A stretch of DNA of 56,754 nt from Acholeplasmatales bacterium (GCA_031284605.1 JAITXV010000114.1:1-56754); one strand, 5' to 3'; positions 1-56,754 are shown, counted from the stretch's first letter. Numbers and translations: made by a program. The notes: generated by a model not told the origin, from the letters alone.

Positions 1-1088
1 CCATTTTTTATTTAACTGTCTTGAAATGTTTGCTTGAACGCTAACAATTTTATTAAATCTTTCATCTATTACAAAACTATCAACTTTATTAGTATAATCA
101 TAAGATGCTGTATTTTCTTCGCTAGAATATTTAAAAACACCTAACTTATCAAATTTATATTCGCTAATGAAATTTACTAAATCTTCAAAGTCACTCTCTG
201 TTTCACCAGGAAAACCAACTATTACAGTAGTTCTTAAAGTGGAGATAGGAAAATAGTTTCTAATATTAGTTATTAGTTCAATCAAGTCTTGTTTATTATG
301 GTTTCTTTTCATTAAATCTAATACATTATCAGATGAATGCTGGATTGGTATATCAAAATACGAGCAAATATTATATTTTTTAATTGTTTCTAATAACTCT
401 ATTGTGATTTCTTTTGGATAACCATATAAAAAACGTATATAATTAAATTTAGTAGACAAAGATAACTCTTTTAACAAAGAAGAAAGATTATATCCATTAT
501 TATAATAACTAGTGGTGTCTTGAGCAATCAATATTAGTTCATTAATTCCAGATTCTTCAATTTTTTTAGCTTCTAACAAAATATCGCTATAGTTCTTACA
601 AACTTGTTTACCTTTTATAAGAGGGATTGCGCAATATGCGCAAGTATGATTACATCCATCTGCTATCTTTAAATATGAATAATTTTTATAAGTATCAATA
701 AAACGATTGTTATAATCGAAATTTTTATTAGTAATGCTAAAATTAAAATTAACTTCAAATAAATTACTAAAAGCTGAATAATCATCTAGTGGGATAAACA
801 AATCTACTTCACTAAGTTCTTGTTTTAATTCTTTTAAATATCTTGTTACCATACACCCTGTAACAATAATTTTGCATGATGTTTCATTTTTAATTGAGAT
901 AACATCTAATATATTATCAATAGCTTCTCTTTTAGCATCTTCAATAAAGCCACAAGTGTTTACTAAAATGATATCTGCTTCGTATAAATCACTAACTATT
1001 TCTATTCCATTATTAATAAATAAACCTAACATAATGTCAGTGTCATAAGTATTTTTTGCACATCCTAAACTAATAATTCCAATTTTCA
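1..1088 (-). CDS. rimO: RimO-like radical-SAM methylthiotransferase (N-terminal ~362 aa; ORF runs off the left edge)
   Basis: Not in the ORF track because it is open at the window edge. My minus-strand translation from ATG 1088..1086 reads MKIGIISLGCAKNTYDTDIMLG...LVNTCGFIEDAKREAI...KIADGCNHTCAYCAIPLIKGK (CxxxCxxC radical-SAM cluster)...VGFPGETESDFEDL. The frame is still open at position 1. Confidence 0.7.
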
Positions 1089-1186
1089 TATATTAATTAT
1101 ACCAAAATATTTGCTTTTTTTAGCATAATTACTAATATTATGTCGTATAATATACATAGTATATAGAAAAAGGGGATAAATATACA

Positions 1187-1669
1187 ATGAACAAAATGAT
1201 ATATCCTGGAAGTTTTGATCCAATTACAAATGGACATTTAGAAATAATTGAAAGAGCTAGTAAATTATGTGATGAATTGATAGTATTAATATCACATAAT
1301 ATTAATAAAAAAAGCATTTTTAATAAAGAAGAAAGAATTGAACTAATAGCATTATCTACTTCTCACCTTAAAAACATCAAAATAGATTACACTGAAGAAT
1401 TATTGGTTACTTATGCTAAAAAAAATAATTGTAATGTAATTATAAAAGGTTTTAGAACTTTTAATGATTATGAATATGAATACGCTATGGCTACATATAA
1501 CAATGCTTTGTGGGATAAAATAGAAACATTAGTAATGTTTCCTAGTCTAAAAAATCAGTTTGTATCTAGTACTAACGTAAAAGAATTGGCTATGTTTAAA
1601 GCAGATATTAGTGCTTATGTTCCAAGCGTTATAGTAGACAAAATAACTAAGAAAATAAATAAAAAATAG
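1187..1669 (+). CDS. coaD: Phosphopantetheine adenylyltransferase
   Basis: 160 aa. YPGSFDPITNGHLEIIERA carries the nucleotidyltransferase HxGH motif, and the size is typical for CoaD. A purine-rich SD (AAAGGGGA) lies upstream. Confidence 0.9.
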   Translation: MNKMIYPGSFDPITNGHLEIIERASKLCDELIVLISHNINKKSIFNKEERIELIALSTSHLKNIKIDYTEELLVTYAKKNNCNVIIKGFRTFNDYEYEYAMATYNNALWDKIETLVMFPSLKNQFVSSTNVKELAMFKADISAYVPSVIVDKITKKINKK

Positions 1670-1670
1670 A

Positions 1671-2423
1671 TTAAATCAAATTATTTTTAACAAATGCCTC
1701 ATATAGTAGGTCTTCTTTTTCGACAACTATAGAAGCAATCCGTTTTAATAGTTTAGAAGAAGATGAATAAGTAATTGAAACGTTTGCTTTTTTTAACATA
1801 TCATAATCATTATCTCCATCTCCTACAGATATTAAAATAGATGATTCATCTTCTAAAGAATTTAAAAAATTACCTTTAGAGGTATTAGGAGGTAATATAT
1901 GACATCCTCCAAGTCTCCAAGAAAACTTAACAACGTCTTTTATATCGTCAAAATATTTATCATCTGTTATTATACTCATTGAATATATTTTTTTATTAAT
2001 AATATTTTTTATATCATCAATAATTACCGCATGATCTAACTTGTGTGTTTCTACATTAGGTATTAAATCTTTTACAAATAAAAGATAACTAAGGGTAGAG
2101 TACCCTGCTGCTATCTTATGGCTATAACAATACTCTACTATTTCTTGGAGCTTTTGTTTATTAAAATAATTTTCATAGACCTTTTTATTTTTATGATAAA
2201 CAAGTGAACCATTCAAATATATAAAATATGAAAAATACTTTTTAATACTTTTATAAGTACTGTTATCAGTTTTCGCTCTTCCTGTTGCTAATACTAAAAT
2301 ATTGTTTTCATCTTTACTTAATAGTTTCAATAATTTTAGAGTACTAGGGTAAACAAAATATTCAATTTCATTTTTCCTAAATAATATAGTAGAATCTAGG
2401 TCAAAACAGTAAATTTTACTCAT
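1671..2423 (-). CDS. Cof-type HAD-IIB phosphatase
   Basis: HAD motif I FDLDSTIL is near the N-terminus and motif IV GDGDNDYDML is near the C-terminus. 250 aa. Confidence 0.8.
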   Translation of the reverse strand: MSKIYCFDLDSTILFRKNEIEYFVYPSTLKLLKLLSKDENNILVLATGRAKTDNSTYKSIKKYFSYFIYLNGSLVYHKNKKVYENYFNKQKLQEIVEYCYSHKIAAGYSTLSYLLFVKDLIPNVETHKLDHAVIIDDIKNIINKKIYSMSIITDDKYFDDIKDVVKFSWRLGGCHILPPNTSKGNFLNSLEDESSILISVGDGDNDYDMLKKANVSITYSSSSKLLKRIASIVVEKEDLLYEAFVKNNLI

Positions 2424-2597
2424 ACAAACTTCCTTTTTTATTTATATATATATTTATTATAATATTTTTTTATTTTTTTGATATAATATTAATAAATATA
2501 GCGCAATATAGTAACAAAGTAGTGTAAGTCAAAATTCATACATTATAGAAAATTATTTTTTTGTGTTAAAATTAATATATTAAAAAAAGAGGTAAAG

Positions 2598-4322
2598 ATG
2601 GAAAACAATAATTCAAGCATTAAAATAATAGCACTTGGCGGTTTAGGAGAAGTTGGTAAAAATACTTATGTCTACGAAATAAATAATAAAATTTTTTTAG
2701 TAGATGCTGGTATCTTATTCCCAGACGATTCTCTACTAGGAATCGACTATGTAATACCTGATTATACATACTTAGTTGAAAACGAACAAAAGATAGTAGG
2801 ACTGTTCATTACACACGGACATGAAGATCATATTGGAGGAATTCCTTTTTTACTTAAAAAAGTTAAAATACCTCGCATTTATGCAAGTGGAATAGCAGTA
2901 GATTTAATTGAATATAAATTTCAAGAACATACTGAAATAATATCTCCTGAAATTTGTGAGTTTAAAAGTGCCGATGTATTTACATTTGATGATATAAAAG
3001 TATCTTTTATTAGATTAAACCATTCAATACCTGATATGTTTGGTATAGTAATCCACACTGATTTAGGACCTATATTCCATACAGGAGACTTTAAAATAGA
3101 TTTTACTCCAGTTGGACCACACGCTGAATATCATAAACTAACTACTTTAGCAGAAAATGGATGCTTATGCTTACTTTCTGATAGTACAAATGCAGAAGTA
3201 ACTACATCTATTCCATCAGAAAGTAAAATAGGAAATTCTATAAGAGAATTATTTTCTAAAATAACTCAAAGAATTATTATAGTAACATTTGCATCTAATA
3301 TTTATAGAATAGAACAAATAATAAACGCTACTGTTGAAAGCGGAAGAAAAATAGCGGTATTTGGTAGAAGTATGGAAAAAGCAATAGAAGCAGGATTAGA
3401 AGCAGGATATATAAAAATGCCTAAAGACACAATGATTTCTAATAATAGTATTGAATCTATTGATAGTAGTAAGATAGTACTATTATGTACTGGTTCACAA
3501 GGTGAACCATTAGCAGCTTTATCAAGAATAGCAAGTGGAAACCATAAATATATTAAAGCAATGCCTGGAGATACTGTAATATTCTCTTCAAGCCCAATTC
3601 CTGGTAACCAAGAAGGAATTAACAAAACAATCAATAAATTATTTCAAAAAGGATTGAATGTTATTGTTAATAGTATAATAGCAGATACTCATGCTAGTGG
3701 ACATGGTAGCCAAAATGACTTAAAAATGATGATTAACTTAGTAAAACCTAAATATTTCATTCCAGTTCACGGAGAACATAGAATGTTAAAAACTCATAAA
3801 GATTTAGCTATTGATTGCGGGGTTGAAGAACAAAACATTCTTATTATGGATAATGGTGAAGTTGCGGTAATAGATGAAGAAGGAATTAGAAAAAATGGAA
3901 CTGTAGCTAGCGGAGATATTTATATAGATGGTAATGGAATCGGTGATATCGGTAGTAAAGTTATAAATGAAAGAAAATTATTATCAGAAGAAGGAATATT
4001 TGTTATTAGTTTGGCTATTGAAGCTACTACTAAAAAATTATTATTAGAACCTTCAATAGTTTCAAGAGGATTTATCCATATGAGAGGTTCTGTAGAATTA
4101 ACAACTGCTCTAGTAGAGTATATAAAAGAGATTGTTTATCAAGAGTTAGATAGAGATATATTATATGCTCCTTTATTACTAAAAAAGAAAGTTGAAGATG
4201 AATTATCTAAAAAAATATATACAATTACTTTAAGAAAGCCTTTAGTTATTGTAGTTTTGACAGAAATAGACAGTATTGACAATGTATTACCAGAAAATGG
4301 TAAAATAGATAGCGAGGTGTAA
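2598..4322 (+). CDS. rnj: Ribonuclease J
   Basis: 574 aa. The N-terminus is IKIIALGGLGEVGKN, with metallo-beta-lactamase motif HGHEDHIGG and a beta-CASP region (HASGH). SD AAGAGG lies upstream. Confidence 0.9.
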   Translation: MENNNSSIKIIALGGLGEVGKNTYVYEINNKIFLVDAGILFPDDSLLGIDYVIPDYTYLVENEQKIVGLFITHGHEDHIGGIPFLLKKVKIPRIYASGIAVDLIEYKFQEHTEIISPEICEFKSADVFTFDDIKVSFIRLNHSIPDMFGIVIHTDLGPIFHTGDFKIDFTPVGPHAEYHKLTTLAENGCLCLLSDSTNAEVTTSIPSESKIGNSIRELFSKITQRIIIVTFASNIYRIEQIINATVESGRKIAVFGRSMEKAIEAGLEAGYIKMPKDTMISNNSIESIDSSKIVLLCTGSQGEPLAALSRIASGNHKYIKAMPGDTVIFSSSPIPGNQEGINKTINKLFQKGLNVIVNSIIADTHASGHGSQNDLKMMINLVKPKYFIPVHGEHRMLKTHKDLAIDCGVEEQNILIMDNGEVAVIDEEGIRKNGTVASGDIYIDGNGIGDIGSKVINERKLLSEEGIFVISLAIEATTKKLLLEPSIVSRGFIHMRGSVELTTALVEYIKEIVYQELDRDILYAPLLLKKKVEDELSKKIYTITLRKPLVIVVLTEIDSIDNVLPENGKIDSEV

Positions 4323-4325
4323 AAA

Positions 4326-5720
4326 ATGAATAATTTGAAATTAAATAAAAGAAATACGTTTTTAATAGGTTTAGCTTTCTTCGCTACTCTTATGTTGTGG
4401 CAAATTTATAATAACTATTGCCCTTTAATATTAGATTTATTATTAAAATCTAAATATGGCGCTGATTATGATACTGAATTTATTGTAGGGGTTATTATGG
4501 CTATGGATAACGTTGTAGCGTTAATACTAATGCCAATAATAGGTATGTTAAGTGATAAAACTAAATCTCGTTTTGGTAAAAGGATGCCTTATATTTTAGT
4601 AGGTATGTTACTTACAGGTGTAGTATTTCCATTTATAGCTGTTGCGTTTATTCTTAATAGTTTAACAGGAGTTATTATTTTTATGGCTTTGGTCTTAGTA
4701 ATTATGACTTGTTATAGAAACCCAGTAGTAGCTTTAATGCCTGATGTAACTCCTAAACCACTAAGAAGTTTAGCTAATGGTATTATTAACTTAGTTGGAT
4801 ATATAGGTGCTATCTTAGCAGCAGTTATGGGAATGATATGGTCATTTAAAGGTGATAACGGAGAAATCATATTATCAAGAGGACAAGAAGTAGCTATTTA
4901 TCCATTCGCTATCACAAGTGCTTTTATATTAGTTCTTATGGTTATTTTAGGAATAAGAATTAATGAAAATAAATTAGTGGCTGATGCACTTGCTAGTATA
5001 ACCGAAGGTGAAAAAAAGGCAGATACTTTCACAAATGTAGAAACTACTAAATTATCTAAAAAAGATAAAGCTAATTTATTTGTTCTATTAGGAAGCGTGT
5101 TCTTATGGTTTATGGCTTTTAATGCTGTTGAAACATTTAATAGTACCTTTACTACTAAAATACTAGGTAGCTCAGGTATTGCATCTACTGGGGTAATGAT
5201 ATTAACTGGGGCGAGTATATTAACTTTTATGCTATTATCGCCTTTAGCTAGTAAAATAGGTAGAAAAATGGTAGTAATAATTGGTCTAATAGCTTTAATA
5301 TTTGGATTTGGAGTAATAGCTATTGGAACTTATGCATTCCCTGGTGGAATACTAACAGTGCTAATGTATGTATCATGTGCTATATTAGGATTTGGTTGGG
5401 CACTAATTAATATTAATTCATACCCAATGGTAGTTGAATTATCTAACAAAGGAAATGTTGGTAAATTTACTGGTTATTACTATATTGGTAGTATGCTAGC
5501 TCAAAGTATAACTCCTATATTGTTAGGGTTAATAATTAAACTTACTAATTCTGGAACAAATGGAACTAACAATAATAATATTAAATTCTTATATCCTTAT
5601 GCTTGTATATTTGCTATAGGAGCACTAATATTGTTCTTATTTGTTAAATCAAGATTTGTAAAAGGAAAAATTCAAACTAAAAAAGGAATAGAAGCTTTAG
5701 GAGACCCTGAAGATAATTAA
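4326..5720 (+). CDS. MFS/GPH-type cation symporter (sugar/glycoside transporter-like)
   Basis: 464 aa with about 12 hydrophobic segments. The loop motif SDKTKSRFGKRMPYIL is typical of GPH/SLC45-like MFS carriers. Substrate unknown. Confidence 0.65.
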   Translation: MNNLKLNKRNTFLIGLAFFATLMLWQIYNNYCPLILDLLLKSKYGADYDTEFIVGVIMAMDNVVALILMPIIGMLSDKTKSRFGKRMPYILVGMLLTGVVFPFIAVAFILNSLTGVIIFMALVLVIMTCYRNPVVALMPDVTPKPLRSLANGIINLVGYIGAILAAVMGMIWSFKGDNGEIILSRGQEVAIYPFAITSAFILVLMVILGIRINENKLVADALASITEGEKKADTFTNVETTKLSKKDKANLFVLLGSVFLWFMAFNAVETFNSTFTTKILGSSGIASTGVMILTGASILTFMLLSPLASKIGRKMVVIIGLIALIFGFGVIAIGTYAFPGGILTVLMYVSCAILGFGWALININSYPMVVELSNKGNVGKFTGYYYIGSMLAQSITPILLGLIIKLTNSGTNGTNNNNIKFLYPYACIFAIGALILFLFVKSRFVKGKIQTKKGIEALGDPEDN

Positions 5721-5731
5721 TAATAATAAAA

Positions 5732-5761
5732 AACAGTGTGGATACCACACTGTTTTTTTAT
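5732..5761. terminator. Bidirectional rho-independent terminator between convergent genes
   Basis: Perfect 10-bp stem AACAGTGTGG / CCACACTGTT with loop ATAC, flanked by an A-run and a T-run. Confidence 0.8.
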
Positions 5762-6600
5762 CTTTTATTGTCTTCTAACCTTTTAATAAATGAAAATAAT
5801 ACTTCTTTAGTTTTATAAGCATCATTAAAAGCATTATGGTCTTGTACTTCTTCGTTCTCATAATACATACAATAAGCTTTGTATAGTCCTATATCATCTT
5901 TTAATCCGTATGCATTTTTATGTAGTTGTAATAAATTAATAAAATCAAAATCATTAGTTACAGGTTCCACATTGTTAATTTTATAACTATAATTAATATT
6001 TATTTTATCATTTCTTCCCCAAGTGATTATTTTAGGATGATAAGTTTCCATTATTTCTTTTAAATCATTATAAAATTTTTCATAATCTCTAGCATTTCCG
6101 TAATACTCATCTTTTGTAGTACTAATAAATTTAAATATTCTCTCATTTCCAACTATTTTAGATTTAGGAAGGATATACATGTTGTCTTGTTTAAGTGTTA
6201 CACCATTGCTATCTGTAAGTAAGTAACCTACTTGAATAATCTCTGCAATAAATTTTTTTTGCTTAAAACCTGCCATAGTACATTCAAAATCAATTACTAA
6301 AAAATTGTTTATACCTTTTAAAAATACTAGCATATCTCCTAAAAGTTTATTAACATCAAATAATACCTTTTTTGGTGGCATAACTATTTTAGTAATGTTT
6401 TCTACCTGATGATAAGTTTTTTTATCAATTATTTTAGTAGTAGGAGCAATTTCAAATTCTAATAAATAACCATTTTTTAAGGTGTTACCAAAAATAGTAA
6501 CTAAATACTTCCTTAAATAAAAATAACTTTTAACTCCAGCACTAAACACCCCGAATGTCTGTGCTTTTTGATTGTAATCTTCAATAATACCTTTAATCAT
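5758..6600 (-). CDS. DEDDh 3'-5' exonuclease (KapD/ERI-1-like) with an extra ~90-aa N-terminal domain
   Basis: Exo motifs are VIDFECT, EIIQVG and HNAFNDAY. It overlaps the uvrC stop by 8 nt, which implies the same operon. Confidence 0.7.
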   Translation of the reverse strand: MIKGIIEDYNQKAQTFGVFSAGVKSYFYLRKYLVTIFGNTLKNGYLLEFEIAPTTKIIDKKTYHQVENITKIVMPPKKVLFDVNKLLGDMLVFLKGINNFLVIDFECTMAGFKQKKFIAEIIQVGYLLTDSNGVTLKQDNMYILPKSKIVGNERIFKFISTTKDEYYGNARDYEKFYNDLKEIMETYHPKIITWGRNDKININYSYKINNVEPVTNDFDFINLLQLHKNAYGLKDDIGLYKAYCMYYENEEVQDHNAFNDAYKTKEVLFSFIKRLEDNKR

Positions 6601-8341
6601 AATATTTTAAGCTTTCTTTTAAATTATTTGCGGTCTTTTTATCTATACCAAAATTAACCAACTCTTCTATTGTAGCATTTTTTATTTCAGTTATGCTAGA
6701 AAAATGTTTTAAAAGTAGATTTTTTTTAACTTTTCCAACTCCGTCAACTTTTTCTAAAACAGACATGAAAGAAGATTTTGTATGAGTTTTCCTATGAAAA
6801 GTTATAGAAAATCTATGTACTTCTTCACTTATTGATAAAAGAAATTTAAATAAATCATCATTTTTATCAATATTTATCTCTTTTTCATTATAATAAAGTC
6901 CCCTTAACTTGTGATTATCATTTTTTATTAATCCAGCAACAATTATATCTAAATTTAAACTTTTAATTATTTGGGTAGCAGCGTGCACTTGAATTTGGCC
7001 TCCATCTACAAGTAATAAATCAGGCATCTTCTTATTTTCACAAAGTAGTCTATAGTAACGTCTGTAAACAACTTCTTTCATCGAATCATAATCACTAGAT
7101 GTACTAGTTTTTAAATGATATTTTCTATATTCTTTCCTATTAAATTGATAATCTTCAAATTTAATAAGTCCTGCTATAGGATCACTTCCAAATAAATGAG
7201 AGTTATCTACTGATTCAATAGAAACAATTTCTTTTCCAAAAATATCTTCTAATTCTTTAAGTGCTCTATATAAATATTCGTTTTTATGTTGATATAAAAG
7301 ATAATAGTTTTTTAAGTTTTCAGTAGCGTTTCTTATTGACATATCTACTATTTTCTTTTTATCTCCTATTTTAACTATTTTAGCCTTAGAAGAAAACAAT
7401 TGTTCTATATCTAAAATATCAAATTGTTCACTAAAAACTAATTCATCTAAGTGGTTAATTTTATTTTCATAATATAGTGCTAGGTAAGTTAGCAATTCTT
7501 CTTTGTAATCTTTAATATATGAAAATACTATTTGATAATTATCAATTATATGACCACTCACCATATTAACAATATTTAAAGATAATATATTTTCGTTATA
7601 ATCATAGCCAATAAAATCTCTTGTCTTATTATCGTTTATGTTTATTACTTGTTTTTGGGTAGTATTTTTAAGTTCTTTAACTAAATCTCTGTACTCTTTA
7701 GCTTTTTCAAAATCTAAGTTCTCACTAGATTCATACATCTTTTTTTCTATCTCACTAATTAAAGAAAGAGAATCTCCTTTTAGAAATTTTGTTACCTCAG
7801 AAATTAAAACGGTATAATCAATGTTTTTATTAACACAAGGTGCTAAACATTCATTTATATGATAATACAAACACTCCTTTTTTGGTATTTTATTACATTT
7901 TCTAAATGGATATATTTTATTTAAAATATAAGCAGTTTGTTTAGCACTATAGCTAGAAGGGTACGGTCCAAAATACTTAGCATCAACATTGTCTTCTCTT
8001 GAAACTATGAGTCTTGGGTAGGGTTCATTAGTTAATATAATATACGGATAAGTTTTATCATCCATAAGTAATATATTATATTTTGGTTTATATTGCTTAA
8101 TTAAATTTAGTTCTAAAATCAATGATTCATTTTCAGTGGAAGTGACAATAAAATGAAAATCAGTAATATCTGAAACCATATTAGTTGTTTTTTGGTTGTG
8201 AGCTCCAACAAAATAACTTTTAACTCTATTTTTTAAATTTTTAGCTTTTCCTACATAAATTACTTTTTGGTTGTGCTCCATCAAGTAACACCCAGGTTTT
8301 TCTGGTAATGTTTGGATTCTTAATTCTATATTGTTATCCAT
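6593..8341 (-). CDS. uvrC: Excinuclease ABC subunit C
   Basis: 582 aa. GIY-YIG N-terminus (GCYLMEHNQKVIYVGKAKNLKNRVKSY), a UVR-like segment (FEKAKEYRD) and a C-terminal HhH region. Confidence 0.92.
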   Translation of the reverse strand: MDNNIELRIQTLPEKPGCYLMEHNQKVIYVGKAKNLKNRVKSYFVGAHNQKTTNMVSDITDFHFIVTSTENESLILELNLIKQYKPKYNILLMDDKTYPYIILTNEPYPRLIVSREDNVDAKYFGPYPSSYSAKQTAYILNKIYPFRKCNKIPKKECLYYHINECLAPCVNKNIDYTVLISEVTKFLKGDSLSLISEIEKKMYESSENLDFEKAKEYRDLVKELKNTTQKQVININDNKTRDFIGYDYNENILSLNIVNMVSGHIIDNYQIVFSYIKDYKEELLTYLALYYENKINHLDELVFSEQFDILDIEQLFSSKAKIVKIGDKKKIVDMSIRNATENLKNYYLLYQHKNEYLYRALKELEDIFGKEIVSIESVDNSHLFGSDPIAGLIKFEDYQFNRKEYRKYHLKTSTSSDYDSMKEVVYRRYYRLLCENKKMPDLLLVDGGQIQVHAATQIIKSLNLDIIVAGLIKNDNHKLRGLYYNEKEINIDKNDDLFKFLLSISEEVHRFSITFHRKTHTKSSFMSVLEKVDGVGKVKKNLLLKHFSSITEIKNATIEELVNFGIDKKTANNLKESLKYYD

Positions 8342-9710
8342 TGTATTCTTTATAAACCATTTCTATATGTGGTATACCTTCAATTTCAAAAACATCTCCT
8401 TCTTTTACAAAACCATACTTTAGATAAAAATCTAAAAGATAACTTTGAGCATGTATACGAAGTTTTTCTTCGGGATATTCTTTTATAAAATATTCAAGCG
8501 CAGCTTCTAATATTAAAGAACCTATACCTTTATTTTGATATTCCTTCAAGACACAAAATCTTCCAAAACAATAAGCATCCTCAAAGACTTTAGTTTTTGG
8601 AATTAATCTTAAAGTTCCAACTATTTTGTCAGTAGTTTTATCTTTATAAAAAATAAAAGTTGATTCAGGATCAAGAAAATCAGTATCTACGTAATATATC
8701 TGCTGGTCAACCACAAAAACATTATTTCTTACATTCAATATTTCATATATCTCACTAGGTTTTAAAAGATTAAATTTTTTAATAGTAACATCAATATTAT
8801 ATTTTTCTTCTTTTGATGATAACTCTCTAATAATACTCTCATCTTCGCTAGTAACATCAATATAAGTAAATCCTTCAGGTTTTACTAAAAAGTTTTGTGC
8901 TTCTGAAAAGTTATCTTGATGAAATATATTAAGATTAGAAAGTTTATTTAACATATGCATAGCAGTAAAATATCCTAATCTTTCAACTCTTTTCTTATAA
9001 TTTTTGTCAAATTTAACTGAATCAATTAAATCTACTACAAAAAGTTTCGCAAATGTATTTGGAAGTAAAAAATTAATATATAAAATATTATGTTCTTTAT
9101 ACTTTTTAATATCAAATCTCTCATCTAAAGGGATACCAAAAATAATATCACACCCTTCGTCTAATAGCGGGTCTAATGGATAATTATCTAATAAACCTCC
9201 ATCTACATAAAACTCTCCATCTAACTCGGTAGTTCCAAATGCAATTGGAATAGAAGCGCTTGCGATGGTAGCGGTAAATGGATCATGAAAATCATTTAAT
9301 AAAAATACTTCTTTTACCATATGTTTAGGGTTTAATTGATTTAAAAAAGTAGAAGGTCCTTTAACTATTTTTGAGGCAGTTGCGTATCCTTTTATAGGAG
9401 ATGAAAATATTTTTTCAACTTTTAAATATTTTAATAGTACATTTTTAATATTATCTAAATCATAAATTCCTTTTAAATCATCTCTTGCACTTGAATATAC
9501 TATTTCATTATCAATTTTTGTCCACATATCAGCTATAGGCTTATATTTCCTAGTAGCCATAAGCATACAAGTGTTAACAGCACCAACGCTTGTTCCACTA
9601 GAAACTTCAATTTTATCTAAAAGACCATAACTATCAAGGGCTTTAATAACCCCAACTTGATAAGCTCCTTTAGCTCCTCCTCCGCCAAGCATAATTCCTA
9701 TTTTTGACAT
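8334..9710 (-). CDS. Patatin-like phospholipase fused to a C-terminal GNAT acetyltransferase domain
   Basis: The patatin domain has the GGGGAKGAYQVG oxyanion loop, GTSVG (GxSxG nucleophile) and the DGGLLDNYP catalytic Asp. The C-terminal ~140 aa carry the GNAT acetyl-CoA loop QNKGIGSLILEAALEY. Confidence 0.75.
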   Translation of the reverse strand: MSKIGIMLGGGGAKGAYQVGVIKALDSYGLLDKIEVSSGTSVGAVNTCMLMATRKYKPIADMWTKIDNEIVYSSARDDLKGIYDLDNIKNVLLKYLKVEKIFSSPIKGYATASKIVKGPSTFLNQLNPKHMVKEVFLLNDFHDPFTATIASASIPIAFGTTELDGEFYVDGGLLDNYPLDPLLDEGCDIIFGIPLDERFDIKKYKEHNILYINFLLPNTFAKLFVVDLIDSVKFDKNYKKRVERLGYFTAMHMLNKLSNLNIFHQDNFSEAQNFLVKPEGFTYIDVTSEDESIIRELSSKEEKYNIDVTIKKFNLLKPSEIYEILNVRNNVFVVDQQIYYVDTDFLDPESTFIFYKDKTTDKIVGTLRLIPKTKVFEDAYCFGRFCVLKEYQNKGIGSLILEAALEYFIKEYPEEKLRIHAQSYLLDFYLKYGFVKEGDVFEIEGIPHIEMVYKEYNG

Positions 9711-9716
9711 ATTATC

Positions 9717-10163
9717 CTAAACACTCCTTTTCATAGCTTGTTTTATTTTCTTAATATCTTCTTTTTCTTTCAAATCATCTCTTTTATCGTGAAGTTGTTT
9801 ACCTTTAACTAGAGCTATTTCTAATTTAGCTAAACCAACAACAAAATACATTTTAAGTGGAATAATAGTATATCCTTGTTTTTCTTTGGCTTGTTTTAAC
9901 TTCCTTATTTGTGAACTATGGAGTAATAATTTTCTTTTTCTAGTTTCCACGTGGTTAAAAATAGAACTTTGTTCATATTTTGAAATATGCATATTAACTA
10001 TAAAAATTTCACCATCTTTTATAGTTACATAAGCATCATTAATATTCACTTTTCCACTTCTTACACTTTTTATTTCACTACCTTGAAGCTGGATTCCAGC
10101 TTCATAACTTTCTATAATGAAATAATTGTGGTAAGCAACTTTGTTTTGTACAATTATTTTCAT
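9717..10163 (-). CDS. smpB: SsrA-binding protein SmpB
   Basis: 148 aa. VAYHNYFI...GSEIKSVR...KRKLLLH and a basic C-terminal tail are typical of SmpB. Confidence 0.92.
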   Translation of the reverse strand: MKIIVQNKVAYHNYFIIESYEAGIQLQGSEIKSVRSGKVNINDAYVTIKDGEIFIVNMHISKYEQSSIFNHVETRKRKLLLHSSQIRKLKQAKEKQGYTIIPLKMYFVVGLAKLEIALVKGKQLHDKRDDLKEKEDIKKIKQAMKRSV

Positions 10164-10247
10164 ATTATTACCTCAATAACACTTTAATTATATCATATTT
10201 GATATAATAAATATGTATATAATTTTTTATCTAAAAGAGGGTGCGTT

Positions 10248-11642
10248 ATGAAAAAAATAATATTTCCAAAAATTGGAGCTAGAATAATTAAAACAGCTAT
10301 CGCTGTAGCCATTGTTTTTTTAGTTGATATTATGCTAAATATATTTGTTCCTGCATTAAGAACTTTATATTTCAATGCTTTTTTTGCAGGGTTAGCAGCT
10401 TGTTATTCTATTACTAATTCACGCGAATCTACAGTGAAATTTGGTAGTATTAGAGCATTTGGTACTATTATTGGTGGGGTAGTGGGTTTAGTAACTTTGT
10501 ACGCTATTGATGGGGTTAATTTGATATTTAAATTTGATAAGCTTGGAAGTACCTATTTAACATTAGGATACCTTTTAGCCCTTCTTTTTCTAGTGATCCT
10601 TATATGGATAACTGTTCTAATCAAAAAAACCACTTTAACATTTGTTGCTTGTTTAACTTTCTTATCAGTAGCTGTAAGTGGAAGAAACGGTTTAGGATAT
10701 TGGGAGTTTGCGTTAAACAGAACTTTGTCAACTATTATAGGGGTTTTAATAGCCGTTAATATTAATTTCTTTAGATTACATTTCTTTAAAAATAAAAACG
10801 TAGCCTACGTAATATCTATTGATGGGGTTTTATTAAAAAAGAACCAATATGATTTAACTAATTTTCAAAGATTTTATTTGACTTCTTTAATTAACGATGG
10901 AATGAACGTATATTTTGCTAGTACACGTACTAGGTCATCTATGGCTAAAATGTTTGAAGGGTTAGGAATAAACCATCCTATTGTATCAATGAATGGTGCA
11001 GTAACTTATGACCCTAATACTAACATATATTCTAATTTGGTATATTTTAAAACAAAAGATAGAATAGAAATAGAAAAAATATTAGATAAACACAATGTCA
11101 ATTATTTTTCACATGCGATTAATGACAATATTTTAACTATTTATTACAAACATTTAATTAATGAAGGAGAAACTAGATTTTATAATGAAAGAAAATTGAA
11201 TTTTAGAAATTTCGCAAGAGCAGATGTTCCTTCTGATTTAAGCGTAAATTATTACTTAATAATTGATACTATAGAAGTAATAAGAGTACTTGCGAAAGAA
11301 TTAAAAAATATGGTTCCTTTGTTACACTGCGATGTATATACTTCGGAAGCAGAAGGATTTTATAGGTTAAAAATTGGTTATAATTATGTAAACAAAGTCA
11401 CAGGTCTTGAAAAAATTATTCCACCAAATACTAAAATTATATCTTTTGTAGGAAATTTAAGTGATATACCTTTAATTGATATTTCATATAAAACATACTG
11501 TTTAAATAACGTACCAATTGCTCTTAAAAAGAAAGTTAGTAATGTAATTGACAGTGATGATACTAACAAGATGGCGAAAGTTATAAGAAATAGTTATTAT
11601 AGAAATAATGAAATTAAAAAAGAAAAAAAGGAGAAAAAATAA
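10248..11642 (+). CDS. Membrane protein (ArAE/FUSC-like N-terminal TM domain) fused to a degenerate Cof/HAD-like domain
   Basis: The N-terminal ~190 aa have 5-6 TM helices starting IGARIIKTAIAVAIVFLV. The C-terminal ~270 aa has a Cof-like layout, but motif I is ISIDGVLL (nucleophile Asp to Ser) and motif IV is VGNLSD instead of GDGxND. Confidence 0.5.
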   Translation: MKKIIFPKIGARIIKTAIAVAIVFLVDIMLNIFVPALRTLYFNAFFAGLAACYSITNSRESTVKFGSIRAFGTIIGGVVGLVTLYAIDGVNLIFKFDKLGSTYLTLGYLLALLFLVILIWITVLIKKTTLTFVACLTFLSVAVSGRNGLGYWEFALNRTLSTIIGVLIAVNINFFRLHFFKNKNVAYVISIDGVLLKKNQYDLTNFQRFYLTSLINDGMNVYFASTRTRSSMAKMFEGLGINHPIVSMNGAVTYDPNTNIYSNLVYFKTKDRIEIEKILDKHNVNYFSHAINDNILTIYYKHLINEGETRFYNERKLNFRNFARADVPSDLSVNYYLIIDTIEVIRVLAKELKNMVPLLHCDVYTSEAEGFYRLKIGYNYVNKVTGLEKIIPPNTKIISFVGNLSDIPLIDISYKTYCLNNVPIALKKKVSNVIDSDDTNKMAKVIRNSYYRNNEIKKEKKEKK

Positions 11643-12862
11643 TGAGTGCTTTAGAAAAGTTTTTAAAATATGTAAAAATAGATACTCAAAGTGATCCATA
11701 TAGCATTTATAGTCCAACTACTAAAAAACAATTTGACTTAGCTAATGTTTTAGTAGAAGATTTACGTGAGGTGGGTTTACAACCAATTCTAAGTAAGGAA
11801 TGTTATGTATATGCGCGTGTATTAAGCAATTCAAAAAAAGAAGTAGAACCTTTTGGGTTATGTGCACATATGGATGTTAGCCCTGATGCTCCTAGTAAAA
11901 ATATAATCCCTCATATTATTAAAAATTACCAGGTAGAAGATATTGTATTAACAAATGGTGATATTATTAGTAAGGATGAATATTCATTTTTACAAAATTT
12001 AAAATCTCATGATTTAGTAGTTACCTCAGGAGATACTTTGCTTGGGGGAGATGATAAAGCAGGAATAGCTCAAATTATGGGGTTACTAGAATATATAAAT
12101 GAACATAAAGATTTTGAACACGGTGACATTTTTATTTGTTTTACACCAGATGAAGAAGTTGGAAAAGGAGTGGATAATATAGATTATAGTATTTTTAATG
12201 TCAAAAAAGCCTATACAATTGATGGAGGTGCTGTTGGAGATATTGAATACGAAAACTTTAACGCTGCTAGCGCTAAAGTTTTAATTAAAGGAATCGGAAT
12301 TCACCCAGGAAGTGCTAAAAATAAGATGGTAAATGCTTCGCTTTTAGCTTATGAGTTTAATAGTATGTTACCAGTTAATGAAATTCCTAGATATACAAGC
12401 GGTTATGAAGGTTTTTATCATTTATCAAGAATTGAGGGAAGTGTTGAAGAAGCTAAGATAGAATATATAGTAAGAAACCATTCTAAAGAATTATTTAATA
12501 AACAAAAAGAATATTTACAAAGCGTAGCTAAATATATAAACAGTAAGTATGGATATAAAGCAATAACCTTAAAAATTAAAGATTCATATTATAATATGTA
12601 CGATATTATAAGTAAAGATTTAGATGTAGTAGAATATGCTATAGAAGCTATCAAAAAAGTTGGATTAACTCCTAAAATTGAACCAATTAGAGGCGGAACA
12701 GATGGAGCTAGACTAACTTATGCTGGGGTGTTAACTCCTAATTTAGGCACAGGAGCATATAACTTTCATTCAAGAAAAGAACTTCTTAGTATTAATGAAC
12801 TATACTTAGGAATTGATATTTTGAAAGAAATTGTTAGTAAGTACGTCTCAAATTCAAAATAA
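11642..12862 (+). CDS. pepT: Peptidase T (tripeptide aminopeptidase, M20B)
   Basis: 406 aa. N-terminus LEKFLKYVKIDTQSDP, with the metal-binding regions HMDVSPD, GGDDKAG and TPDEEVG. Confidence 0.88.
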   Translation: MSALEKFLKYVKIDTQSDPYSIYSPTTKKQFDLANVLVEDLREVGLQPILSKECYVYARVLSNSKKEVEPFGLCAHMDVSPDAPSKNIIPHIIKNYQVEDIVLTNGDIISKDEYSFLQNLKSHDLVVTSGDTLLGGDDKAGIAQIMGLLEYINEHKDFEHGDIFICFTPDEEVGKGVDNIDYSIFNVKKAYTIDGGAVGDIEYENFNAASAKVLIKGIGIHPGSAKNKMVNASLLAYEFNSMLPVNEIPRYTSGYEGFYHLSRIEGSVEEAKIEYIVRNHSKELFNKQKEYLQSVAKYINSKYGYKAITLKIKDSYYNMYDIISKDLDVVEYAIEAIKKVGLTPKIEPIRGGTDGARLTYAGVLTPNLGTGAYNFHSRKELLSINELYLGIDILKEIVSKYVSNSK

Positions 12863-14401
12863 ACTTAAATAAAATAAATTGCTTGGATGACTTAAAAAAA
12901 GATTTGTATTATACGAAGAAACAACTATGTTAGTGGTTGTTTCTTTTTGTAAAGGTAAAAAACAAAAAACATAAAGCATATTAGATGCTACTAGATTATC
13001 AGGTATAATATTACCAAGACCAATTAACAAAGTATCTTCTTCTTTTTTAATAACTCCAACACTGTATTCAAGTGAAGCACCAAGTTCTAAAAATCCAAAA
13101 ACTAATAAATTATTATTTTCAAAAAAAGTACTATCAAAATAAGGCATATTTTCATTTGTATTATTTTTTATATAATCAAGGTAATAAGAAATACCAGCTT
13201 CTCCTAATATTTCTTCCATTTTTGCATAAGAATCAATAAAAATATCTCCGTTTGAAAAAGTAGAGGAAATAGCAATTAAACTTAAATACTGAATTTTAAA
13301 AAAATATTCATCATAGTTTTCTTTACTAGAATAGTAATAACCATCACTTTGAATTTCTAATTCATACAATAAAAAATTGTCATCGCGCAGTAACTCATTA
13401 AATAATATTTCAAATTCATTTTTTAATATTTTAAGGTTAGATACGTAAATATTAATATAGTTTTCTTTATAATAATATTTATAATCTTTTAATATTTGAT
13501 ATTTTTGGATAAATTCACTAAAAAAAATATTAGAGGCATCTAGCGGATTTTCAATATATCTAAAATCACCGATATTAAAATAAATAGTAGCTACAGTTCC
13601 ACTAACTATATACTCAGTATTATATTCACATATATCACCACCTATATAATCAAATGAGGGTTTTAGAAATACATATGCATATACTTCATAAGTTTTTATA
13701 CTATTAACAATCTGCGTAGTTTCGTTTTTTTGGCTGTTAATATATATGCCTAAAGAATTATCAATAAACCCTGAATATGCGTAATACTCTTTTTTATTTG
13801 AAACAGATATCAAAACAAAAAAATTATCAAAAAAAGATTCATTAAAATCAAATTCTAAATTAGTTTTTACAAAGTCTTCATATTTATAGTACCAACTTGA
13901 ATATGAACTAACGTTTTTACCATATAGTTTATGTTCTAGTGAATATAAACTATATTCTACTAACGATTCATCTAATTCTTTTTTAACTAAATACTCGGGA
14001 AATGGATTTTCATCATCTAAAAAAACAGGAACTTTATAAGGAACATAACTAGAATATCTAGTAATATCATTGTTTATATCAGAAACTAAATTAGCATTTA
14101 GTATTAATACTACAGGAGCATCAGGCATTTTAAAACTTCTAGTGTTTTTATCTAAAAAATAACTTTCATTATTAAAAACAAGTTCTAAAGACGAAAAAAT
14201 ATAATTATTGTTAATATTTAATACGTAATTAACTGTCTCATTTTCTCTAGCTTCTTCTTTATCTAAAGAAATAGAGATTCCACTAAGACTATATATTGTT
14301 TCAATTTTATGAAGTTTTTTGTTGTTTTTGTTAGTACAAGAAACTATTAAAAAAAGTACTAAACAAGAACATATTGCAGTTATAGCTATTTTTTTAATCA
14401 T
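12854..14401 (-). CDS. Lipoprotein, function unknown
   Basis: Signal peptide with a lipobox-like LIVSC. 515 aa, Asn/Tyr-rich. I recognise no catalytic motif. Confidence 0.5.
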   Translation of the reverse strand: MIKKIAITAICSCLVLFLIVSCTNKNNKKLHKIETIYSLSGISISLDKEEARENETVNYVLNINNNYIFSSLELVFNNESYFLDKNTRSFKMPDAPVVLILNANLVSDINNDITRYSSYVPYKVPVFLDDENPFPEYLVKKELDESLVEYSLYSLEHKLYGKNVSSYSSWYYKYEDFVKTNLEFDFNESFFDNFFVLISVSNKKEYYAYSGFIDNSLGIYINSQKNETTQIVNSIKTYEVYAYVFLKPSFDYIGGDICEYNTEYIVSGTVATIYFNIGDFRYIENPLDASNIFFSEFIQKYQILKDYKYYYKENYINIYVSNLKILKNEFEILFNELLRDDNFLLYELEIQSDGYYYSSKENYDEYFFKIQYLSLIAISSTFSNGDIFIDSYAKMEEILGEAGISYYLDYIKNNTNENMPYFDSTFFENNNLLVFGFLELGASLEYSVGVIKKEEDTLLIGLGNIIPDNLVASNMLYVFCFLPLQKETTTNIVVSSYNTNLFLSHPSNLFYLSLF

Positions 14402-14495
14402 CGCGCTCTCCTTTTTATAAAAGATTTACTAATAAATGCTTATGTGCTTATATTTTACCATAAATACCAAAATATTCTTAAAGTTAATAAAAATA

Positions 14496-16454
14496 TTATT
14501 TATTAGCTTTTAACTCAAATATAATATCTCTAAGTTCTGCTGCTTTTTCAAAATCTAAACTTTTAGCAGCATCTTTCATTAAAGCTTCTAGCCTCTTTAC
14601 CTCTTGTGCTACATCAACAACTTTCTTAATACTTCCGTTTTTTATATCTTTACTATCTTCTATAACAAAATTAGTTATCGCTTCTCTTATTTCTTTATTC
14701 ACAGTAAAAGGTGTAGTATTATTATCATTATTAAATTTTTCTTGAATTTTTCTTCTTCTTGTGGTTTCATTTATAGCATATTCCATAGCACTACTTCTAG
14801 TGTCTGCATACATTATTACCTTACCATTTAAATTCCTAGCTGCTCTTCCGATAGTTTGAACTAAACTTCTCTCACTCCTTAAAAATCCTTGTTTATCAGC
14901 ATCTAAAATAGCTACTAATGATACTTCTGGTAAATCAAGACCTTCTCTTAAAAGATTAATCCCTATTAAACAATCATATTTTCCTAATCTCAATTCTCTT
15001 AAAATAACAATTCTTTCTAATGGTTTTATTTTACTATGCAAATAAGCTACTTTCATTCCTAACTGCTTAAAATAAGCAGTTAAGTCTTCACTCATTTTGA
15101 TAGTCATAGTAGTTACTAGTACTCTTTCTTTACTTTCTATTCTTTTCTTTATTTCAAAATATAAATCATCAATTTGATTTAACGATGGTCTAATTTCTAT
15201 TATAGGATCAAGCAAATAGGTTGGTCTAATAATTTGTTCTATAACAGGAATTCCTTTAGATAATTCATATTCTCCTGGAGTAGCAGACAAATAAATAACA
15301 TTTCTTAATTTACTTTCAAATTCATTAAATCTTAATGGTCTATTATCAAGTGCACTAGGTAACCTAAAACCATAGTCTACTAAAACTTGTTTTCTTGACC
15401 TATCACCATTGTACATACCACGTACTTGTGGAATTGAAACGTGTGATTCATCAATTATAAATAAAAAATCATCTCCAAAATAATCAATCAAAACATCTGG
15501 CATTTCTCCTTCATTTCTTAATGCTAAATGTCTTGAATAATTTTCAATACCTCCTACAGTACCAGTCTCATTTATCATTTCTATATCATAAGTTGTTCTT
15601 GATTCAATTCTTTGAGCTTCTAAGAGTTTATTATTACTTTGAAAATATTTAACCCTTTCATCAAGTTCTTCTTTAATTCTTTTTAATGATTCTTCTAATT
15701 TTAGAGGATTAGTCATAAATAAAGAAGCAGGAAATATAGCTACATTACTAAGTGTAGAATGAATTTTACCAGTTGTTAAATCAAACAATCTTATTGATTC
15801 AATAACATCATCAAAAAAAGTTACTCTAACCCCGTTAGTTTTATCACCGCTTCTTACAATATCTACTACATCTCCTCTAACTCTAAAACGTCCTCTAACT
15901 AAATCTATATCATTTCTTTCATAAGTTAATCTAACTAAACTATTAACTAAATCTTTTCTAGTAGTATTACTTCCAACCCTTAAAAATATAGTACTTGATG
16001 CATACTCAACTGCACTACCAATTCCATAAATACAACTTACACTAGCTACAACAATACATTCAGGACTTGAAATAAGACTTGAAATTGCGCTATGACGAAG
16101 TTCATCTATTTCATCATTAATAGAGGAATCTTTATCAATATACAAATCTTTTGAAGGAACGTAAGCTTCAGGCTGATAATAATCGTAATAAGAAATAAAA
16201 AATTCTACTTTTGATTCTGGAAAAAAACTTTTTAATTCACCGTAAAGTTGTCCTGCTAAAGTTTTATTATGTGCTAACACTAAAGTTTTCTTACCTAATG
16301 AAGCTATAACATTAGCGATAGTAAATGTTTTACCAGTTCCTGTTGCTCCTAGTAACACTACTTCTTTTTTTCCCTCATTAAAATATTCTTTTATTTTTTC
16401 AATTGCTTTTATTTGGTCGCCTTTTGGACTATAATCACTTGCTAATTTATACAT
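14496..16454 (-). CDS. uvrB: Excinuclease ABC subunit B
   Basis: 652 aa. Walker [11 protein letters not shown], helicase motif II IIDESH, and a C-terminal UVR domain ([11 protein letters not shown]). Confidence 0.95.
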
Positions 16455-16455
16455 A

Positions 16456-18150
16456 TTATCCCTCTATTTGGTATATTTCTCTAGGCTCATTAATTGCCTG
16501 GCTTATATTAGTCAAATGGTCTGCTATTCTTTCTAAATTAGCTAATATTTCACTATAATTTTCATCTAGTTTAGTTATTACCTTAGCATGCTTCATTCTT
16601 TCAATATGAGCAAGTTTATATTGTTTTTCTAATTTATCTATTTCAGGTTCAATAGAAAAATTAGACATAACTAGTTCTTTTTGAGAAGATGAAAAACTCT
16701 TAATAACGTTTTCTAACATAACTCCAATTTTAGTAAACATATCTTCTAGTTCTTGTAATTCAATATCACTAATAGATTGTCTTTGAGAATATATTTCTAA
16801 AAAGAAATCTACTAAGTTATTAAAATGATCTCCTATTCTTTCTAAGTCTTTATTATGGTCACTAAAAACTGATATTTGTAATGCATCTTCGCTACTTACT
16901 CCTGAGGCGCTTATTTTAATTAGATAATCGTGAGTTCTTTTTTCAAAATTATCAATTATTAATTCTAATTGCGCACTCTCGTCGCTTGCATTTTTCACAT
17001 TTGTATATAATAGAGATTTCGTTAAACTAAAATATTCATATACATTATTCATACAACTTCCTAACACTTTTTTTACAAAAGCTAAAGCTAGTTCTGGTTC
17101 TTTTATTAGTGAATCATCAAATTTTAGTTCTTCTTTACTGTTAGTAGTTTTAGCTCCTACTATTTTACTCGCTAGCCAAATAAGTTGTTTTACAAATCCT
17201 AGCATCATAAGTGTAGCTAATATGTTTTGGATAGCATTAGATAACGCTACTGTGAAAGCTGGGTGTTTTAGTGAACCATCACTATTAGGTTTAAATATTA
17301 TTTTTTCTATCCATTCCATTAAAAGTGAAAATGGAGTTAATAATATTAAAAACGGTATAACCGTAATAACGTTAAACAATACATGAACCATGCCTGTTTT
17401 CTTAGCTTCTTTATCACTACCAGCACTAGCTATTAAAGCAGTGAATGTAGTTCCTACATTAGCACCTAACATCATAGGAATAGCCCCTTTAATTGGAATA
17501 ATTCCTGCAGCGTATATTTCTTGTAAAACTAACATAAAAGCAGTAGATGATTGCATTATAAATGTAACTACTGTACCAAACCCAAATCCTAATGCAGGAC
17601 TATACCAATTGTTTCCACCCATAGATGCCATTATATTTTTTAATATATCATTAGAAAACAAATTTTTTACTGAAGTACTCATAAACTGTAACCCTAAAAA
17701 TAGTAATCCAAATCCAGTAATTGCTAATCCTGCGCTTTTTATCTTTTTATTTTTAAAAAGAGTTCCTACAAATCCTACAAATATAAAAATAACACTGTAT
17801 TTACCAATATCTATGCTAGCTAAAATTCCTGTAAATGTAGTTCCTATGTTAGCACCTAAAATAATACCAACACTTTGAGGAAATGTCATAAGACCAGCTC
17901 TTACTAATCCAATAGTTAGTGCTGTAACTCCAGCACTTGAATGAATTATAGCAGTAACTAGCATTCCAACTATTACTCCTTTAATTAATGAATTTGTAGA
18001 TTTTTCAATTAAAACTCTAAATCTTTTACCAGCAACCGCTCTTAGTGAATCACTCATTAGATTGATTCCAAATATTAGCACTGCAATTCCACCTAAAAGG
18101 AAGATGACACTATTTACTATATTATTATTTACCATATTAGGAAAATTCAT
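16456..18150 (-). CDS. Na+/phosphate cotransporter family protein (NptA-type) with C-terminal PhoU-like domain
   Basis: 564 aa. A duplicated Na_Pi_cotrans membrane repeat (GANIGTTFT / GANVGTTFT) is followed by two PhoU-like helices (ERIGDH, ERIADH). There is a 1-nt gap to uvrB. Confidence 0.8.
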
Positions 18151-18221
18151 ATATTTACAACTCCTTAATTAAACTTTCATATATCTATTTTATCACATGA
18201 ATAATTTGTTAATCATTTTTC

Positions 18222-18250
18222 TTGACTTTATATACTATGCGTTGTATAAT
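18222..18250 (+). promoter_or_regulatory. Near-consensus sigma-70 promoter of the padR operon
   Basis: TTGACT (18222..18227), a 17-nt spacer, then TATAAT (18245..18250), about 40 nt upstream of the padR ATG. Confidence 0.6.
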
Positions 18251-18289
18251 ATAAATAGTTACATAATATTACCAAAAAGGAGGTATTGA

Positions 18290-18616
18290 ATGAAGCCACA
18301 ATTAAAGTATGGAATAATTGAAACGTTTGTATTGTCAATTTTGACGCATGGGGAAAGTTACGGTTATAAAATTGTTTATGATTTATCAAATTATATTGAG
18401 ATAAGCGAATCAACTTTATATCCAATATTAAGAAGACTAGAAGTATCTAAGGCTATTATTAGTAGAAATGAAATATTTAGTGGAAGAAATAGGAAATACT
18501 ATAAAATAACAACTATAGGTGAAGCAAAAATTGATGAATTTATGAAAGATTGGCAGGATATTAGAAAGATATCAGAAATATTAATTAAGAGGGGTAAACA
18601 AAATGAATTTAATTGA
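18290..18616 (+). CDS. PadR-family transcriptional regulator
   Basis: 108 aa winged-helix protein. ESYGYKIVYDL...STLYPILRRLE is typical of PadR. SD AAGGAGG lies upstream. Confidence 0.85.
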   Translation: MKPQLKYGIIETFVLSILTHGESYGYKIVYDLSNYIEISESTLYPILRRLEVSKAIISRNEIFSGRNRKYYKITTIGEAKIDEFMKDWQDIRKISEILIKRGKQNEFN

Positions 18617-19178
18617 ATATGAAAAATTATTAACAAAAACACTGAAGAAAAGTTTTTATCAAGAAGAAGAAATAACAGAAATAGTTTCTTATTATATAGA
18701 ACTAATTAATGAAAGACTTGAAAAAGGTGATAATTTAAAAGATATACTTTTAGATTATAACCCTTCTAGTATATCAAGAGAACTAGCAGCCCAAACTTAC
18801 AATAAAAGAAAAGTTAAAAATACAGGAAGTGGCTTAAAAGCTATTTGGAAAGTTATTGTATTTTTATTGACTAAACCTTTTTTAATACCCGTTGGAATAG
18901 TTTATATTGTACTCTTTGTTGTTAGTATAGTTTTAATAGTATCTTCTGTAACTACTATTGCGGTTGGAATAGTTTATGTTATTTATAATACTATTATAAT
19001 GATAGCTAGTGGGATAGCAGCTAGTGAAGTTATCGGTTTTGGTGCTTTAATTTTAGCCTCTTTTAGTGTAGCTACTTTAGCTATATTATTAATCCAAGTA
19101 ATAATAAAAGGAATAGATCAATTATTTTTAAAATTAGCAGAAGTAATTGTAAGAAAGAAAGGAAACAAAAGAATATGA
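18603..19178 (+). CDS. DUF1700-like membrane protein (PadR-associated)
   Basis: 191 aa with a soluble helical N-terminus and 3-4 C-terminal TM helices. It overlaps padR by 14 nt, and its position is typical of PadR/DUF1700/DUF4097 triads. Confidence 0.55.
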   Translation: MNLIEYEKLLTKTLKKSFYQEEEITEIVSYYIELINERLEKGDNLKDILLDYNPSSISRELAAQTYNKRKVKNTGSGLKAIWKVIVFLLTKPFLIPVGIVYIVLFVVSIVLIVSSVTTIAVGIVYVIYNTIIMIASGIAASEVIGFGALILASFSVATLAILLIQVIIKGIDQLFLKLAEVIVRKKGNKRI

Positions 19179-20023
19179 AAAAGATATTAAAAATTGCCTT
19201 AGTATTACTAGGCATTAGCGTAATTTTAGGTATAGTGGCACTTGTTATGGGTGCTAACAAAAATTCTTTTTTAAAGGCAATAGATTCAATTAAAGAATAT
19301 GAAAAAGTGGAACTAAGTTATGAAAACAACGTAGACACTTTGAAAGTAGATTTTAAAACTCTAAGTGTAAAACTAATAGTAGAAGAAAGAGAAGATATAA
19401 AGGTTTTATTTTACAATGCTAAAACACATAAAGTAAACGCTTTATTTGGTGAAGGGGTACTTAGTTTAGAAGAAGAAAAAATAAAAACAGATTATTTTAA
19501 TTTATTTAATTACATTACTATTTTTCAAGAAATTAGTAACAAAGAAACTGTAGTAGTTTATGTACCTCTAATTAATTTTCTTAAAAATATAGATATTAAA
19601 GAAATAAATGCGGATATTAAACTAGAAAATATAGACCTTGAAAAAATAGATATTAAAACTACTAATGGTGATATAAGTTTAGAAAATGTCAAAAGTGATA
19701 TTTTAAAAATAAATACTACAAACGGAGATATTGATATAAAAAACATAGATGTTGCTTATATAGAAATATTTACAGTAAATGGGGAAGTCAAAATAAAAGA
19801 GATATATTTTGATAAAATGAGTATAAAAACTACTAATTCAGATGTAAGCATAAAAAATATAAATAATGATATTTTACAATATCATATTAAATTAGATACA
19901 ACAAATGGAAAAATAGTATATAATAGTGATAAACATAATAATCATTATGAACAAAACGAAGATAATGAAAATTATTATTTATTTATTAAAACTACAAATT
20001 CTAAAATAACAGTACAGCAATAA
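19175..20023 (+). CDS. DUF4097/LiaG-like putative beta-helix (adhesin-like) protein with N-terminal TM anchor
   Basis: An ATGA overlap links it to the upstream gene. At least six tandem ~20-aa repeats are visible (IKTTNGDISLENV, INTTNGDIDIKNI, FTVNGEVKIKEI, IKTTNSDVSIKNI, LDTTNGKIVYN, IKTTNSKITVQ). Confidence 0.6.
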   Translation: MKKILKIALVLLGISVILGIVALVMGANKNSFLKAIDSIKEYEKVELSYENNVDTLKVDFKTLSVKLIVEEREDIKVLFYNAKTHKVNALFGEGVLSLEEEKIKTDYFNLFNYITIFQEISNKETVVVYVPLINFLKNIDIKEINADIKLENIDLEKIDIKTTNGDISLENVKSDILKINTTNGDIDIKNIDVAYIEIFTVNGEVKIKEIYFDKMSIKTTNSDVSIKNINNDILQYHIKLDTTNGKIVYNSDKHNNHYEQNEDNENYYLFIKTTNSKITVQQ

Positions 20024-20035
20024 GGAGAAAAAGAT

Positions 20036-20779
20036 ATGAAAGAAGAAAATAACAAAAAAACAAAAAACAATATAGTTAGAAAACTTTTTAAATTAATAGG
20101 TTTTTTAGCATTTTTAGTTGGAACAGTCGCTATATCTACAGTGTTTTTGACTGGAATACATTTAGATAATGAAACTATAACTAATATAATTAATAAAATA
20201 GCTGAATTTATGGATAATATAAGATTATTAGATATTTTTAGAGAACACTTAGGAATATTTATGATTATATATTATTCTGGATTTTTCTTAATTATTTGGG
20301 GTAGCGGAAAAACTATAATAGGAAGATTTTTAGTAACAATTGCTTTAGGAATTTTTGCGTTAACAGCTAACTTCTTCGCTTTTAGACAAGACACTATGTT
20401 TTTACTTTCATATCCTAAGATGGGAATATCTAATTTTAATTACGGAGAAACTATTACAAATATATTTATTAAAATATTGTCTACTGATACTGCTAAAGGT
20501 GTATTACCACAGTTACTATTTGCTGGATGTAATTTATTTTTTATCTTACTTTTTGCGTTTAAAAAACCAAAAAGATTATATTCTATATTGCTTAGTTCAG
20601 CGTTTTGTATGGATATCTTAATAATTGGTATATTTCTAGTATTACAATTGTTTTCGATATCTATATCAATGGATACCGCTAAGACAATAAGCTACATAGT
20701 TATCGGAATATATGCAGTTAAATATGCTTTGCAAATATTAGGAAGCATATTTGGAGCCTTATTTTTCTTTAGAAAATAA
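20036..20779 (+). CDS. Polytopic membrane protein, unknown function
   Basis: 247 aa with about 7 hydrophobic segments. SD AAGGAGAA lies upstream. Confidence 0.5.
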   Translation: MKEENNKKTKNNIVRKLFKLIGFLAFLVGTVAISTVFLTGIHLDNETITNIINKIAEFMDNIRLLDIFREHLGIFMIIYYSGFFLIIWGSGKTIIGRFLVTIALGIFALTANFFAFRQDTMFLLSYPKMGISNFNYGETITNIFIKILSTDTAKGVLPQLLFAGCNLFFILLFAFKKPKRLYSILLSSAFCMDILIIGIFLVLQLFSISISMDTAKTISYIVIGIYAVKYALQILGSIFGALFFFRK

Positions 20780-20784
20780 AAAAA

Positions 20785-21213
20785 GTGAAAATATTAATTA
20801 CTTCAGACGTACACTCTAATTTAAAAAATTTAAACGAAATCACAAAAAAAGAAAATAATATATCTTATCACTTTGATTTAGGAGATTTTGTAAGTGACAC
20901 ATCTAATAATAATGATATAATTTATGTAAAAGGAAACTGTGATTTTGGAAGTGAAAAACCACTAGAAATAATAATAACTTTAGACAATAAAAAAATGCTA
21001 TTTGTTCACGGACATAAGTTTAATGTTAAAAGTGGGTTACAACTTTTAAGCGCGTATTGTAATAAAAACAACATAGATATATGTTTTTATGGCCATACCC
21101 ACATTGCTAGTATAATAAAAATAAACTCTTGTACTTTTATTAATCCGGGTAGTGTAAACAAACTTGAATACGCTTTATATGAAAATAATGAAGTTTTATT
21201 AAAGAAAATTTAA
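20785..21213 (+). CDS. YfcE/MJ0936-family metallophosphoesterase (GTG start)
   Basis: Motifs are SDVHSN, GDFVS, GNCD, HGH and GHTH. 142 aa. Confidence 0.8.
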   Translation: MKILITSDVHSNLKNLNEITKKENNISYHFDLGDFVSDTSNNNDIIYVKGNCDFGSEKPLEIIITLDNKKMLFVHGHKFNVKSGLQLLSAYCNKNNIDICFYGHTHIASIIKINSCTFINPGSVNKLEYALYENNEVLLKKI

Positions 21214-21216
21214 TTT

Positions 21217-21254
21217 AAAAAAGTGGCTAATATTAAAATTATAGCCACTTTTTT
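21217..21254 (+). terminator. Rho-independent terminator of the padR-to-phosphoesterase operon
   Basis: Stem AAGTGGCTA / TAGCCACTT with a 12-nt loop, followed by TTTT. Confidence 0.7.
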
Positions 21255-21312
21255 ATATATTTTTAGAATAGTTTTCTAAATATGTAATATAATATAAAAG
21301 GGAGTTAATATT

Positions 21313-22443
21313 ATGAAAATAGAAGTAAAAGAAGTAACAAACAAAAAAATAATGAAATTATTTGTAAAATACCCAGATGTTTTATACAAACATGATCAAT
21401 ATTATGTACCAACTTTTAAAGCAGATGATTATGATTTATTTAATCCTAAAAAAAATCCTTACTTAAAATCTTGTGATACAGTTGGTTTAATAGTATTAAA
21501 AGATGGAATAGTTTATGGTAGAGTTTTTGGTATCATTCAACCACTTGACATTTTAGAAGGAAGAGAAAAGAGATGTAGATTCTTTTATCTTGACACTAAT
21601 AACGACATAGAAACATTTAGTGCGTTATTTGATTATCTAAAAAGTTGGGCTCTAAAAAGAGGATGTAAAAATTTAGTTGGTCCTTTAGGATTTAATGATA
21701 CAGATAGAGAAGGTATGCTTATAGAAGGATTTGATACTAGAGGTACTTTTGTTTCTTTATATAACTATCCATATTATTTAGATTTGATGGAAAAATATGG
21801 ATTTAAAAAAGATGTAGATTGGTTTCAATACAAACTATTTTTTACTGATAAAGTATTTTTAGATAAACTAGATACAATAGCTAAATGGATTTTAAAAAAG
21901 GGTGATTTTAGAGTTTTAGAATTTAAAAATAGTAAAGAAGTAGTAAAACAATACGGATATCAATTGTTTGAACTAATTAACAAAACCTATTCTAAATTAT
22001 ATGGGGTTGTAGAAATAGAAAAAGAAATAATTGATATATTACTAAAGAAATTTTCTCAAATAGTATCAAAAGAACTAATAGTACTAGTGGTTGATAAAGA
22101 AAACGAACTTGCAGGATTTGCATTATGTTTCCCACATATTTCACCGTGGCTACAAAAAAGTAAAGGACGTTTATTTCCTTTTGGATTTTTAGGATTACTT
22201 CATAATCTAAAACATTATGATATTGTAGATTTAGGTTTAATTGGTGTAGTTGATAAATATAAAAACTTAGGGTTGAACGCTCTAATGATGAGTTACCTAG
22301 GTATAGGATTTAAGCGTCACAATATTAAGCATTTAGAAACTAATCTAATGCTTGAAAATAATGAAAATATTTTATCCCAAATGGGACATTTACCTAGAGT
22401 AAACCATAAGAAAAATAGGTCTTATATATTACCTATTGAATAA
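21313..22443 (+). CDS. Hypothetical protein, possible GNAT-fold acyltransferase
   Basis: 376 aa. The call rests on weak resemblance only (C-terminal NLGLNALMMSY region) with no clear motif. SD AAGGGAG lies upstream. Confidence 0.3.
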   Translation: MKIEVKEVTNKKIMKLFVKYPDVLYKHDQYYVPTFKADDYDLFNPKKNPYLKSCDTVGLIVLKDGIVYGRVFGIIQPLDILEGREKRCRFFYLDTNNDIETFSALFDYLKSWALKRGCKNLVGPLGFNDTDREGMLIEGFDTRGTFVSLYNYPYYLDLMEKYGFKKDVDWFQYKLFFTDKVFLDKLDTIAKWILKKGDFRVLEFKNSKEVVKQYGYQLFELINKTYSKLYGVVEIEKEIIDILLKKFSQIVSKELIVLVVDKENELAGFALCFPHISPWLQKSKGRLFPFGFLGLLHNLKHYDIVDLGLIGVVDKYKNLGLNALMMSYLGIGFKRHNIKHLETNLMLENNENILSQMGHLPRVNHKKNRSYILPIE

Positions 22444-22455
22444 ACAATAAATTAT

Positions 22456-23067
22456 CTAGCGTGATAAAAGCTCTTTAGCTTTCATAACTCTAACTGAATT
22501 TTCTCTTTCTAAATCATCAAGTTTAGAAGCAATATATTTAATTTTTGAATTTAGAGATGGAATAACTATATGTTCTATAGAAGTAGTTCTTCTTCTTAAT
22601 TTTTCTATTTCTTTAGTTAAGATAACTAATTGTTTTTCTAAGACTGCTAGAGAAATAATTTTGTCAAAATTGTCAGCTAATAAATCTTTAGATTAATTGA
22701 TACTAAAATCTTTATCTATAGTATAAGTGTTATCTTTAAAAATTTTAGTATCAACTGCAGGAATAATGACATTCATTATATTAATATTTTCACTTTTAAT
22801 AGTAACATAACTTTTAGAACAAAGAGAAGTATTAAGTGCAGAAGTAGTGTAAGTATTAATAAGACCTTTAGAAAAAGAATCAAATATTTCTTTAAAATAA
22901 TCGGTAACTGCACTATTATCATTTTTATAAATATTAAAAATACTAAAAAATACTTTAATTAATTCTTCAAGTTTGTTTTTTAACAAACCAAGTCCTTTAG
23001 TAGTAATATTTAATTCATTTTTAAGTTTTGTAAGTTCTAGCCTAGTAGAATTAGTATTATCTTCCAT
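22456..23067 (-). pseudogene. ntpD: V-type ATPase subunit D interrupted by one in-frame TAA (22693..22695)
   Basis: The track ORF 22693..23067 gives the first 124 aa (STRLELTKLKNELNITTKGLGLLKNKLEEL). In the same frame after the TAA I read SKDLLADNFDKIISLAVLEKQLVILTKEIEKLRRRTTSIEHIVIPSLNSKIKYIASKLDDLERENSVRVMKAKELLSR, then TAG at 22456..22458. Joined, this gives ~204 codons, a normal subunit-D length, and includes the conserved RRR..alE..vIP box. Confidence 0.8.
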
Positions 23068-23068
23068 A

Positions 23069-24457
23069 TTACTTAGTTATATAATATTTTTTGATGAATT
23101 CAGGTCTAATTCTTTTTAATTCTTGGGTTGGTAAAATGGAAAGTAATTTCCAACCAATATCTAAAGTTTCAAATATACTCCTTCTTTCATTATAACCTTG
23201 ATTTAAATACAAATCTTCAAATTGTTTAGAAAATAAAGCATATGTTTTATCTAAATCGGTTAAAGCATTTTCTCCTAATACTAAAGAAAGCTCTTTAGCA
23301 TCTTTTCCCTTAGAATAACAATAAAATAATTGATTCATAACATCACTGTGATCTTCTCTTGTTTTAGTAGCTCCTATACCTTTGTCTTTTAGCCTTGAAA
23401 GACTAGATAATACATCGATTGGTGGATTTATTGAAGCGTTATAAAGACTTCGTGATAATATGATTTGACCCTCAGTTATATAACCGGTCAAATCAGGAAT
23501 TGGATGAGTTTTATCATCTTCAGGCATAGTAAGAATAGGTATTTGAGTTATTGAACCTTGTAATCCTTTTATTTTACCTGCTCTTTCAAATATACTTGCA
23601 AGGTCTGTATACATATATCCTGGGTACCCTCTTCTACCTGGTACTTCTTTTCTAGCAGCACTAATTTCTCTTAAACTTTCTGCGTAATTAGTAAAATCTG
23701 TCATTATTACTAAAACTTGCATTCCTTCTTCAAAAGCTAAATATTCAGCTGCGCTTAGTGCTACCCTTGGGGTAGCTATTCTTTCAATTGCAGGATCAGA
23801 TGCTAAATTCATAAAAATTACGCTTCTTGAAATAGAAGCAGTTTTTTTGAAATCTTCAACAAAATAATTAGCTTCTTCAAAAGTAATCCCTATACCTGCA
23901 AATACTATCGCAAATTCATCTTTTGTATTTAAAACATTTGCTTGTCTAGCAATTTGAGCTGCTATTTTAGCATGTGGGAGTCCGTTACAAGAAAAAATAG
24001 GTAATTTTTGACCTCTTACTAAAGTATTAAGCCCATCAATAGCACTAATCCCTGTTTCAATAAATTCATTAGGATAGTCTCTAGCAACTGGGTTAATTAC
24101 ATAACCGTTAATATCTACCATTTTATTAGTTTTTAATTCACCTTTATCATCTATTAAATTTCCCATACCATCAAAAACTCTGCCTAATATATCTTTAGAA
24201 GCGTTAAAAGTAATACTATGTCCTAAAAATATGGCTTTAGAATTTTCAATTCTAAGACCGTGAGAAGATGAAAATAATTGAACTAATGCTTTGTCATTAT
24301 CAACTTCTAAAACTCTACCTAGTCTAATGTTTCCATTATGTTCTTTAATTTTGACTAATTCATTATATTTAACATTTGTAGTTTTTTCAACTAACATTAG
24401 AGGCCCTACAATTTCTTTAATTGTTTTGTATTCTTTTATAGCCATTACAAGTACCAA
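23069..24457 (-). CDS. ntpB: V-type ATPase subunit B
   Basis: 462 aa. [15 protein letters not shown] start and [15 protein letters not shown] region. It lies immediately after subunit A. Confidence 0.93.
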
Positions 24458-26193
24458 CTTTCAAGTTTAAAAATAAACTCATTATAATAAGAAGTTATAT
24501 CTTCTTCATACACATATTTAAATCTACCTAATAATTCATCGAAAACAGTGTTTTCAATATCTTTAAAAATAGATATTTTTTTGCTTATTAAATTTAATTT
24601 TTTATAATACAAAAGAATTGAATCAAGCATCAAAAATTGTTTATTAATACTAGAATGAGCATCTATTTTATTAAATGCATTTTGATGTAAAAAATCTTCT
24701 TTTATTATTGAACATATTTTTAGTTTGATTCTATCAGATATTGATAAAGTATCATATCCTACTAACTTTACAATATCTAAAATAAAAGATTCTTCTTGTA
24801 AAAGTTGTTTTATTTCTTTAATATTTTTAGAATATTTACTATTTACGTTAGTATCATAATATGAAAATATTTGTTCATCGTATAATGAATAGCTTTTTAA
24901 ATAATCGATAGCAGGAAAGTGTCTTTTATTAGCTAACGCAGCTGATAAGCTCCAAAATACTTTAACTATTCTTAGAGTGGCTTGACTAACTGGTTCACTA
25001 GTATCACCTCCTGCAGGGCTTATAGCACCAACAGCTGACACAGAACCATTTTGCATAGATAAAGTTTTAACAAGTCCCGCTCTTTCATAAAATTCTGATA
25101 ACCTACTACCTAAATAAGCAGGATATCCTTCTTCGCCTGGCATCTCTTCTAACCTAGAGGACATTTCTCTTAAACTCTCAGCCCATCTTGATGTAGAATC
25201 TGCTAAAACTACTACGTTATATCCCATATCTCTATAATATTCCGCGAAAGTTATACCAGTGTAAATACTAGCTTCTCTAGCACTTACCGGCATATTAGAT
25301 GTATTAGCTATCAAAATCGTTCTTTCCATCAAAGAAGAACCTGTCTTAGGGTCTATAAGACTAGGGAATTCATTTAATACATCAGTCATTTCATTTCCTC
25401 TTTCCCCGCACCCAATATAAACAATAATGTCTGCGCTTGAATATTTAGCTAACTGGTGTTGAACTATAGTTTTCCCTGAACCAAATGGACCAGGTATAGC
25501 AGATATTCCGCCTAGTGAAACGGGAAACAATGAATCAATAACTCTTTGACCTGTTATTAAAGGAGACGAAGGTGCGTATTTGGTGATATATGGTCTGCTT
25601 TTTCTAACAGGCCATTTTTGTAGCATAGAAATATTTTTAATTACTCCATTAGAGGTTTCTATTTTACAAATAGTATCTAAAATAGAAAATTTTCCATTTT
25701 CTATACTTACAACTTTACCATTTATTCCAAAAGGAACCATTATTTTATGGATTACGCATTTAGTTTCTATGACGCTTCCTAAAATAGTACCACTACTAAC
25801 TAAGTCATTTACTTTAACCGCACTTTTAAAATCCCATAAAGTTTTAGTGTTTAATCTGTCTACGTTTACCCCTCTAGGTATAAAATTTCCATATGAATCA
25901 TAAATAGTACGTAAAGGTCTTCCAATTCCATCAAACATAGTTCCTATTAAACCTGGCGCTAGATAAGCACTTAATGGTTCATTTCCGAAATACACTTTTT
26001 CACCAACACCTATACCACTAGTTTCTTCATAAACTTGTATAGAAGCTTTATCATTCCTTAATTCAATAATCTCACCTATTAGTTTTAAGTCTCCTACATA
26101 AACTAAATCATAGACTAAAGCATCGCTCATATTAGAAGCGACTATTAAAGGTCCTGATACTTTAGTTATTATTCCTGTTTTTTCTTTTTCCAT
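24445..26193 (-). CDS. ntpA: V-type ATPase catalytic subunit A
   Basis: 582 aa. Walker A GPFGSGKT, plus the [11 protein letters not shown] and [10 protein letters not shown] regions. Confidence 0.95.
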
Positions 26194-26195
26194 TG

Positions 26196-26477
26196 TTATA
26201 TCCTCATTCCTAAAGTTTTATTTATCATATCTAATAACTCTTCCTTTGAATTATTATTATCTTTACTAATTGGTAATTTAATAATTATTGGGAAAGGGCT
26301 TGAATTAATAACGTCTAGATTATTTTGACTTATTATATAATCATTATCAATTATAATAATATCTTCGCCTGTATGTTCTTTTAGTATATCATTAAAGTTT
26401 TCGTTTGAGGCGTAAATAATATCTAGATTTAAACTTTTAAATATCCCCGCTTTTTTATATTTTGAAATAACTATCAT
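26196..26477 (-). CDS. V-type ATPase subunit F
   Basis: 93 aa. Called from size and from its position between C and A, matching E. hirae NtpG. Confidence 0.6.
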   Translation of the reverse strand: MIVISKYKKAGIFKSLNLDIIYASNENFNDILKEHTGEDIIIIDNDYIISQNNLDVINSSPFPIIIKLPISKDNNNSKEELLDMINKTLGMRI

Positions 26478-27229
26478 ATAATCTCACTTTCTAATGAAAA
26501 TTCCATTATTTTTTTTAACTCAATATTTTTTAATATTGTATATTTCACTAAGTAACTATAATTATCTTCTTCTATTGAAGATAAAAGTTTGTTATAACAT
26601 AAAGACTCAATTTTAGAAATGTCTTTATTTTTAACACTTAAAATATCCCTACAAAAGTCGCTAATAACATCATCATTTAATTCATAATTTATTAATTGTG
26701 TATTATATCTGTTATCTTTTGAACTAAAATATAGTTCAATGTTTTTAATTACCATATTATATTCATAAAACATTTTCATACTTCCTTTTAAAAGTGAAGA
26801 AAAATAATTATAAGCATAAGTAATAAAATTATTTATGTCTGAATCTTTAAGTAACTGTGCATTAAACCAAGGTTTGTTGTGGATACTTTCCCCTAAAACT
26901 AAATTTTTAACTTCTTCTTTACTTAAAGAAGACAACTTAGAAAAATTATCATCTTTTTTATATAATAAAAAATATACTATATTAGAAATATCATAAGACA
27001 AATATAAGTAATCAATAATAAAAGAATCAGAATCAAAAATTAAATAAAGTTCTGCTTTCTCATCATACAAAGTATTTTCAATAGTAGAACTTAAATCTTT
27101 TCCATTAGAGTAACTAATACTCCTAAGACCTGATAGTAAGTCTTTTTTGTAAATATGCAGTTGTTCATTAGTTATTAAATTGCTAATCCTAGTATTTAAT
27201 ATACTATTTACATATACGTAGTCAGTCAT
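26474..27229 (-). CDS. V-type ATPase subunit C (d-type), short form
   Basis: 251 aa. The N-terminus YVYVNSILNTRISNL resembles the subunit C/d start. It sits between E and F. Confidence 0.55.
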   Translation of the reverse strand: MTDYVYVNSILNTRISNLITNEQLHIYKKDLLSGLRSISYSNGKDLSSTIENTLYDEKAELYLIFDSDSFIIDYLYLSYDISNIVYFLLYKKDDNFSKLSSLSKEEVKNLVLGESIHNKPWFNAQLLKDSDINNFITYAYNYFSSLLKGSMKMFYEYNMVIKNIELYFSSKDNRYNTQLINYELNDDVISDFCRDILSVKNKDISKIESLCYNKLLSSIEEDNYSYLVKYTILKNIELKKIMEFSLESEII

Positions 27230-27841
27230 TTAATCTAATAATCTCATAATGTTTTTTTCTATAACTTCAGCTTTGTTTTGTATAAGTTCATTAAAATCAA
27301 AATTAAGATCATAGTCAGTTCCCTTTATAATAAAACCATCAAAAAAAGAATCTTTATCTTCACACAAAGTAAAAATAGTTGTAATATTATTAAAAGATAA
27401 TTTAAAATTTAATTTATCACAAATGTTTTTATTATTGCTAGATAACGCTTTTTTATATTTACTAAAGTTTTTAGAAGAAACATAAATATTATTAAAAGAA
27501 AATTCATTTTCTTTTAATAATAGCTTATAAACTAATTCTAATAAATCATCATTTTCCAAAGATGCTAAATACAAAATAGCATCATTTATTAATTCATTTA
27601 CTATTTGTTTTTTTACTTTAGCACTCTCTTTAGCGTAACTTTGATTAAGTAAACTAATTTTTTCCGCATGTTCTTTTAGTTTATTATCTTTTAATTTTTC
27701 GTACTTTTTTTCTAACTCACTAGACATATCATTAAACCTATTGTTAAAAAGAGTATCAATAGTTTGAATATAACTATTTTTGAAACTTTTAACTTTTTCT
27801 TCTATTAAATTATTTAAGTATTCTAAAATATCTTGTGCCAT
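27230..27841 (-). CDS. V-type ATPase subunit E (stator stalk)
   Basis: 203 aa with a long N-terminal charged coiled coil. It lies after subunit K. Confidence 0.6.
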   Translation of the reverse strand: MAQDILEYLNNLIEEKVKSFKNSYIQTIDTLFNNRFNDMSSELEKKYEKLKDNKLKEHAEKISLLNQSYAKESAKVKKQIVNELINDAILYLASLENDDLLELVYKLLLKENEFSFNNIYVSSKNFSKYKKALSSNNKNICDKLNFKLSFNNITTIFTLCEDKDSFFDGFIIKGTDYDLNFDFNELIQNKAEVIEKNIMRLLD

Positions 27842-27842
27842 A

Positions 27843-30233
<2,391 letters not shown>

Positions 30234-30241
<8 letters not shown>

Positions 30242-30620
30242 CTAATAAAACCTTTATAATAAGTTCTTTGGCTTTTTTATCAATATTTTTTTTATTATTA
30301 ATTAATTTTTCATTATCATTTAAAATTTGAGTATGAGTTATAATAAATTGACGAGCATACTCTTTATCTAGGTTTTCGCTAAAACTGTCATATTCATCTT
30401 CTAAAGCGACTTCAAAATGGATAAGTTGATCATTACATTTCTTTTCTTTATTTTTGTAATACATATCCTTATTGATAATTTCTTCATCTAAATCGCGAAT
30501 TAGTTGGTCTTCTTTTTCTAATACTTCTTTTAATTTATCTTGCATACATTTATTATATACCATTTTCATTTTTTTGCATTTAAAGTTGACATAACTTATA
30601 AGCGAAAACAAAAAAAACAA
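30234..30620 (-). CDS. Small coiled-coil protein at the head of the ntp operon, possible subunit G/H-like stalk protein
   Basis: Highly charged helical sequence that overlaps ntpI by 8 nt, in a position equivalent to E. hirae NtpF. The true start is probably an internal Met (MKMVYNK or MQDKLKE). Confidence 0.35.
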
Positions 30621-30660
30621 AACAGTAAATTCTAAAATAGAATTTACTGTTATAATAATC

Positions 30661-30734
30661 TGGAGGCTCCGAGCGGATTTGAACCGCTGATAAACGAGTT
30701 GCAGTCGTTGACCTTACCACTTGGCTACAGAGCC
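30661..30734 (-). tRNA. tRNA-Cys (anticodon GCA), CCA encoded
   Basis: Hand-folded. Acceptor GGCTCTG/CGGAGCC, anticodon stem AACGA/TCGTT with loop CTGCAAC, T-arm AGCGG-TTCAAAT-CCGCT, then discriminator T and CCA. 74 nt. Confidence 0.9.
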
Positions 30735-30836
30735 GTACTTATATTTTACCATAAAACTAACATTTTGTGCAATGCTTACGCGCTTTTATTTTTTGTTTTA
30801 GCGCTATATATGGTAAAATATATGTAAGGAGATAAT

Positions 30837-31607
30837 ATGAATAATATAATAGATACCGTTATTATACCGGCTGCAGGAGCTGGAAAAAGAATTAAAGAAC
30901 AATTAGATATTACTTATTCTAAAGAAATGATACTAGTTAATAATAAACCTTGTATTAGATATATTATAGATGAAGCAATTGCATCAGGAATTAAAAATAT
31001 TATAGTAATAGTTCACGAATCTAAAAAAGATTTAATTACATATTTAAATTCACTAAAACTGGATATTAACTTAACTATTTCTTTTCAAAATACTCAAAAT
31101 GGTATAGCTAAAGCTATTTATAGTGCGAAACAATATATTAATACTAATTATTTTGGAGTAATGTTAGGTGATGATGTTTTTACTCCATCTAAGATTGTTT
31201 TTAAACAATTATTAAAATTATTCAATAAAAATAATCAAAATGTAATTGGAGTTTTAGAAATAGCAGATGTTAACTTAATCAAAAAATATTCAAGTATGAA
31301 AATAGAATCATTAGTTGGAAATACTTTTAAAATACTAGACATAATTGAAAAACCACAAGAAGATGAAATATATAGTATGTATGCTAGTCAAGGAAGATAT
31401 ATATTTTCAAAAAATATATTTTCTGTAATTGAAAAACAAAATACTGGAATTAACAATGAATTTCAATTAACAGATAGCATTCGTTTATTATTAAAAGAAG
31501 AACCTTGTGCGGGATTAATTTTAGATGGAATTCATTATGATTTTGGTAGTATTGATGGTCTTAAACAAGCTTTAAGAAATAGAATTAATTTTAATATAAA
31601 AAAATAA
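30837..31607 (+). CDS. Sugar-1-phosphate nucleotidyltransferase (GalU/UTP-glucose-1-P uridylyltransferase-like)
   Basis: 256 aa. VIIPAAGAGKR...SKEM...KPCIRYIIDEAIASGI resembles the GalU N-terminus. Substrate not determinable. Confidence 0.6.
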   Translation: MNNIIDTVIIPAAGAGKRIKEQLDITYSKEMILVNNKPCIRYIIDEAIASGIKNIIVIVHESKKDLITYLNSLKLDINLTISFQNTQNGIAKAIYSAKQYINTNYFGVMLGDDVFTPSKIVFKQLLKLFNKNNQNVIGVLEIADVNLIKKYSSMKIESLVGNTFKILDIIEKPQEDEIYSMYASQGRYIFSKNIFSVIEKQNTGINNEFQLTDSIRLLLKEEPCAGLILDGIHYDFGSIDGLKQALRNRINFNIKK

Positions 31608-31807
31608 TAGTTTCTTATATCTAAATATATAAAACATATTTTATCGTAACGCTTATGAGACATTCAAATTATCATAATAAGGTCGTTATGTGTATAAATA
31701 TGTTATAATGTATACAATAATTATAAAAATGTGTATTATTTTTACATAATGCGAAAGTAACTTACTAAAATAATTATTGTATAATGATACTTATTTGGAG
31801 ATAAAAA

Positions 31808-32545
31808 ATGGAAAATAGAAAAAAAATAGCCTTACTTATAGACTATGATAACTTTAGTAAAAAGGAATACTTCCCTATTCTTTTTGACGAACTTAATGAA
31901 AAGGGAGATGTTTTAATAAAATATGCGTTTTATTCAAACTTTAGTGATTCAACCCTAAAAGATAAATTTATAACTTTAGGAATAGAACCAAAAAGTCAGT
32001 TGTCTTATAGCCAAGGTAAAAATGCTGTAGATATAAGCATTGCGCTTGAAGCTATGGAGCTTTTACAAATGCCATATATAGATTGTTTTTGTTTGGCTAC
32101 TAATGATAGTGATTTTACACCGTTGGTTTTGAAATTAAAAAAATATAATAAATTTATAATAGGAGCTGGAGATGAAAAAGCTAGTGTAAAATTCAAAGAT
32201 GCTTGTAATGAATTTGTTAGTGTTGAAAAAATATATAACTCAAGAGTAATAGAAAAACAAAAAACTATAACACCTAAGGAAACTAAAGATAGTAAAGAAA
32301 TTTTAGAATTAGTAAAAATAGTTAATGATATAATTGATTCAGATCATGACGCTGATGATTATGCATACTTTAGTGTAGTTATGCAAAAAATAATTGATAA
32401 GATTAAAGACTTTAATCCAAAAAATTACGGTGTTGATAATAAACAACCGCTTCCTTTCTTTAAAAATAGATTAAAAAAATATTTTACTATAAAAATGGAA
32501 AAAACAGCTGCTTATATTAAAAAAGCAAATAATGAAATAGTTTAG
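31808..32545 (+). CDS. NYN-domain (LabA-like) protein with C-terminal OST-HTH/LOTUS-like region
   Basis: IALLIDYDNF, NAVDISIALEAMEL and CLATNDSDFTPLV are the NYN acidic motifs. The C-terminal ~70 aa are helical. Confidence 0.7.
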   Translation: MENRKKIALLIDYDNFSKKEYFPILFDELNEKGDVLIKYAFYSNFSDSTLKDKFITLGIEPKSQLSYSQGKNAVDISIALEAMELLQMPYIDCFCLATNDSDFTPLVLKLKKYNKFIIGAGDEKASVKFKDACNEFVSVEKIYNSRVIEKQKTITPKETKDSKEILELVKIVNDIIDSDHDADDYAYFSVVMQKIIDKIKDFNPKNYGVDNKQPLPFFKNRLKKYFTIKMEKTAAYIKKANNEIV

Positions 32546-32556
32546 GAGAAAAAAAT

Positions 32557-33852
32557 ATGCAAGAAGAAAAAACAGTTTTATTAAACAAACTAATATACCC
32601 AAAAAAGGTACGCCACTACAATATGTCAAGAAAAGCCAACAAAGTTACTTTTTTTGTAAAATTATTAGAAAGATTAATTGTTAAAATATTATTAAAACAT
32701 CAAAAGTACGAAATTATAAAAGAAAATATGGAATTGCTTGATAAAAAAGAACCATATTTGATTCTTTCTAATCATATGCAATTTTTGGATTTTGAATTAC
32801 TTCTAAAAGCTGTTCTTCCAAAAGGTTTTCATGGAATTATGAATATTGAGGCTTATAAGATGCTTCCTTATTGGTTAATTGAATGGGGTGGTACAATCCC
32901 TAAAAGAAAATTTACTAATGATATAGCTATAGTAAGATCTATAATCCGTACCTCTAAAACTAATGATGCAATAGGATTATTCCCAGAAGCTAGATATACA
33001 GTAACTGGTGAATTAGCTAATCTTCCTGATTCTTTAGGAAAAGTTATCAAATTACTTAATATACCAATAGTTGTTTTTATAAATCACGGAAACTTTTTAG
33101 TTAAACCTGTTTGGGGAAATGGTAAAAACAGAAAATTACCAGTAAGGTCAAATATGAAGCTTATTTTGACTAAAGAACAAATTGCTTGCCTTAGCATAGA
33201 TGAAATTAATAAACTAATTGAAAAAGAGATGTATTATGATGAATTTGTTTATCAAAAAGAAAGTAATATTTTAATTAAAGAAGATTTTAGAGCAGAAGGA
33301 TTACACAAGATTCTTTATAAATGCCCACATTGTGGCACAGAATTTGAAATGAGTTCATATAAAACTTCTTTAAAATGTAACCATTGTAATACTGCTTACT
33401 TCTATAATGAAGATTCTAGTTTAACTTGTGAAAATAATACTGCTATATTTACTAGTATAAGAGATTGGCTAAACTATGAAAGAGAAGAAGCTAAAAAAGA
33501 ATTACTTGCTGGTAATTATAGTTTTGAAGGAACTTTCAAAGCTTATTCATTTCCACATCCTAAATATGTTATTAATTTAGGAGATGTTTTTGTAAAACAC
33601 AGTTATGATGGGTTTGTATTTACTGGAAAATATAATGGATATGATTTTTGTTTCAAAAAGAGTGCATTAGAAAATTATGCTATCCAAACTGAGTATGGAA
33701 GCCCAAGTTTTAACAATAAAGATTTATTTGCATTATCTACAAATGATGAAACTATATTCTTTGAACCTACTAACCCACAAATTATCCATAAACTATACTA
33801 TATAGTAGAAGAACTATATAAAATAAAAGATGCAGAAAGAAAAAAGAAATAA
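32557..33852 (+). CDS. Lysophospholipid (PlsC-family) acyltransferase with C-terminal zinc-ribbon-containing domain
   Basis: HX4D motif NHMQFLD and FPEARYT block. Two CxxC pairs follow (CPHCG...CNHCN). Confidence 0.65.
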   Translation: MQEEKTVLLNKLIYPKKVRHYNMSRKANKVTFFVKLLERLIVKILLKHQKYEIIKENMELLDKKEPYLILSNHMQFLDFELLLKAVLPKGFHGIMNIEAYKMLPYWLIEWGGTIPKRKFTNDIAIVRSIIRTSKTNDAIGLFPEARYTVTGELANLPDSLGKVIKLLNIPIVVFINHGNFLVKPVWGNGKNRKLPVRSNMKLILTKEQIACLSIDEINKLIEKEMYYDEFVYQKESNILIKEDFRAEGLHKILYKCPHCGTEFEMSSYKTSLKCNHCNTAYFYNEDSSLTCENNTAIFTSIRDWLNYEREEAKKELLAGNYSFEGTFKAYSFPHPKYVINLGDVFVKHSYDGFVFTGKYNGYDFCFKKSALENYAIQTEYGSPSFNNKDLFALSTNDETIFFEPTNPQIIHKLYYIVEELYKIKDAERKKK

Positions 33853-33860
33853 TAATATAA

Positions 33861-33894
33861 TTAAGAGCATAACCCATTTAGGTTATGCTCTTAA
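33861..33894. terminator. Bidirectional terminator
   Basis: 14-bp perfect stem TTAAGAGCATAACC / GGTTATGCTCTTAA with loop CATTTA, between convergent genes. Confidence 0.8.
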
Positions 33895-33899
33895 TATTT

Positions 33900-34865
33900 T
33901 TATGAATTTAGACTTAATTTTAAAGCTTCAACTGTGTAAGGTTTTTTGAAAAAATAAAATGGTGAAACAAAGAAGACAGTAATATACGCTGCTACTAGAA
34001 AAGCAGGCACTATATAGAAAAATATAATTAATGATTCTTTAATTAAAAAAGAAAAAATAAGCATATATAAAATAATTATAGAAAAAATTATTAATACCAA
34101 AGATAATGTTTTCTTTTTTCTGTCGTCTCTATATTTATTCCAAAAATATCTTACAAAAGAAAATGTTGTTAAAACTGTTAAAGCTATAATCATATAAGAA
34201 GAAATCACTATTGAATATAAAGCGTAGTTCATAGACAATACGCTAGAAGAATTATGAGGGTCTGGTGAAATATTAAAAATATAATTAATTAAACCTCTTA
34301 CCATTATAAAAGTAAAAATAAAAGCAGTGCTTACAAAAAATAATACTGATTTGGGATTTGTACCATTTAAATGCTTTTTATTTACTACAACATTTACTTC
34401 CTGCAAACTATCATTTGAAGTTTCATCTTTTAAAACTGGTTTTTTGAAAATAAAAACAGGTGAGATACAAAATATCACAATAAAAGCTATTAAAGCTATA
34501 AGAATAGATACAGGTACAAGCATACCGTATAAACTGTAATTATAAAGTGCATATGCAAATAAACCAACTACAAAAGCACTTATAAGAGATACTAGAACTA
34601 TTAAAACAATCCTTTTAGTTACATTTTCTTTTGACTTATAAAGTATATACTTTACATACGAAAATGTAGTTATAGCACACAGACTTACAAAAAGATAAAA
34701 AGTAATAATAAATGAAAAAATAACATAATAAATGGCAATTAAATTGTATTCAGATTGGCTTGTAGCATCAAAATATTTATTAAAAACGTTAATAAATATT
34801 ACTATATAAGTAATGACTACAGAGATAACAAAAAATAAGGTTGATTTTTTATTTAAAGTTTTCAT
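33900..34865 (-). CDS. Polytopic membrane protein built from two homologous ~150-aa halves
   Basis: 321 aa. Residues ~1-150 and ~165-321 align, for example STLFFVISVVITY...FSYVKYILYKSKE...SPVFIFKKP with SVLFFVSTAFIFT...FSFVRYFWNKYRD...SPFYFFKKP. Confidence 0.55.
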   Translation of the reverse strand: MKTLNKKSTLFFVISVVITYIVIFINVFNKYFDATSQSEYNLIAIYYVIFSFIITFYLFVSLCAITTFSYVKYILYKSKENVTKRIVLIVLVSLISAFVVGLFAYALYNYSLYGMLVPVSILIALIAFIVIFCISPVFIFKKPVLKDETSNDSLQEVNVVVNKKHLNGTNPKSVLFFVSTAFIFTFIMVRGLINYIFNISPDPHNSSSVLSMNYALYSIVISSYMIIALTVLTTFSFVRYFWNKYRDDRKKKTLSLVLIIFSIIILYMLIFSFLIKESLIIFFYIVPAFLVAAYITVFFVSPFYFFKKPYTVEALKLSLNS

Positions 34866-34942
34866 AGTAATTCTCCTTTTAGACTAAAAGTTTTAAATAT
34901 AACAAATGACATTGTGGTAACTTTTAATAATAACTTTTTCAT
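34862..34942 (-). CDS. Possible 26-aa upstream micro-ORF coupled to the duplicated membrane protein
   Basis: My translation is MKKLLLKVTTMSFVIFKTFSLKGELL. SD AAAGGAGA lies 8 nt upstream. Its TGA overlaps the downstream ATG (ATGA). There is no conservation evidence. Confidence 0.25.
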   Translation of the reverse strand: MKKLLLKVTTMSFVIFKTFSLKGELL

Positions 34943-35009
34943 ATCTTAGTTCTCCTTTTAATAATATTTTGGATTAGCTTATAAATTAATACTAATTTAA
35001 TTATATCAC

Positions 35010-35033
35010 TAATAATAATAATAATAATAATAA
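35010..35033. repeat. (TAA)8 trinucleotide microsatellite, intergenic
   Basis: Eight perfect TAA units, about 70 nt upstream of the micro-ORF/membrane gene (minus-strand orientation). Confidence 0.95.
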
Positions 35034-35235
35034 CTTATATGGTGCTAATATTGGTTAGACACAATTTTCAAAAAAATATTTTATTAAATAAAATTAAAAA
35101 AAATAATCATTTTTTCTAGTTTTTTTAAAATTTAGTCTATAATATAAAAAAAATTGTATAAAATAAAATATTTAAACATGATAATCCAATTTTATGCTGT
35201 TTTTTTAACAAAAACACCCTAAAAACACTATAAAA

Positions 35236-35309
35236 TGGTGCCCCTAGTCAGAATCGAACTAACACTTCAGCCTTACCATGGCTGCGTTCTACCATTGAAC
35301 TATAGGGGC
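35236..35309 (-). tRNA. tRNA-Thr (anticodon GGU), CCA encoded
   Basis: Hand-folded. Acceptor GCCCCTA/TAGGGGC, anticodon stem CAGCC/GGCTG with loop ATGGTAA, T-arm GTTAG-TTCGATT-CTGAC, then A and CCA. 74 nt. Confidence 0.88.
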
Positions 35310-35425
35310 TATCACCTTATTATTTTATCATTTTTTTATTCTTGAGTGTTTATTAACACAATTATTAAAATATAGTGTATAATAAATATGGTTTTTATAA
35401 CCAAGAAATAACAAGGAGAACAAAC

Positions 35426-35626
35426 ATGACAGGTAAAGTAAAATGGTTTGATTCTAAGAAAGGTTATGGTTTCATCACTCCGAGCAGTGGTAAAGATGTA
35501 TTCGTACATTTTTCAAATGTTCAAACAGATGGATACAAAACTCTTCAAGAAGGTCAAGAAGTAGAATTTGAAATTCAAGAAAGTGCTAAGGGTGGCCCAC
35601 AAGCCGTTGGCGTAAAAGTTAAATAA
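35426..35626 (+). CDS. Cold-shock protein (CspA family)
   Basis: [17 protein letters not shown] (RNP1) and VFVHFS (RNP2). 66 aa from ATG 35426, with SD AAGGAG 7 nt upstream. The track ORF start at 35375 is an unlikely extension. Confidence 0.92.
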
Positions 35627-35655
35627 TATAATTAAATAATTGTAATTTGCTTTTT

Positions 35656-35685
35656 AGGAATCTAGTAATAGATTCCTTTTCTTTT
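35656..35685 (+). terminator. Rho-independent terminator after csp
   Basis: Stem AGGAATCTA / TAGATTCCT with loop GTAA, followed by TTTCTTTT. Confidence 0.75.
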
Positions 35686-35708
35686 ATATTTTATATATTC
35701 AAATAAAA

Positions 35709-35717
35709 TGATATAAT
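35709..35717 (+). promoter_or_regulatory. Extended -10 element (TGaTATAAT) 6 nt upstream of the helicase ATG, suggesting a leaderless transcript
   Basis: TGATATAAT at 35709..35717, then AAATAT, then ATG at 35724. There is no Shine-Dalgarno between the terminator and the ATG. Confidence 0.4.
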
Positions 35718-35723
35718 AAATAT

Positions 35724-38700
35724 ATGAATAATAATAAAACAAAACAAATAGTAGACGGTTTAAGAAACAAACTAGTAGATACAGGATTAAAAAATCAATT
35801 AATTAATTTTAGATTTAGGAAAAGTTCTAATATAGAAATAATCCATCCTTATTTTGATGACTTATTATTTTCATTTAATAATCAAAAAGAATTAGTAATA
35901 GCTAATCTCTTTGATAATGATGAAGAAATTGACCCTTATGATTTTTTAATAGAAGATGAAAGATTCTCATTTTTAACAGAAGATACCACTAACAAACAAT
36001 TTTCTAAATCTGGAAGTGAAATATTAACTAAAAAAGATATATATACCTATAATGAATTAAGTAGTGCTATATTAAACTATACTAAAAAAGCAAGTTCAAA
36101 ATATAATTATGTATTTGTTTCAAGCCATACTAAAATTGCGAAAGCAGCGCTAAACAACATCTTAAAAAAATCTAAATTGTTTTTAGAAGAAAATGCAATT
36201 AATATTTTATATTTATCTTTAGGTAATTTAGTTTGGAAAACTTTGTCAGATCCTCTAAATACCATCTCATCTCCTTTACTACTACTAAGTGTTGAATTAA
36301 AACAAGAATCAATTGATTCCTTATATAAATTAGATTTTAGTAATAGTGAACTTTTATTAAATGATACTTTAATTAAAAAAATGAAAGATGAATATAATAT
36401 TGATTTATTTTATGAGTTTTATACTAAAGAAAGTTATATCAATATATATAAAGAATATTCAAAATTAGTATTAGAACTTACTTCTAATAAAAATTTTTAT
36501 ATAGAAGATAGAGTATTTTTTGGTCTTTTTTCATTTTCTAAAATAACTATGGTAAATGACTTATTAGAAAATGAAGAAAGTGTCTTAAACAATAAATTTG
36601 TACGCTTGTTAGGCGGGGATATCTCTATGTTTGTTTCTAATGGTAAACTTTATCAAGAAAAAGATATAGATTCTGTTTTTAAATATAAAGAGTTTTATCA
36701 TACCTTAACTAGTGACCCAAGCCAAGAAGCTGCTATTCAAAGTGCTATATCTGGTCATAGTTTTATCTTACAAGGACCACCAGGTACAGGTAAAAGTCAA
36801 ACTATTACTAATATTATTAGTGAACTTATATCAAGAGGAAAAAAAGTATTATTTGTAGCTGAGAAAAAAGCTGCTTTAGACGTAGTACTAAACAACTTAA
36901 AAAGATGCGGATTTGAAAGTTTAGTTTTATCTTTACATAGCACCGATATAGACAAAAAAGAAATTATTAAAGATTTAAACAATTGTTTAATATCAAGAGA
37001 TTCTTATAATGAAGTAGATAATTCATATTTAGATCAAAAAATTGAACAAATCAATAACTTATTAGAAAACTTAAAATCATATGAAAATATAATTACCTCT
37101 AAAATAGAACCATTAAAATTAACAGTATATGAAATGTTAGGAACTTATTATTCCTTAAATGAAATAACAGAAAAACAATTCGTTATAAATGATTTTTTAA
37201 AAATTAACAATTCAGATTTAACTAATTTATCAAATATAATTAATGAATTTGAAAATGCTACTAAAAAAATAGGAAATGATGTAAAAAATAACATTTGGTA
37301 TGGCTTAAAAATAAACAAATTATTTTTACGCGAACAAGATACTTTAGAAAATACCTTAAAAGAACAAATAACTAATATAAATGCTTTATTAAATATTATT
37401 AATAACTTTTTATTTACACCAAATGATACTATATGTATTAATGATATAGTTAATATTAGAAGTTTGTTTAATCATTTATCATTATACAAAGGAATAGATT
37501 CTACTATAATAAAAACTGCGTCTATAGATGAAGACATAGAAATGCTAAACCAAATAATAATATTGCGTGATACTATTTCAAGTAATACTGCTAATATTAA
37601 TAAATATTATGATGAAATAATAAGCGAAAAAATAGATATTGATTTAGCTTATAGAATTTACAAAAGAACAGATAATATATTAAAAAGAATTTTTAGTAAA
37701 GAATATAAAAATTTGAAGAAACAAATTTTACTATATTCTAAACAAAAAAGAAATTATAAAGAAACTTTATATGGTTTAGAACTTATTAATACTACTATAA
37801 AATTAAATAAAAACTATCAAACTTTATTTGATAGTTTAACTTCTAAAAACTACAATTTAAAAAACAATGATTTTGAAGCAATAGTATATAATCTAAATTG
37901 GTACAAAAAATATTTATTTTTTAAAAAAGACCTAAACGGTAAAATAAATATAACAAAAAATGAAGATAGTTTTAACAAGATGCTTGCAGATACTTTTAAG
38001 TGTAGTTCAATTTATAATAATTTAAATGCTATATTAGATAAAATGTATAGTTTAGATAATGTTTTATATTTCTATTTTGATAAAGACACAATTAAACTTC
38101 AAGAAATATATTTAGAAAATGTAGTATCTAAATATACAAAGATGATAAATAATATAGAGAGTATATATTTATATGTTAATTATAACAAAGCTTTAGACAA
38201 TCTAAAAATTAATAATTTAACCCCGTTTTATAATGCAATTATAGAATCAAAAATTACATCTAATTTTTTCTTATTTTTCCAAAAGCGCCTTTATCATTTA
38301 ATTCTTGATAATTATTTTAATACATATGGTTTTCAAGATATATTTTCTAAAGATAAATACTCAAACATAAGAAAAAATTTTAGTGCTCTTGATGATTTAT
38401 TTAAAGAAATAGCGAAAATAAATGTTTTAGCACTTGGTGCTAAAAGAACACCTAATTATAACGGATTAGATGGATTAAACTACGATATCCTAACTTTAAG
38501 AAAAGAAGCAGAAAAAGTACGAAAAATAAAACCTTTAAGGGTGTTATTTAAAGAAATATATGGCTTAATATTAGATTTAAAACCTTGTCTTATGATGAGT
38601 CCACTTTCAGTAAGTAATTATTTGAAAGATATAAAAGATTTTAGTTTATTTGATTGTGTAATATTTGATGAAGCTAGCCAAATAAGACCTGAAAATAGTT

Positions 38701-40457
38701 TAGGTACTATCGCAAGAGCTTCTCAAATAATTATTGTTGGTGATAAGGAACAATTACCACCAACTAACTTTTTTGAATCTATTGAAAATAACGAATCTGC
38801 TTATTACGATGAATTAGATGATTCTAGCTCGTATGACAGCATTTTAGAGTATTATGGTGGCTTATTAGATACAATCACTTTAAAGTGGCACTATCGTAGC
38901 AAATTTGATGATTTAATAAAGCCATCTAATGAAATGATCTATAAAAATCTAATAACCTTCCCATCTTCAAACACTCCTACTAAACTTGAGGGTATAGACT
39001 TTGAATATGTAAAAGGAATTTACAAAGATAGACAAAACCAAATTGAGGCTGCTAAAGTAGTAGAAATTGTAAAAAAGCATTTTGATTTATACAAAGGCAG
39101 TAGAAGTTTAGGTATTGTTACATTTAGTGAAATCCAATCTACGTTAATAGAAAAATACATTAATAATTTTAGAAGAAAAAATGTGGAATATGAAAAATAT
39201 TTTAAAAGTGATATAGATGAGTATTTCTTTATTAAAAATATTGAAACAGTTCAAGGGGACGAAAGAGATACTATAGTTATTAGTGTATGTTATGGTCCTG
39301 ATGAAAAAGGAAAAATATCACATAACTTTGGTCCTTTGAATAAAAAAGGTGGTTATAGAAGACTAAATGTTGCGATCACAAGGGCTAAATATAATCTTAT
39401 TTTAGTATCTTCTTTACTTTCTAATGATATTGATTTATCTAAAAGTGAAAGTAAAGGAGTAGAGTTCTTCAAAAAGTATTTAGAATATGCACAAAATAGT
39501 GATTTAGAAGATACTGTATTTAACTTTGAAATATCAAGAGAAGATTTGTTAGTTGATGATTTATGTGCAGAAATTGAAAATAGAGGCTATAACACTTCTA
39601 AAAATATAGGAACTTCTTCTTTTAAAGTAGACGTAGCAGTTATAAATCTAAAAGAAAGAAACAAATATTTGTTAGGAATATTATTTGATTATAATTTATA
39701 TAATAAATCTTCTACGGTTTTAGATAAAGAAAAATTAAAAATAGAAATGCTAAAAAGTAGAGGATGGAACTTATATTCATTAAATATAAGTGATTACTAC
39801 TATAATAAATCTAAAGTGATAGATGAAATTATTAATCAAATTAATAATTCTCAAAAAGAAGTAACTTTAAATAAAAAAGATATTGTTCCAGTAAACAACG
39901 TTCAAAAGAAAAGCGACAGTTTAGAAATACCAGTTTATCCATCTTATAAAACTTTACTAGATAGTTATACTTTCTTAGGCAATGAATCTAAAACTATAAC
40001 TAAAATAATAGAAATATTAAGCCCTGTCCACATAAGTGAATTAAAAAAGATACTCCCACAAATATACGCAAGAGAAAAATATTCATCTTTTGTAGAAAAT
40101 AGTTTTGAGATAGTAAAACAGGAATTGCTTGATAAAAATATTATATATGTTGATTATAACGATTTTTATATTTTTACAAATTCTAAAATTATTTTTAGAC
40201 AAACTACTCTTTCTAGCAATAAACGTACGTTTGAACACATTCACGATAGAGAAATTTTAGATTGTATAGTAAAACTACTAAGTGTTACTAAAAAAATGAA
40301 GTTAGAAAACTTATATAAAATACTTCTAAATTATACTTTATACCAAGTATCTACTGAAAATATAATAAATAAGATAAATGATATTATAAGATTATATTTA
40401 AATGAATATGTTATTATAGAAAATGATACCATAATATTAAAAGAAAGGAACAAATAA
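35724..40457 (+). CDS. Giant SF1 (Upf1/DNA2-like, AAA_11/AAA_12) helicase with DUF4011-like N-terminus, REase-like module and DUF3320-like C-terminus
   Basis: 1577 aa. N-terminus LRNKLVDTGLKNQLINFRF (DUF4011-like). Motif I is GPPGTGKSQT. A ~550-aa helical insertion follows. Motif II is VIFDEASQ, motif III VGDKEQLPPT, then WHYRSKF, TVQGDERD and RRLNVAITRAK. A block at residues ~1260-1350 (GTSSFKVDVAV...LKSRGWNLYSL) resembles the Vsr/DUF559-type nuclease fold. Confidence 0.85.
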   Translation: MNNNKTKQIVDGLRNKLVDTGLKNQLINFRFRKSSNIEIIHPYFDDLLFSFNNQKELVIANLFDNDEEIDPYDFLIEDERFSFLTEDTTNKQFSKSGSEILTKKDIYTYNELSSAILNYTKKASSKYNYVFVSSHTKIAKAALNNILKKSKLFLEENAINILYLSLGNLVWKTLSDPLNTISSPLLLLSVELKQESIDSLYKLDFSNSELLLNDTLIKKMKDEYNIDLFYEFYTKESYINIYKEYSKLVLELTSNKNFYIEDRVFFGLFSFSKITMVNDLLENEESVLNNKFVRLLGGDISMFVSNGKLYQEKDIDSVFKYKEFYHTLTSDPSQEAAIQSAISGHSFILQGPPGTGKSQTITNIISELISRGKKVLFVAEKKAALDVVLNNLKRCGFESLVLSLHSTDIDKKEIIKDLNNCLISRDSYNEVDNSYLDQKIEQINNLLENLKSYENIITSKIEPLKLTVYEMLGTYYSLNEITEKQFVINDFLKINNSDLTNLSNIINEFENATKKIGNDVKNNIWYGLKINKLFLREQDTLENTLKEQITNINALLNIINNFLFTPNDTICINDIVNIRSLFNHLSLYKGIDSTIIKTASIDEDIEMLNQIIILRDTISSNTANINKYYDEIISEKIDIDLAYRIYKRTDNILKRIFSKEYKNLKKQILLYSKQKRNYKETLYGLELINTTIKLNKNYQTLFDSLTSKNYNLKNNDFEAIVYNLNWYKKYLFFKKDLNGKINITKNEDSFNKMLADTFKCSSIYNNLNAILDKMYSLDNVLYFYFDKDTIKLQEIYLENVVSKYTKMINNIESIYLYVNYNKALDNLKINNLTPFYNAIIESKITSNFFLFFQKRLYHLILDNYFNTYGFQDIFSKDKYSNIRKNFSALDDLFKEIAKINVLALGAKRTPNYNGLDGLNYDILTLRKEAEKVRKIKPLRVLFKEIYGLILDLKPCLMMSPLSVSNYLKDIKDFSLFDCVIFDEASQIRPENSLGTIARASQIIIVGDKEQLPPTNFFESIENNESAYYDELDDSSSYDSILEYYGGLLDTITLKWHYRSKFDDLIKPSNEMIYKNLITFPSSNTPTKLEGIDFEYVKGIYKDRQNQIEAAKVVEIVKKHFDLYKGSRSLGIVTFSEIQSTLIEKYINNFRRKNVEYEKYFKSDIDEYFFIKNIETVQGDERDTIVISVCYGPDEKGKISHNFGPLNKKGGYRRLNVAITRAKYNLILVSSLLSNDIDLSKSESKGVEFFKKYLEYAQNSDLEDTVFNFEISREDLLVDDLCAEIENRGYNTSKNIGTSSFKVDVAVINLKERNKYLLGILFDYNLYNKSSTVLDKEKLKIEMLKSRGWNLYSLNISDYYYNKSKVIDEIINQINNSQKEVTLNKKDIVPVNNVQKKSDSLEIPVYPSYKTLLDSYTFLGNESKTITKIIEILSPVHISELKKILPQIYAREKYSSFVENSFEIVKQELLDKNIIYVDYNDFYIFTNSKIIFRQTTLSSNKRTFEHIHDREILDCIVKLLSVTKKMKLENLYKILLNYTLYQVSTENIINKINDIIRLYLNEYVIIENDTIILKERNK

Positions 40458-40459
40458 AA

Positions 40460-41185
40460 ATGAAGAAATTACTTGATGTTTATAAGAATAGTCTAAAATT
40501 AATTTACCAAGATAATAAAGAAGAAATTCTAGAAAAAGAAGAAAGTTGTTTTGAAATTGAATACACTTACAATTCTTGTAGTTTAAAAGGTTTAAACAAA
40601 GTATCTTTAGGCGATGTAAAAACTTGCTTGTTAGCCAACGATATATTAAATTATTCAGAAAGAGAAAAAAAAGAAATTCTAAATCATCATAAAGCATATC
40701 TCTATATCAAGAACTTAGTTAAAAACAACGTTCAATTAACAGAAGAGGTATTAAAAGATATCCACGAAATACTAGTAGAAGGAATATATAACGGAGGAAT
40801 ATATAGAAATGTAAATATTTCTATATTAGGAGCATCTCATCAACCAACTGATTATTCTAAAGTATATGATAGAATGTATAAAATGTTTCTTCTTGTAAAT
40901 GAATGTAATAACAACCCTATAGAAAAAGCTGTATATGCTCATGCTCTTCTTTCTAAAATTCATCCTTTTGTAGATGCTAATGGAAGGCTTTCAAGATTAG
41001 TAATGAATTATTATTTATTACAAGCTGGATACAAAGGTATTTACATACCTTTGTCTGATAAAAATAAATATTTTGCTTTATTAGAAATATTTAAAGTTGA
41101 AAAAGATATTAACCCATTATTAGATTATATAGAAAATATATTAGAAGATAGATATTCATCACTTTTAAAAGAATTAGAGAAATAA
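40460..41185 (+). CDS. Fic-domain protein (AMPylase family), class-II layout with altered inhibitory motif
   Basis: Fic motif HPFVDANGRLSR (40961..40996) matches HxFx(D/E)(A/G)N(G/K)R. The N-terminal helix has SCSLKG (40574..40591) where (S/T)xxxE(G/N) is expected. It starts 2 nt after the helicase stop. Confidence 0.85.
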   Translation: MKKLLDVYKNSLKLIYQDNKEEILEKEESCFEIEYTYNSCSLKGLNKVSLGDVKTCLLANDILNYSEREKKEILNHHKAYLYIKNLVKNNVQLTEEVLKDIHEILVEGIYNGGIYRNVNISILGASHQPTDYSKVYDRMYKMFLLVNECNNNPIEKAVYAHALLSKIHPFVDANGRLSRLVMNYYLLQAGYKGIYIPLSDKNKYFALLEIFKVEKDINPLLDYIENILEDRYSSLLKELEK

Positions 41186-41225
41186 CTCTCGTATTATTAT
41201 ATATTATCTCTAAATGCGGATATTT

Positions 41226-41234
41226 TGGTATAAT
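41226..41234 (+). promoter_or_regulatory. Extended -10 promoter element (TGgTATAAT) for cvfB-proS
   Basis: TGGTATAAT lies about 25 nt upstream of the cvfB ATG. Confidence 0.4.
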
Positions 41235-41258
41235 AGTATAAAGGTTGGTAATGAATAA

Positions 41259-42122
41259 ATGATTGAAGTTGGAAAAGTAAATAATTTACATGTTGATAGA
41301 AAATCAGATATTGGTTACATCTTAACTAATATACAAAATGAAGAAGTAGTTCTTTTCTTTAATGATGCAACAAAAACAATAGAAATAGGGGATAATGTAG
41401 ATGCATTTATATTTTTAGATGCTTATCAAAGGAAATGTGCAACTTTACAAATACCTTATTTAAAATTAGATGAAGAAGGTATTTTAAAAGTAGTTAGTAT
41501 AAAAGAAGGATTAGGTGTATTTTTAGATAATGGAATAAGAAAACATTTACTGTTATCTTATGAAGATCTTCCCTTAAATAAAGATATATTACCACAAATT
41601 AATGATGAAGTGTTAGTAGTATTGAAATTAAAAAATAATTTAATAGCTAAACCTGTAATAAGACCAAGAAACTTACCACTTAATGATTTAAAAATAAATG
41701 ATGAAGTTGAAGCTGTAGTAACAAAAGTAGCGCAAGAAGGAATTCTAGCTGTAAGTTATGATTTCCATTATATATTTATTTATAAAACCTATATTAGGAG
41801 TTCTTATAGAGTAGGACAAGTTATAAAAGTCAAAATTATCAACGCAAAAGAAGATAGTACTTATAACGGAAGTTTAATAGAACAAAAAGAAAATCAATTG
41901 TTTGTAGATAGTAATATGATACTATCATATTTGCTTAAAAATGATGGAGTACTTAATTTAGATAGTGAAAGTAGCAGCGAGGAAGTTTTTAATATATTCA
42001 AAATATCAAGAAAATCATTTAAAAGAGCTTTAGGACATTTATACAAAGAAAGAAGAATTACTTTTAATAATAATAAAACAATATTAGTAAGTAAAGAATT
42101 AATAAACAAAGAGGTATTATAA
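41259..42122 (+). CDS. cvfB: CvfB/YitL-family S1-like RNA-binding protein
   Basis: 287 aa. Repeated S1/OB-like segments (VGKVNNLHVDRKSDIGYILT..., GILKVVSIKEGLGVFLD, VEAVVTKVAQEGILAV) and a C-terminal winged-helix region (SRKSFKRALGHLYKERRI). Confidence 0.75.
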   Translation: MIEVGKVNNLHVDRKSDIGYILTNIQNEEVVLFFNDATKTIEIGDNVDAFIFLDAYQRKCATLQIPYLKLDEEGILKVVSIKEGLGVFLDNGIRKHLLLSYEDLPLNKDILPQINDEVLVVLKLKNNLIAKPVIRPRNLPLNDLKINDEVEAVVTKVAQEGILAVSYDFHYIFIYKTYIRSSYRVGQVIKVKIINAKEDSTYNGSLIEQKENQLFVDSNMILSYLLKNDGVLNLDSESSSEEVFNIFKISRKSFKRALGHLYKERRITFNNNKTILVSKELINKEVL

Positions 42123-42124
42123 AA

Positions 42125-43558
42125 ATGGCACAAGAAAACAATAAACAAGTAAAACAAATAACATCTATGGATACTGACTTTGCTCAGTGGTACAGCGATG
42201 TTTGTATGAAAGCAGAACTGATGGATTATTCTAGTGTTAAAGGATTCATTATTTATAGACCTTATGGATACGCTATTTGGGAAAATATTCAAAACTATCT
42301 AAATACCCAATTTAAAAAGACTGGTCATGATAATGTGTATATGCCTCTAGTGATTCCTGAGTCTTTATTTAATAAAGAAAAAGAACACGTTGAAGGATTC
42401 GCACCAGAAACAGCCTGCGTTACTTATGGAGGAAGCGAAGAGTTAGCCGAAAAACTTATTATAAGACCTACAAGTGAAGTATTATTTTGTGAACATTATA
42501 AAAATATAGTTTCTTCATACCGTGATTTACCTAAAAAATATAATCAATGGTGTAGTGTGGTAAGATGGGAAAAAACAACAAGACCTTTTTTAAGAGGTAA
42601 GGAATTTTTGTGGCAAGAGGGTCATACTATTCACGAAACTGCTAAAGAAGCTAAAGAAGAAACTGCTAATATGTTAAAAATATATAAAAATATGGGTAAA
42701 AAGCTTTTAGCTATTCCTTTTGTTACAGGAGAAAAAACTGCTAAAGAAAAGTTTGCGGGTGCTGAAAATACTTATGCTATTGAAGCATTAATGCACGATG
42801 GAAAAGCTCTTCAAAGTGGAACAAGCCATTATTTTGGACAAAACTTTTCTAAAGCTTTTGGAATTGAATTTTTAAATAATGAAAATAAAAAAGAATTTGT
42901 ATATCAAACTAGTTGGGGAGTTTCAACTAGACTTATTGGTGCTATTATTATGGTACACGGTGATGATAATGGATTGGTTTTACCTCCTTACGTTGCTCCT
43001 AAACAAATAGTTATTATTCCAATCCAAAGTCAAAAAGAAGAAGTTCAAAATGCTTGTAAAACTTTAAGTTATAAATTAATTAGAAAAGGTTATAGGGTTT
43101 ATGTTGATAATACTAACAGGACACCTGGATATAAGTTTTCAGAATGTGAAATGAGAGGCATTCCGTTAAGAATAGAAATAGGACCTAGAGATTTAGAAAA
43201 TAATGAAGTAACTTTAGTTACTAGGTATAATGGGGTTAAAACTAAATATAACATAGATGCTGTACCTGCTTTAATTGAAGGTTTATTAAAAGAAATCAAT
43301 GATAATATGTATAATAAAGCTTTAGCTCATGTTACTGCTAATACTAGAGTAGCTACTACTGAAGAAGAATTTAGTACTTATATTAACATGGGTGGTTATG
43401 TGAAACTTTGTATAAGTGGAAATGAAGCTGAAAATATAATTAAAGAAAAATATCAAGCTACTGCTAGAGTTATTTTAAGAGAAAAACCTTATATTAGTAT
43501 TTGTCCTATAACTAATCAAAAAGTTACACAAGTGGTGTTATTCGCAAGAGCTTATTAG
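42125..43558 (+). CDS. proS: Proline--tRNA ligase (archaeal/eukaryote-like class IIa form, no INS editing domain)
   Basis: 477 aa. FAQWYSDVCMKAELMDY, IRPTSE, VVRWE and GTSHYFGQNFSKAFGI. It starts 2 nt after cvfB. Confidence 0.92.
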   Translation: MAQENNKQVKQITSMDTDFAQWYSDVCMKAELMDYSSVKGFIIYRPYGYAIWENIQNYLNTQFKKTGHDNVYMPLVIPESLFNKEKEHVEGFAPETACVTYGGSEELAEKLIIRPTSEVLFCEHYKNIVSSYRDLPKKYNQWCSVVRWEKTTRPFLRGKEFLWQEGHTIHETAKEAKEETANMLKIYKNMGKKLLAIPFVTGEKTAKEKFAGAENTYAIEALMHDGKALQSGTSHYFGQNFSKAFGIEFLNNENKKEFVYQTSWGVSTRLIGAIIMVHGDDNGLVLPPYVAPKQIVIIPIQSQKEEVQNACKTLSYKLIRKGYRVYVDNTNRTPGYKFSECEMRGIPLRIEIGPRDLENNEVTLVTRYNGVKTKYNIDAVPALIEGLLKEINDNMYNKALAHVTANTRVATTEEEFSTYINMGGYVKLCISGNEAENIIKEKYQATARVILREKPYISICPITNQKVTQVVLFARAY

Positions 43559-43597
43559 TTCTTGATAATATAAAAATAAAAAAAGGAGATTTAAAAA

Positions 43598-44080
43598 ATG
43601 GCTAAAAAAAGAAAAAGTGGTATTAATTTATTAGGTTTAGTAAGTGCATGTGTTGGTGTAGTAAGTGTTTTATTATACGGACTTCTTAAAGTTGGAGGAT
43701 CTCAAGCTAAATTACTTGGAAACTGGAAAGATAGTGACAAATTTGTAAGTGGATTTCAATTCGCATTTGGAAATAAAGAGACACTAAATGTTACAGGATA
43801 CTCTAGCGATCCCCATTGGATAGGAATTGTAGCTATAGTATTAGTAGCTTTAGGTATCGCTGCCATATTGATTTATGCATTAGCTAAAGTTAAAGGTGCA
43901 GCTTACGTAGCAGCTTTAGTTTTTGTTTTAGCAGGTGTAGCTATGCTTCTTAGTGTTGCTTTAAGTGGAGAAGAAAACAATTCAATATTCAGACATGTCT
44001 TAGGTGTAGGTGCTATTGTTGGTGGTATCTTAAGTATTGGTGCCGGAGCACTTAGTTGCTTTGTAGTTGTAAAAAAATAA
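43598..44080 (+). CDS. Small Gly/Ala-rich membrane protein, unknown function
   Basis: 160 aa with 4 hydrophobic segments. SD AAGGAG lies upstream. Confidence 0.45.
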   Translation: MAKKRKSGINLLGLVSACVGVVSVLLYGLLKVGGSQAKLLGNWKDSDKFVSGFQFAFGNKETLNVTGYSSDPHWIGIVAIVLVALGIAAILIYALAKVKGAAYVAALVFVLAGVAMLLSVALSGEENNSIFRHVLGVGAIVGGILSIGAGALSCFVVVKK

Positions 44081-44100
44081 CTAAATTTAGTAATAAAAAA

Positions 44101-44128
44101 AACTCTTGAATAATTCAAGAGTTTTTCT
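44101..44128. terminator. Bidirectional terminator
   Basis: Stem AACTCTTGAA / TTCAAGAGTT with loop TAA, flanked by A7 and T5. Confidence 0.8.
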
Positions 44129-44129
44129 T

Positions 44130-44615
44130 TTACTCATTTTCCTTAAAATTGTCAGTTGTGATAAAGAATCCAATTATTAAGATTGCCATAGCATATATTA
44201 ATGACACTATTACATTCATATTTTTAATAAATATCATACTAGAGTTACTAAAACGCTTTTTTACAATTCCTATTACATCTTCATTAGATACTTTAAATTT
44301 TTCATTTCGCTCATCTTCATCTATTATTATGATTATATGGTCTGTATTAACTTCTTTTATTTGTTCCATAATAACTAGATTATCCGTAGCTTCTGATATA
44401 AAAAGTATATAATCATCAACTTTATAGTTTTTTGAATTTTCAATTACCACAACACACTCAGTTTTGGAATCAGGAGATACACTTTCATTTACAATATACA
44501 TCTTATTTTTTAAATTTTCTGTACTAAAAAATATTACTAATGGTCCTAGAACTATTATTAAAACAAATATTATCATTTTAATAATATAGCTTTTTACTTT
44601 ACTATTTTTACTCAT
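44130..44615 (-). CDS. SipW-like (S26B) signal-peptidase paralogue, predicted catalytically inactive
   Basis: It has the same architecture as the adjacent sipW (N-terminal TM, beta core, C-terminal TM) and aligns with it. ESVSP matches GSMDP, DDYILFIS matches GDIIAYIS, and EDVIGIVKK matches DNVIGKCV. The HRV box is IMEQ and GDN is DED. Confidence 0.5.
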   Translation of the reverse strand: MSKNSKVKSYIIKMIIFVLIIVLGPLVIFFSTENLKNKMYIVNESVSPDSKTECVVVIENSKNYKVDDYILFISEATDNLVIMEQIKEVNTDHIIIIIDEDERNEKFKVSNEDVIGIVKKRFSNSSMIFIKNMNVIVSLIYAMAILIIGFFITTDNFKENE

Positions 44616-44626
44616 AATGAACCATC

Positions 44627-45901
44627 TTATAAACTAATATATTTAGGTACATCTTCACAAACAGACACATAGCCTAAACCTAGTTGACCATCTTCATTAT
44701 TTCCAAACACAACTATTCTATCTTTAGATGTTGATATCATTGTGTATAGTACACCTAAACTAATTTGAACTGGTACTTCTTTATTTAAATAATTGATACC
44801 ATTTAGTTTTGTAAGTACAATGTGAGGGTCATAACTAACTCCATCACCTGTTTGTCCGTACGAACGGTCTCCTGCCATATATATATTGTATTTATTAGTT
44901 AAAACTGCCATATTGTAAACTATAATATCAACTTCAATTATTTTTTCATTTGGCCCTAGAGATGGTAAAGTAGCGAATGTGAGAGTAGTTACTGGTGAGT
45001 AAGTATTAACTCCTAATTGATAACCATCATTTGAGCCACAAACTACTAACCTTCCAGATATAGTTAAATATGCTGTTGAATTTACGTCTGATTTAACAGA
45101 TACTATTTTTTCATTGTTAACAAATTCATTTAACTTTGTGTGTTTTGTTAAAGTACTATAAGAAGTACTAGGACTAGCACCAGGAACTCCAATGGCATAA
45201 TCAGTATTATATCCAACAAAGTATACATTTCCACCTACAGTTAGGAAAAATGTTTGATCTTCTCCTAAAACAATATTAACTATCTTATCAGTACCAACTG
45301 CAGATGTATTTACTTTAGCTGGTTTTGTATATACCGCGAATCTATCTGGCTGAGCTGCTTTATAGTGAATATTTGAACCACAAGAAAATACATTGCCTAA
45401 GTTAGTTAAAAAGAAACTTCTAGAATCAATTCTACAATTAACATATATTACTTTTTCATTTGGTTTTAAACCATTTATATTAATTAGTGTTGGTGTTGTT
45501 ACCACATTTGAATGGTTTAAACCTAATACATAATCTTCATTTTTTCCAAATCCGTATACATTACCATTTTCAGTTAGTACTAATGCGTTTTCTAAACCTG
45601 TTGAAACATATACTACGTTTGATAAACTATTTATTTTGCTTGGTGATAAAATATCATTTGTTGTTCCATTACCTAGTTGACCGCTATAATTAACTCCCCA
45701 AGAATATAAATCATGGTTTTTGGAAATAGCTAACGTATTTCTATAGTTAGTTTTAACTGCGGTGTAAGAATAATTAGTTTGTAATAATGTTTTTGTATCA
45801 ATCCATGTACTACTTCTAAAATACGAAAAAGCACTAGGAATGATAAAGAAAAACGCTAATGCCATACAGCAGGAGATAATTAAATATTTTATAATTTTCA
45901 T
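44627..45901 (-). CDS. Secreted 7-bladed RCC1-repeat beta-propeller protein with SipW-type signal-like N-terminus
   Basis: Seven repeats are visible: YSWGVNYSGQLGNG, VYGFGKNEDYVLG, VFSCGSNIHYKA, VYFVGYNTDYAIG, LVVCGSNDGYQLG, IYMAGDRSYGQTGDG and VVFGNNEDGQLGLG. The preferred start is ATG 45901 (MKIIKY), with SD GGAGG 5 nt upstream and an ATGA overlap with the sipW stop. The track start at 45913 is less likely. Confidence 0.8.
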   Translation of the reverse strand: MKIIKYLIISCCMALAFFFIIPSAFSYFRSSTWIDTKTLLQTNYSYTAVKTNYRNTLAISKNHDLYSWGVNYSGQLGNGTTNDILSPSKINSLSNVVYVSTGLENALVLTENGNVYGFGKNEDYVLGLNHSNVVTTPTLININGLKPNEKVIYVNCRIDSRSFFLTNLGNVFSCGSNIHYKAAQPDRFAVYTKPAKVNTSAVGTDKIVNIVLGEDQTFFLTVGGNVYFVGYNTDYAIGVPGASPSTSYSTLTKHTKLNEFVNNEKIVSVKSDVNSTAYLTISGRLVVCGSNDGYQLGVNTYSPVTTLTFATLPSLGPNEKIIEVDIIVYNMAVLTNKYNIYMAGDRSYGQTGDGVSYDPHIVLTKLNGINYLNKEVPVQISLGVLYTMISTSKDRIVVFGNNEDGQLGLGYVSVCEDVPKYISL

Positions 45902-46404
45902 GTCTTCCTCCATTCTTTTTTTATTAGATTTAAAATTAGCACAGTGCTAGTTACTATTATTCCTATAATTGCTATAAAAATAATCAACCCTTGCAGAGTA
46001 CTAACTCTACTAATAAACGTGCTAATTTTATTATTTATATTAACACATTTTCCTATTACATTGTCTTTCTTAACTTTTTCTGTGTTGCCTTTGCTTACAT
46101 TATCACCTTGTGTTATATAACTATCATCCTCTATCTTGGTAACTCTATGTACAACCACTTTATTGCTAAGTTCTTCACTTATATAAGCAATTATGTCACC
46201 TTCATTTATTGAAACTGAAGATGCTTTTTTGATTGTAACAATAGAGTTAATTTTGATAGATGGATCCATAGAACCACTTTTTATTGTGTAATATCTATAA
46301 CCAAATAAAAATACTTTTTGATTATTTTTATACACAAATGCAAATGGAACTATTAATAATAAGATTACTAAGGCAACCGCCCAAAGTATCCTTTTTTTAA
46401 TCAA
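45898..46404 (-). CDS. sipW: Signal peptidase I, SipW/archaeal (S26B) type
   Basis: 168 aa. Catalytic Ser box SGSMDP, His box VVHRV and GDN box QGDNV, with N- and C-terminal TM helices. Confidence 0.85.
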   Translation of the reverse strand: MIKKRILWAVALVILLLIVPFAFVYKNNQKVFLFGYRYYTIKSGSMDPSIKINSIVTIKKASSVSINEGDIIAYISEELSNKVVVHRVTKIEDDSYITQGDNVSKGNTEKVKKDNVIGKCVNINNKISTFISRVSTLQGLIIFIAIIGIIVTSTVLILNLIKKEWRKT

Positions 46405-46416
46405 TTACTTTACTAC

Positions 46417-47085
46417 CTAAAATGTTGGAATACTTTGATCGTTATTACGATATTGAATTGCATAAGCAGCGGCTGTTACGTTAAAAGTTAAACCTTGGCA
46501 TTCATTGCCAGCTGTAGGTGATAGATAAATTGTAAATTGAATAGAATATACATTAGAACCAGCAAATACATAATTATCATCAAAAGATTCAGCGCTGTCG
46601 CTTTCTGTTTCTGCTGCAGTACCAGTACCATCAATAATTACTGCACCACTTGATATTTTACCACTATCTAAAGTAAGTTTTTTACTGTTATCAGCTGAGC
46701 TGATAAATTGTGCTATTTCTGCACTAGTATATTCACCTTCCCAGAAAGTTAATCCTGCTAGTAAATTTGCAGGGATTGTACCAAAATCTAATTCAGCTTT
46801 TAACCAAGCACTCTTTGATCCGTTGTTAGTTATAGCTGCAGTAACTACTATAGCATCACCAGGATTTATATTGTCTAGACTTGATTTTACAACTCCGTTT
46901 TGTTTCATTGTTTCAGTTCCACTAATATTAAGGGTACCTGCTGTAACAGCTATGCTGTTTCCAGTATAGGCATCTGTGAAAAATGAATACGCTGCGCCTA
47001 CTGCGCCACCAACTAATAATAACAGTAATAATAATAGTAAGGCTATCTTTTTACTGCCTTTAAATTCTTTTTTTTGTTCATTCAT
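46417..47085 (-). CDS. TasA/CalY/camelysin-family (M73-like) secreted fibre protein with SipW-cognate signal peptide
   Basis: A basic N-terminus is followed by an L-rich h-region and AAYSFFTDAY (compare the AyFsD motif of SipW substrates). Then come AGTLNISG, NINPGD and ITNNGS blocks, ending in AAAYAIQYRNN. Confidence 0.8.
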   Translation of the reverse strand: MNEQKKEFKGSKKIALLLLLLLLLVGGAVGAAYSFFTDAYTGNSIAVTAGTLNISGTETMKQNGVVKSSLDNINPGDAIVVTAAITNNGSKSAWLKAELDFGTIPANLLAGLTFWEGEYTSAEIAQFISSADNSKKLTLDSGKISSGAVIIDGTGTAAETESDSAESFDDNYVFAGSNVYSIQFTIYLSPTAGNECQGLTFNVTAAAYAIQYRNNDQSIPTF

Positions 47086-47123
47086 AATTTTTACCTCTTT
47101 CGCTTACCATTGTAAGCATATCT

Positions 47124-47152
47124 ACTATAACATAAAAAAAAACAAATGTAAA
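47124..47152 (-). promoter_or_regulatory. Putative promoter of the tasA-like operon with a T9 tract in the spacer
   Basis: On the minus strand, TTTACA (47152..47147) is followed by a 17-nt spacer and TATAGT (47129..47124). The spacer contains T9 (plus-strand A9, 47134..47142). Confidence 0.4.
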
Positions 47153-47336
47153 GTGTTAGAAATTACTTTGTTTAAATACGCTTGTAGTCGCAACTTTTTA
47201 TTAATTCTAGCGGTTTGATTTTTAACTATAATATCATTGTTGCGGTTGAAAACGTCAAAATAATGCAAATAGTAAGTTTTATTTATACTAATATGATACA
47301 ATATAAGTATAAATAATAATAAAAGGAGGTACTAAT

Positions 47337-48710
47337 ATGGATATATTACGATATATAATTAAGTACAATCATTGGTGGAACGCTGGTGAAATTAACAAAA
47401 ATATGACACAAGATATTAAAAGGAGTGAGTTCGAACAAATAATGGATTTGTTAGATTCTAAACGTATAACTATGTTAGTTGGACCAAGAAGATGTGGTAT
47501 GACTACCTTATTATACCAAAGTATCGATGAGTTATTAAAAAGAGGAGTTAAACCAAGTAATATTATATTTTTTGATGGAGATGATGCTTTAATATTTGAT
47601 TCGCATATTACAATAGGAGATATATTTAGTATATATGAAAGAGATATTTTAGGAAACAATGTAGAAGATATAAATGAAAAAGTATATATAGTTGTTGATA
47701 ATATAAGTTTTTTGAAAGATTGGTCTTTATATTTAAAAAATTATTTGAAAGAATATCCAAATATTAAATTTATTATGTCAAGCAGCATAGCCTCAAATAT
47801 TTTTAAAATAGCCAAAGAAGAATTAATTAGTAAAATGGATATTATTAATATTTTCCCACTTAAAACTAATCAGTTTGTGGATTCACATTTATTTTTTAAC
47901 GCAGATAGTATGAACTTTACATCTTTATTACCAAAAGTATCATTATTTGAAGACCCAAAACAATATTTTGAAAGTTTAAGAGAAAAGATGCCAAATTTAT
48001 TATTTTATGAAAATAAGATTAATAACATAGTTAATAAATATTTGTTAGCAGGAGGATATCCTGAGTTTAGAGAAACTTCTAAAATAGATTTGTGGCAAAA
48101 AAGAACTAATCAAGATATCATATCTCATGGATTCTTTAGAGATATTATGTCACTATATTCTATTAAAAATCCATATAAATTAGTAGAACTGTTTTATTAT
48201 TTAGCTAAAAATGATGGAAATACTTTTTCATATAATTCAATAGGTCAAGAACTTAAATTAGATAATGAGACTGTATTAGAATATATTACTTTTCTTAGGA
48301 AGGCTGGATATTTGATAATTGAAACTGTATATTCAAAACATTCATATTTTGAATATAAATCACCAAAAAGAATATTATTTTTAGATAATGGTATAAGAAA
48401 TTCTATAGTAAGAGAAACAAGTATGAATATTGATTTGAAAAAGAAATGCGCAAGAACTTCTCTTAACTTTCTAGCTTTTATGAGTTGTTTAGATAATAAT
48501 TGGAACTTGTTTTACGAATCTAAAAATAACCATAACATAGTAATTGATAAAATTAATTCTAATTTAGTAATTAAACCTAAATTTACTAATAATGTTACTC
48601 CAGATGATTTTAGTAAAATTGATGATAATACTATAAACATTGTAGTTACATCAAGTTTATTAGATTATAAGGATAATACCTACTATATTCCTTTTTGGTT
48701 AGTTAATTAA
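47337..48710 (+). CDS. AAA_14/DUF4143-family ATPase-like protein with degenerate Walker motifs
   Basis: 457 aa. The family-typical layout VGPRRCGMTTL...VYIVVDNISFLKDW...GGYPEF is present. Walker A is GPRRCGMT (Lys to Met, ATG 47499..47501) and Walker B is DN instead of DE. A strong SD AAGGAGG lies upstream. Confidence 0.7.
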   Translation: MDILRYIIKYNHWWNAGEINKNMTQDIKRSEFEQIMDLLDSKRITMLVGPRRCGMTTLLYQSIDELLKRGVKPSNIIFFDGDDALIFDSHITIGDIFSIYERDILGNNVEDINEKVYIVVDNISFLKDWSLYLKNYLKEYPNIKFIMSSSIASNIFKIAKEELISKMDIINIFPLKTNQFVDSHLFFNADSMNFTSLLPKVSLFEDPKQYFESLREKMPNLLFYENKINNIVNKYLLAGGYPEFRETSKIDLWQKRTNQDIISHGFFRDIMSLYSIKNPYKLVELFYYLAKNDGNTFSYNSIGQELKLDNETVLEYITFLRKAGYLIIETVYSKHSYFEYKSPKRILFLDNGIRNSIVRETSMNIDLKKKCARTSLNFLAFMSCLDNNWNLFYESKNNHNIVIDKINSNLVIKPKFTNNVTPDDFSKIDDNTINIVVTSSLLDYKDNTYYIPFWLVN

Positions 48711-48760
48711 TAAATTGTTTAATAAGGCTCTAATTAAGTAATTATTGATTTATAAAATTA

Positions 48761-48793
48761 AAAATGGTAAATCTGCATAAGATCTACCATTTT
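48761..48793. terminator. Bidirectional terminator
   Basis: Stem AAAATGGTAAATCT / AGATCTACCATTTT (one mismatch) with loop GCATA, between convergent genes. Confidence 0.65.
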
Positions 48794-48843
48794 TATTAAA
48801 ACACTAACTTTCTTTAAATATTAAATAAAATTGTTATTAGAAA

Positions 48844-51696
48844 CTATTCTGTTCTAAGTGCAACTGCTGGGTCTTTCTTAGCAGCACTTTGGGCAGGAAT
48901 GAACCCTGATATCATAGATAAAGCTATAGATAAAGCTAACATCAATACTGCATAAAACCAAGGGAATATAGCCATATTACCAACACTAGAGTTAACATGA
49001 CTAATTATTACATTTATAACAAAAGTACCAATATATGTAACAATAATAGCTAATATACCTGAAGCTAAACCAATAATAAATGTTTCTGCATTGAATAAAT
49101 TAGATACATCTCTTTTTCTTCCACCTAAAGATCTAATAGTTCCAATTTCTTTTATTCTTTCTAAGACAGATACAAATGTAATAATTGCTATCATAACACA
49201 AGATACTATTAAAGCTAAAGATGTAAATGCAATTAAAGCGGTTGTTACTATATCTATTAAAGTATTAACCATTCCAATAATTAAACCAATATTATCTTGG
49301 TATTTAATAATACCTGTAGCATTTTGCGAAGACACTCTGTCTTCGTAAGTCCATAACTTATTACTTTTAGTTCCGTCAGGATTAGTACTTAAAAATGTTA
49401 ATGAACCTTCGTTGTTCCATTTATCTAATGATTCAAGAACTTTATCTTTTAAATCAAAGTTAACAGGATAAATAGCTATTGCATTAGGTACTTTTATTCC
49501 TCCACTTTGACGAAGTGTAAAGGTTTTTAAACTAGCACTATCTCCTAACAAACTACCAATAGCACCACCAGTAAAACTATCAAGCATTGATAACATTGTA
49601 TTATATTGACCAACATATCCAGTAATTAGAGCATGATTATATTCAGTACCGATACTAGCTCCCGATGCATCACGAAGTGATACATTGATTTCATATTGAT
49701 AATTAATACCTATTTCTGTAGATAATGAAGTTCCTGGAATATTAATTCTTCCTGAACTAATATTAGTAGCGGGATTCCCTTCTCCATCAACGCTATTTCT
49801 TAAAAATGATGTTAATTCTGAATTAAGATTGTCTTCTAAAAACTTTCTAGTAAAAGCTTCTGTATAATAAAATCCATTTGATAGTGAGCCATAATTAATA
49901 TCATCTTTTGGTTTTAAAATTCCAACTATTTTCATATCAAAACCATTTTCAAATGTTCCAGTATCATTTACATTAAGTTTAAAGCTAGTTGCATCTAAAG
50001 CAGATGGCACGTTAGCTGTATAAATAGAGTTATTAGGATAATATGTAAACACTTTATTTCTTATAAAATCATAACTAATTCTTCTTGAGTAATCGTACAA
50101 ATCTTGATTGTACGCAGCATGTGGAGCACCACTTTCTGTTTTCAAAGTACTATAAATAATATTTTCTACTTCGTTTTGTGAATAAAAACCTAATTGAGCT
50201 AACACCACATCATTTATTTCTTGGCTTTTAGTTAATACTAACATAAGTTCATTTGATTTAGTAGCTACAACGCCATCAAGCAATTCATATTGTTGTAATA
50301 TGTAATTTTCATTAGCAGGAGCTTGTTGGAAGCCATTAGTTTCTGATATCATTAAATTAGAATACTGAGCATAATCTGTTTGGTTCATAACGTGCTGATA
50401 AAGGTCTGCTACTGCAGATAATGCTAATTTTCTAGCGTTATCGCTTGTTAAATCATAAGTTCCATCAACATTAATTTTTTCATGGAAATCTGTAAAAATA
50501 TTGTTAGATACATCAATACCAAAATCTTGATAAACTGCTGCTACATAGTCACTTGGTAAACTCATAATATAATCTACATATTCTTGAGTAATATTATTAT
50601 TAATAGCGCTTCCTGCATAATTTTGAGCCATATATGCTAATCTCTCAATAGTTGAGTTAACATTAACTTTACCGTCTTCGATAACTAATGTTTTTCTTTG
50701 TTCGCTAGGACCCATATTGCCTAGTAAACTTGAGATATCAGAACCTTGTTCATTTATTTGAACTGGATTTCCACTTAACATATCATCTTGCATATTAGTA
50801 ATATAACTTCTAACTCCGTACGATACAGCTAAAACTAATGATACACCGATAATTCCAATACTTGATGCTATAGCCGTTAATATAGTACGACGTTTTTTAG
50901 ATAATAGATTTTTTAAACTTAAAAAGAAAGCAGTGCTAAATGACATTTTAGCTTTTTCTTTTTTAACTTTCTCAGCATCAAAACCATTATCTCTAACTTC
51001 TTTTTCTTCAGCATCTAAAGGATATGGATTAGAATCTTTAAGAATTAAGCCATCTAGCATATCAACTATTCTTGTTGAATATTCTTCTGCTAATTCTCTA
51101 TTGTGAGTAACCATTATTACTAATCTTTCTTTAGCTATTTCTTTAATTATATTCATAATTTGGTTAGAATTTTCAGTATCTAGTGCTCCTGTAGGCTCAT
51201 CTGCTAAAAGTATTTCAGGATCATTAACTAAACTTCTTGCTATAGCAACCCTTTGACATTGACCTCCTGATAACTCAGTAGGTTTTTTAGAGTATTGGTC
51301 ACTAAGTCCTACTTTATCAAGAGCTTCTTTAGCTTTTTTAACTCTAACTTCTTTTTTTAATCCAGATATCGAAAGTGCTAATTCTACATTAGATAATACA
51401 GTTTGATGAGGAATCAAATTGTAACTTTGAAAAATGAAACCAATTCTATGGTTTCTATATACATCCCAATCTCTATCTTTAAATTCTTTAGTAGAAATAC
51501 CACCTATATATAAATCACCAGTAGTATACTTGTCTAAACCACCTATAATATTTAAAAGAGTGGTTTTTCCACATCCTGAAGGACCTAGTATAGATACTAG
51601 TTCATTTTTTCTAAAAGCTAAACTGACACCTTTTAGAGCTTCAACTTTGTAATCTGCAATTTTATAATCTTTTGTAATCTTTTTTAACCTAAGCAT
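48844..51696 (-). CDS. Fused ABC transporter: MacB/LolD-type ATPase plus FtsX-type permease with a very large extracytoplasmic domain
   Basis: 950 aa. Walker A GPSGCGKTT, signature LSGGQCQRVAIARS and Walker B LLADEPTGALD. One TM helix is followed by a ~500-aa extracytoplasmic region and 3 C-terminal TM helices (FtsX). Confidence 0.85.
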   Translation of the reverse strand: MLRLKKITKDYKIADYKVEALKGVSLAFRKNELVSILGPSGCGKTTLLNIIGGLDKYTTGDLYIGGISTKEFKDRDWDVYRNHRIGFIFQSYNLIPHQTVLSNVELALSISGLKKEVRVKKAKEALDKVGLSDQYSKKPTELSGGQCQRVAIARSLVNDPEILLADEPTGALDTENSNQIMNIIKEIAKERLVIMVTHNRELAEEYSTRIVDMLDGLILKDSNPYPLDAEEKEVRDNGFDAEKVKKEKAKMSFSTAFFLSLKNLLSKKRRTILTAIASSIGIIGVSLVLAVSYGVRSYITNMQDDMLSGNPVQINEQGSDISSLLGNMGPSEQRKTLVIEDGKVNVNSTIERLAYMAQNYAGSAINNNITQEYVDYIMSLPSDYVAAVYQDFGIDVSNNIFTDFHEKINVDGTYDLTSDNARKLALSAVADLYQHVMNQTDYAQYSNLMISETNGFQQAPANENYILQQYELLDGVVATKSNELMLVLTKSQEINDVVLAQLGFYSQNEVENIIYSTLKTESGAPHAAYNQDLYDYSRRISYDFIRNKVFTYYPNNSIYTANVPSALDATSFKLNVNDTGTFENGFDMKIVGILKPKDDINYGSLSNGFYYTEAFTRKFLEDNLNSELTSFLRNSVDGEGNPATNISSGRINIPGTSLSTEIGINYQYEINVSLRDASGASIGTEYNHALITGYVGQYNTMLSMLDSFTGGAIGSLLGDSASLKTFTLRQSGGIKVPNAIAIYPVNFDLKDKVLESLDKWNNEGSLTFLSTNPDGTKSNKLWTYEDRVSSQNATGIIKYQDNIGLIIGMVNTLIDIVTTALIAFTSLALIVSCVMIAIITFVSVLERIKEIGTIRSLGGRKRDVSNLFNAETFIIGLASGILAIIVTYIGTFVINVIISHVNSSVGNMAIFPWFYAVLMLALSIALSMISGFIPAQSAAKKDPAVALRTE

Positions 51697-51742
51697 ACAT
51701 TTACCACCAACCTTATATGTAATGTTTTAATTATATAATAAA

Positions 51743-51762
51743 TTTGTTGAGTTGTCAACAAA
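51743..51762. promoter_or_regulatory. Palindrome TTTGTTGA-N4-TCAACAAA in the divergent ABC/msrA control region, a possible operator
   Basis: Perfect 8-bp inverted repeat, 47 nt upstream of the ABC start codon. Confidence 0.3.
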
Positions 51763-51915
51763 AAATACTTTTAATTAATATTTATATTATATACCATTTA
51801 TTAAAAACATTTTAAATAATGCATAATCAAATAAAATGAAAACGTTTGTAATTGCTTATTATTACTTTTAAGTAATAATATTGTTATATAATATATATGA
51901 AAAGAGGTAATTAAT

Positions 51916-52416
51916 ATGGATAAAATTATAATTGCAGGTGGGTGTTTTTGGGGAGTAGAAGCGTATTATAAACAGTTAATAGGAGTTATTAGTACTAAAT
52001 GTGTATATGCAGATGGAAATAAGGCTAATCCGACATACGAAGAACTAAAATCACATAAAGTAACCCATAGCGAGGGTGTAATGATTGAATATGATGTAAA
52101 TTACATAAATCTGTTACAATTACTGAAACATTTTCTAAGATTTGTTGATCCTTTTAGCTTAAACAAACAAGGATCTGACACAGGAATCCAATACAGAAGC
52201 GCAGTTTACCTGTTTACAGAAAATGATTATGAAACTACAGTTATGTTTCTTAAAAGTTATTTTAAAGAAAAATATAATGATGTTAAAATAGAAGTTAAAG
52301 TTAATGTTAACTATTATGACGCAGAAGAATACCATCAAGGCTACTTAGATAAAAACAAAAATGGATATTGTCACATCAATTTTGATGTGATTAAAGATAG
52401 TGAAAAGAAAAGTTAA
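51916..52416 (+). CDS. msrA: Peptide-methionine (S)-S-oxide reductase
   Basis: 166 aa. Active-site GGCFWG at the N-terminus, plus YRSAVY and EEYHQGYL. Confidence 0.92.
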   Translation: MDKIIIAGGCFWGVEAYYKQLIGVISTKCVYADGNKANPTYEELKSHKVTHSEGVMIEYDVNYINLLQLLKHFLRFVDPFSLNKQGSDTGIQYRSAVYLFTENDYETTVMFLKSYFKEKYNDVKIEVKVNVNYYDAEEYHQGYLDKNKNGYCHINFDVIKDSEKKS

Positions 52417-52421
52417 AAATA

Positions 52422-53321
52422 TTACCTAGACATTATTTCAATTATTTTTTTATAAAATTCTAATATATCATTGTAAGTAATTACTTTGTTAGAATTACTA
52501 CTAATTCTTTTTTTAATAAGTTCATACTCTTTAGAAGGTTTTTTAGAGAATATTTTTAATATTCCTTTTTTTGGTTTATTACTAGCAGGAACTATTTTCT
52601 TTAAATGTGAGTACATACTTTTATCTACTGCTACAATTGATTGATAATCATCTCTATTTAGCCTTTTGAATAAATCTCTTATACAAGCTTCCCCATATCC
52701 TAATAAAGAGGGTTTTGAGTTAGCATTAATATCATCCAATACTACTATTTTAATGTATTCTCTTAATACACGGTAACTACTAATACTAGATTCTTTTTTT
52801 AAATAATAAAATAATGGATTATATAATATATATCCTTTTTTTACTATTTCTTTTAAAACATAAGCGTATACTCCACTTTCGTGATTACTATTAGGTTTGA
52901 TTACTAAAGTAACTCCTCTTTTTTTAGCTTCTGCATAGTATTTGTTAAGAACAGTAGTTAATAGTTCTTTTTCTTTAACTACATCGTTAAATAAAGGAAT
53001 ATTGAATGCTAAACAATCAATATTTAGGATTTTCAAATAATCTAAAGTTTTAACAAAAAGAGGAAAAATAGTATTTTCTTTTATAGTATCGTTGATATTA
53101 TACTCTTCTAAAGTTAAATCATAGTAAGCTATTTTAGCTTTACTTTTTTTAATTTGAGAAGAGAATTCTTCTATCTCTTTACTTACAAAACTAAAAAGTT
53201 GTTTAGAACCTATACTTCTTAAAACTAAATATTGTAAACTATTTTGGGATAAACAGTTTAACTGCTCATTTAAAGTTGTATTGTCTTCAAAATCTAAATA
53301 ATAACTACTAAGTATTTTCAT
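52422..53321 (-). CDS. Hypothetical protein (weakly xylose-isomerase-like TIM-barrel-like)
   Basis: 299 aa with no clear motif. An ATGA overlap links it to the upstream methyltransferase gene. Confidence 0.3.
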   Translation of the reverse strand: MKILSSYYLDFEDNTTLNEQLNCLSQNSLQYLVLRSIGSKQLFSFVSKEIEEFSSQIKKSKAKIAYYDLTLEEYNINDTIKENTIFPLFVKTLDYLKILNIDCLAFNIPLFNDVVKEKELLTTVLNKYYAEAKKRGVTLVIKPNSNHESGVYAYVLKEIVKKGYILYNPLFYYLKKESSISSYRVLREYIKIVVLDDINANSKPSLLGYGEACIRDLFKRLNRDDYQSIVAVDKSMYSHLKKIVPASNKPKKGILKIFSKKPSKEYELIKKRISSNSNKVITYNDILEFYKKIIEIMSR

Positions 53322-54028
53322 TTTGGTAAGCCTCCTAAATTAATATAATGCATAATAATGCTACCAGCTACACTTACATTCAAACTTTCAACATAGTTTG
53401 TTTTAATACATACTAAAGAATCACATATTTCTTTTACTTCAGTACTTAATCCTAAACCTTCAGAACCTAATACTAAACATACTTTATTTATAGGAGTAAC
53501 TGCAGTGTTATTGCTATGTGCATCAGCACCAACAATAATATAACCTTCTTTTCTTTTTTCATTCAAATAAGAAACTAAATCGCACCTTGTTAAAGATAAA
53601 TAGAAAATAGCACCTTTTGATACTCTCACTGTTTTTGTGTTATAGTAATCTGCAGTGTTATTATCACACACTATTTTTTCAAAACCAAATGCTGCAGCAC
53701 TCCTTAATAAAGAACCAACGTTAGTTGGGTCTCCAACTCCGTTTAAAACTAATATTTTAGGACAATCTATATTCTTTGTATCTTTTTTTACAATAGCTCC
53801 TCTTGTAAATGAAGTTCCTTCCTGCAAAGAAAGCATTAGTTTATCACTTAAAAATATAGAATCTTCATTTTCACAATTTAGATATTTAACTATTAACTGA
53901 TTTTTTTTAGCTTCTAAAATTAAATCATCACCAAATATCAAATAAAGATTTTTAATATCCCTATATTTTTTTTGATTTAACTTTTGTAAATCTTTATATG
54001 TTTCATTAGAGGCTGAGTTAATTTGCAT
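53318..54028 (-). CDS. TrmH/SpoU-family RNA 2'-O-methyltransferase
   Basis: 236 aa. The SpoU motifs are GVGDPTNVGSLLRSA, LVLGSEGLGLS and ESLNVSVAGSI. Confidence 0.85.
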   Translation of the reverse strand: MQINSASNETYKDLQKLNQKKYRDIKNLYLIFGDDLILEAKKNQLIVKYLNCENEDSIFLSDKLMLSLQEGTSFTRGAIVKKDTKNIDCPKILVLNGVGDPTNVGSLLRSAAAFGFEKIVCDNNTADYYNTKTVRVSKGAIFYLSLTRCDLVSYLNEKRKEGYIIVGADAHSNNTAVTPINKVCLVLGSEGLGLSTEVKEICDSLVCIKTNYVESLNVSVAGSIIMHYINLGGLPK

Positions 54029-55278
54029 TATAATAATCCTTGTTTTCTAAGTTCCTCAAATGCTTCTAGAAAAGTTAATCCATATTCTGAAATTTTAAAA
54101 GAAGTAGAAGGGGTTATAGTTATATGTTTAATATTTCTTAATACATCTGCTATTAAAGTATTGTAATCAAACTTGCTTTCTTCTTCAAGAGAGTTTTTGA
54201 TATCTGGTTTTGTTGCAGGATGGGTAGGTACGTAGATAGAACAACAGTCATTAAAAGGTCTAATAGATATATCATATGTTTTTATATTTCTTGATATTTT
54301 CATAATATCTTGTTTATCATACGTTAACAATGGTCTTAATATAAGCGTATTACTAACAGAAGATATAGTATTCATACTTTGTAATGTCTGACTAGCTACT
54401 TGACCTAATGATTCTCCATTAATAATACATAATATATCATTTTTTATACAATAGACCGAAGCTATTCTATACATCATACGTCTTAAAATAGTAATAATAT
54501 ATGAATCTTTAACATTTTCTAATATAGCACTGTGAAGATTAGAAATAGGAACAATATTAAGTTTAATTTTTTCATTAAATGTATATTTAGATATTACTTT
54601 AGCTAAATCTATAACTTTGTCTATTGATTCAAGAGGGGTAAGTGGACTAGATTCAAAATGAAACAATTCTATATCCATTCCTTGTTTTAATGACAAAAAA
54701 GAACATACTGGTGAATCAATTCCACCTGATAACATAACTAATCCTTTACCAGAACTTTTAGAAGGAAAACCTCCTAATCCTTGGAAAGAATCAAAATAAT
54801 AATAAATAAAATCATTTCTTATTTCATATGTTAAAGTAAGGAGTGGGTTATGAACATCTACATGTAGTTTAGAATTTAAATTACTTAATATAATAGGTGC
54901 TATTGTTCTACTAAACTCTAAACTAGTTAAATAAAACTCTTTATTACTTCTTTTTGATTCTATTTTAAAAGTAGTAGGTTTATCTATTTTTTCTTGTAAT
55001 ACCTTAACTGTATCAGAAGCACAAATATTGATATCTAAACTAGTTTGATAAACTTTACTATATGAATGGATTCCTGGTATCTCTTGTAAAGCATTTACTA
55101 CAAAATCGCTATCCTTTTCATCGTAATGGATAAAAAATCTATCGTGATGTCTCTCTATAGTTGCGCTTGTATTGCGTAACTTGTTATAAATGTTATCATA
55201 TAATAAATTTATAAAAAATTTTATATTTTTTCCTTTTAATACTAACTCACCAAATCTTACTAATATAATATGTTTCAT
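54028..55278 (-). CDS. thiI: tRNA 4-thiouridine(8) synthase ThiI
   Basis: MKHIILVRFGELVLKGKN start, a THUMP region and PP-loop SGGIDSPV. I prefer ATG 55278 over the track start at 55302, because homologues start at this conserved block. Confidence 0.9.
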   Translation of the reverse strand: MKHIILVRFGELVLKGKNIKFFINLLYDNIYNKLRNTSATIERHHDRFFIHYDEKDSDFVVNALQEIPGIHSYSKVYQTSLDINICASDTVKVLQEKIDKPTTFKIESKRSNKEFYLTSLEFSRTIAPIILSNLNSKLHVDVHNPLLTLTYEIRNDFIYYYFDSFQGLGGFPSKSSGKGLVMLSGGIDSPVCSFLSLKQGMDIELFHFESSPLTPLESIDKVIDLAKVISKYTFNEKIKLNIVPISNLHSAILENVKDSYIITILRRMMYRIASVYCIKNDILCIINGESLGQVASQTLQSMNTISSVSNTLILRPLLTYDKQDIMKISRNIKTYDISIRPFNDCCSIYVPTHPATKPDIKNSLEEESKFDYNTLIADVLRNIKHITITPSTSFKISEYGLTFLEAFEELRKQGLL

Positions 55279-55357
55279 ATAATTATTATACAATAAAAGC
55301 ATAAATATTATACAATTGTATGATATTTATGCTTTTATTTCATTTTTTATTATAAAA

Positions 55358-55825
55358 TTAAAAATCTACATAGACAGGCAAAGTACTAACACATATAGAA
55401 TAAATTGTTAAATCATTAGATAAAAATTCTAAAAGTTCTTTTTCTTGATAAAAATCACTTAACTTTTTATAGTAAAATACTAAATCGTTAGAGAAATGAC
55501 TTATACTAATATCATAATATTTTTTAATTGTGTGAGTTTTTAAAAAATAAGAAGATGAAGCAATGTAATATTTTCTTATTTCTTCTCTGTTTCCTGTTTC
55601 TCCTAAGTAATCATTTATAGGAGCGTATCCTAGGTATACAACTGTAACAGCTCTTTGTAAGGAATTAGGGATTGTTTTATCTTGAGAGCCATTTAAAACA
55701 CTATAATCACCTTCATAATATATTTTAGACAAATCGTAATTAGGTATTGTATTAGCATTAAGTGAGGAAATACTAATTGTAATTAAGGTAAAGCTGATAA
55801 TAAGTAAACATAGTAATCTTTTCAT
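55358..55825 (-). CDS. Small secreted protein, unknown function
   Basis: Signal peptide MKRLLCLLIISFTLITISISSLNA. 155 aa. Confidence 0.45.
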   Translation of the reverse strand: MKRLLCLLIISFTLITISISSLNANTIPNYDLSKIYYEGDYSVLNGSQDKTIPNSLQRAVTVVYLGYAPINDYLGETGNREEIRKYYIASSSYFLKTHTIKKYYDISISHFSNDLVFYYKKLSDFYQEKELLEFLSNDLTIYSICVSTLPVYVDF

Positions 55826-55844
55826 TTATTTTTTCTCCTTATTT

Positions 55845-56351
55845 TTAATAATAATATACTGACTTTCCTGAGGTAGGATACAAAGTGTTTTTAATACCTA
55901 GAGATATTTGTGTGATATTTTTGTTGCTTACAGATACAAGAAAATGTGAAGTAATAATATCCATATTTGCTAATCCAACTACTACATCAAAACTACTTGT
56001 AACTAGTAAAATTATTTCATTATTTTTTATTTTATAGCCAGCCACCTCGGGTTTACCATCGGAACTTGAATAAAAATAAACAATATCTAGGACTATATTA
56101 CCCCTATTAAATTCACTTTCAATCAAATTAAAATCATAGTCTTCATAATATTCTATATCTTTTATTTCTTGTAAGTTTGTATATATTTTACCAACAGACA
56201 TATTATATCTAGTATCAAAAGTTCTTAAATTAAATGAATTCTCCTTTTTAACCATTTCATTAGTAGCTAAATTTAAAACAACACTTTTGTTATCACAACC
56301 TAATAAAACAACTGCACTAAACAATAATATTAACAATAAAATCTTTTTCAT
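55845..56351 (-). CDS. Lipoprotein, unknown function
   Basis: Lipobox VLLGC after a hydrophobic signal. 168 aa. SD AAGGAG lies upstream. Confidence 0.5.
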   Translation of the reverse strand: MKKILLLILLFSAVVLLGCDNKSVVLNLATNEMVKKENSFNLRTFDTRYNMSVGKIYTNLQEIKDIEYYEDYDFNLIESEFNRGNIVLDIVYFYSSSDGKPEVAGYKIKNNEIILLVTSSFDVVVGLANMDIITSHFLVSVSNKNITQISLGIKNTLYPTSGKSVYYY

Positions 56352-56754
56352 AGTAACTCCTTTTTATATATTTCATATATTATAATTATATATTTATAAA
56401 GTAGTATTAGTCAACCATTTTTTGATAAGTTGCATATTAGGAGTATGAAATACATATTTTTAAAATAAATTATAAATTTTGTTTTAGTAATAATTGTATA
56501 CTTGTAGTTTTTACTAGTCAAATAAAATATCTTAGATAAGTAAAAAATATAAACAAAAAAAGTGCTGTTTTTTTACAATCAATTATATATAAAGAAATGC
56601 TAGTAAAATCAAAATGGTAACTATTCACCATTAAAAAAGTAACTTCTAATAGTTACAATCATAAAAATACTGGTTGGTTTTTGCTAGTCGGTTATGAATC
56701 TATCATTTAGTCTTTTTTGTTGGAGGTTTAGGAAGGAGTTGAGTGAATGTTCTG

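Follow-up and report, generated by a model that had tools for sequence, protein, structure and literature searches.

TasA-type fibres are a widespread scaffold of biofilms and surface structures, and the ways in which they start, are capped and become attached to cells are still under study. The role of RCC1 proteins in bacteria is likewise mostly unknown. [quoted passage not shown] The question is whether these genes form a fibre operon and, if so, what the propeller and the inactive peptidase may do in it.

Four minus-strand ORFs were found tightly packed between a promoter-like site and a hairpin terminator in the 44130-47152 region, as had been described, and both flanking signals could be located (Table 1). 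The spacers between successive genes are 12 nt (tasA-sipW), -4 nt (sipW-RCC1) and 11 nt (RCC1-sipW2), and the ATG start of the RCC1 gene, with GGAGGA ahead of it, overlaps the TGA stop of sipW as ATGA. By consensus scoring only, the promoter site was the top-scoring one in positions 43500-47400 (10 of 12 matches plus the TG). The hairpin lies 3 nt past the sipW2 stop, with a T-run after it on the minus strand, and separates the operon from a convergent gene at 43598-44080. GC content is 26-28% across the whole window. Upstream of tasA, the possibility of a riboswitch or leader RNA was considered and rejected, as the leader measures about 40 nt and has no Rfam match.

Table 1. Features of the four-gene operon, with cleavage sites marked by arrows and positions counted from the first nucleotide of the window.
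Feature	Position	Strand	Basis or detail
Putative sigma-70-type promoter	47124..47152	-	TTTACA-17 nt-TATAGT, extended -10 TG; consensus match only
TasA-like major fibre subunit (gene 1, tasA), 222 aa	46417..47085	-	Profile and predicted-structure matches, signal
Signal of TasA-like protein, residues 1-34	46984..47085	-	Predicted cleavage AYS↓FFTD
SipW-type (S26B, ER/archaeal-type) signal peptidase I (gene 2, sipW), 168 aa, TTG start	45898..46404	-	TIGR02228, triad
Secreted seven-bladed RCC1-like beta-propeller (gene 3), 424 aa	44627..45901	-	Pfam, repeats, AF2/Foldseek
Signal of RCC1 protein, residues 1-26	45824..45901	-	Predicted cleavage AFS↓YF
Disordered N-terminal extension of RCC1 protein, residues 27-47 (about 20 residues)	45761..45823	-	
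Degenerate SipW paralogue (gene 4, sipW2), 161 aa	44130..44615	-	TIGR02228, hhalign
Bidirectional intrinsic-terminator-like hairpin, 13-bp stem	44098..44126	.	A and T runs on flanks

Gene 1 is a TasA-superfamily subunit, which agrees with its earlier assignment to the TasA/camelysin family. The protein itself scored 22.0 bits against Pfam Peptidase_M73 (PF12389; gathering score 22.5), over the N-terminal 60 residues only, and PF12389 was present in 8 of 10 homologues; the best PDB matches of the family profile were the B. subtilis TasA entries 8aur and 5of1, both aligned colinearly at E about 0.01. Its AF2 model (pLDDT 81) found the TasA fibre 8aur_A as the top Foldseek match (E 2.7e-5, probability 1.0, with a TM-score of only 0.40) and 7ueg (AbpA) as the third, and by this model the protein has a TasA-type jelly-roll fold. 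The SipW-cognate signal reported for it was also borne out, with AAYS↓FFTD agreeing with the family consensus xAFFSD. The predicted mature N-terminus is a candidate donor strand, its P2' residue being Phe and its P4' residue Asp; F36 and D38 are kept in 42 of 43 relatives. Positions conserved in at least 90% of the 43 subfamily members are F36, D38, PGD75-77, K91-S-A-W, N194, Q197 and R-N-N213-215, and at position 161 every member has an acidic residue (33 with E, 10 with D).

The product of sipW scored 72.6 bits against TIGR02228 (cutoff 51.85) and has the SGSMDP, HRV and GDN boxes intact, as first described, with Ser45, His86 and Asp101 present; this Ser-His-Asp triad is kept in all 24 of the cassette SipWs compared. 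SipW is known to require its His87 (PMC8767453) and to handle substrates with an aromatic P2' residue, which impairs cleavage by LepB (PMC10269814). A family profile of SipW matched human SEC11C and SEC11A at E 1e-12, and a hydrophobic segment was seen by eye at each end of the protein. Against the Bacillus SipW equivalog NF046067 the score was 64.1 bits, below the cutoff of 190; judged from its sequence, the enzyme is of the same type as Bacillus SipW and, by that model, not its orthologue.

Gene 3 encodes the seven-bladed propeller joined to sipW that had been proposed. It scored 187 bits against WD40_RLD (PF25390) and 109 bits against RCC1 (PF00415), carries seven hhxxG repeats, and gave an AF2 model (pLDDT 88) whose top Foldseek matches were the seven-bladed UVR8 and RCC1 (TM 0.89). 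The propeller spans residues 48-424, and residues 28-46 of the preceding extension have pLDDT below 50.

As neither the TasA-like nor the RCC1 protein matched the SipW-cognate signal model in an NCBIfam search with E up to 1, signals were scored with a purpose-built position matrix of the family signal. On this matrix the RCC1 signal, SAFSYFRS, reached 2.7 bits compared with 8.5 for tasA and 7-26 for most accessory proteins of other loci, and the conserved Asp is absent. It was second only to tasA within the window, ranked about 25th against 673 background ORFs, and was placed by hhalign in register with the family signal, at a probability of 43%. Of the claim that the RCC1 protein carries a motif similar to that of the TasA-like signal, a cleavable-looking AFS↓YF stands; its resemblance to the family signal is weak. 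A lipoprotein reading (IISC, residues 8-11) was rejected, as it would give a 10-residue signal and the hydrophobic run goes on for another 10 residues (13-22) after the Cys pair. This type of N-terminus was found in 2 of the 120 best RCC1 homologues, being shared only by A. palmae P0031, in front of which lies a small protein whose signal reads GGAYAYWAS; when an A. palmae protein of 175 aa was compared with the TasA-like profile, the signal region alone aligned (probability 13%).

To place the operon among its relatives, we assembled 47 related loci, 9 from genomes, which were scanned with a 4-sequence alignment, 35 from metagenomes and 3 fetched by protein look-up. Their cassette consists of a TasA-like subunit, an LPXTG-anchored partner with an LPNTGE sorting signal, a SipW that is often fused to a sortase, and, typically encoded by the gene after sipW or sipW-sortase, a large accessory protein that bears a signal of the SipW type. 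The partner aligned with the TasA-like profile at a C-terminal NxYQGK motif only (probability 6%). These accessory proteins have xAFFSD signals and variable domains (Laminin_G_3, Flg_new, TIG, DUF285, ALK_LTK_GRD, RCC1), so that the terminal protein of the cassette is modular and the RCC1 propeller is a recurrent choice. The comparison defines a compact and widely transferred cassette, present in Clostridia, relatives of Lactococcus, Oscillospiraceae and CPR bacteria.

Recurrent linkage of RCC1 genes to sipW/tasA loci had been set beforehand as a test, and an RCC1 accessory was found in 7 of the 47 loci (425 kb examined), in about 4 lineages, with the RCC1 ORFs on the same strand as tasA at distances of 3 bp to 6.1 kb. 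The closest TasA relative, in locus L018 (38% identity), has the order tasA-sipW-RCC1 as in the window. The pairing of TasA/SipW with RCC1 thus recurs in several unrelated uncultured bacteria, and as RCC1 recurs in this position, including in the closest relative, the window RCC1 by its gene context occupies a genuine, recurrent accessory slot, as had been suggested. Its propeller matched those of the other loci at 1e-17 to 1e-20 in phmmer searches, compared with 3e-41 for unlinked database proteins. By these scores it is not specifically related to the other propellers, and the linkage may therefore reflect repeated recruitment of the domain. The window protein also differs from the other RCC1 accessories in that its N-terminus lacks a domain of TasA-like or Ig-like type. 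A search of the window ORFs of 100 aa or more for homologues of the LPXTG partner and the sortase found none (phmmer, E <0.1), and the L018 cluster likewise has neither. No paper containing both 'RCC1' and 'SipW' was found in the literature searched.

The last gene, sipW2, had been called a SipW-like paralogue without the His box, and this description held. It scored only 17.7 bits against TIGR02228 (E 0.0025), in a match that is full-length and colinear, and hhalign against a 15-sequence SipW profile gave a probability of 89.7% (E 1.8e-6); identity to sipW is about 26%. Homology to the SipW family is supported by these alignments. The Ser (SVSP, Ser-x-x-Pro) and Asp are kept, as are both terminal hydrophobic segments (by eye). 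In place of the catalytic His86 stands Met or Glu, and in place of Arg87 stands Glu or Gln, varying with the alignment, and the FGYKPY motif is also lost; sipW2 is, as predicted from these residues, a pseudo-enzyme and not a functional member of the SipW family.

Taking these data together, we consider it rather probable that the operon builds a TasA-superfamily fibre, that the RCC1 accessory is cut by SipW and primes or caps one fibre end, and that sipW2 acts as a non-catalytic assembly or holdfast factor. The TasA-like pre-protein would be exported by Sec and then cut by SipW at AYS↓FFTD, and the freed N-terminal strand, with its aromatic P2' and acidic P4' residues, would by homology enter the jelly-roll of the next subunit by donor-strand complementation, giving a filament like those of B. 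subtilis TasA and C. perfringens BsaA. The propeller is translationally coupled to sipW and placed where relatives encode an accessory with a variable binding domain. Probable cleavage at AFS↓YF would leave its disordered extension of about 20 residues, which could serve as a donor strand on a protein without an acceptor groove; such a strand would prime or cap one end of the fibre and show the propeller as a terminal binding module. That the RCC1 protein depends on SipW, and that it serves as a tip or nucleator, is inferred. In a window from which the usual LPXTG-anchored partner and sortase are missing, sipW2 would most likely work without cleaving, as an assembly chaperone or as a membrane holdfast for an uncleaved or N-terminal strand, for which the dead SipA/LepA of streptococcal pili may be a precedent.

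The recurrence of RCC1 in the accessory slot gives bacterial RCC1 proteins a concrete and testable candidate function, that of binding modules borne on fibres. To this cassette the window adds a minimal form, of strand and propeller only, together with a pseudo-peptidase, and these could show how a fibre is retained without a sortase. A more specific version, which we hold to be quite doubtful, is that where sortase and LPXTG anchor are lacking, sipW2 is a non-catalytic membrane receptor that clamps the signal/donor-strand region of the most proximal subunit, uncut, in its substrate cleft and so keeps the fibre on the membrane, with RCC1 priming the fibre and becoming its distal tip adhesin; if true, a pseudo-peptidase clamp would be a new mode of anchoring for a donor-strand-exchange fibre.

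The fibre-end role of the RCC1 protein has to be weighed against two other readings. It could be a binding protein in its own right, secreted or membrane-anchored, that is merely co-transcribed, with SipW as the organism's general and not a dedicated signal peptidase. AFS↓Y is an ordinary Sec cleavage site of the generic AxS type, open to cleavage by any signal peptidase I, and a LepB-type enzyme may be encoded beyond the 56 kb of genome that are visible; the weak signal match without Asp and the lack of a TasA-like domain point the same way, and in bacteria RCC1 proteins that are secreted outside any TasA context are common. Against this stand the ATGA coupling to sipW, a slot that in dozens of loci is filled by proteins bearing SipW-type signals and in 7 of these by RCC1, and the rarity of such an N-terminus among RCC1 proteins, and we judge this reading unlikely. 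Cleavage itself is put in doubt if the N-terminal helix is an uncleaved membrane anchor, and the protein sits at the fibre base and not at the tip, as a nucleator or anchor resembling TapA. AF2 gives residues 2-32 as a single long helix, membrane-anchored BsaA oligomers have been reported (PMC11580942), and with no LPXTG partner or sortase in the window some membrane anchor is needed. Residues -5 (Pro), -3 (Ala) and -1 (Ser) nevertheless make a good cleavage site, and the accessory proteins of relatives bear canonical cleavable SipW-type signals; a basal anchor appears to us to have a small chance of being right.

For sipW2 the competing explanation is a decaying duplicate of sipW without function. 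No relatives were found among 1.84 billion representative proteins, so that a function has no comparative support and decay is possible; no comparable dead-SipW gene occurs in any other cassette among the 47 loci, and the His-Arg pair and FGYKPY are gone. However, chance persistence of a 161-codon open frame at 26% GC is very unlikely (estimate about 5e-7), the core hydrophobic pattern is retained along with the terminal segments, Ser-x-x-Pro and Asp (hhalign 90%), and the gene lies within the operon, directly after the RCC1 gene and ahead of the terminator; decay seems to us improbable. Far less credible is the suggestion that the 222-aa gene 1 product is a camelysin-type metalloprotease or spore-coat protein instead of a fibre subunit. 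It follows the Pfam name Peptidase_M73, a peptidase name regarded as a likely misidentification (PMC11580942); no metal-binding motif was noticed at the conserved positions, and the TasA fibre is the best structural match.

Comparison with known systems upheld a TasA/SipW-type fibre operon, and only in part the analogy with tapA-sipW-tasA: the slot is not that of TapA, and none of the four proteins matched TapA (YqxM) in NCBIfam and Pfam models. Like the B. subtilis operon, whose TasA fibres form by donor-strand exchange (PMC9674648, PMC10151520), the window combines a TasA-fold subunit bearing a SipW-type signal, aromatic P2' and acidic P4' with a dedicated ER-type Ser-His-Asp peptidase and an accessory that may give a priming strand. 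Unlike it, the window has no TapA, another gene order, an RCC1 propeller as accessory and an extra dead peptidase, and its subunit, of marginal sequence similarity to B. subtilis TasA (E about 0.01), falls in a separate subfamily marked by KSAW and QYRNN motifs.

Better comparators are C. perfringens sipW-bsaA-bsaB-bsaC (PMC11580942) and the TasA-superfamily modules (AbpX, Tafi, AbpA), in which a signal peptidase I goes together with tips, anchors and sortases (bioRxiv 10.64898/2026.01.04.697558). The general architecture is already known from these descriptions. Like the window operon, the bsa operon has four genes and encodes SipW, a polymerising subunit of TasA-like type and a large accessory that is secreted and carries a protein-interaction domain, and for the fibres of both, anchoring in the membrane and not by a sortase is proposed. 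The bsa operon differs in having a vWA protein in place of RCC1, two TasA-like paralogues instead of one and no reported dead peptidase where the window has sipW2, and the N35-E56-K74 isopeptide triad of BsaA is not evident in the window subfamily, which keeps D38, K91 and an acidic 161.

In S. pyogenes, SipA/LepA is a dead signal peptidase homologue that is indispensable to the assembly and polymerisation of pili and presumably binds the subunit at the membrane (PMC4049620). Like it, sipW2 is a signal-peptidase homologue in a fibre operon that has lost catalytic residues, but SipA is a P-type S26A (Ser-Lys) protein of sortase pili that has lost both, whereas sipW2 is of the S26B ER type, has lost only the His and kept the Ser, and lies in a TasA-type operon with no sortase nearby and a predicted role; the relation is one of analogy and not of membership.

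The TasA-superfamily modules of the preprint resemble our 47 loci in having a major subunit, a dedicated signal peptidase I, a tip or minor subunit whose fold varies, and an LPXTG/SLH anchor with sortase. An RCC1 tip is not named in the preprint text consulted, the peptidase accessory is DUF5305 and not a dead peptidase paralogue, and the AbpX-linked peptidases have ten TM helices compared with the two hydrophobic segments of the window SipW.

Between 44130 and 47085 the window holds four minus-strand ORFs encoding, in order, a TasA-like protein, a SipW, an RCC1 protein and a second SipW-like protein (SipW2), with inter-gene spacers of 12, -4 and 11 nt. They are bracketed by the best promoter-like site of the region and by a hairpin followed by a T-run (see table), and as the RCC1 gene starts at the ATG at 45901, this ATG and the TGA of sipW overlap as ATGA. 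The GC content of the operon is 26-28%, the same as in the remainder of the window. What the first-pass annotation had read from the sequence was borne out on every point. An AAA_14/DUF4143 ATPase gene runs divergently from the operon promoter, with no evident tie to the fibre genes.

Features of the fibre operon, of related loci (L-numbers, fetched around TasA-like homologues) and of other parts of the window
Feature	Position	Strand	Details
TasA-like gene	46417-47085	minus	222 aa
sipW	45898-46404	minus	TTG start, 168 aa
RCC1 gene	start at 45901	minus	ATG start, 424 aa; GGAGGA 5 nt before start
sipW2	44130-44615	minus	161 aa
Promoter-like site	47152-47124	minus	TTTACA-17-TATAGT, extended -10 TG
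Hairpin	44098-44126	minus (T-run)	13-bp stem, then T-run; begins 3 nt past final stop codon
AAA_14/DUF4143 ATPase	47337-48710	plus
V-type ATPase-like operon	22693-30620	minus
Helicase-nuclease, then Fic/DOC protein	35724-41185	plus	helicase-nuclease 1577 aa
ABC ATPase-permease fusion	48844-51696	minus	950 aa
175-aa secreted protein (GGAYA/YWAS), then P0031	L014 7462-9476		Alteracholeplasma palmae J233, FO681347.1
SipW-sortase fusion	L007 7638-8777		Nomurabacteria locus
SipW-sortase fusion	L013 11590-12687		Saccharimonadales locus
SipW-sortase fusion	L016 1819-2928
SipW-sortase fusion	L026 11600-12817
SipW-sortase fusion	L031 7430-8620
SipW-sortase fusion	L032 11461-12651
Accessory domain Laminin_G_3	L002, L004, L046
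Accessory domain Flg_new	L010
Accessory domain TIG	L013
Accessory domain DUF285	L028
Accessory domain ALK_LTK_GRD	L044
Accessory domain RCC1	L018, L024, L025, L026, L029, L032, L039

The TasA-like protein scored 22.0 bits with Pfam Peptidase_M73 (gathering score 22.5), the match covering the N-terminus alone, and a search of 5.8 billion proteins returned just 10 homologues (30-40% identity), 8 of which carry PF12389. The family shares the motifs AFFSD, TAGTL, NINPGD, GxKSAW, AGNExQG and AxQYRNN, and the top matches of its profile to solved structures were B. subtilis TasA (8aur and 5of1; E ~0.01, colinear over ~170 positions). An AF2 model (pLDDT 81.3) gave a sole Foldseek match below 1e-3, the TasA fibre 8aur_A (E 2.7e-5, probability 1.0, with a TM-score of just 0.40), and the archaeal bundling pilin 7ueg ranked third. 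We count the protein within the TasA superfamily, where it belongs to a subfamily of its own. Across 43 subfamily sequences (the window and 42 relatives from L001-L050), the donor-strand Asp38 and the Lys91 of GxKSAW were each kept in 42, and position 161 was acidic in all 43. These residues recall the Asn-Glu-Lys intermolecular isopeptide lock of BsaA, or alternatively the Ca2+-mediated strand complementation of AbpX. In B. subtilis TasA the position aligned with Lys91 is not a Lys.

The SipW of the window exceeded the TIGR02228 cutoff (72.6 bits; cutoff 51.85) with its catalytic residues Ser45, His86 and Asp101 all kept, but it is not the Bacillus SipW equivalog (64 bits, 190 required). A profile of SipWs from the related loci matched human SEC11C and SEC11A at 1e-12.

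The related loci (3 found by protein look-up, 9 in species genomes and 35 in metagenomes, the species genomes being those of a Clostridiales MAG, Nomurabacteria, Saccharimonadales, Pseudolactococcus and Lactococcus, and Oscillospiraceae) share a conserved cassette of TasA-like subunit, partner protein, SipW and large accessory protein. The partner, encoded by the gene after tasA, is 170-265 aa long with an ordinary AxA signal peptide and no Pfam match; most full-length copies have, at the C-terminus, a [LV]P[ND]TGE sorting signal with a TM segment and basic tail behind it, which marks them as sortase substrates. The partner is probably a wall-anchored, acceptor-only basal subunit; its family also carries a TasA-like NxYQGK motif. 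SipW is often fused to a sortase or has one next to it, as identified by Pfam, and the fusions are single chains of 365-405 aa, so that one enzyme couples signal cleavage with wall anchoring. The accessory protein begins with an xAFFSD signal identical in type to that of the subunit, and its C-terminal domain varies between loci. A search of the window ORFs of 100 aa or more found no homologue of the partner or of a sortase.

The first-pass annotation had placed an RCC1 propeller in the accessory slot of a tapA-sipW-tasA analogue and had asked whether RCC1 genes are recurrently linked to such loci elsewhere. Over 425 kb examined, an RCC1 ORF lay on the tasA strand, 3 bp to 6.1 kb from tasA, in 7 of the 47 loci, and an eighth was found at 8.6 kb. 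The closest TasA relative (L018, 38% identity) has the same order as the window, tasA, sipW and RCC1 protein, the last being 555 aa with a signal, an Ig-like domain and RCC1 repeats, and its cluster contains neither a partner nor a sortase. With this shared order and the seven loci, the linkage is recurrent, and the slot is real; the analogy with TapA is loose. Another locus (L026) is a clean four-gene cassette that closes with an RCC1 protein of 1375 aa (signal VGFAFFSD...ATSGCLQV). Going by signal sequence, the RCC1-linked loci represent about four lineages. RCC1 genes are rare in bacteria, and set against that rarity the linkage looks well above chance.

The window RCC1 protein scored strongly with Pfam (WD40_RLD, 187 bits) and has seven repeats, and its AF2 model (pLDDT 87.9) superposed on seven-bladed UVR8 with a TM of 0.89 and RMSD of 2.2 Å. 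In the model residues 2-32 form a helix, residues 28-46 have a pLDDT below 50 and the propeller begins at about residue 48. It is a minimal form, consisting of signal, ~20 disordered residues and propeller, and differs from the RCC1 accessories of other loci in having no TasA-like or Ig-like domains. Its signal (PSAFS/YFRS) is a degenerate version of the family signal, retaining Ala at -3, Ser at -1 and Phe at P2' and without Asp at P4'. Scored with a matrix of 40 family signals, it reached 2.7 bits, which ranked second in the window behind tasA (8.5 bits) and only ~25th among 673 background ORFs; in hhalign it lined up in register with the signal of the family (probability 43%). An aromatic P2' residue is described as the reason why LepB-type enzymes process the TasA site poorly and SipW accepts it (PMC10269814).

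This N-terminus has a counterpart in just one of the best 120 RCC1 homologues, A. palmae P0031 (TASYS/YWAQQIDTSQLAQNTN, compared with SAFS/YFRSSTWIDTKTLLQTN in the window), the observed score being reached in 65 of 5000 shuffles. P0031, an RCC1 and Flg_new protein with the signal TASYS/YWAQ, starts 11 nt past the gene for a 175-aa protein, and upstream of the pair a two-component system is encoded, consisting of a LytTR response regulator and a histidine kinase. We found no likeness of the 175-aa protein to the TasA-like family beyond the signal and no SipW within the 17 kb around. The pair may be a second, divergent module of small subunit plus RCC1 protein.

SipW2 scored just 17.7 bits with TIGR02228 (E 0.0025), yet the match was colinear and full-length, and hhalign against a profile of 15 SipWs gave a probability of 89.7% (E 1.8e-6). 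Both terminal hydrophobic segments, assessed by eye, are retained, as are the nucleophile Ser (SVSP where SipW has SMDP) and the Asp; in place of His-Arg the alignments show either Met-Glu or Glu-Gln. B. subtilis SipW requires its His87 for activity (Tjalsma 2000, cited in PMC8767453), and Ser, His and Asp were kept in all 24 other SipWs of related loci. No relatives of SipW2 were found among 1.84 billion representative proteins, and such a pseudo-SipW was seen in the window alone, without counterpart in the related loci compared.

Loci of the TasA superfamily are described in a preprint (bioRxiv 10.64898/2026.01.04.697558) as combining the major subunit and its dedicated signal peptidase I with a tip or minor subunit that varies and with a sortase and its LPXTG or SLH anchor. 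BsaA/TasA neighbourhoods have the same general architecture (PMC11580942), which is therefore already described. The sipW-bsaA-bsaB-bsaC locus of C. perfringens also has a large accessory, but its domain is vWA. In the searched collection of open-access papers and preprints, none contains both 'RCC1' and 'SipW'; as far as can be told, neither RCC1 accessories as a class nor a dead S26B paralogue has been described for such an operon.

By homology, SipW would cleave the precursor of the TasA-like subunit, freeing an N-terminal strand that would drive donor-strand polymerisation, as for TasA (PMC9674648) and BsaA (PMC11580942). Synteny and anatomy suggest that the RCC1 protein may likewise be a SipW substrate, its disordered N-terminal extension supplying a strand but no groove. 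Under the base-growth model proposed for BsaA (PMC11580942), the groove of the oldest subunit is empty, and a strand-only RCC1 protein would occupy it. It would therefore prime assembly in the manner of TapA, which uses strand complementation (PMC10151520), and would finish at the distal tip with its propeller on display. This would give bacterial RCC1 propellers a testable role. More speculatively, SipW2 would bind the signal or N-terminal strand without cutting, acting as a chaperone or as a membrane holdfast replacing the absent sortase and LPXTG partner. A precedent is SipA of S. pyogenes, a dead signal peptidase essential to fibre assembly (PMC4049620), and B. subtilis SipW has a second function independent of peptidase activity (PMC8767453). 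The operon offers a possible sortase-free means of anchoring and leaves the current view of TasA-type fibres intact.

Elsewhere in the window, the 1577-aa protein combines DUF4011, superfamily-1 helicase domains (AAA_11, AAA_12) and a REase_MTES_1575 nuclease, and a Fic/DOC protein gene begins 2 nt past its gene; together they resemble a defence or toxin module. By eye, a further minus-strand region resembles a V-type (Ntp) ATPase operon with subunits A, B, D, K and I, and the 950-aa protein is a MacB-like fusion of ABC ATPase and FtsX-type permease with a large extracytoplasmic domain.
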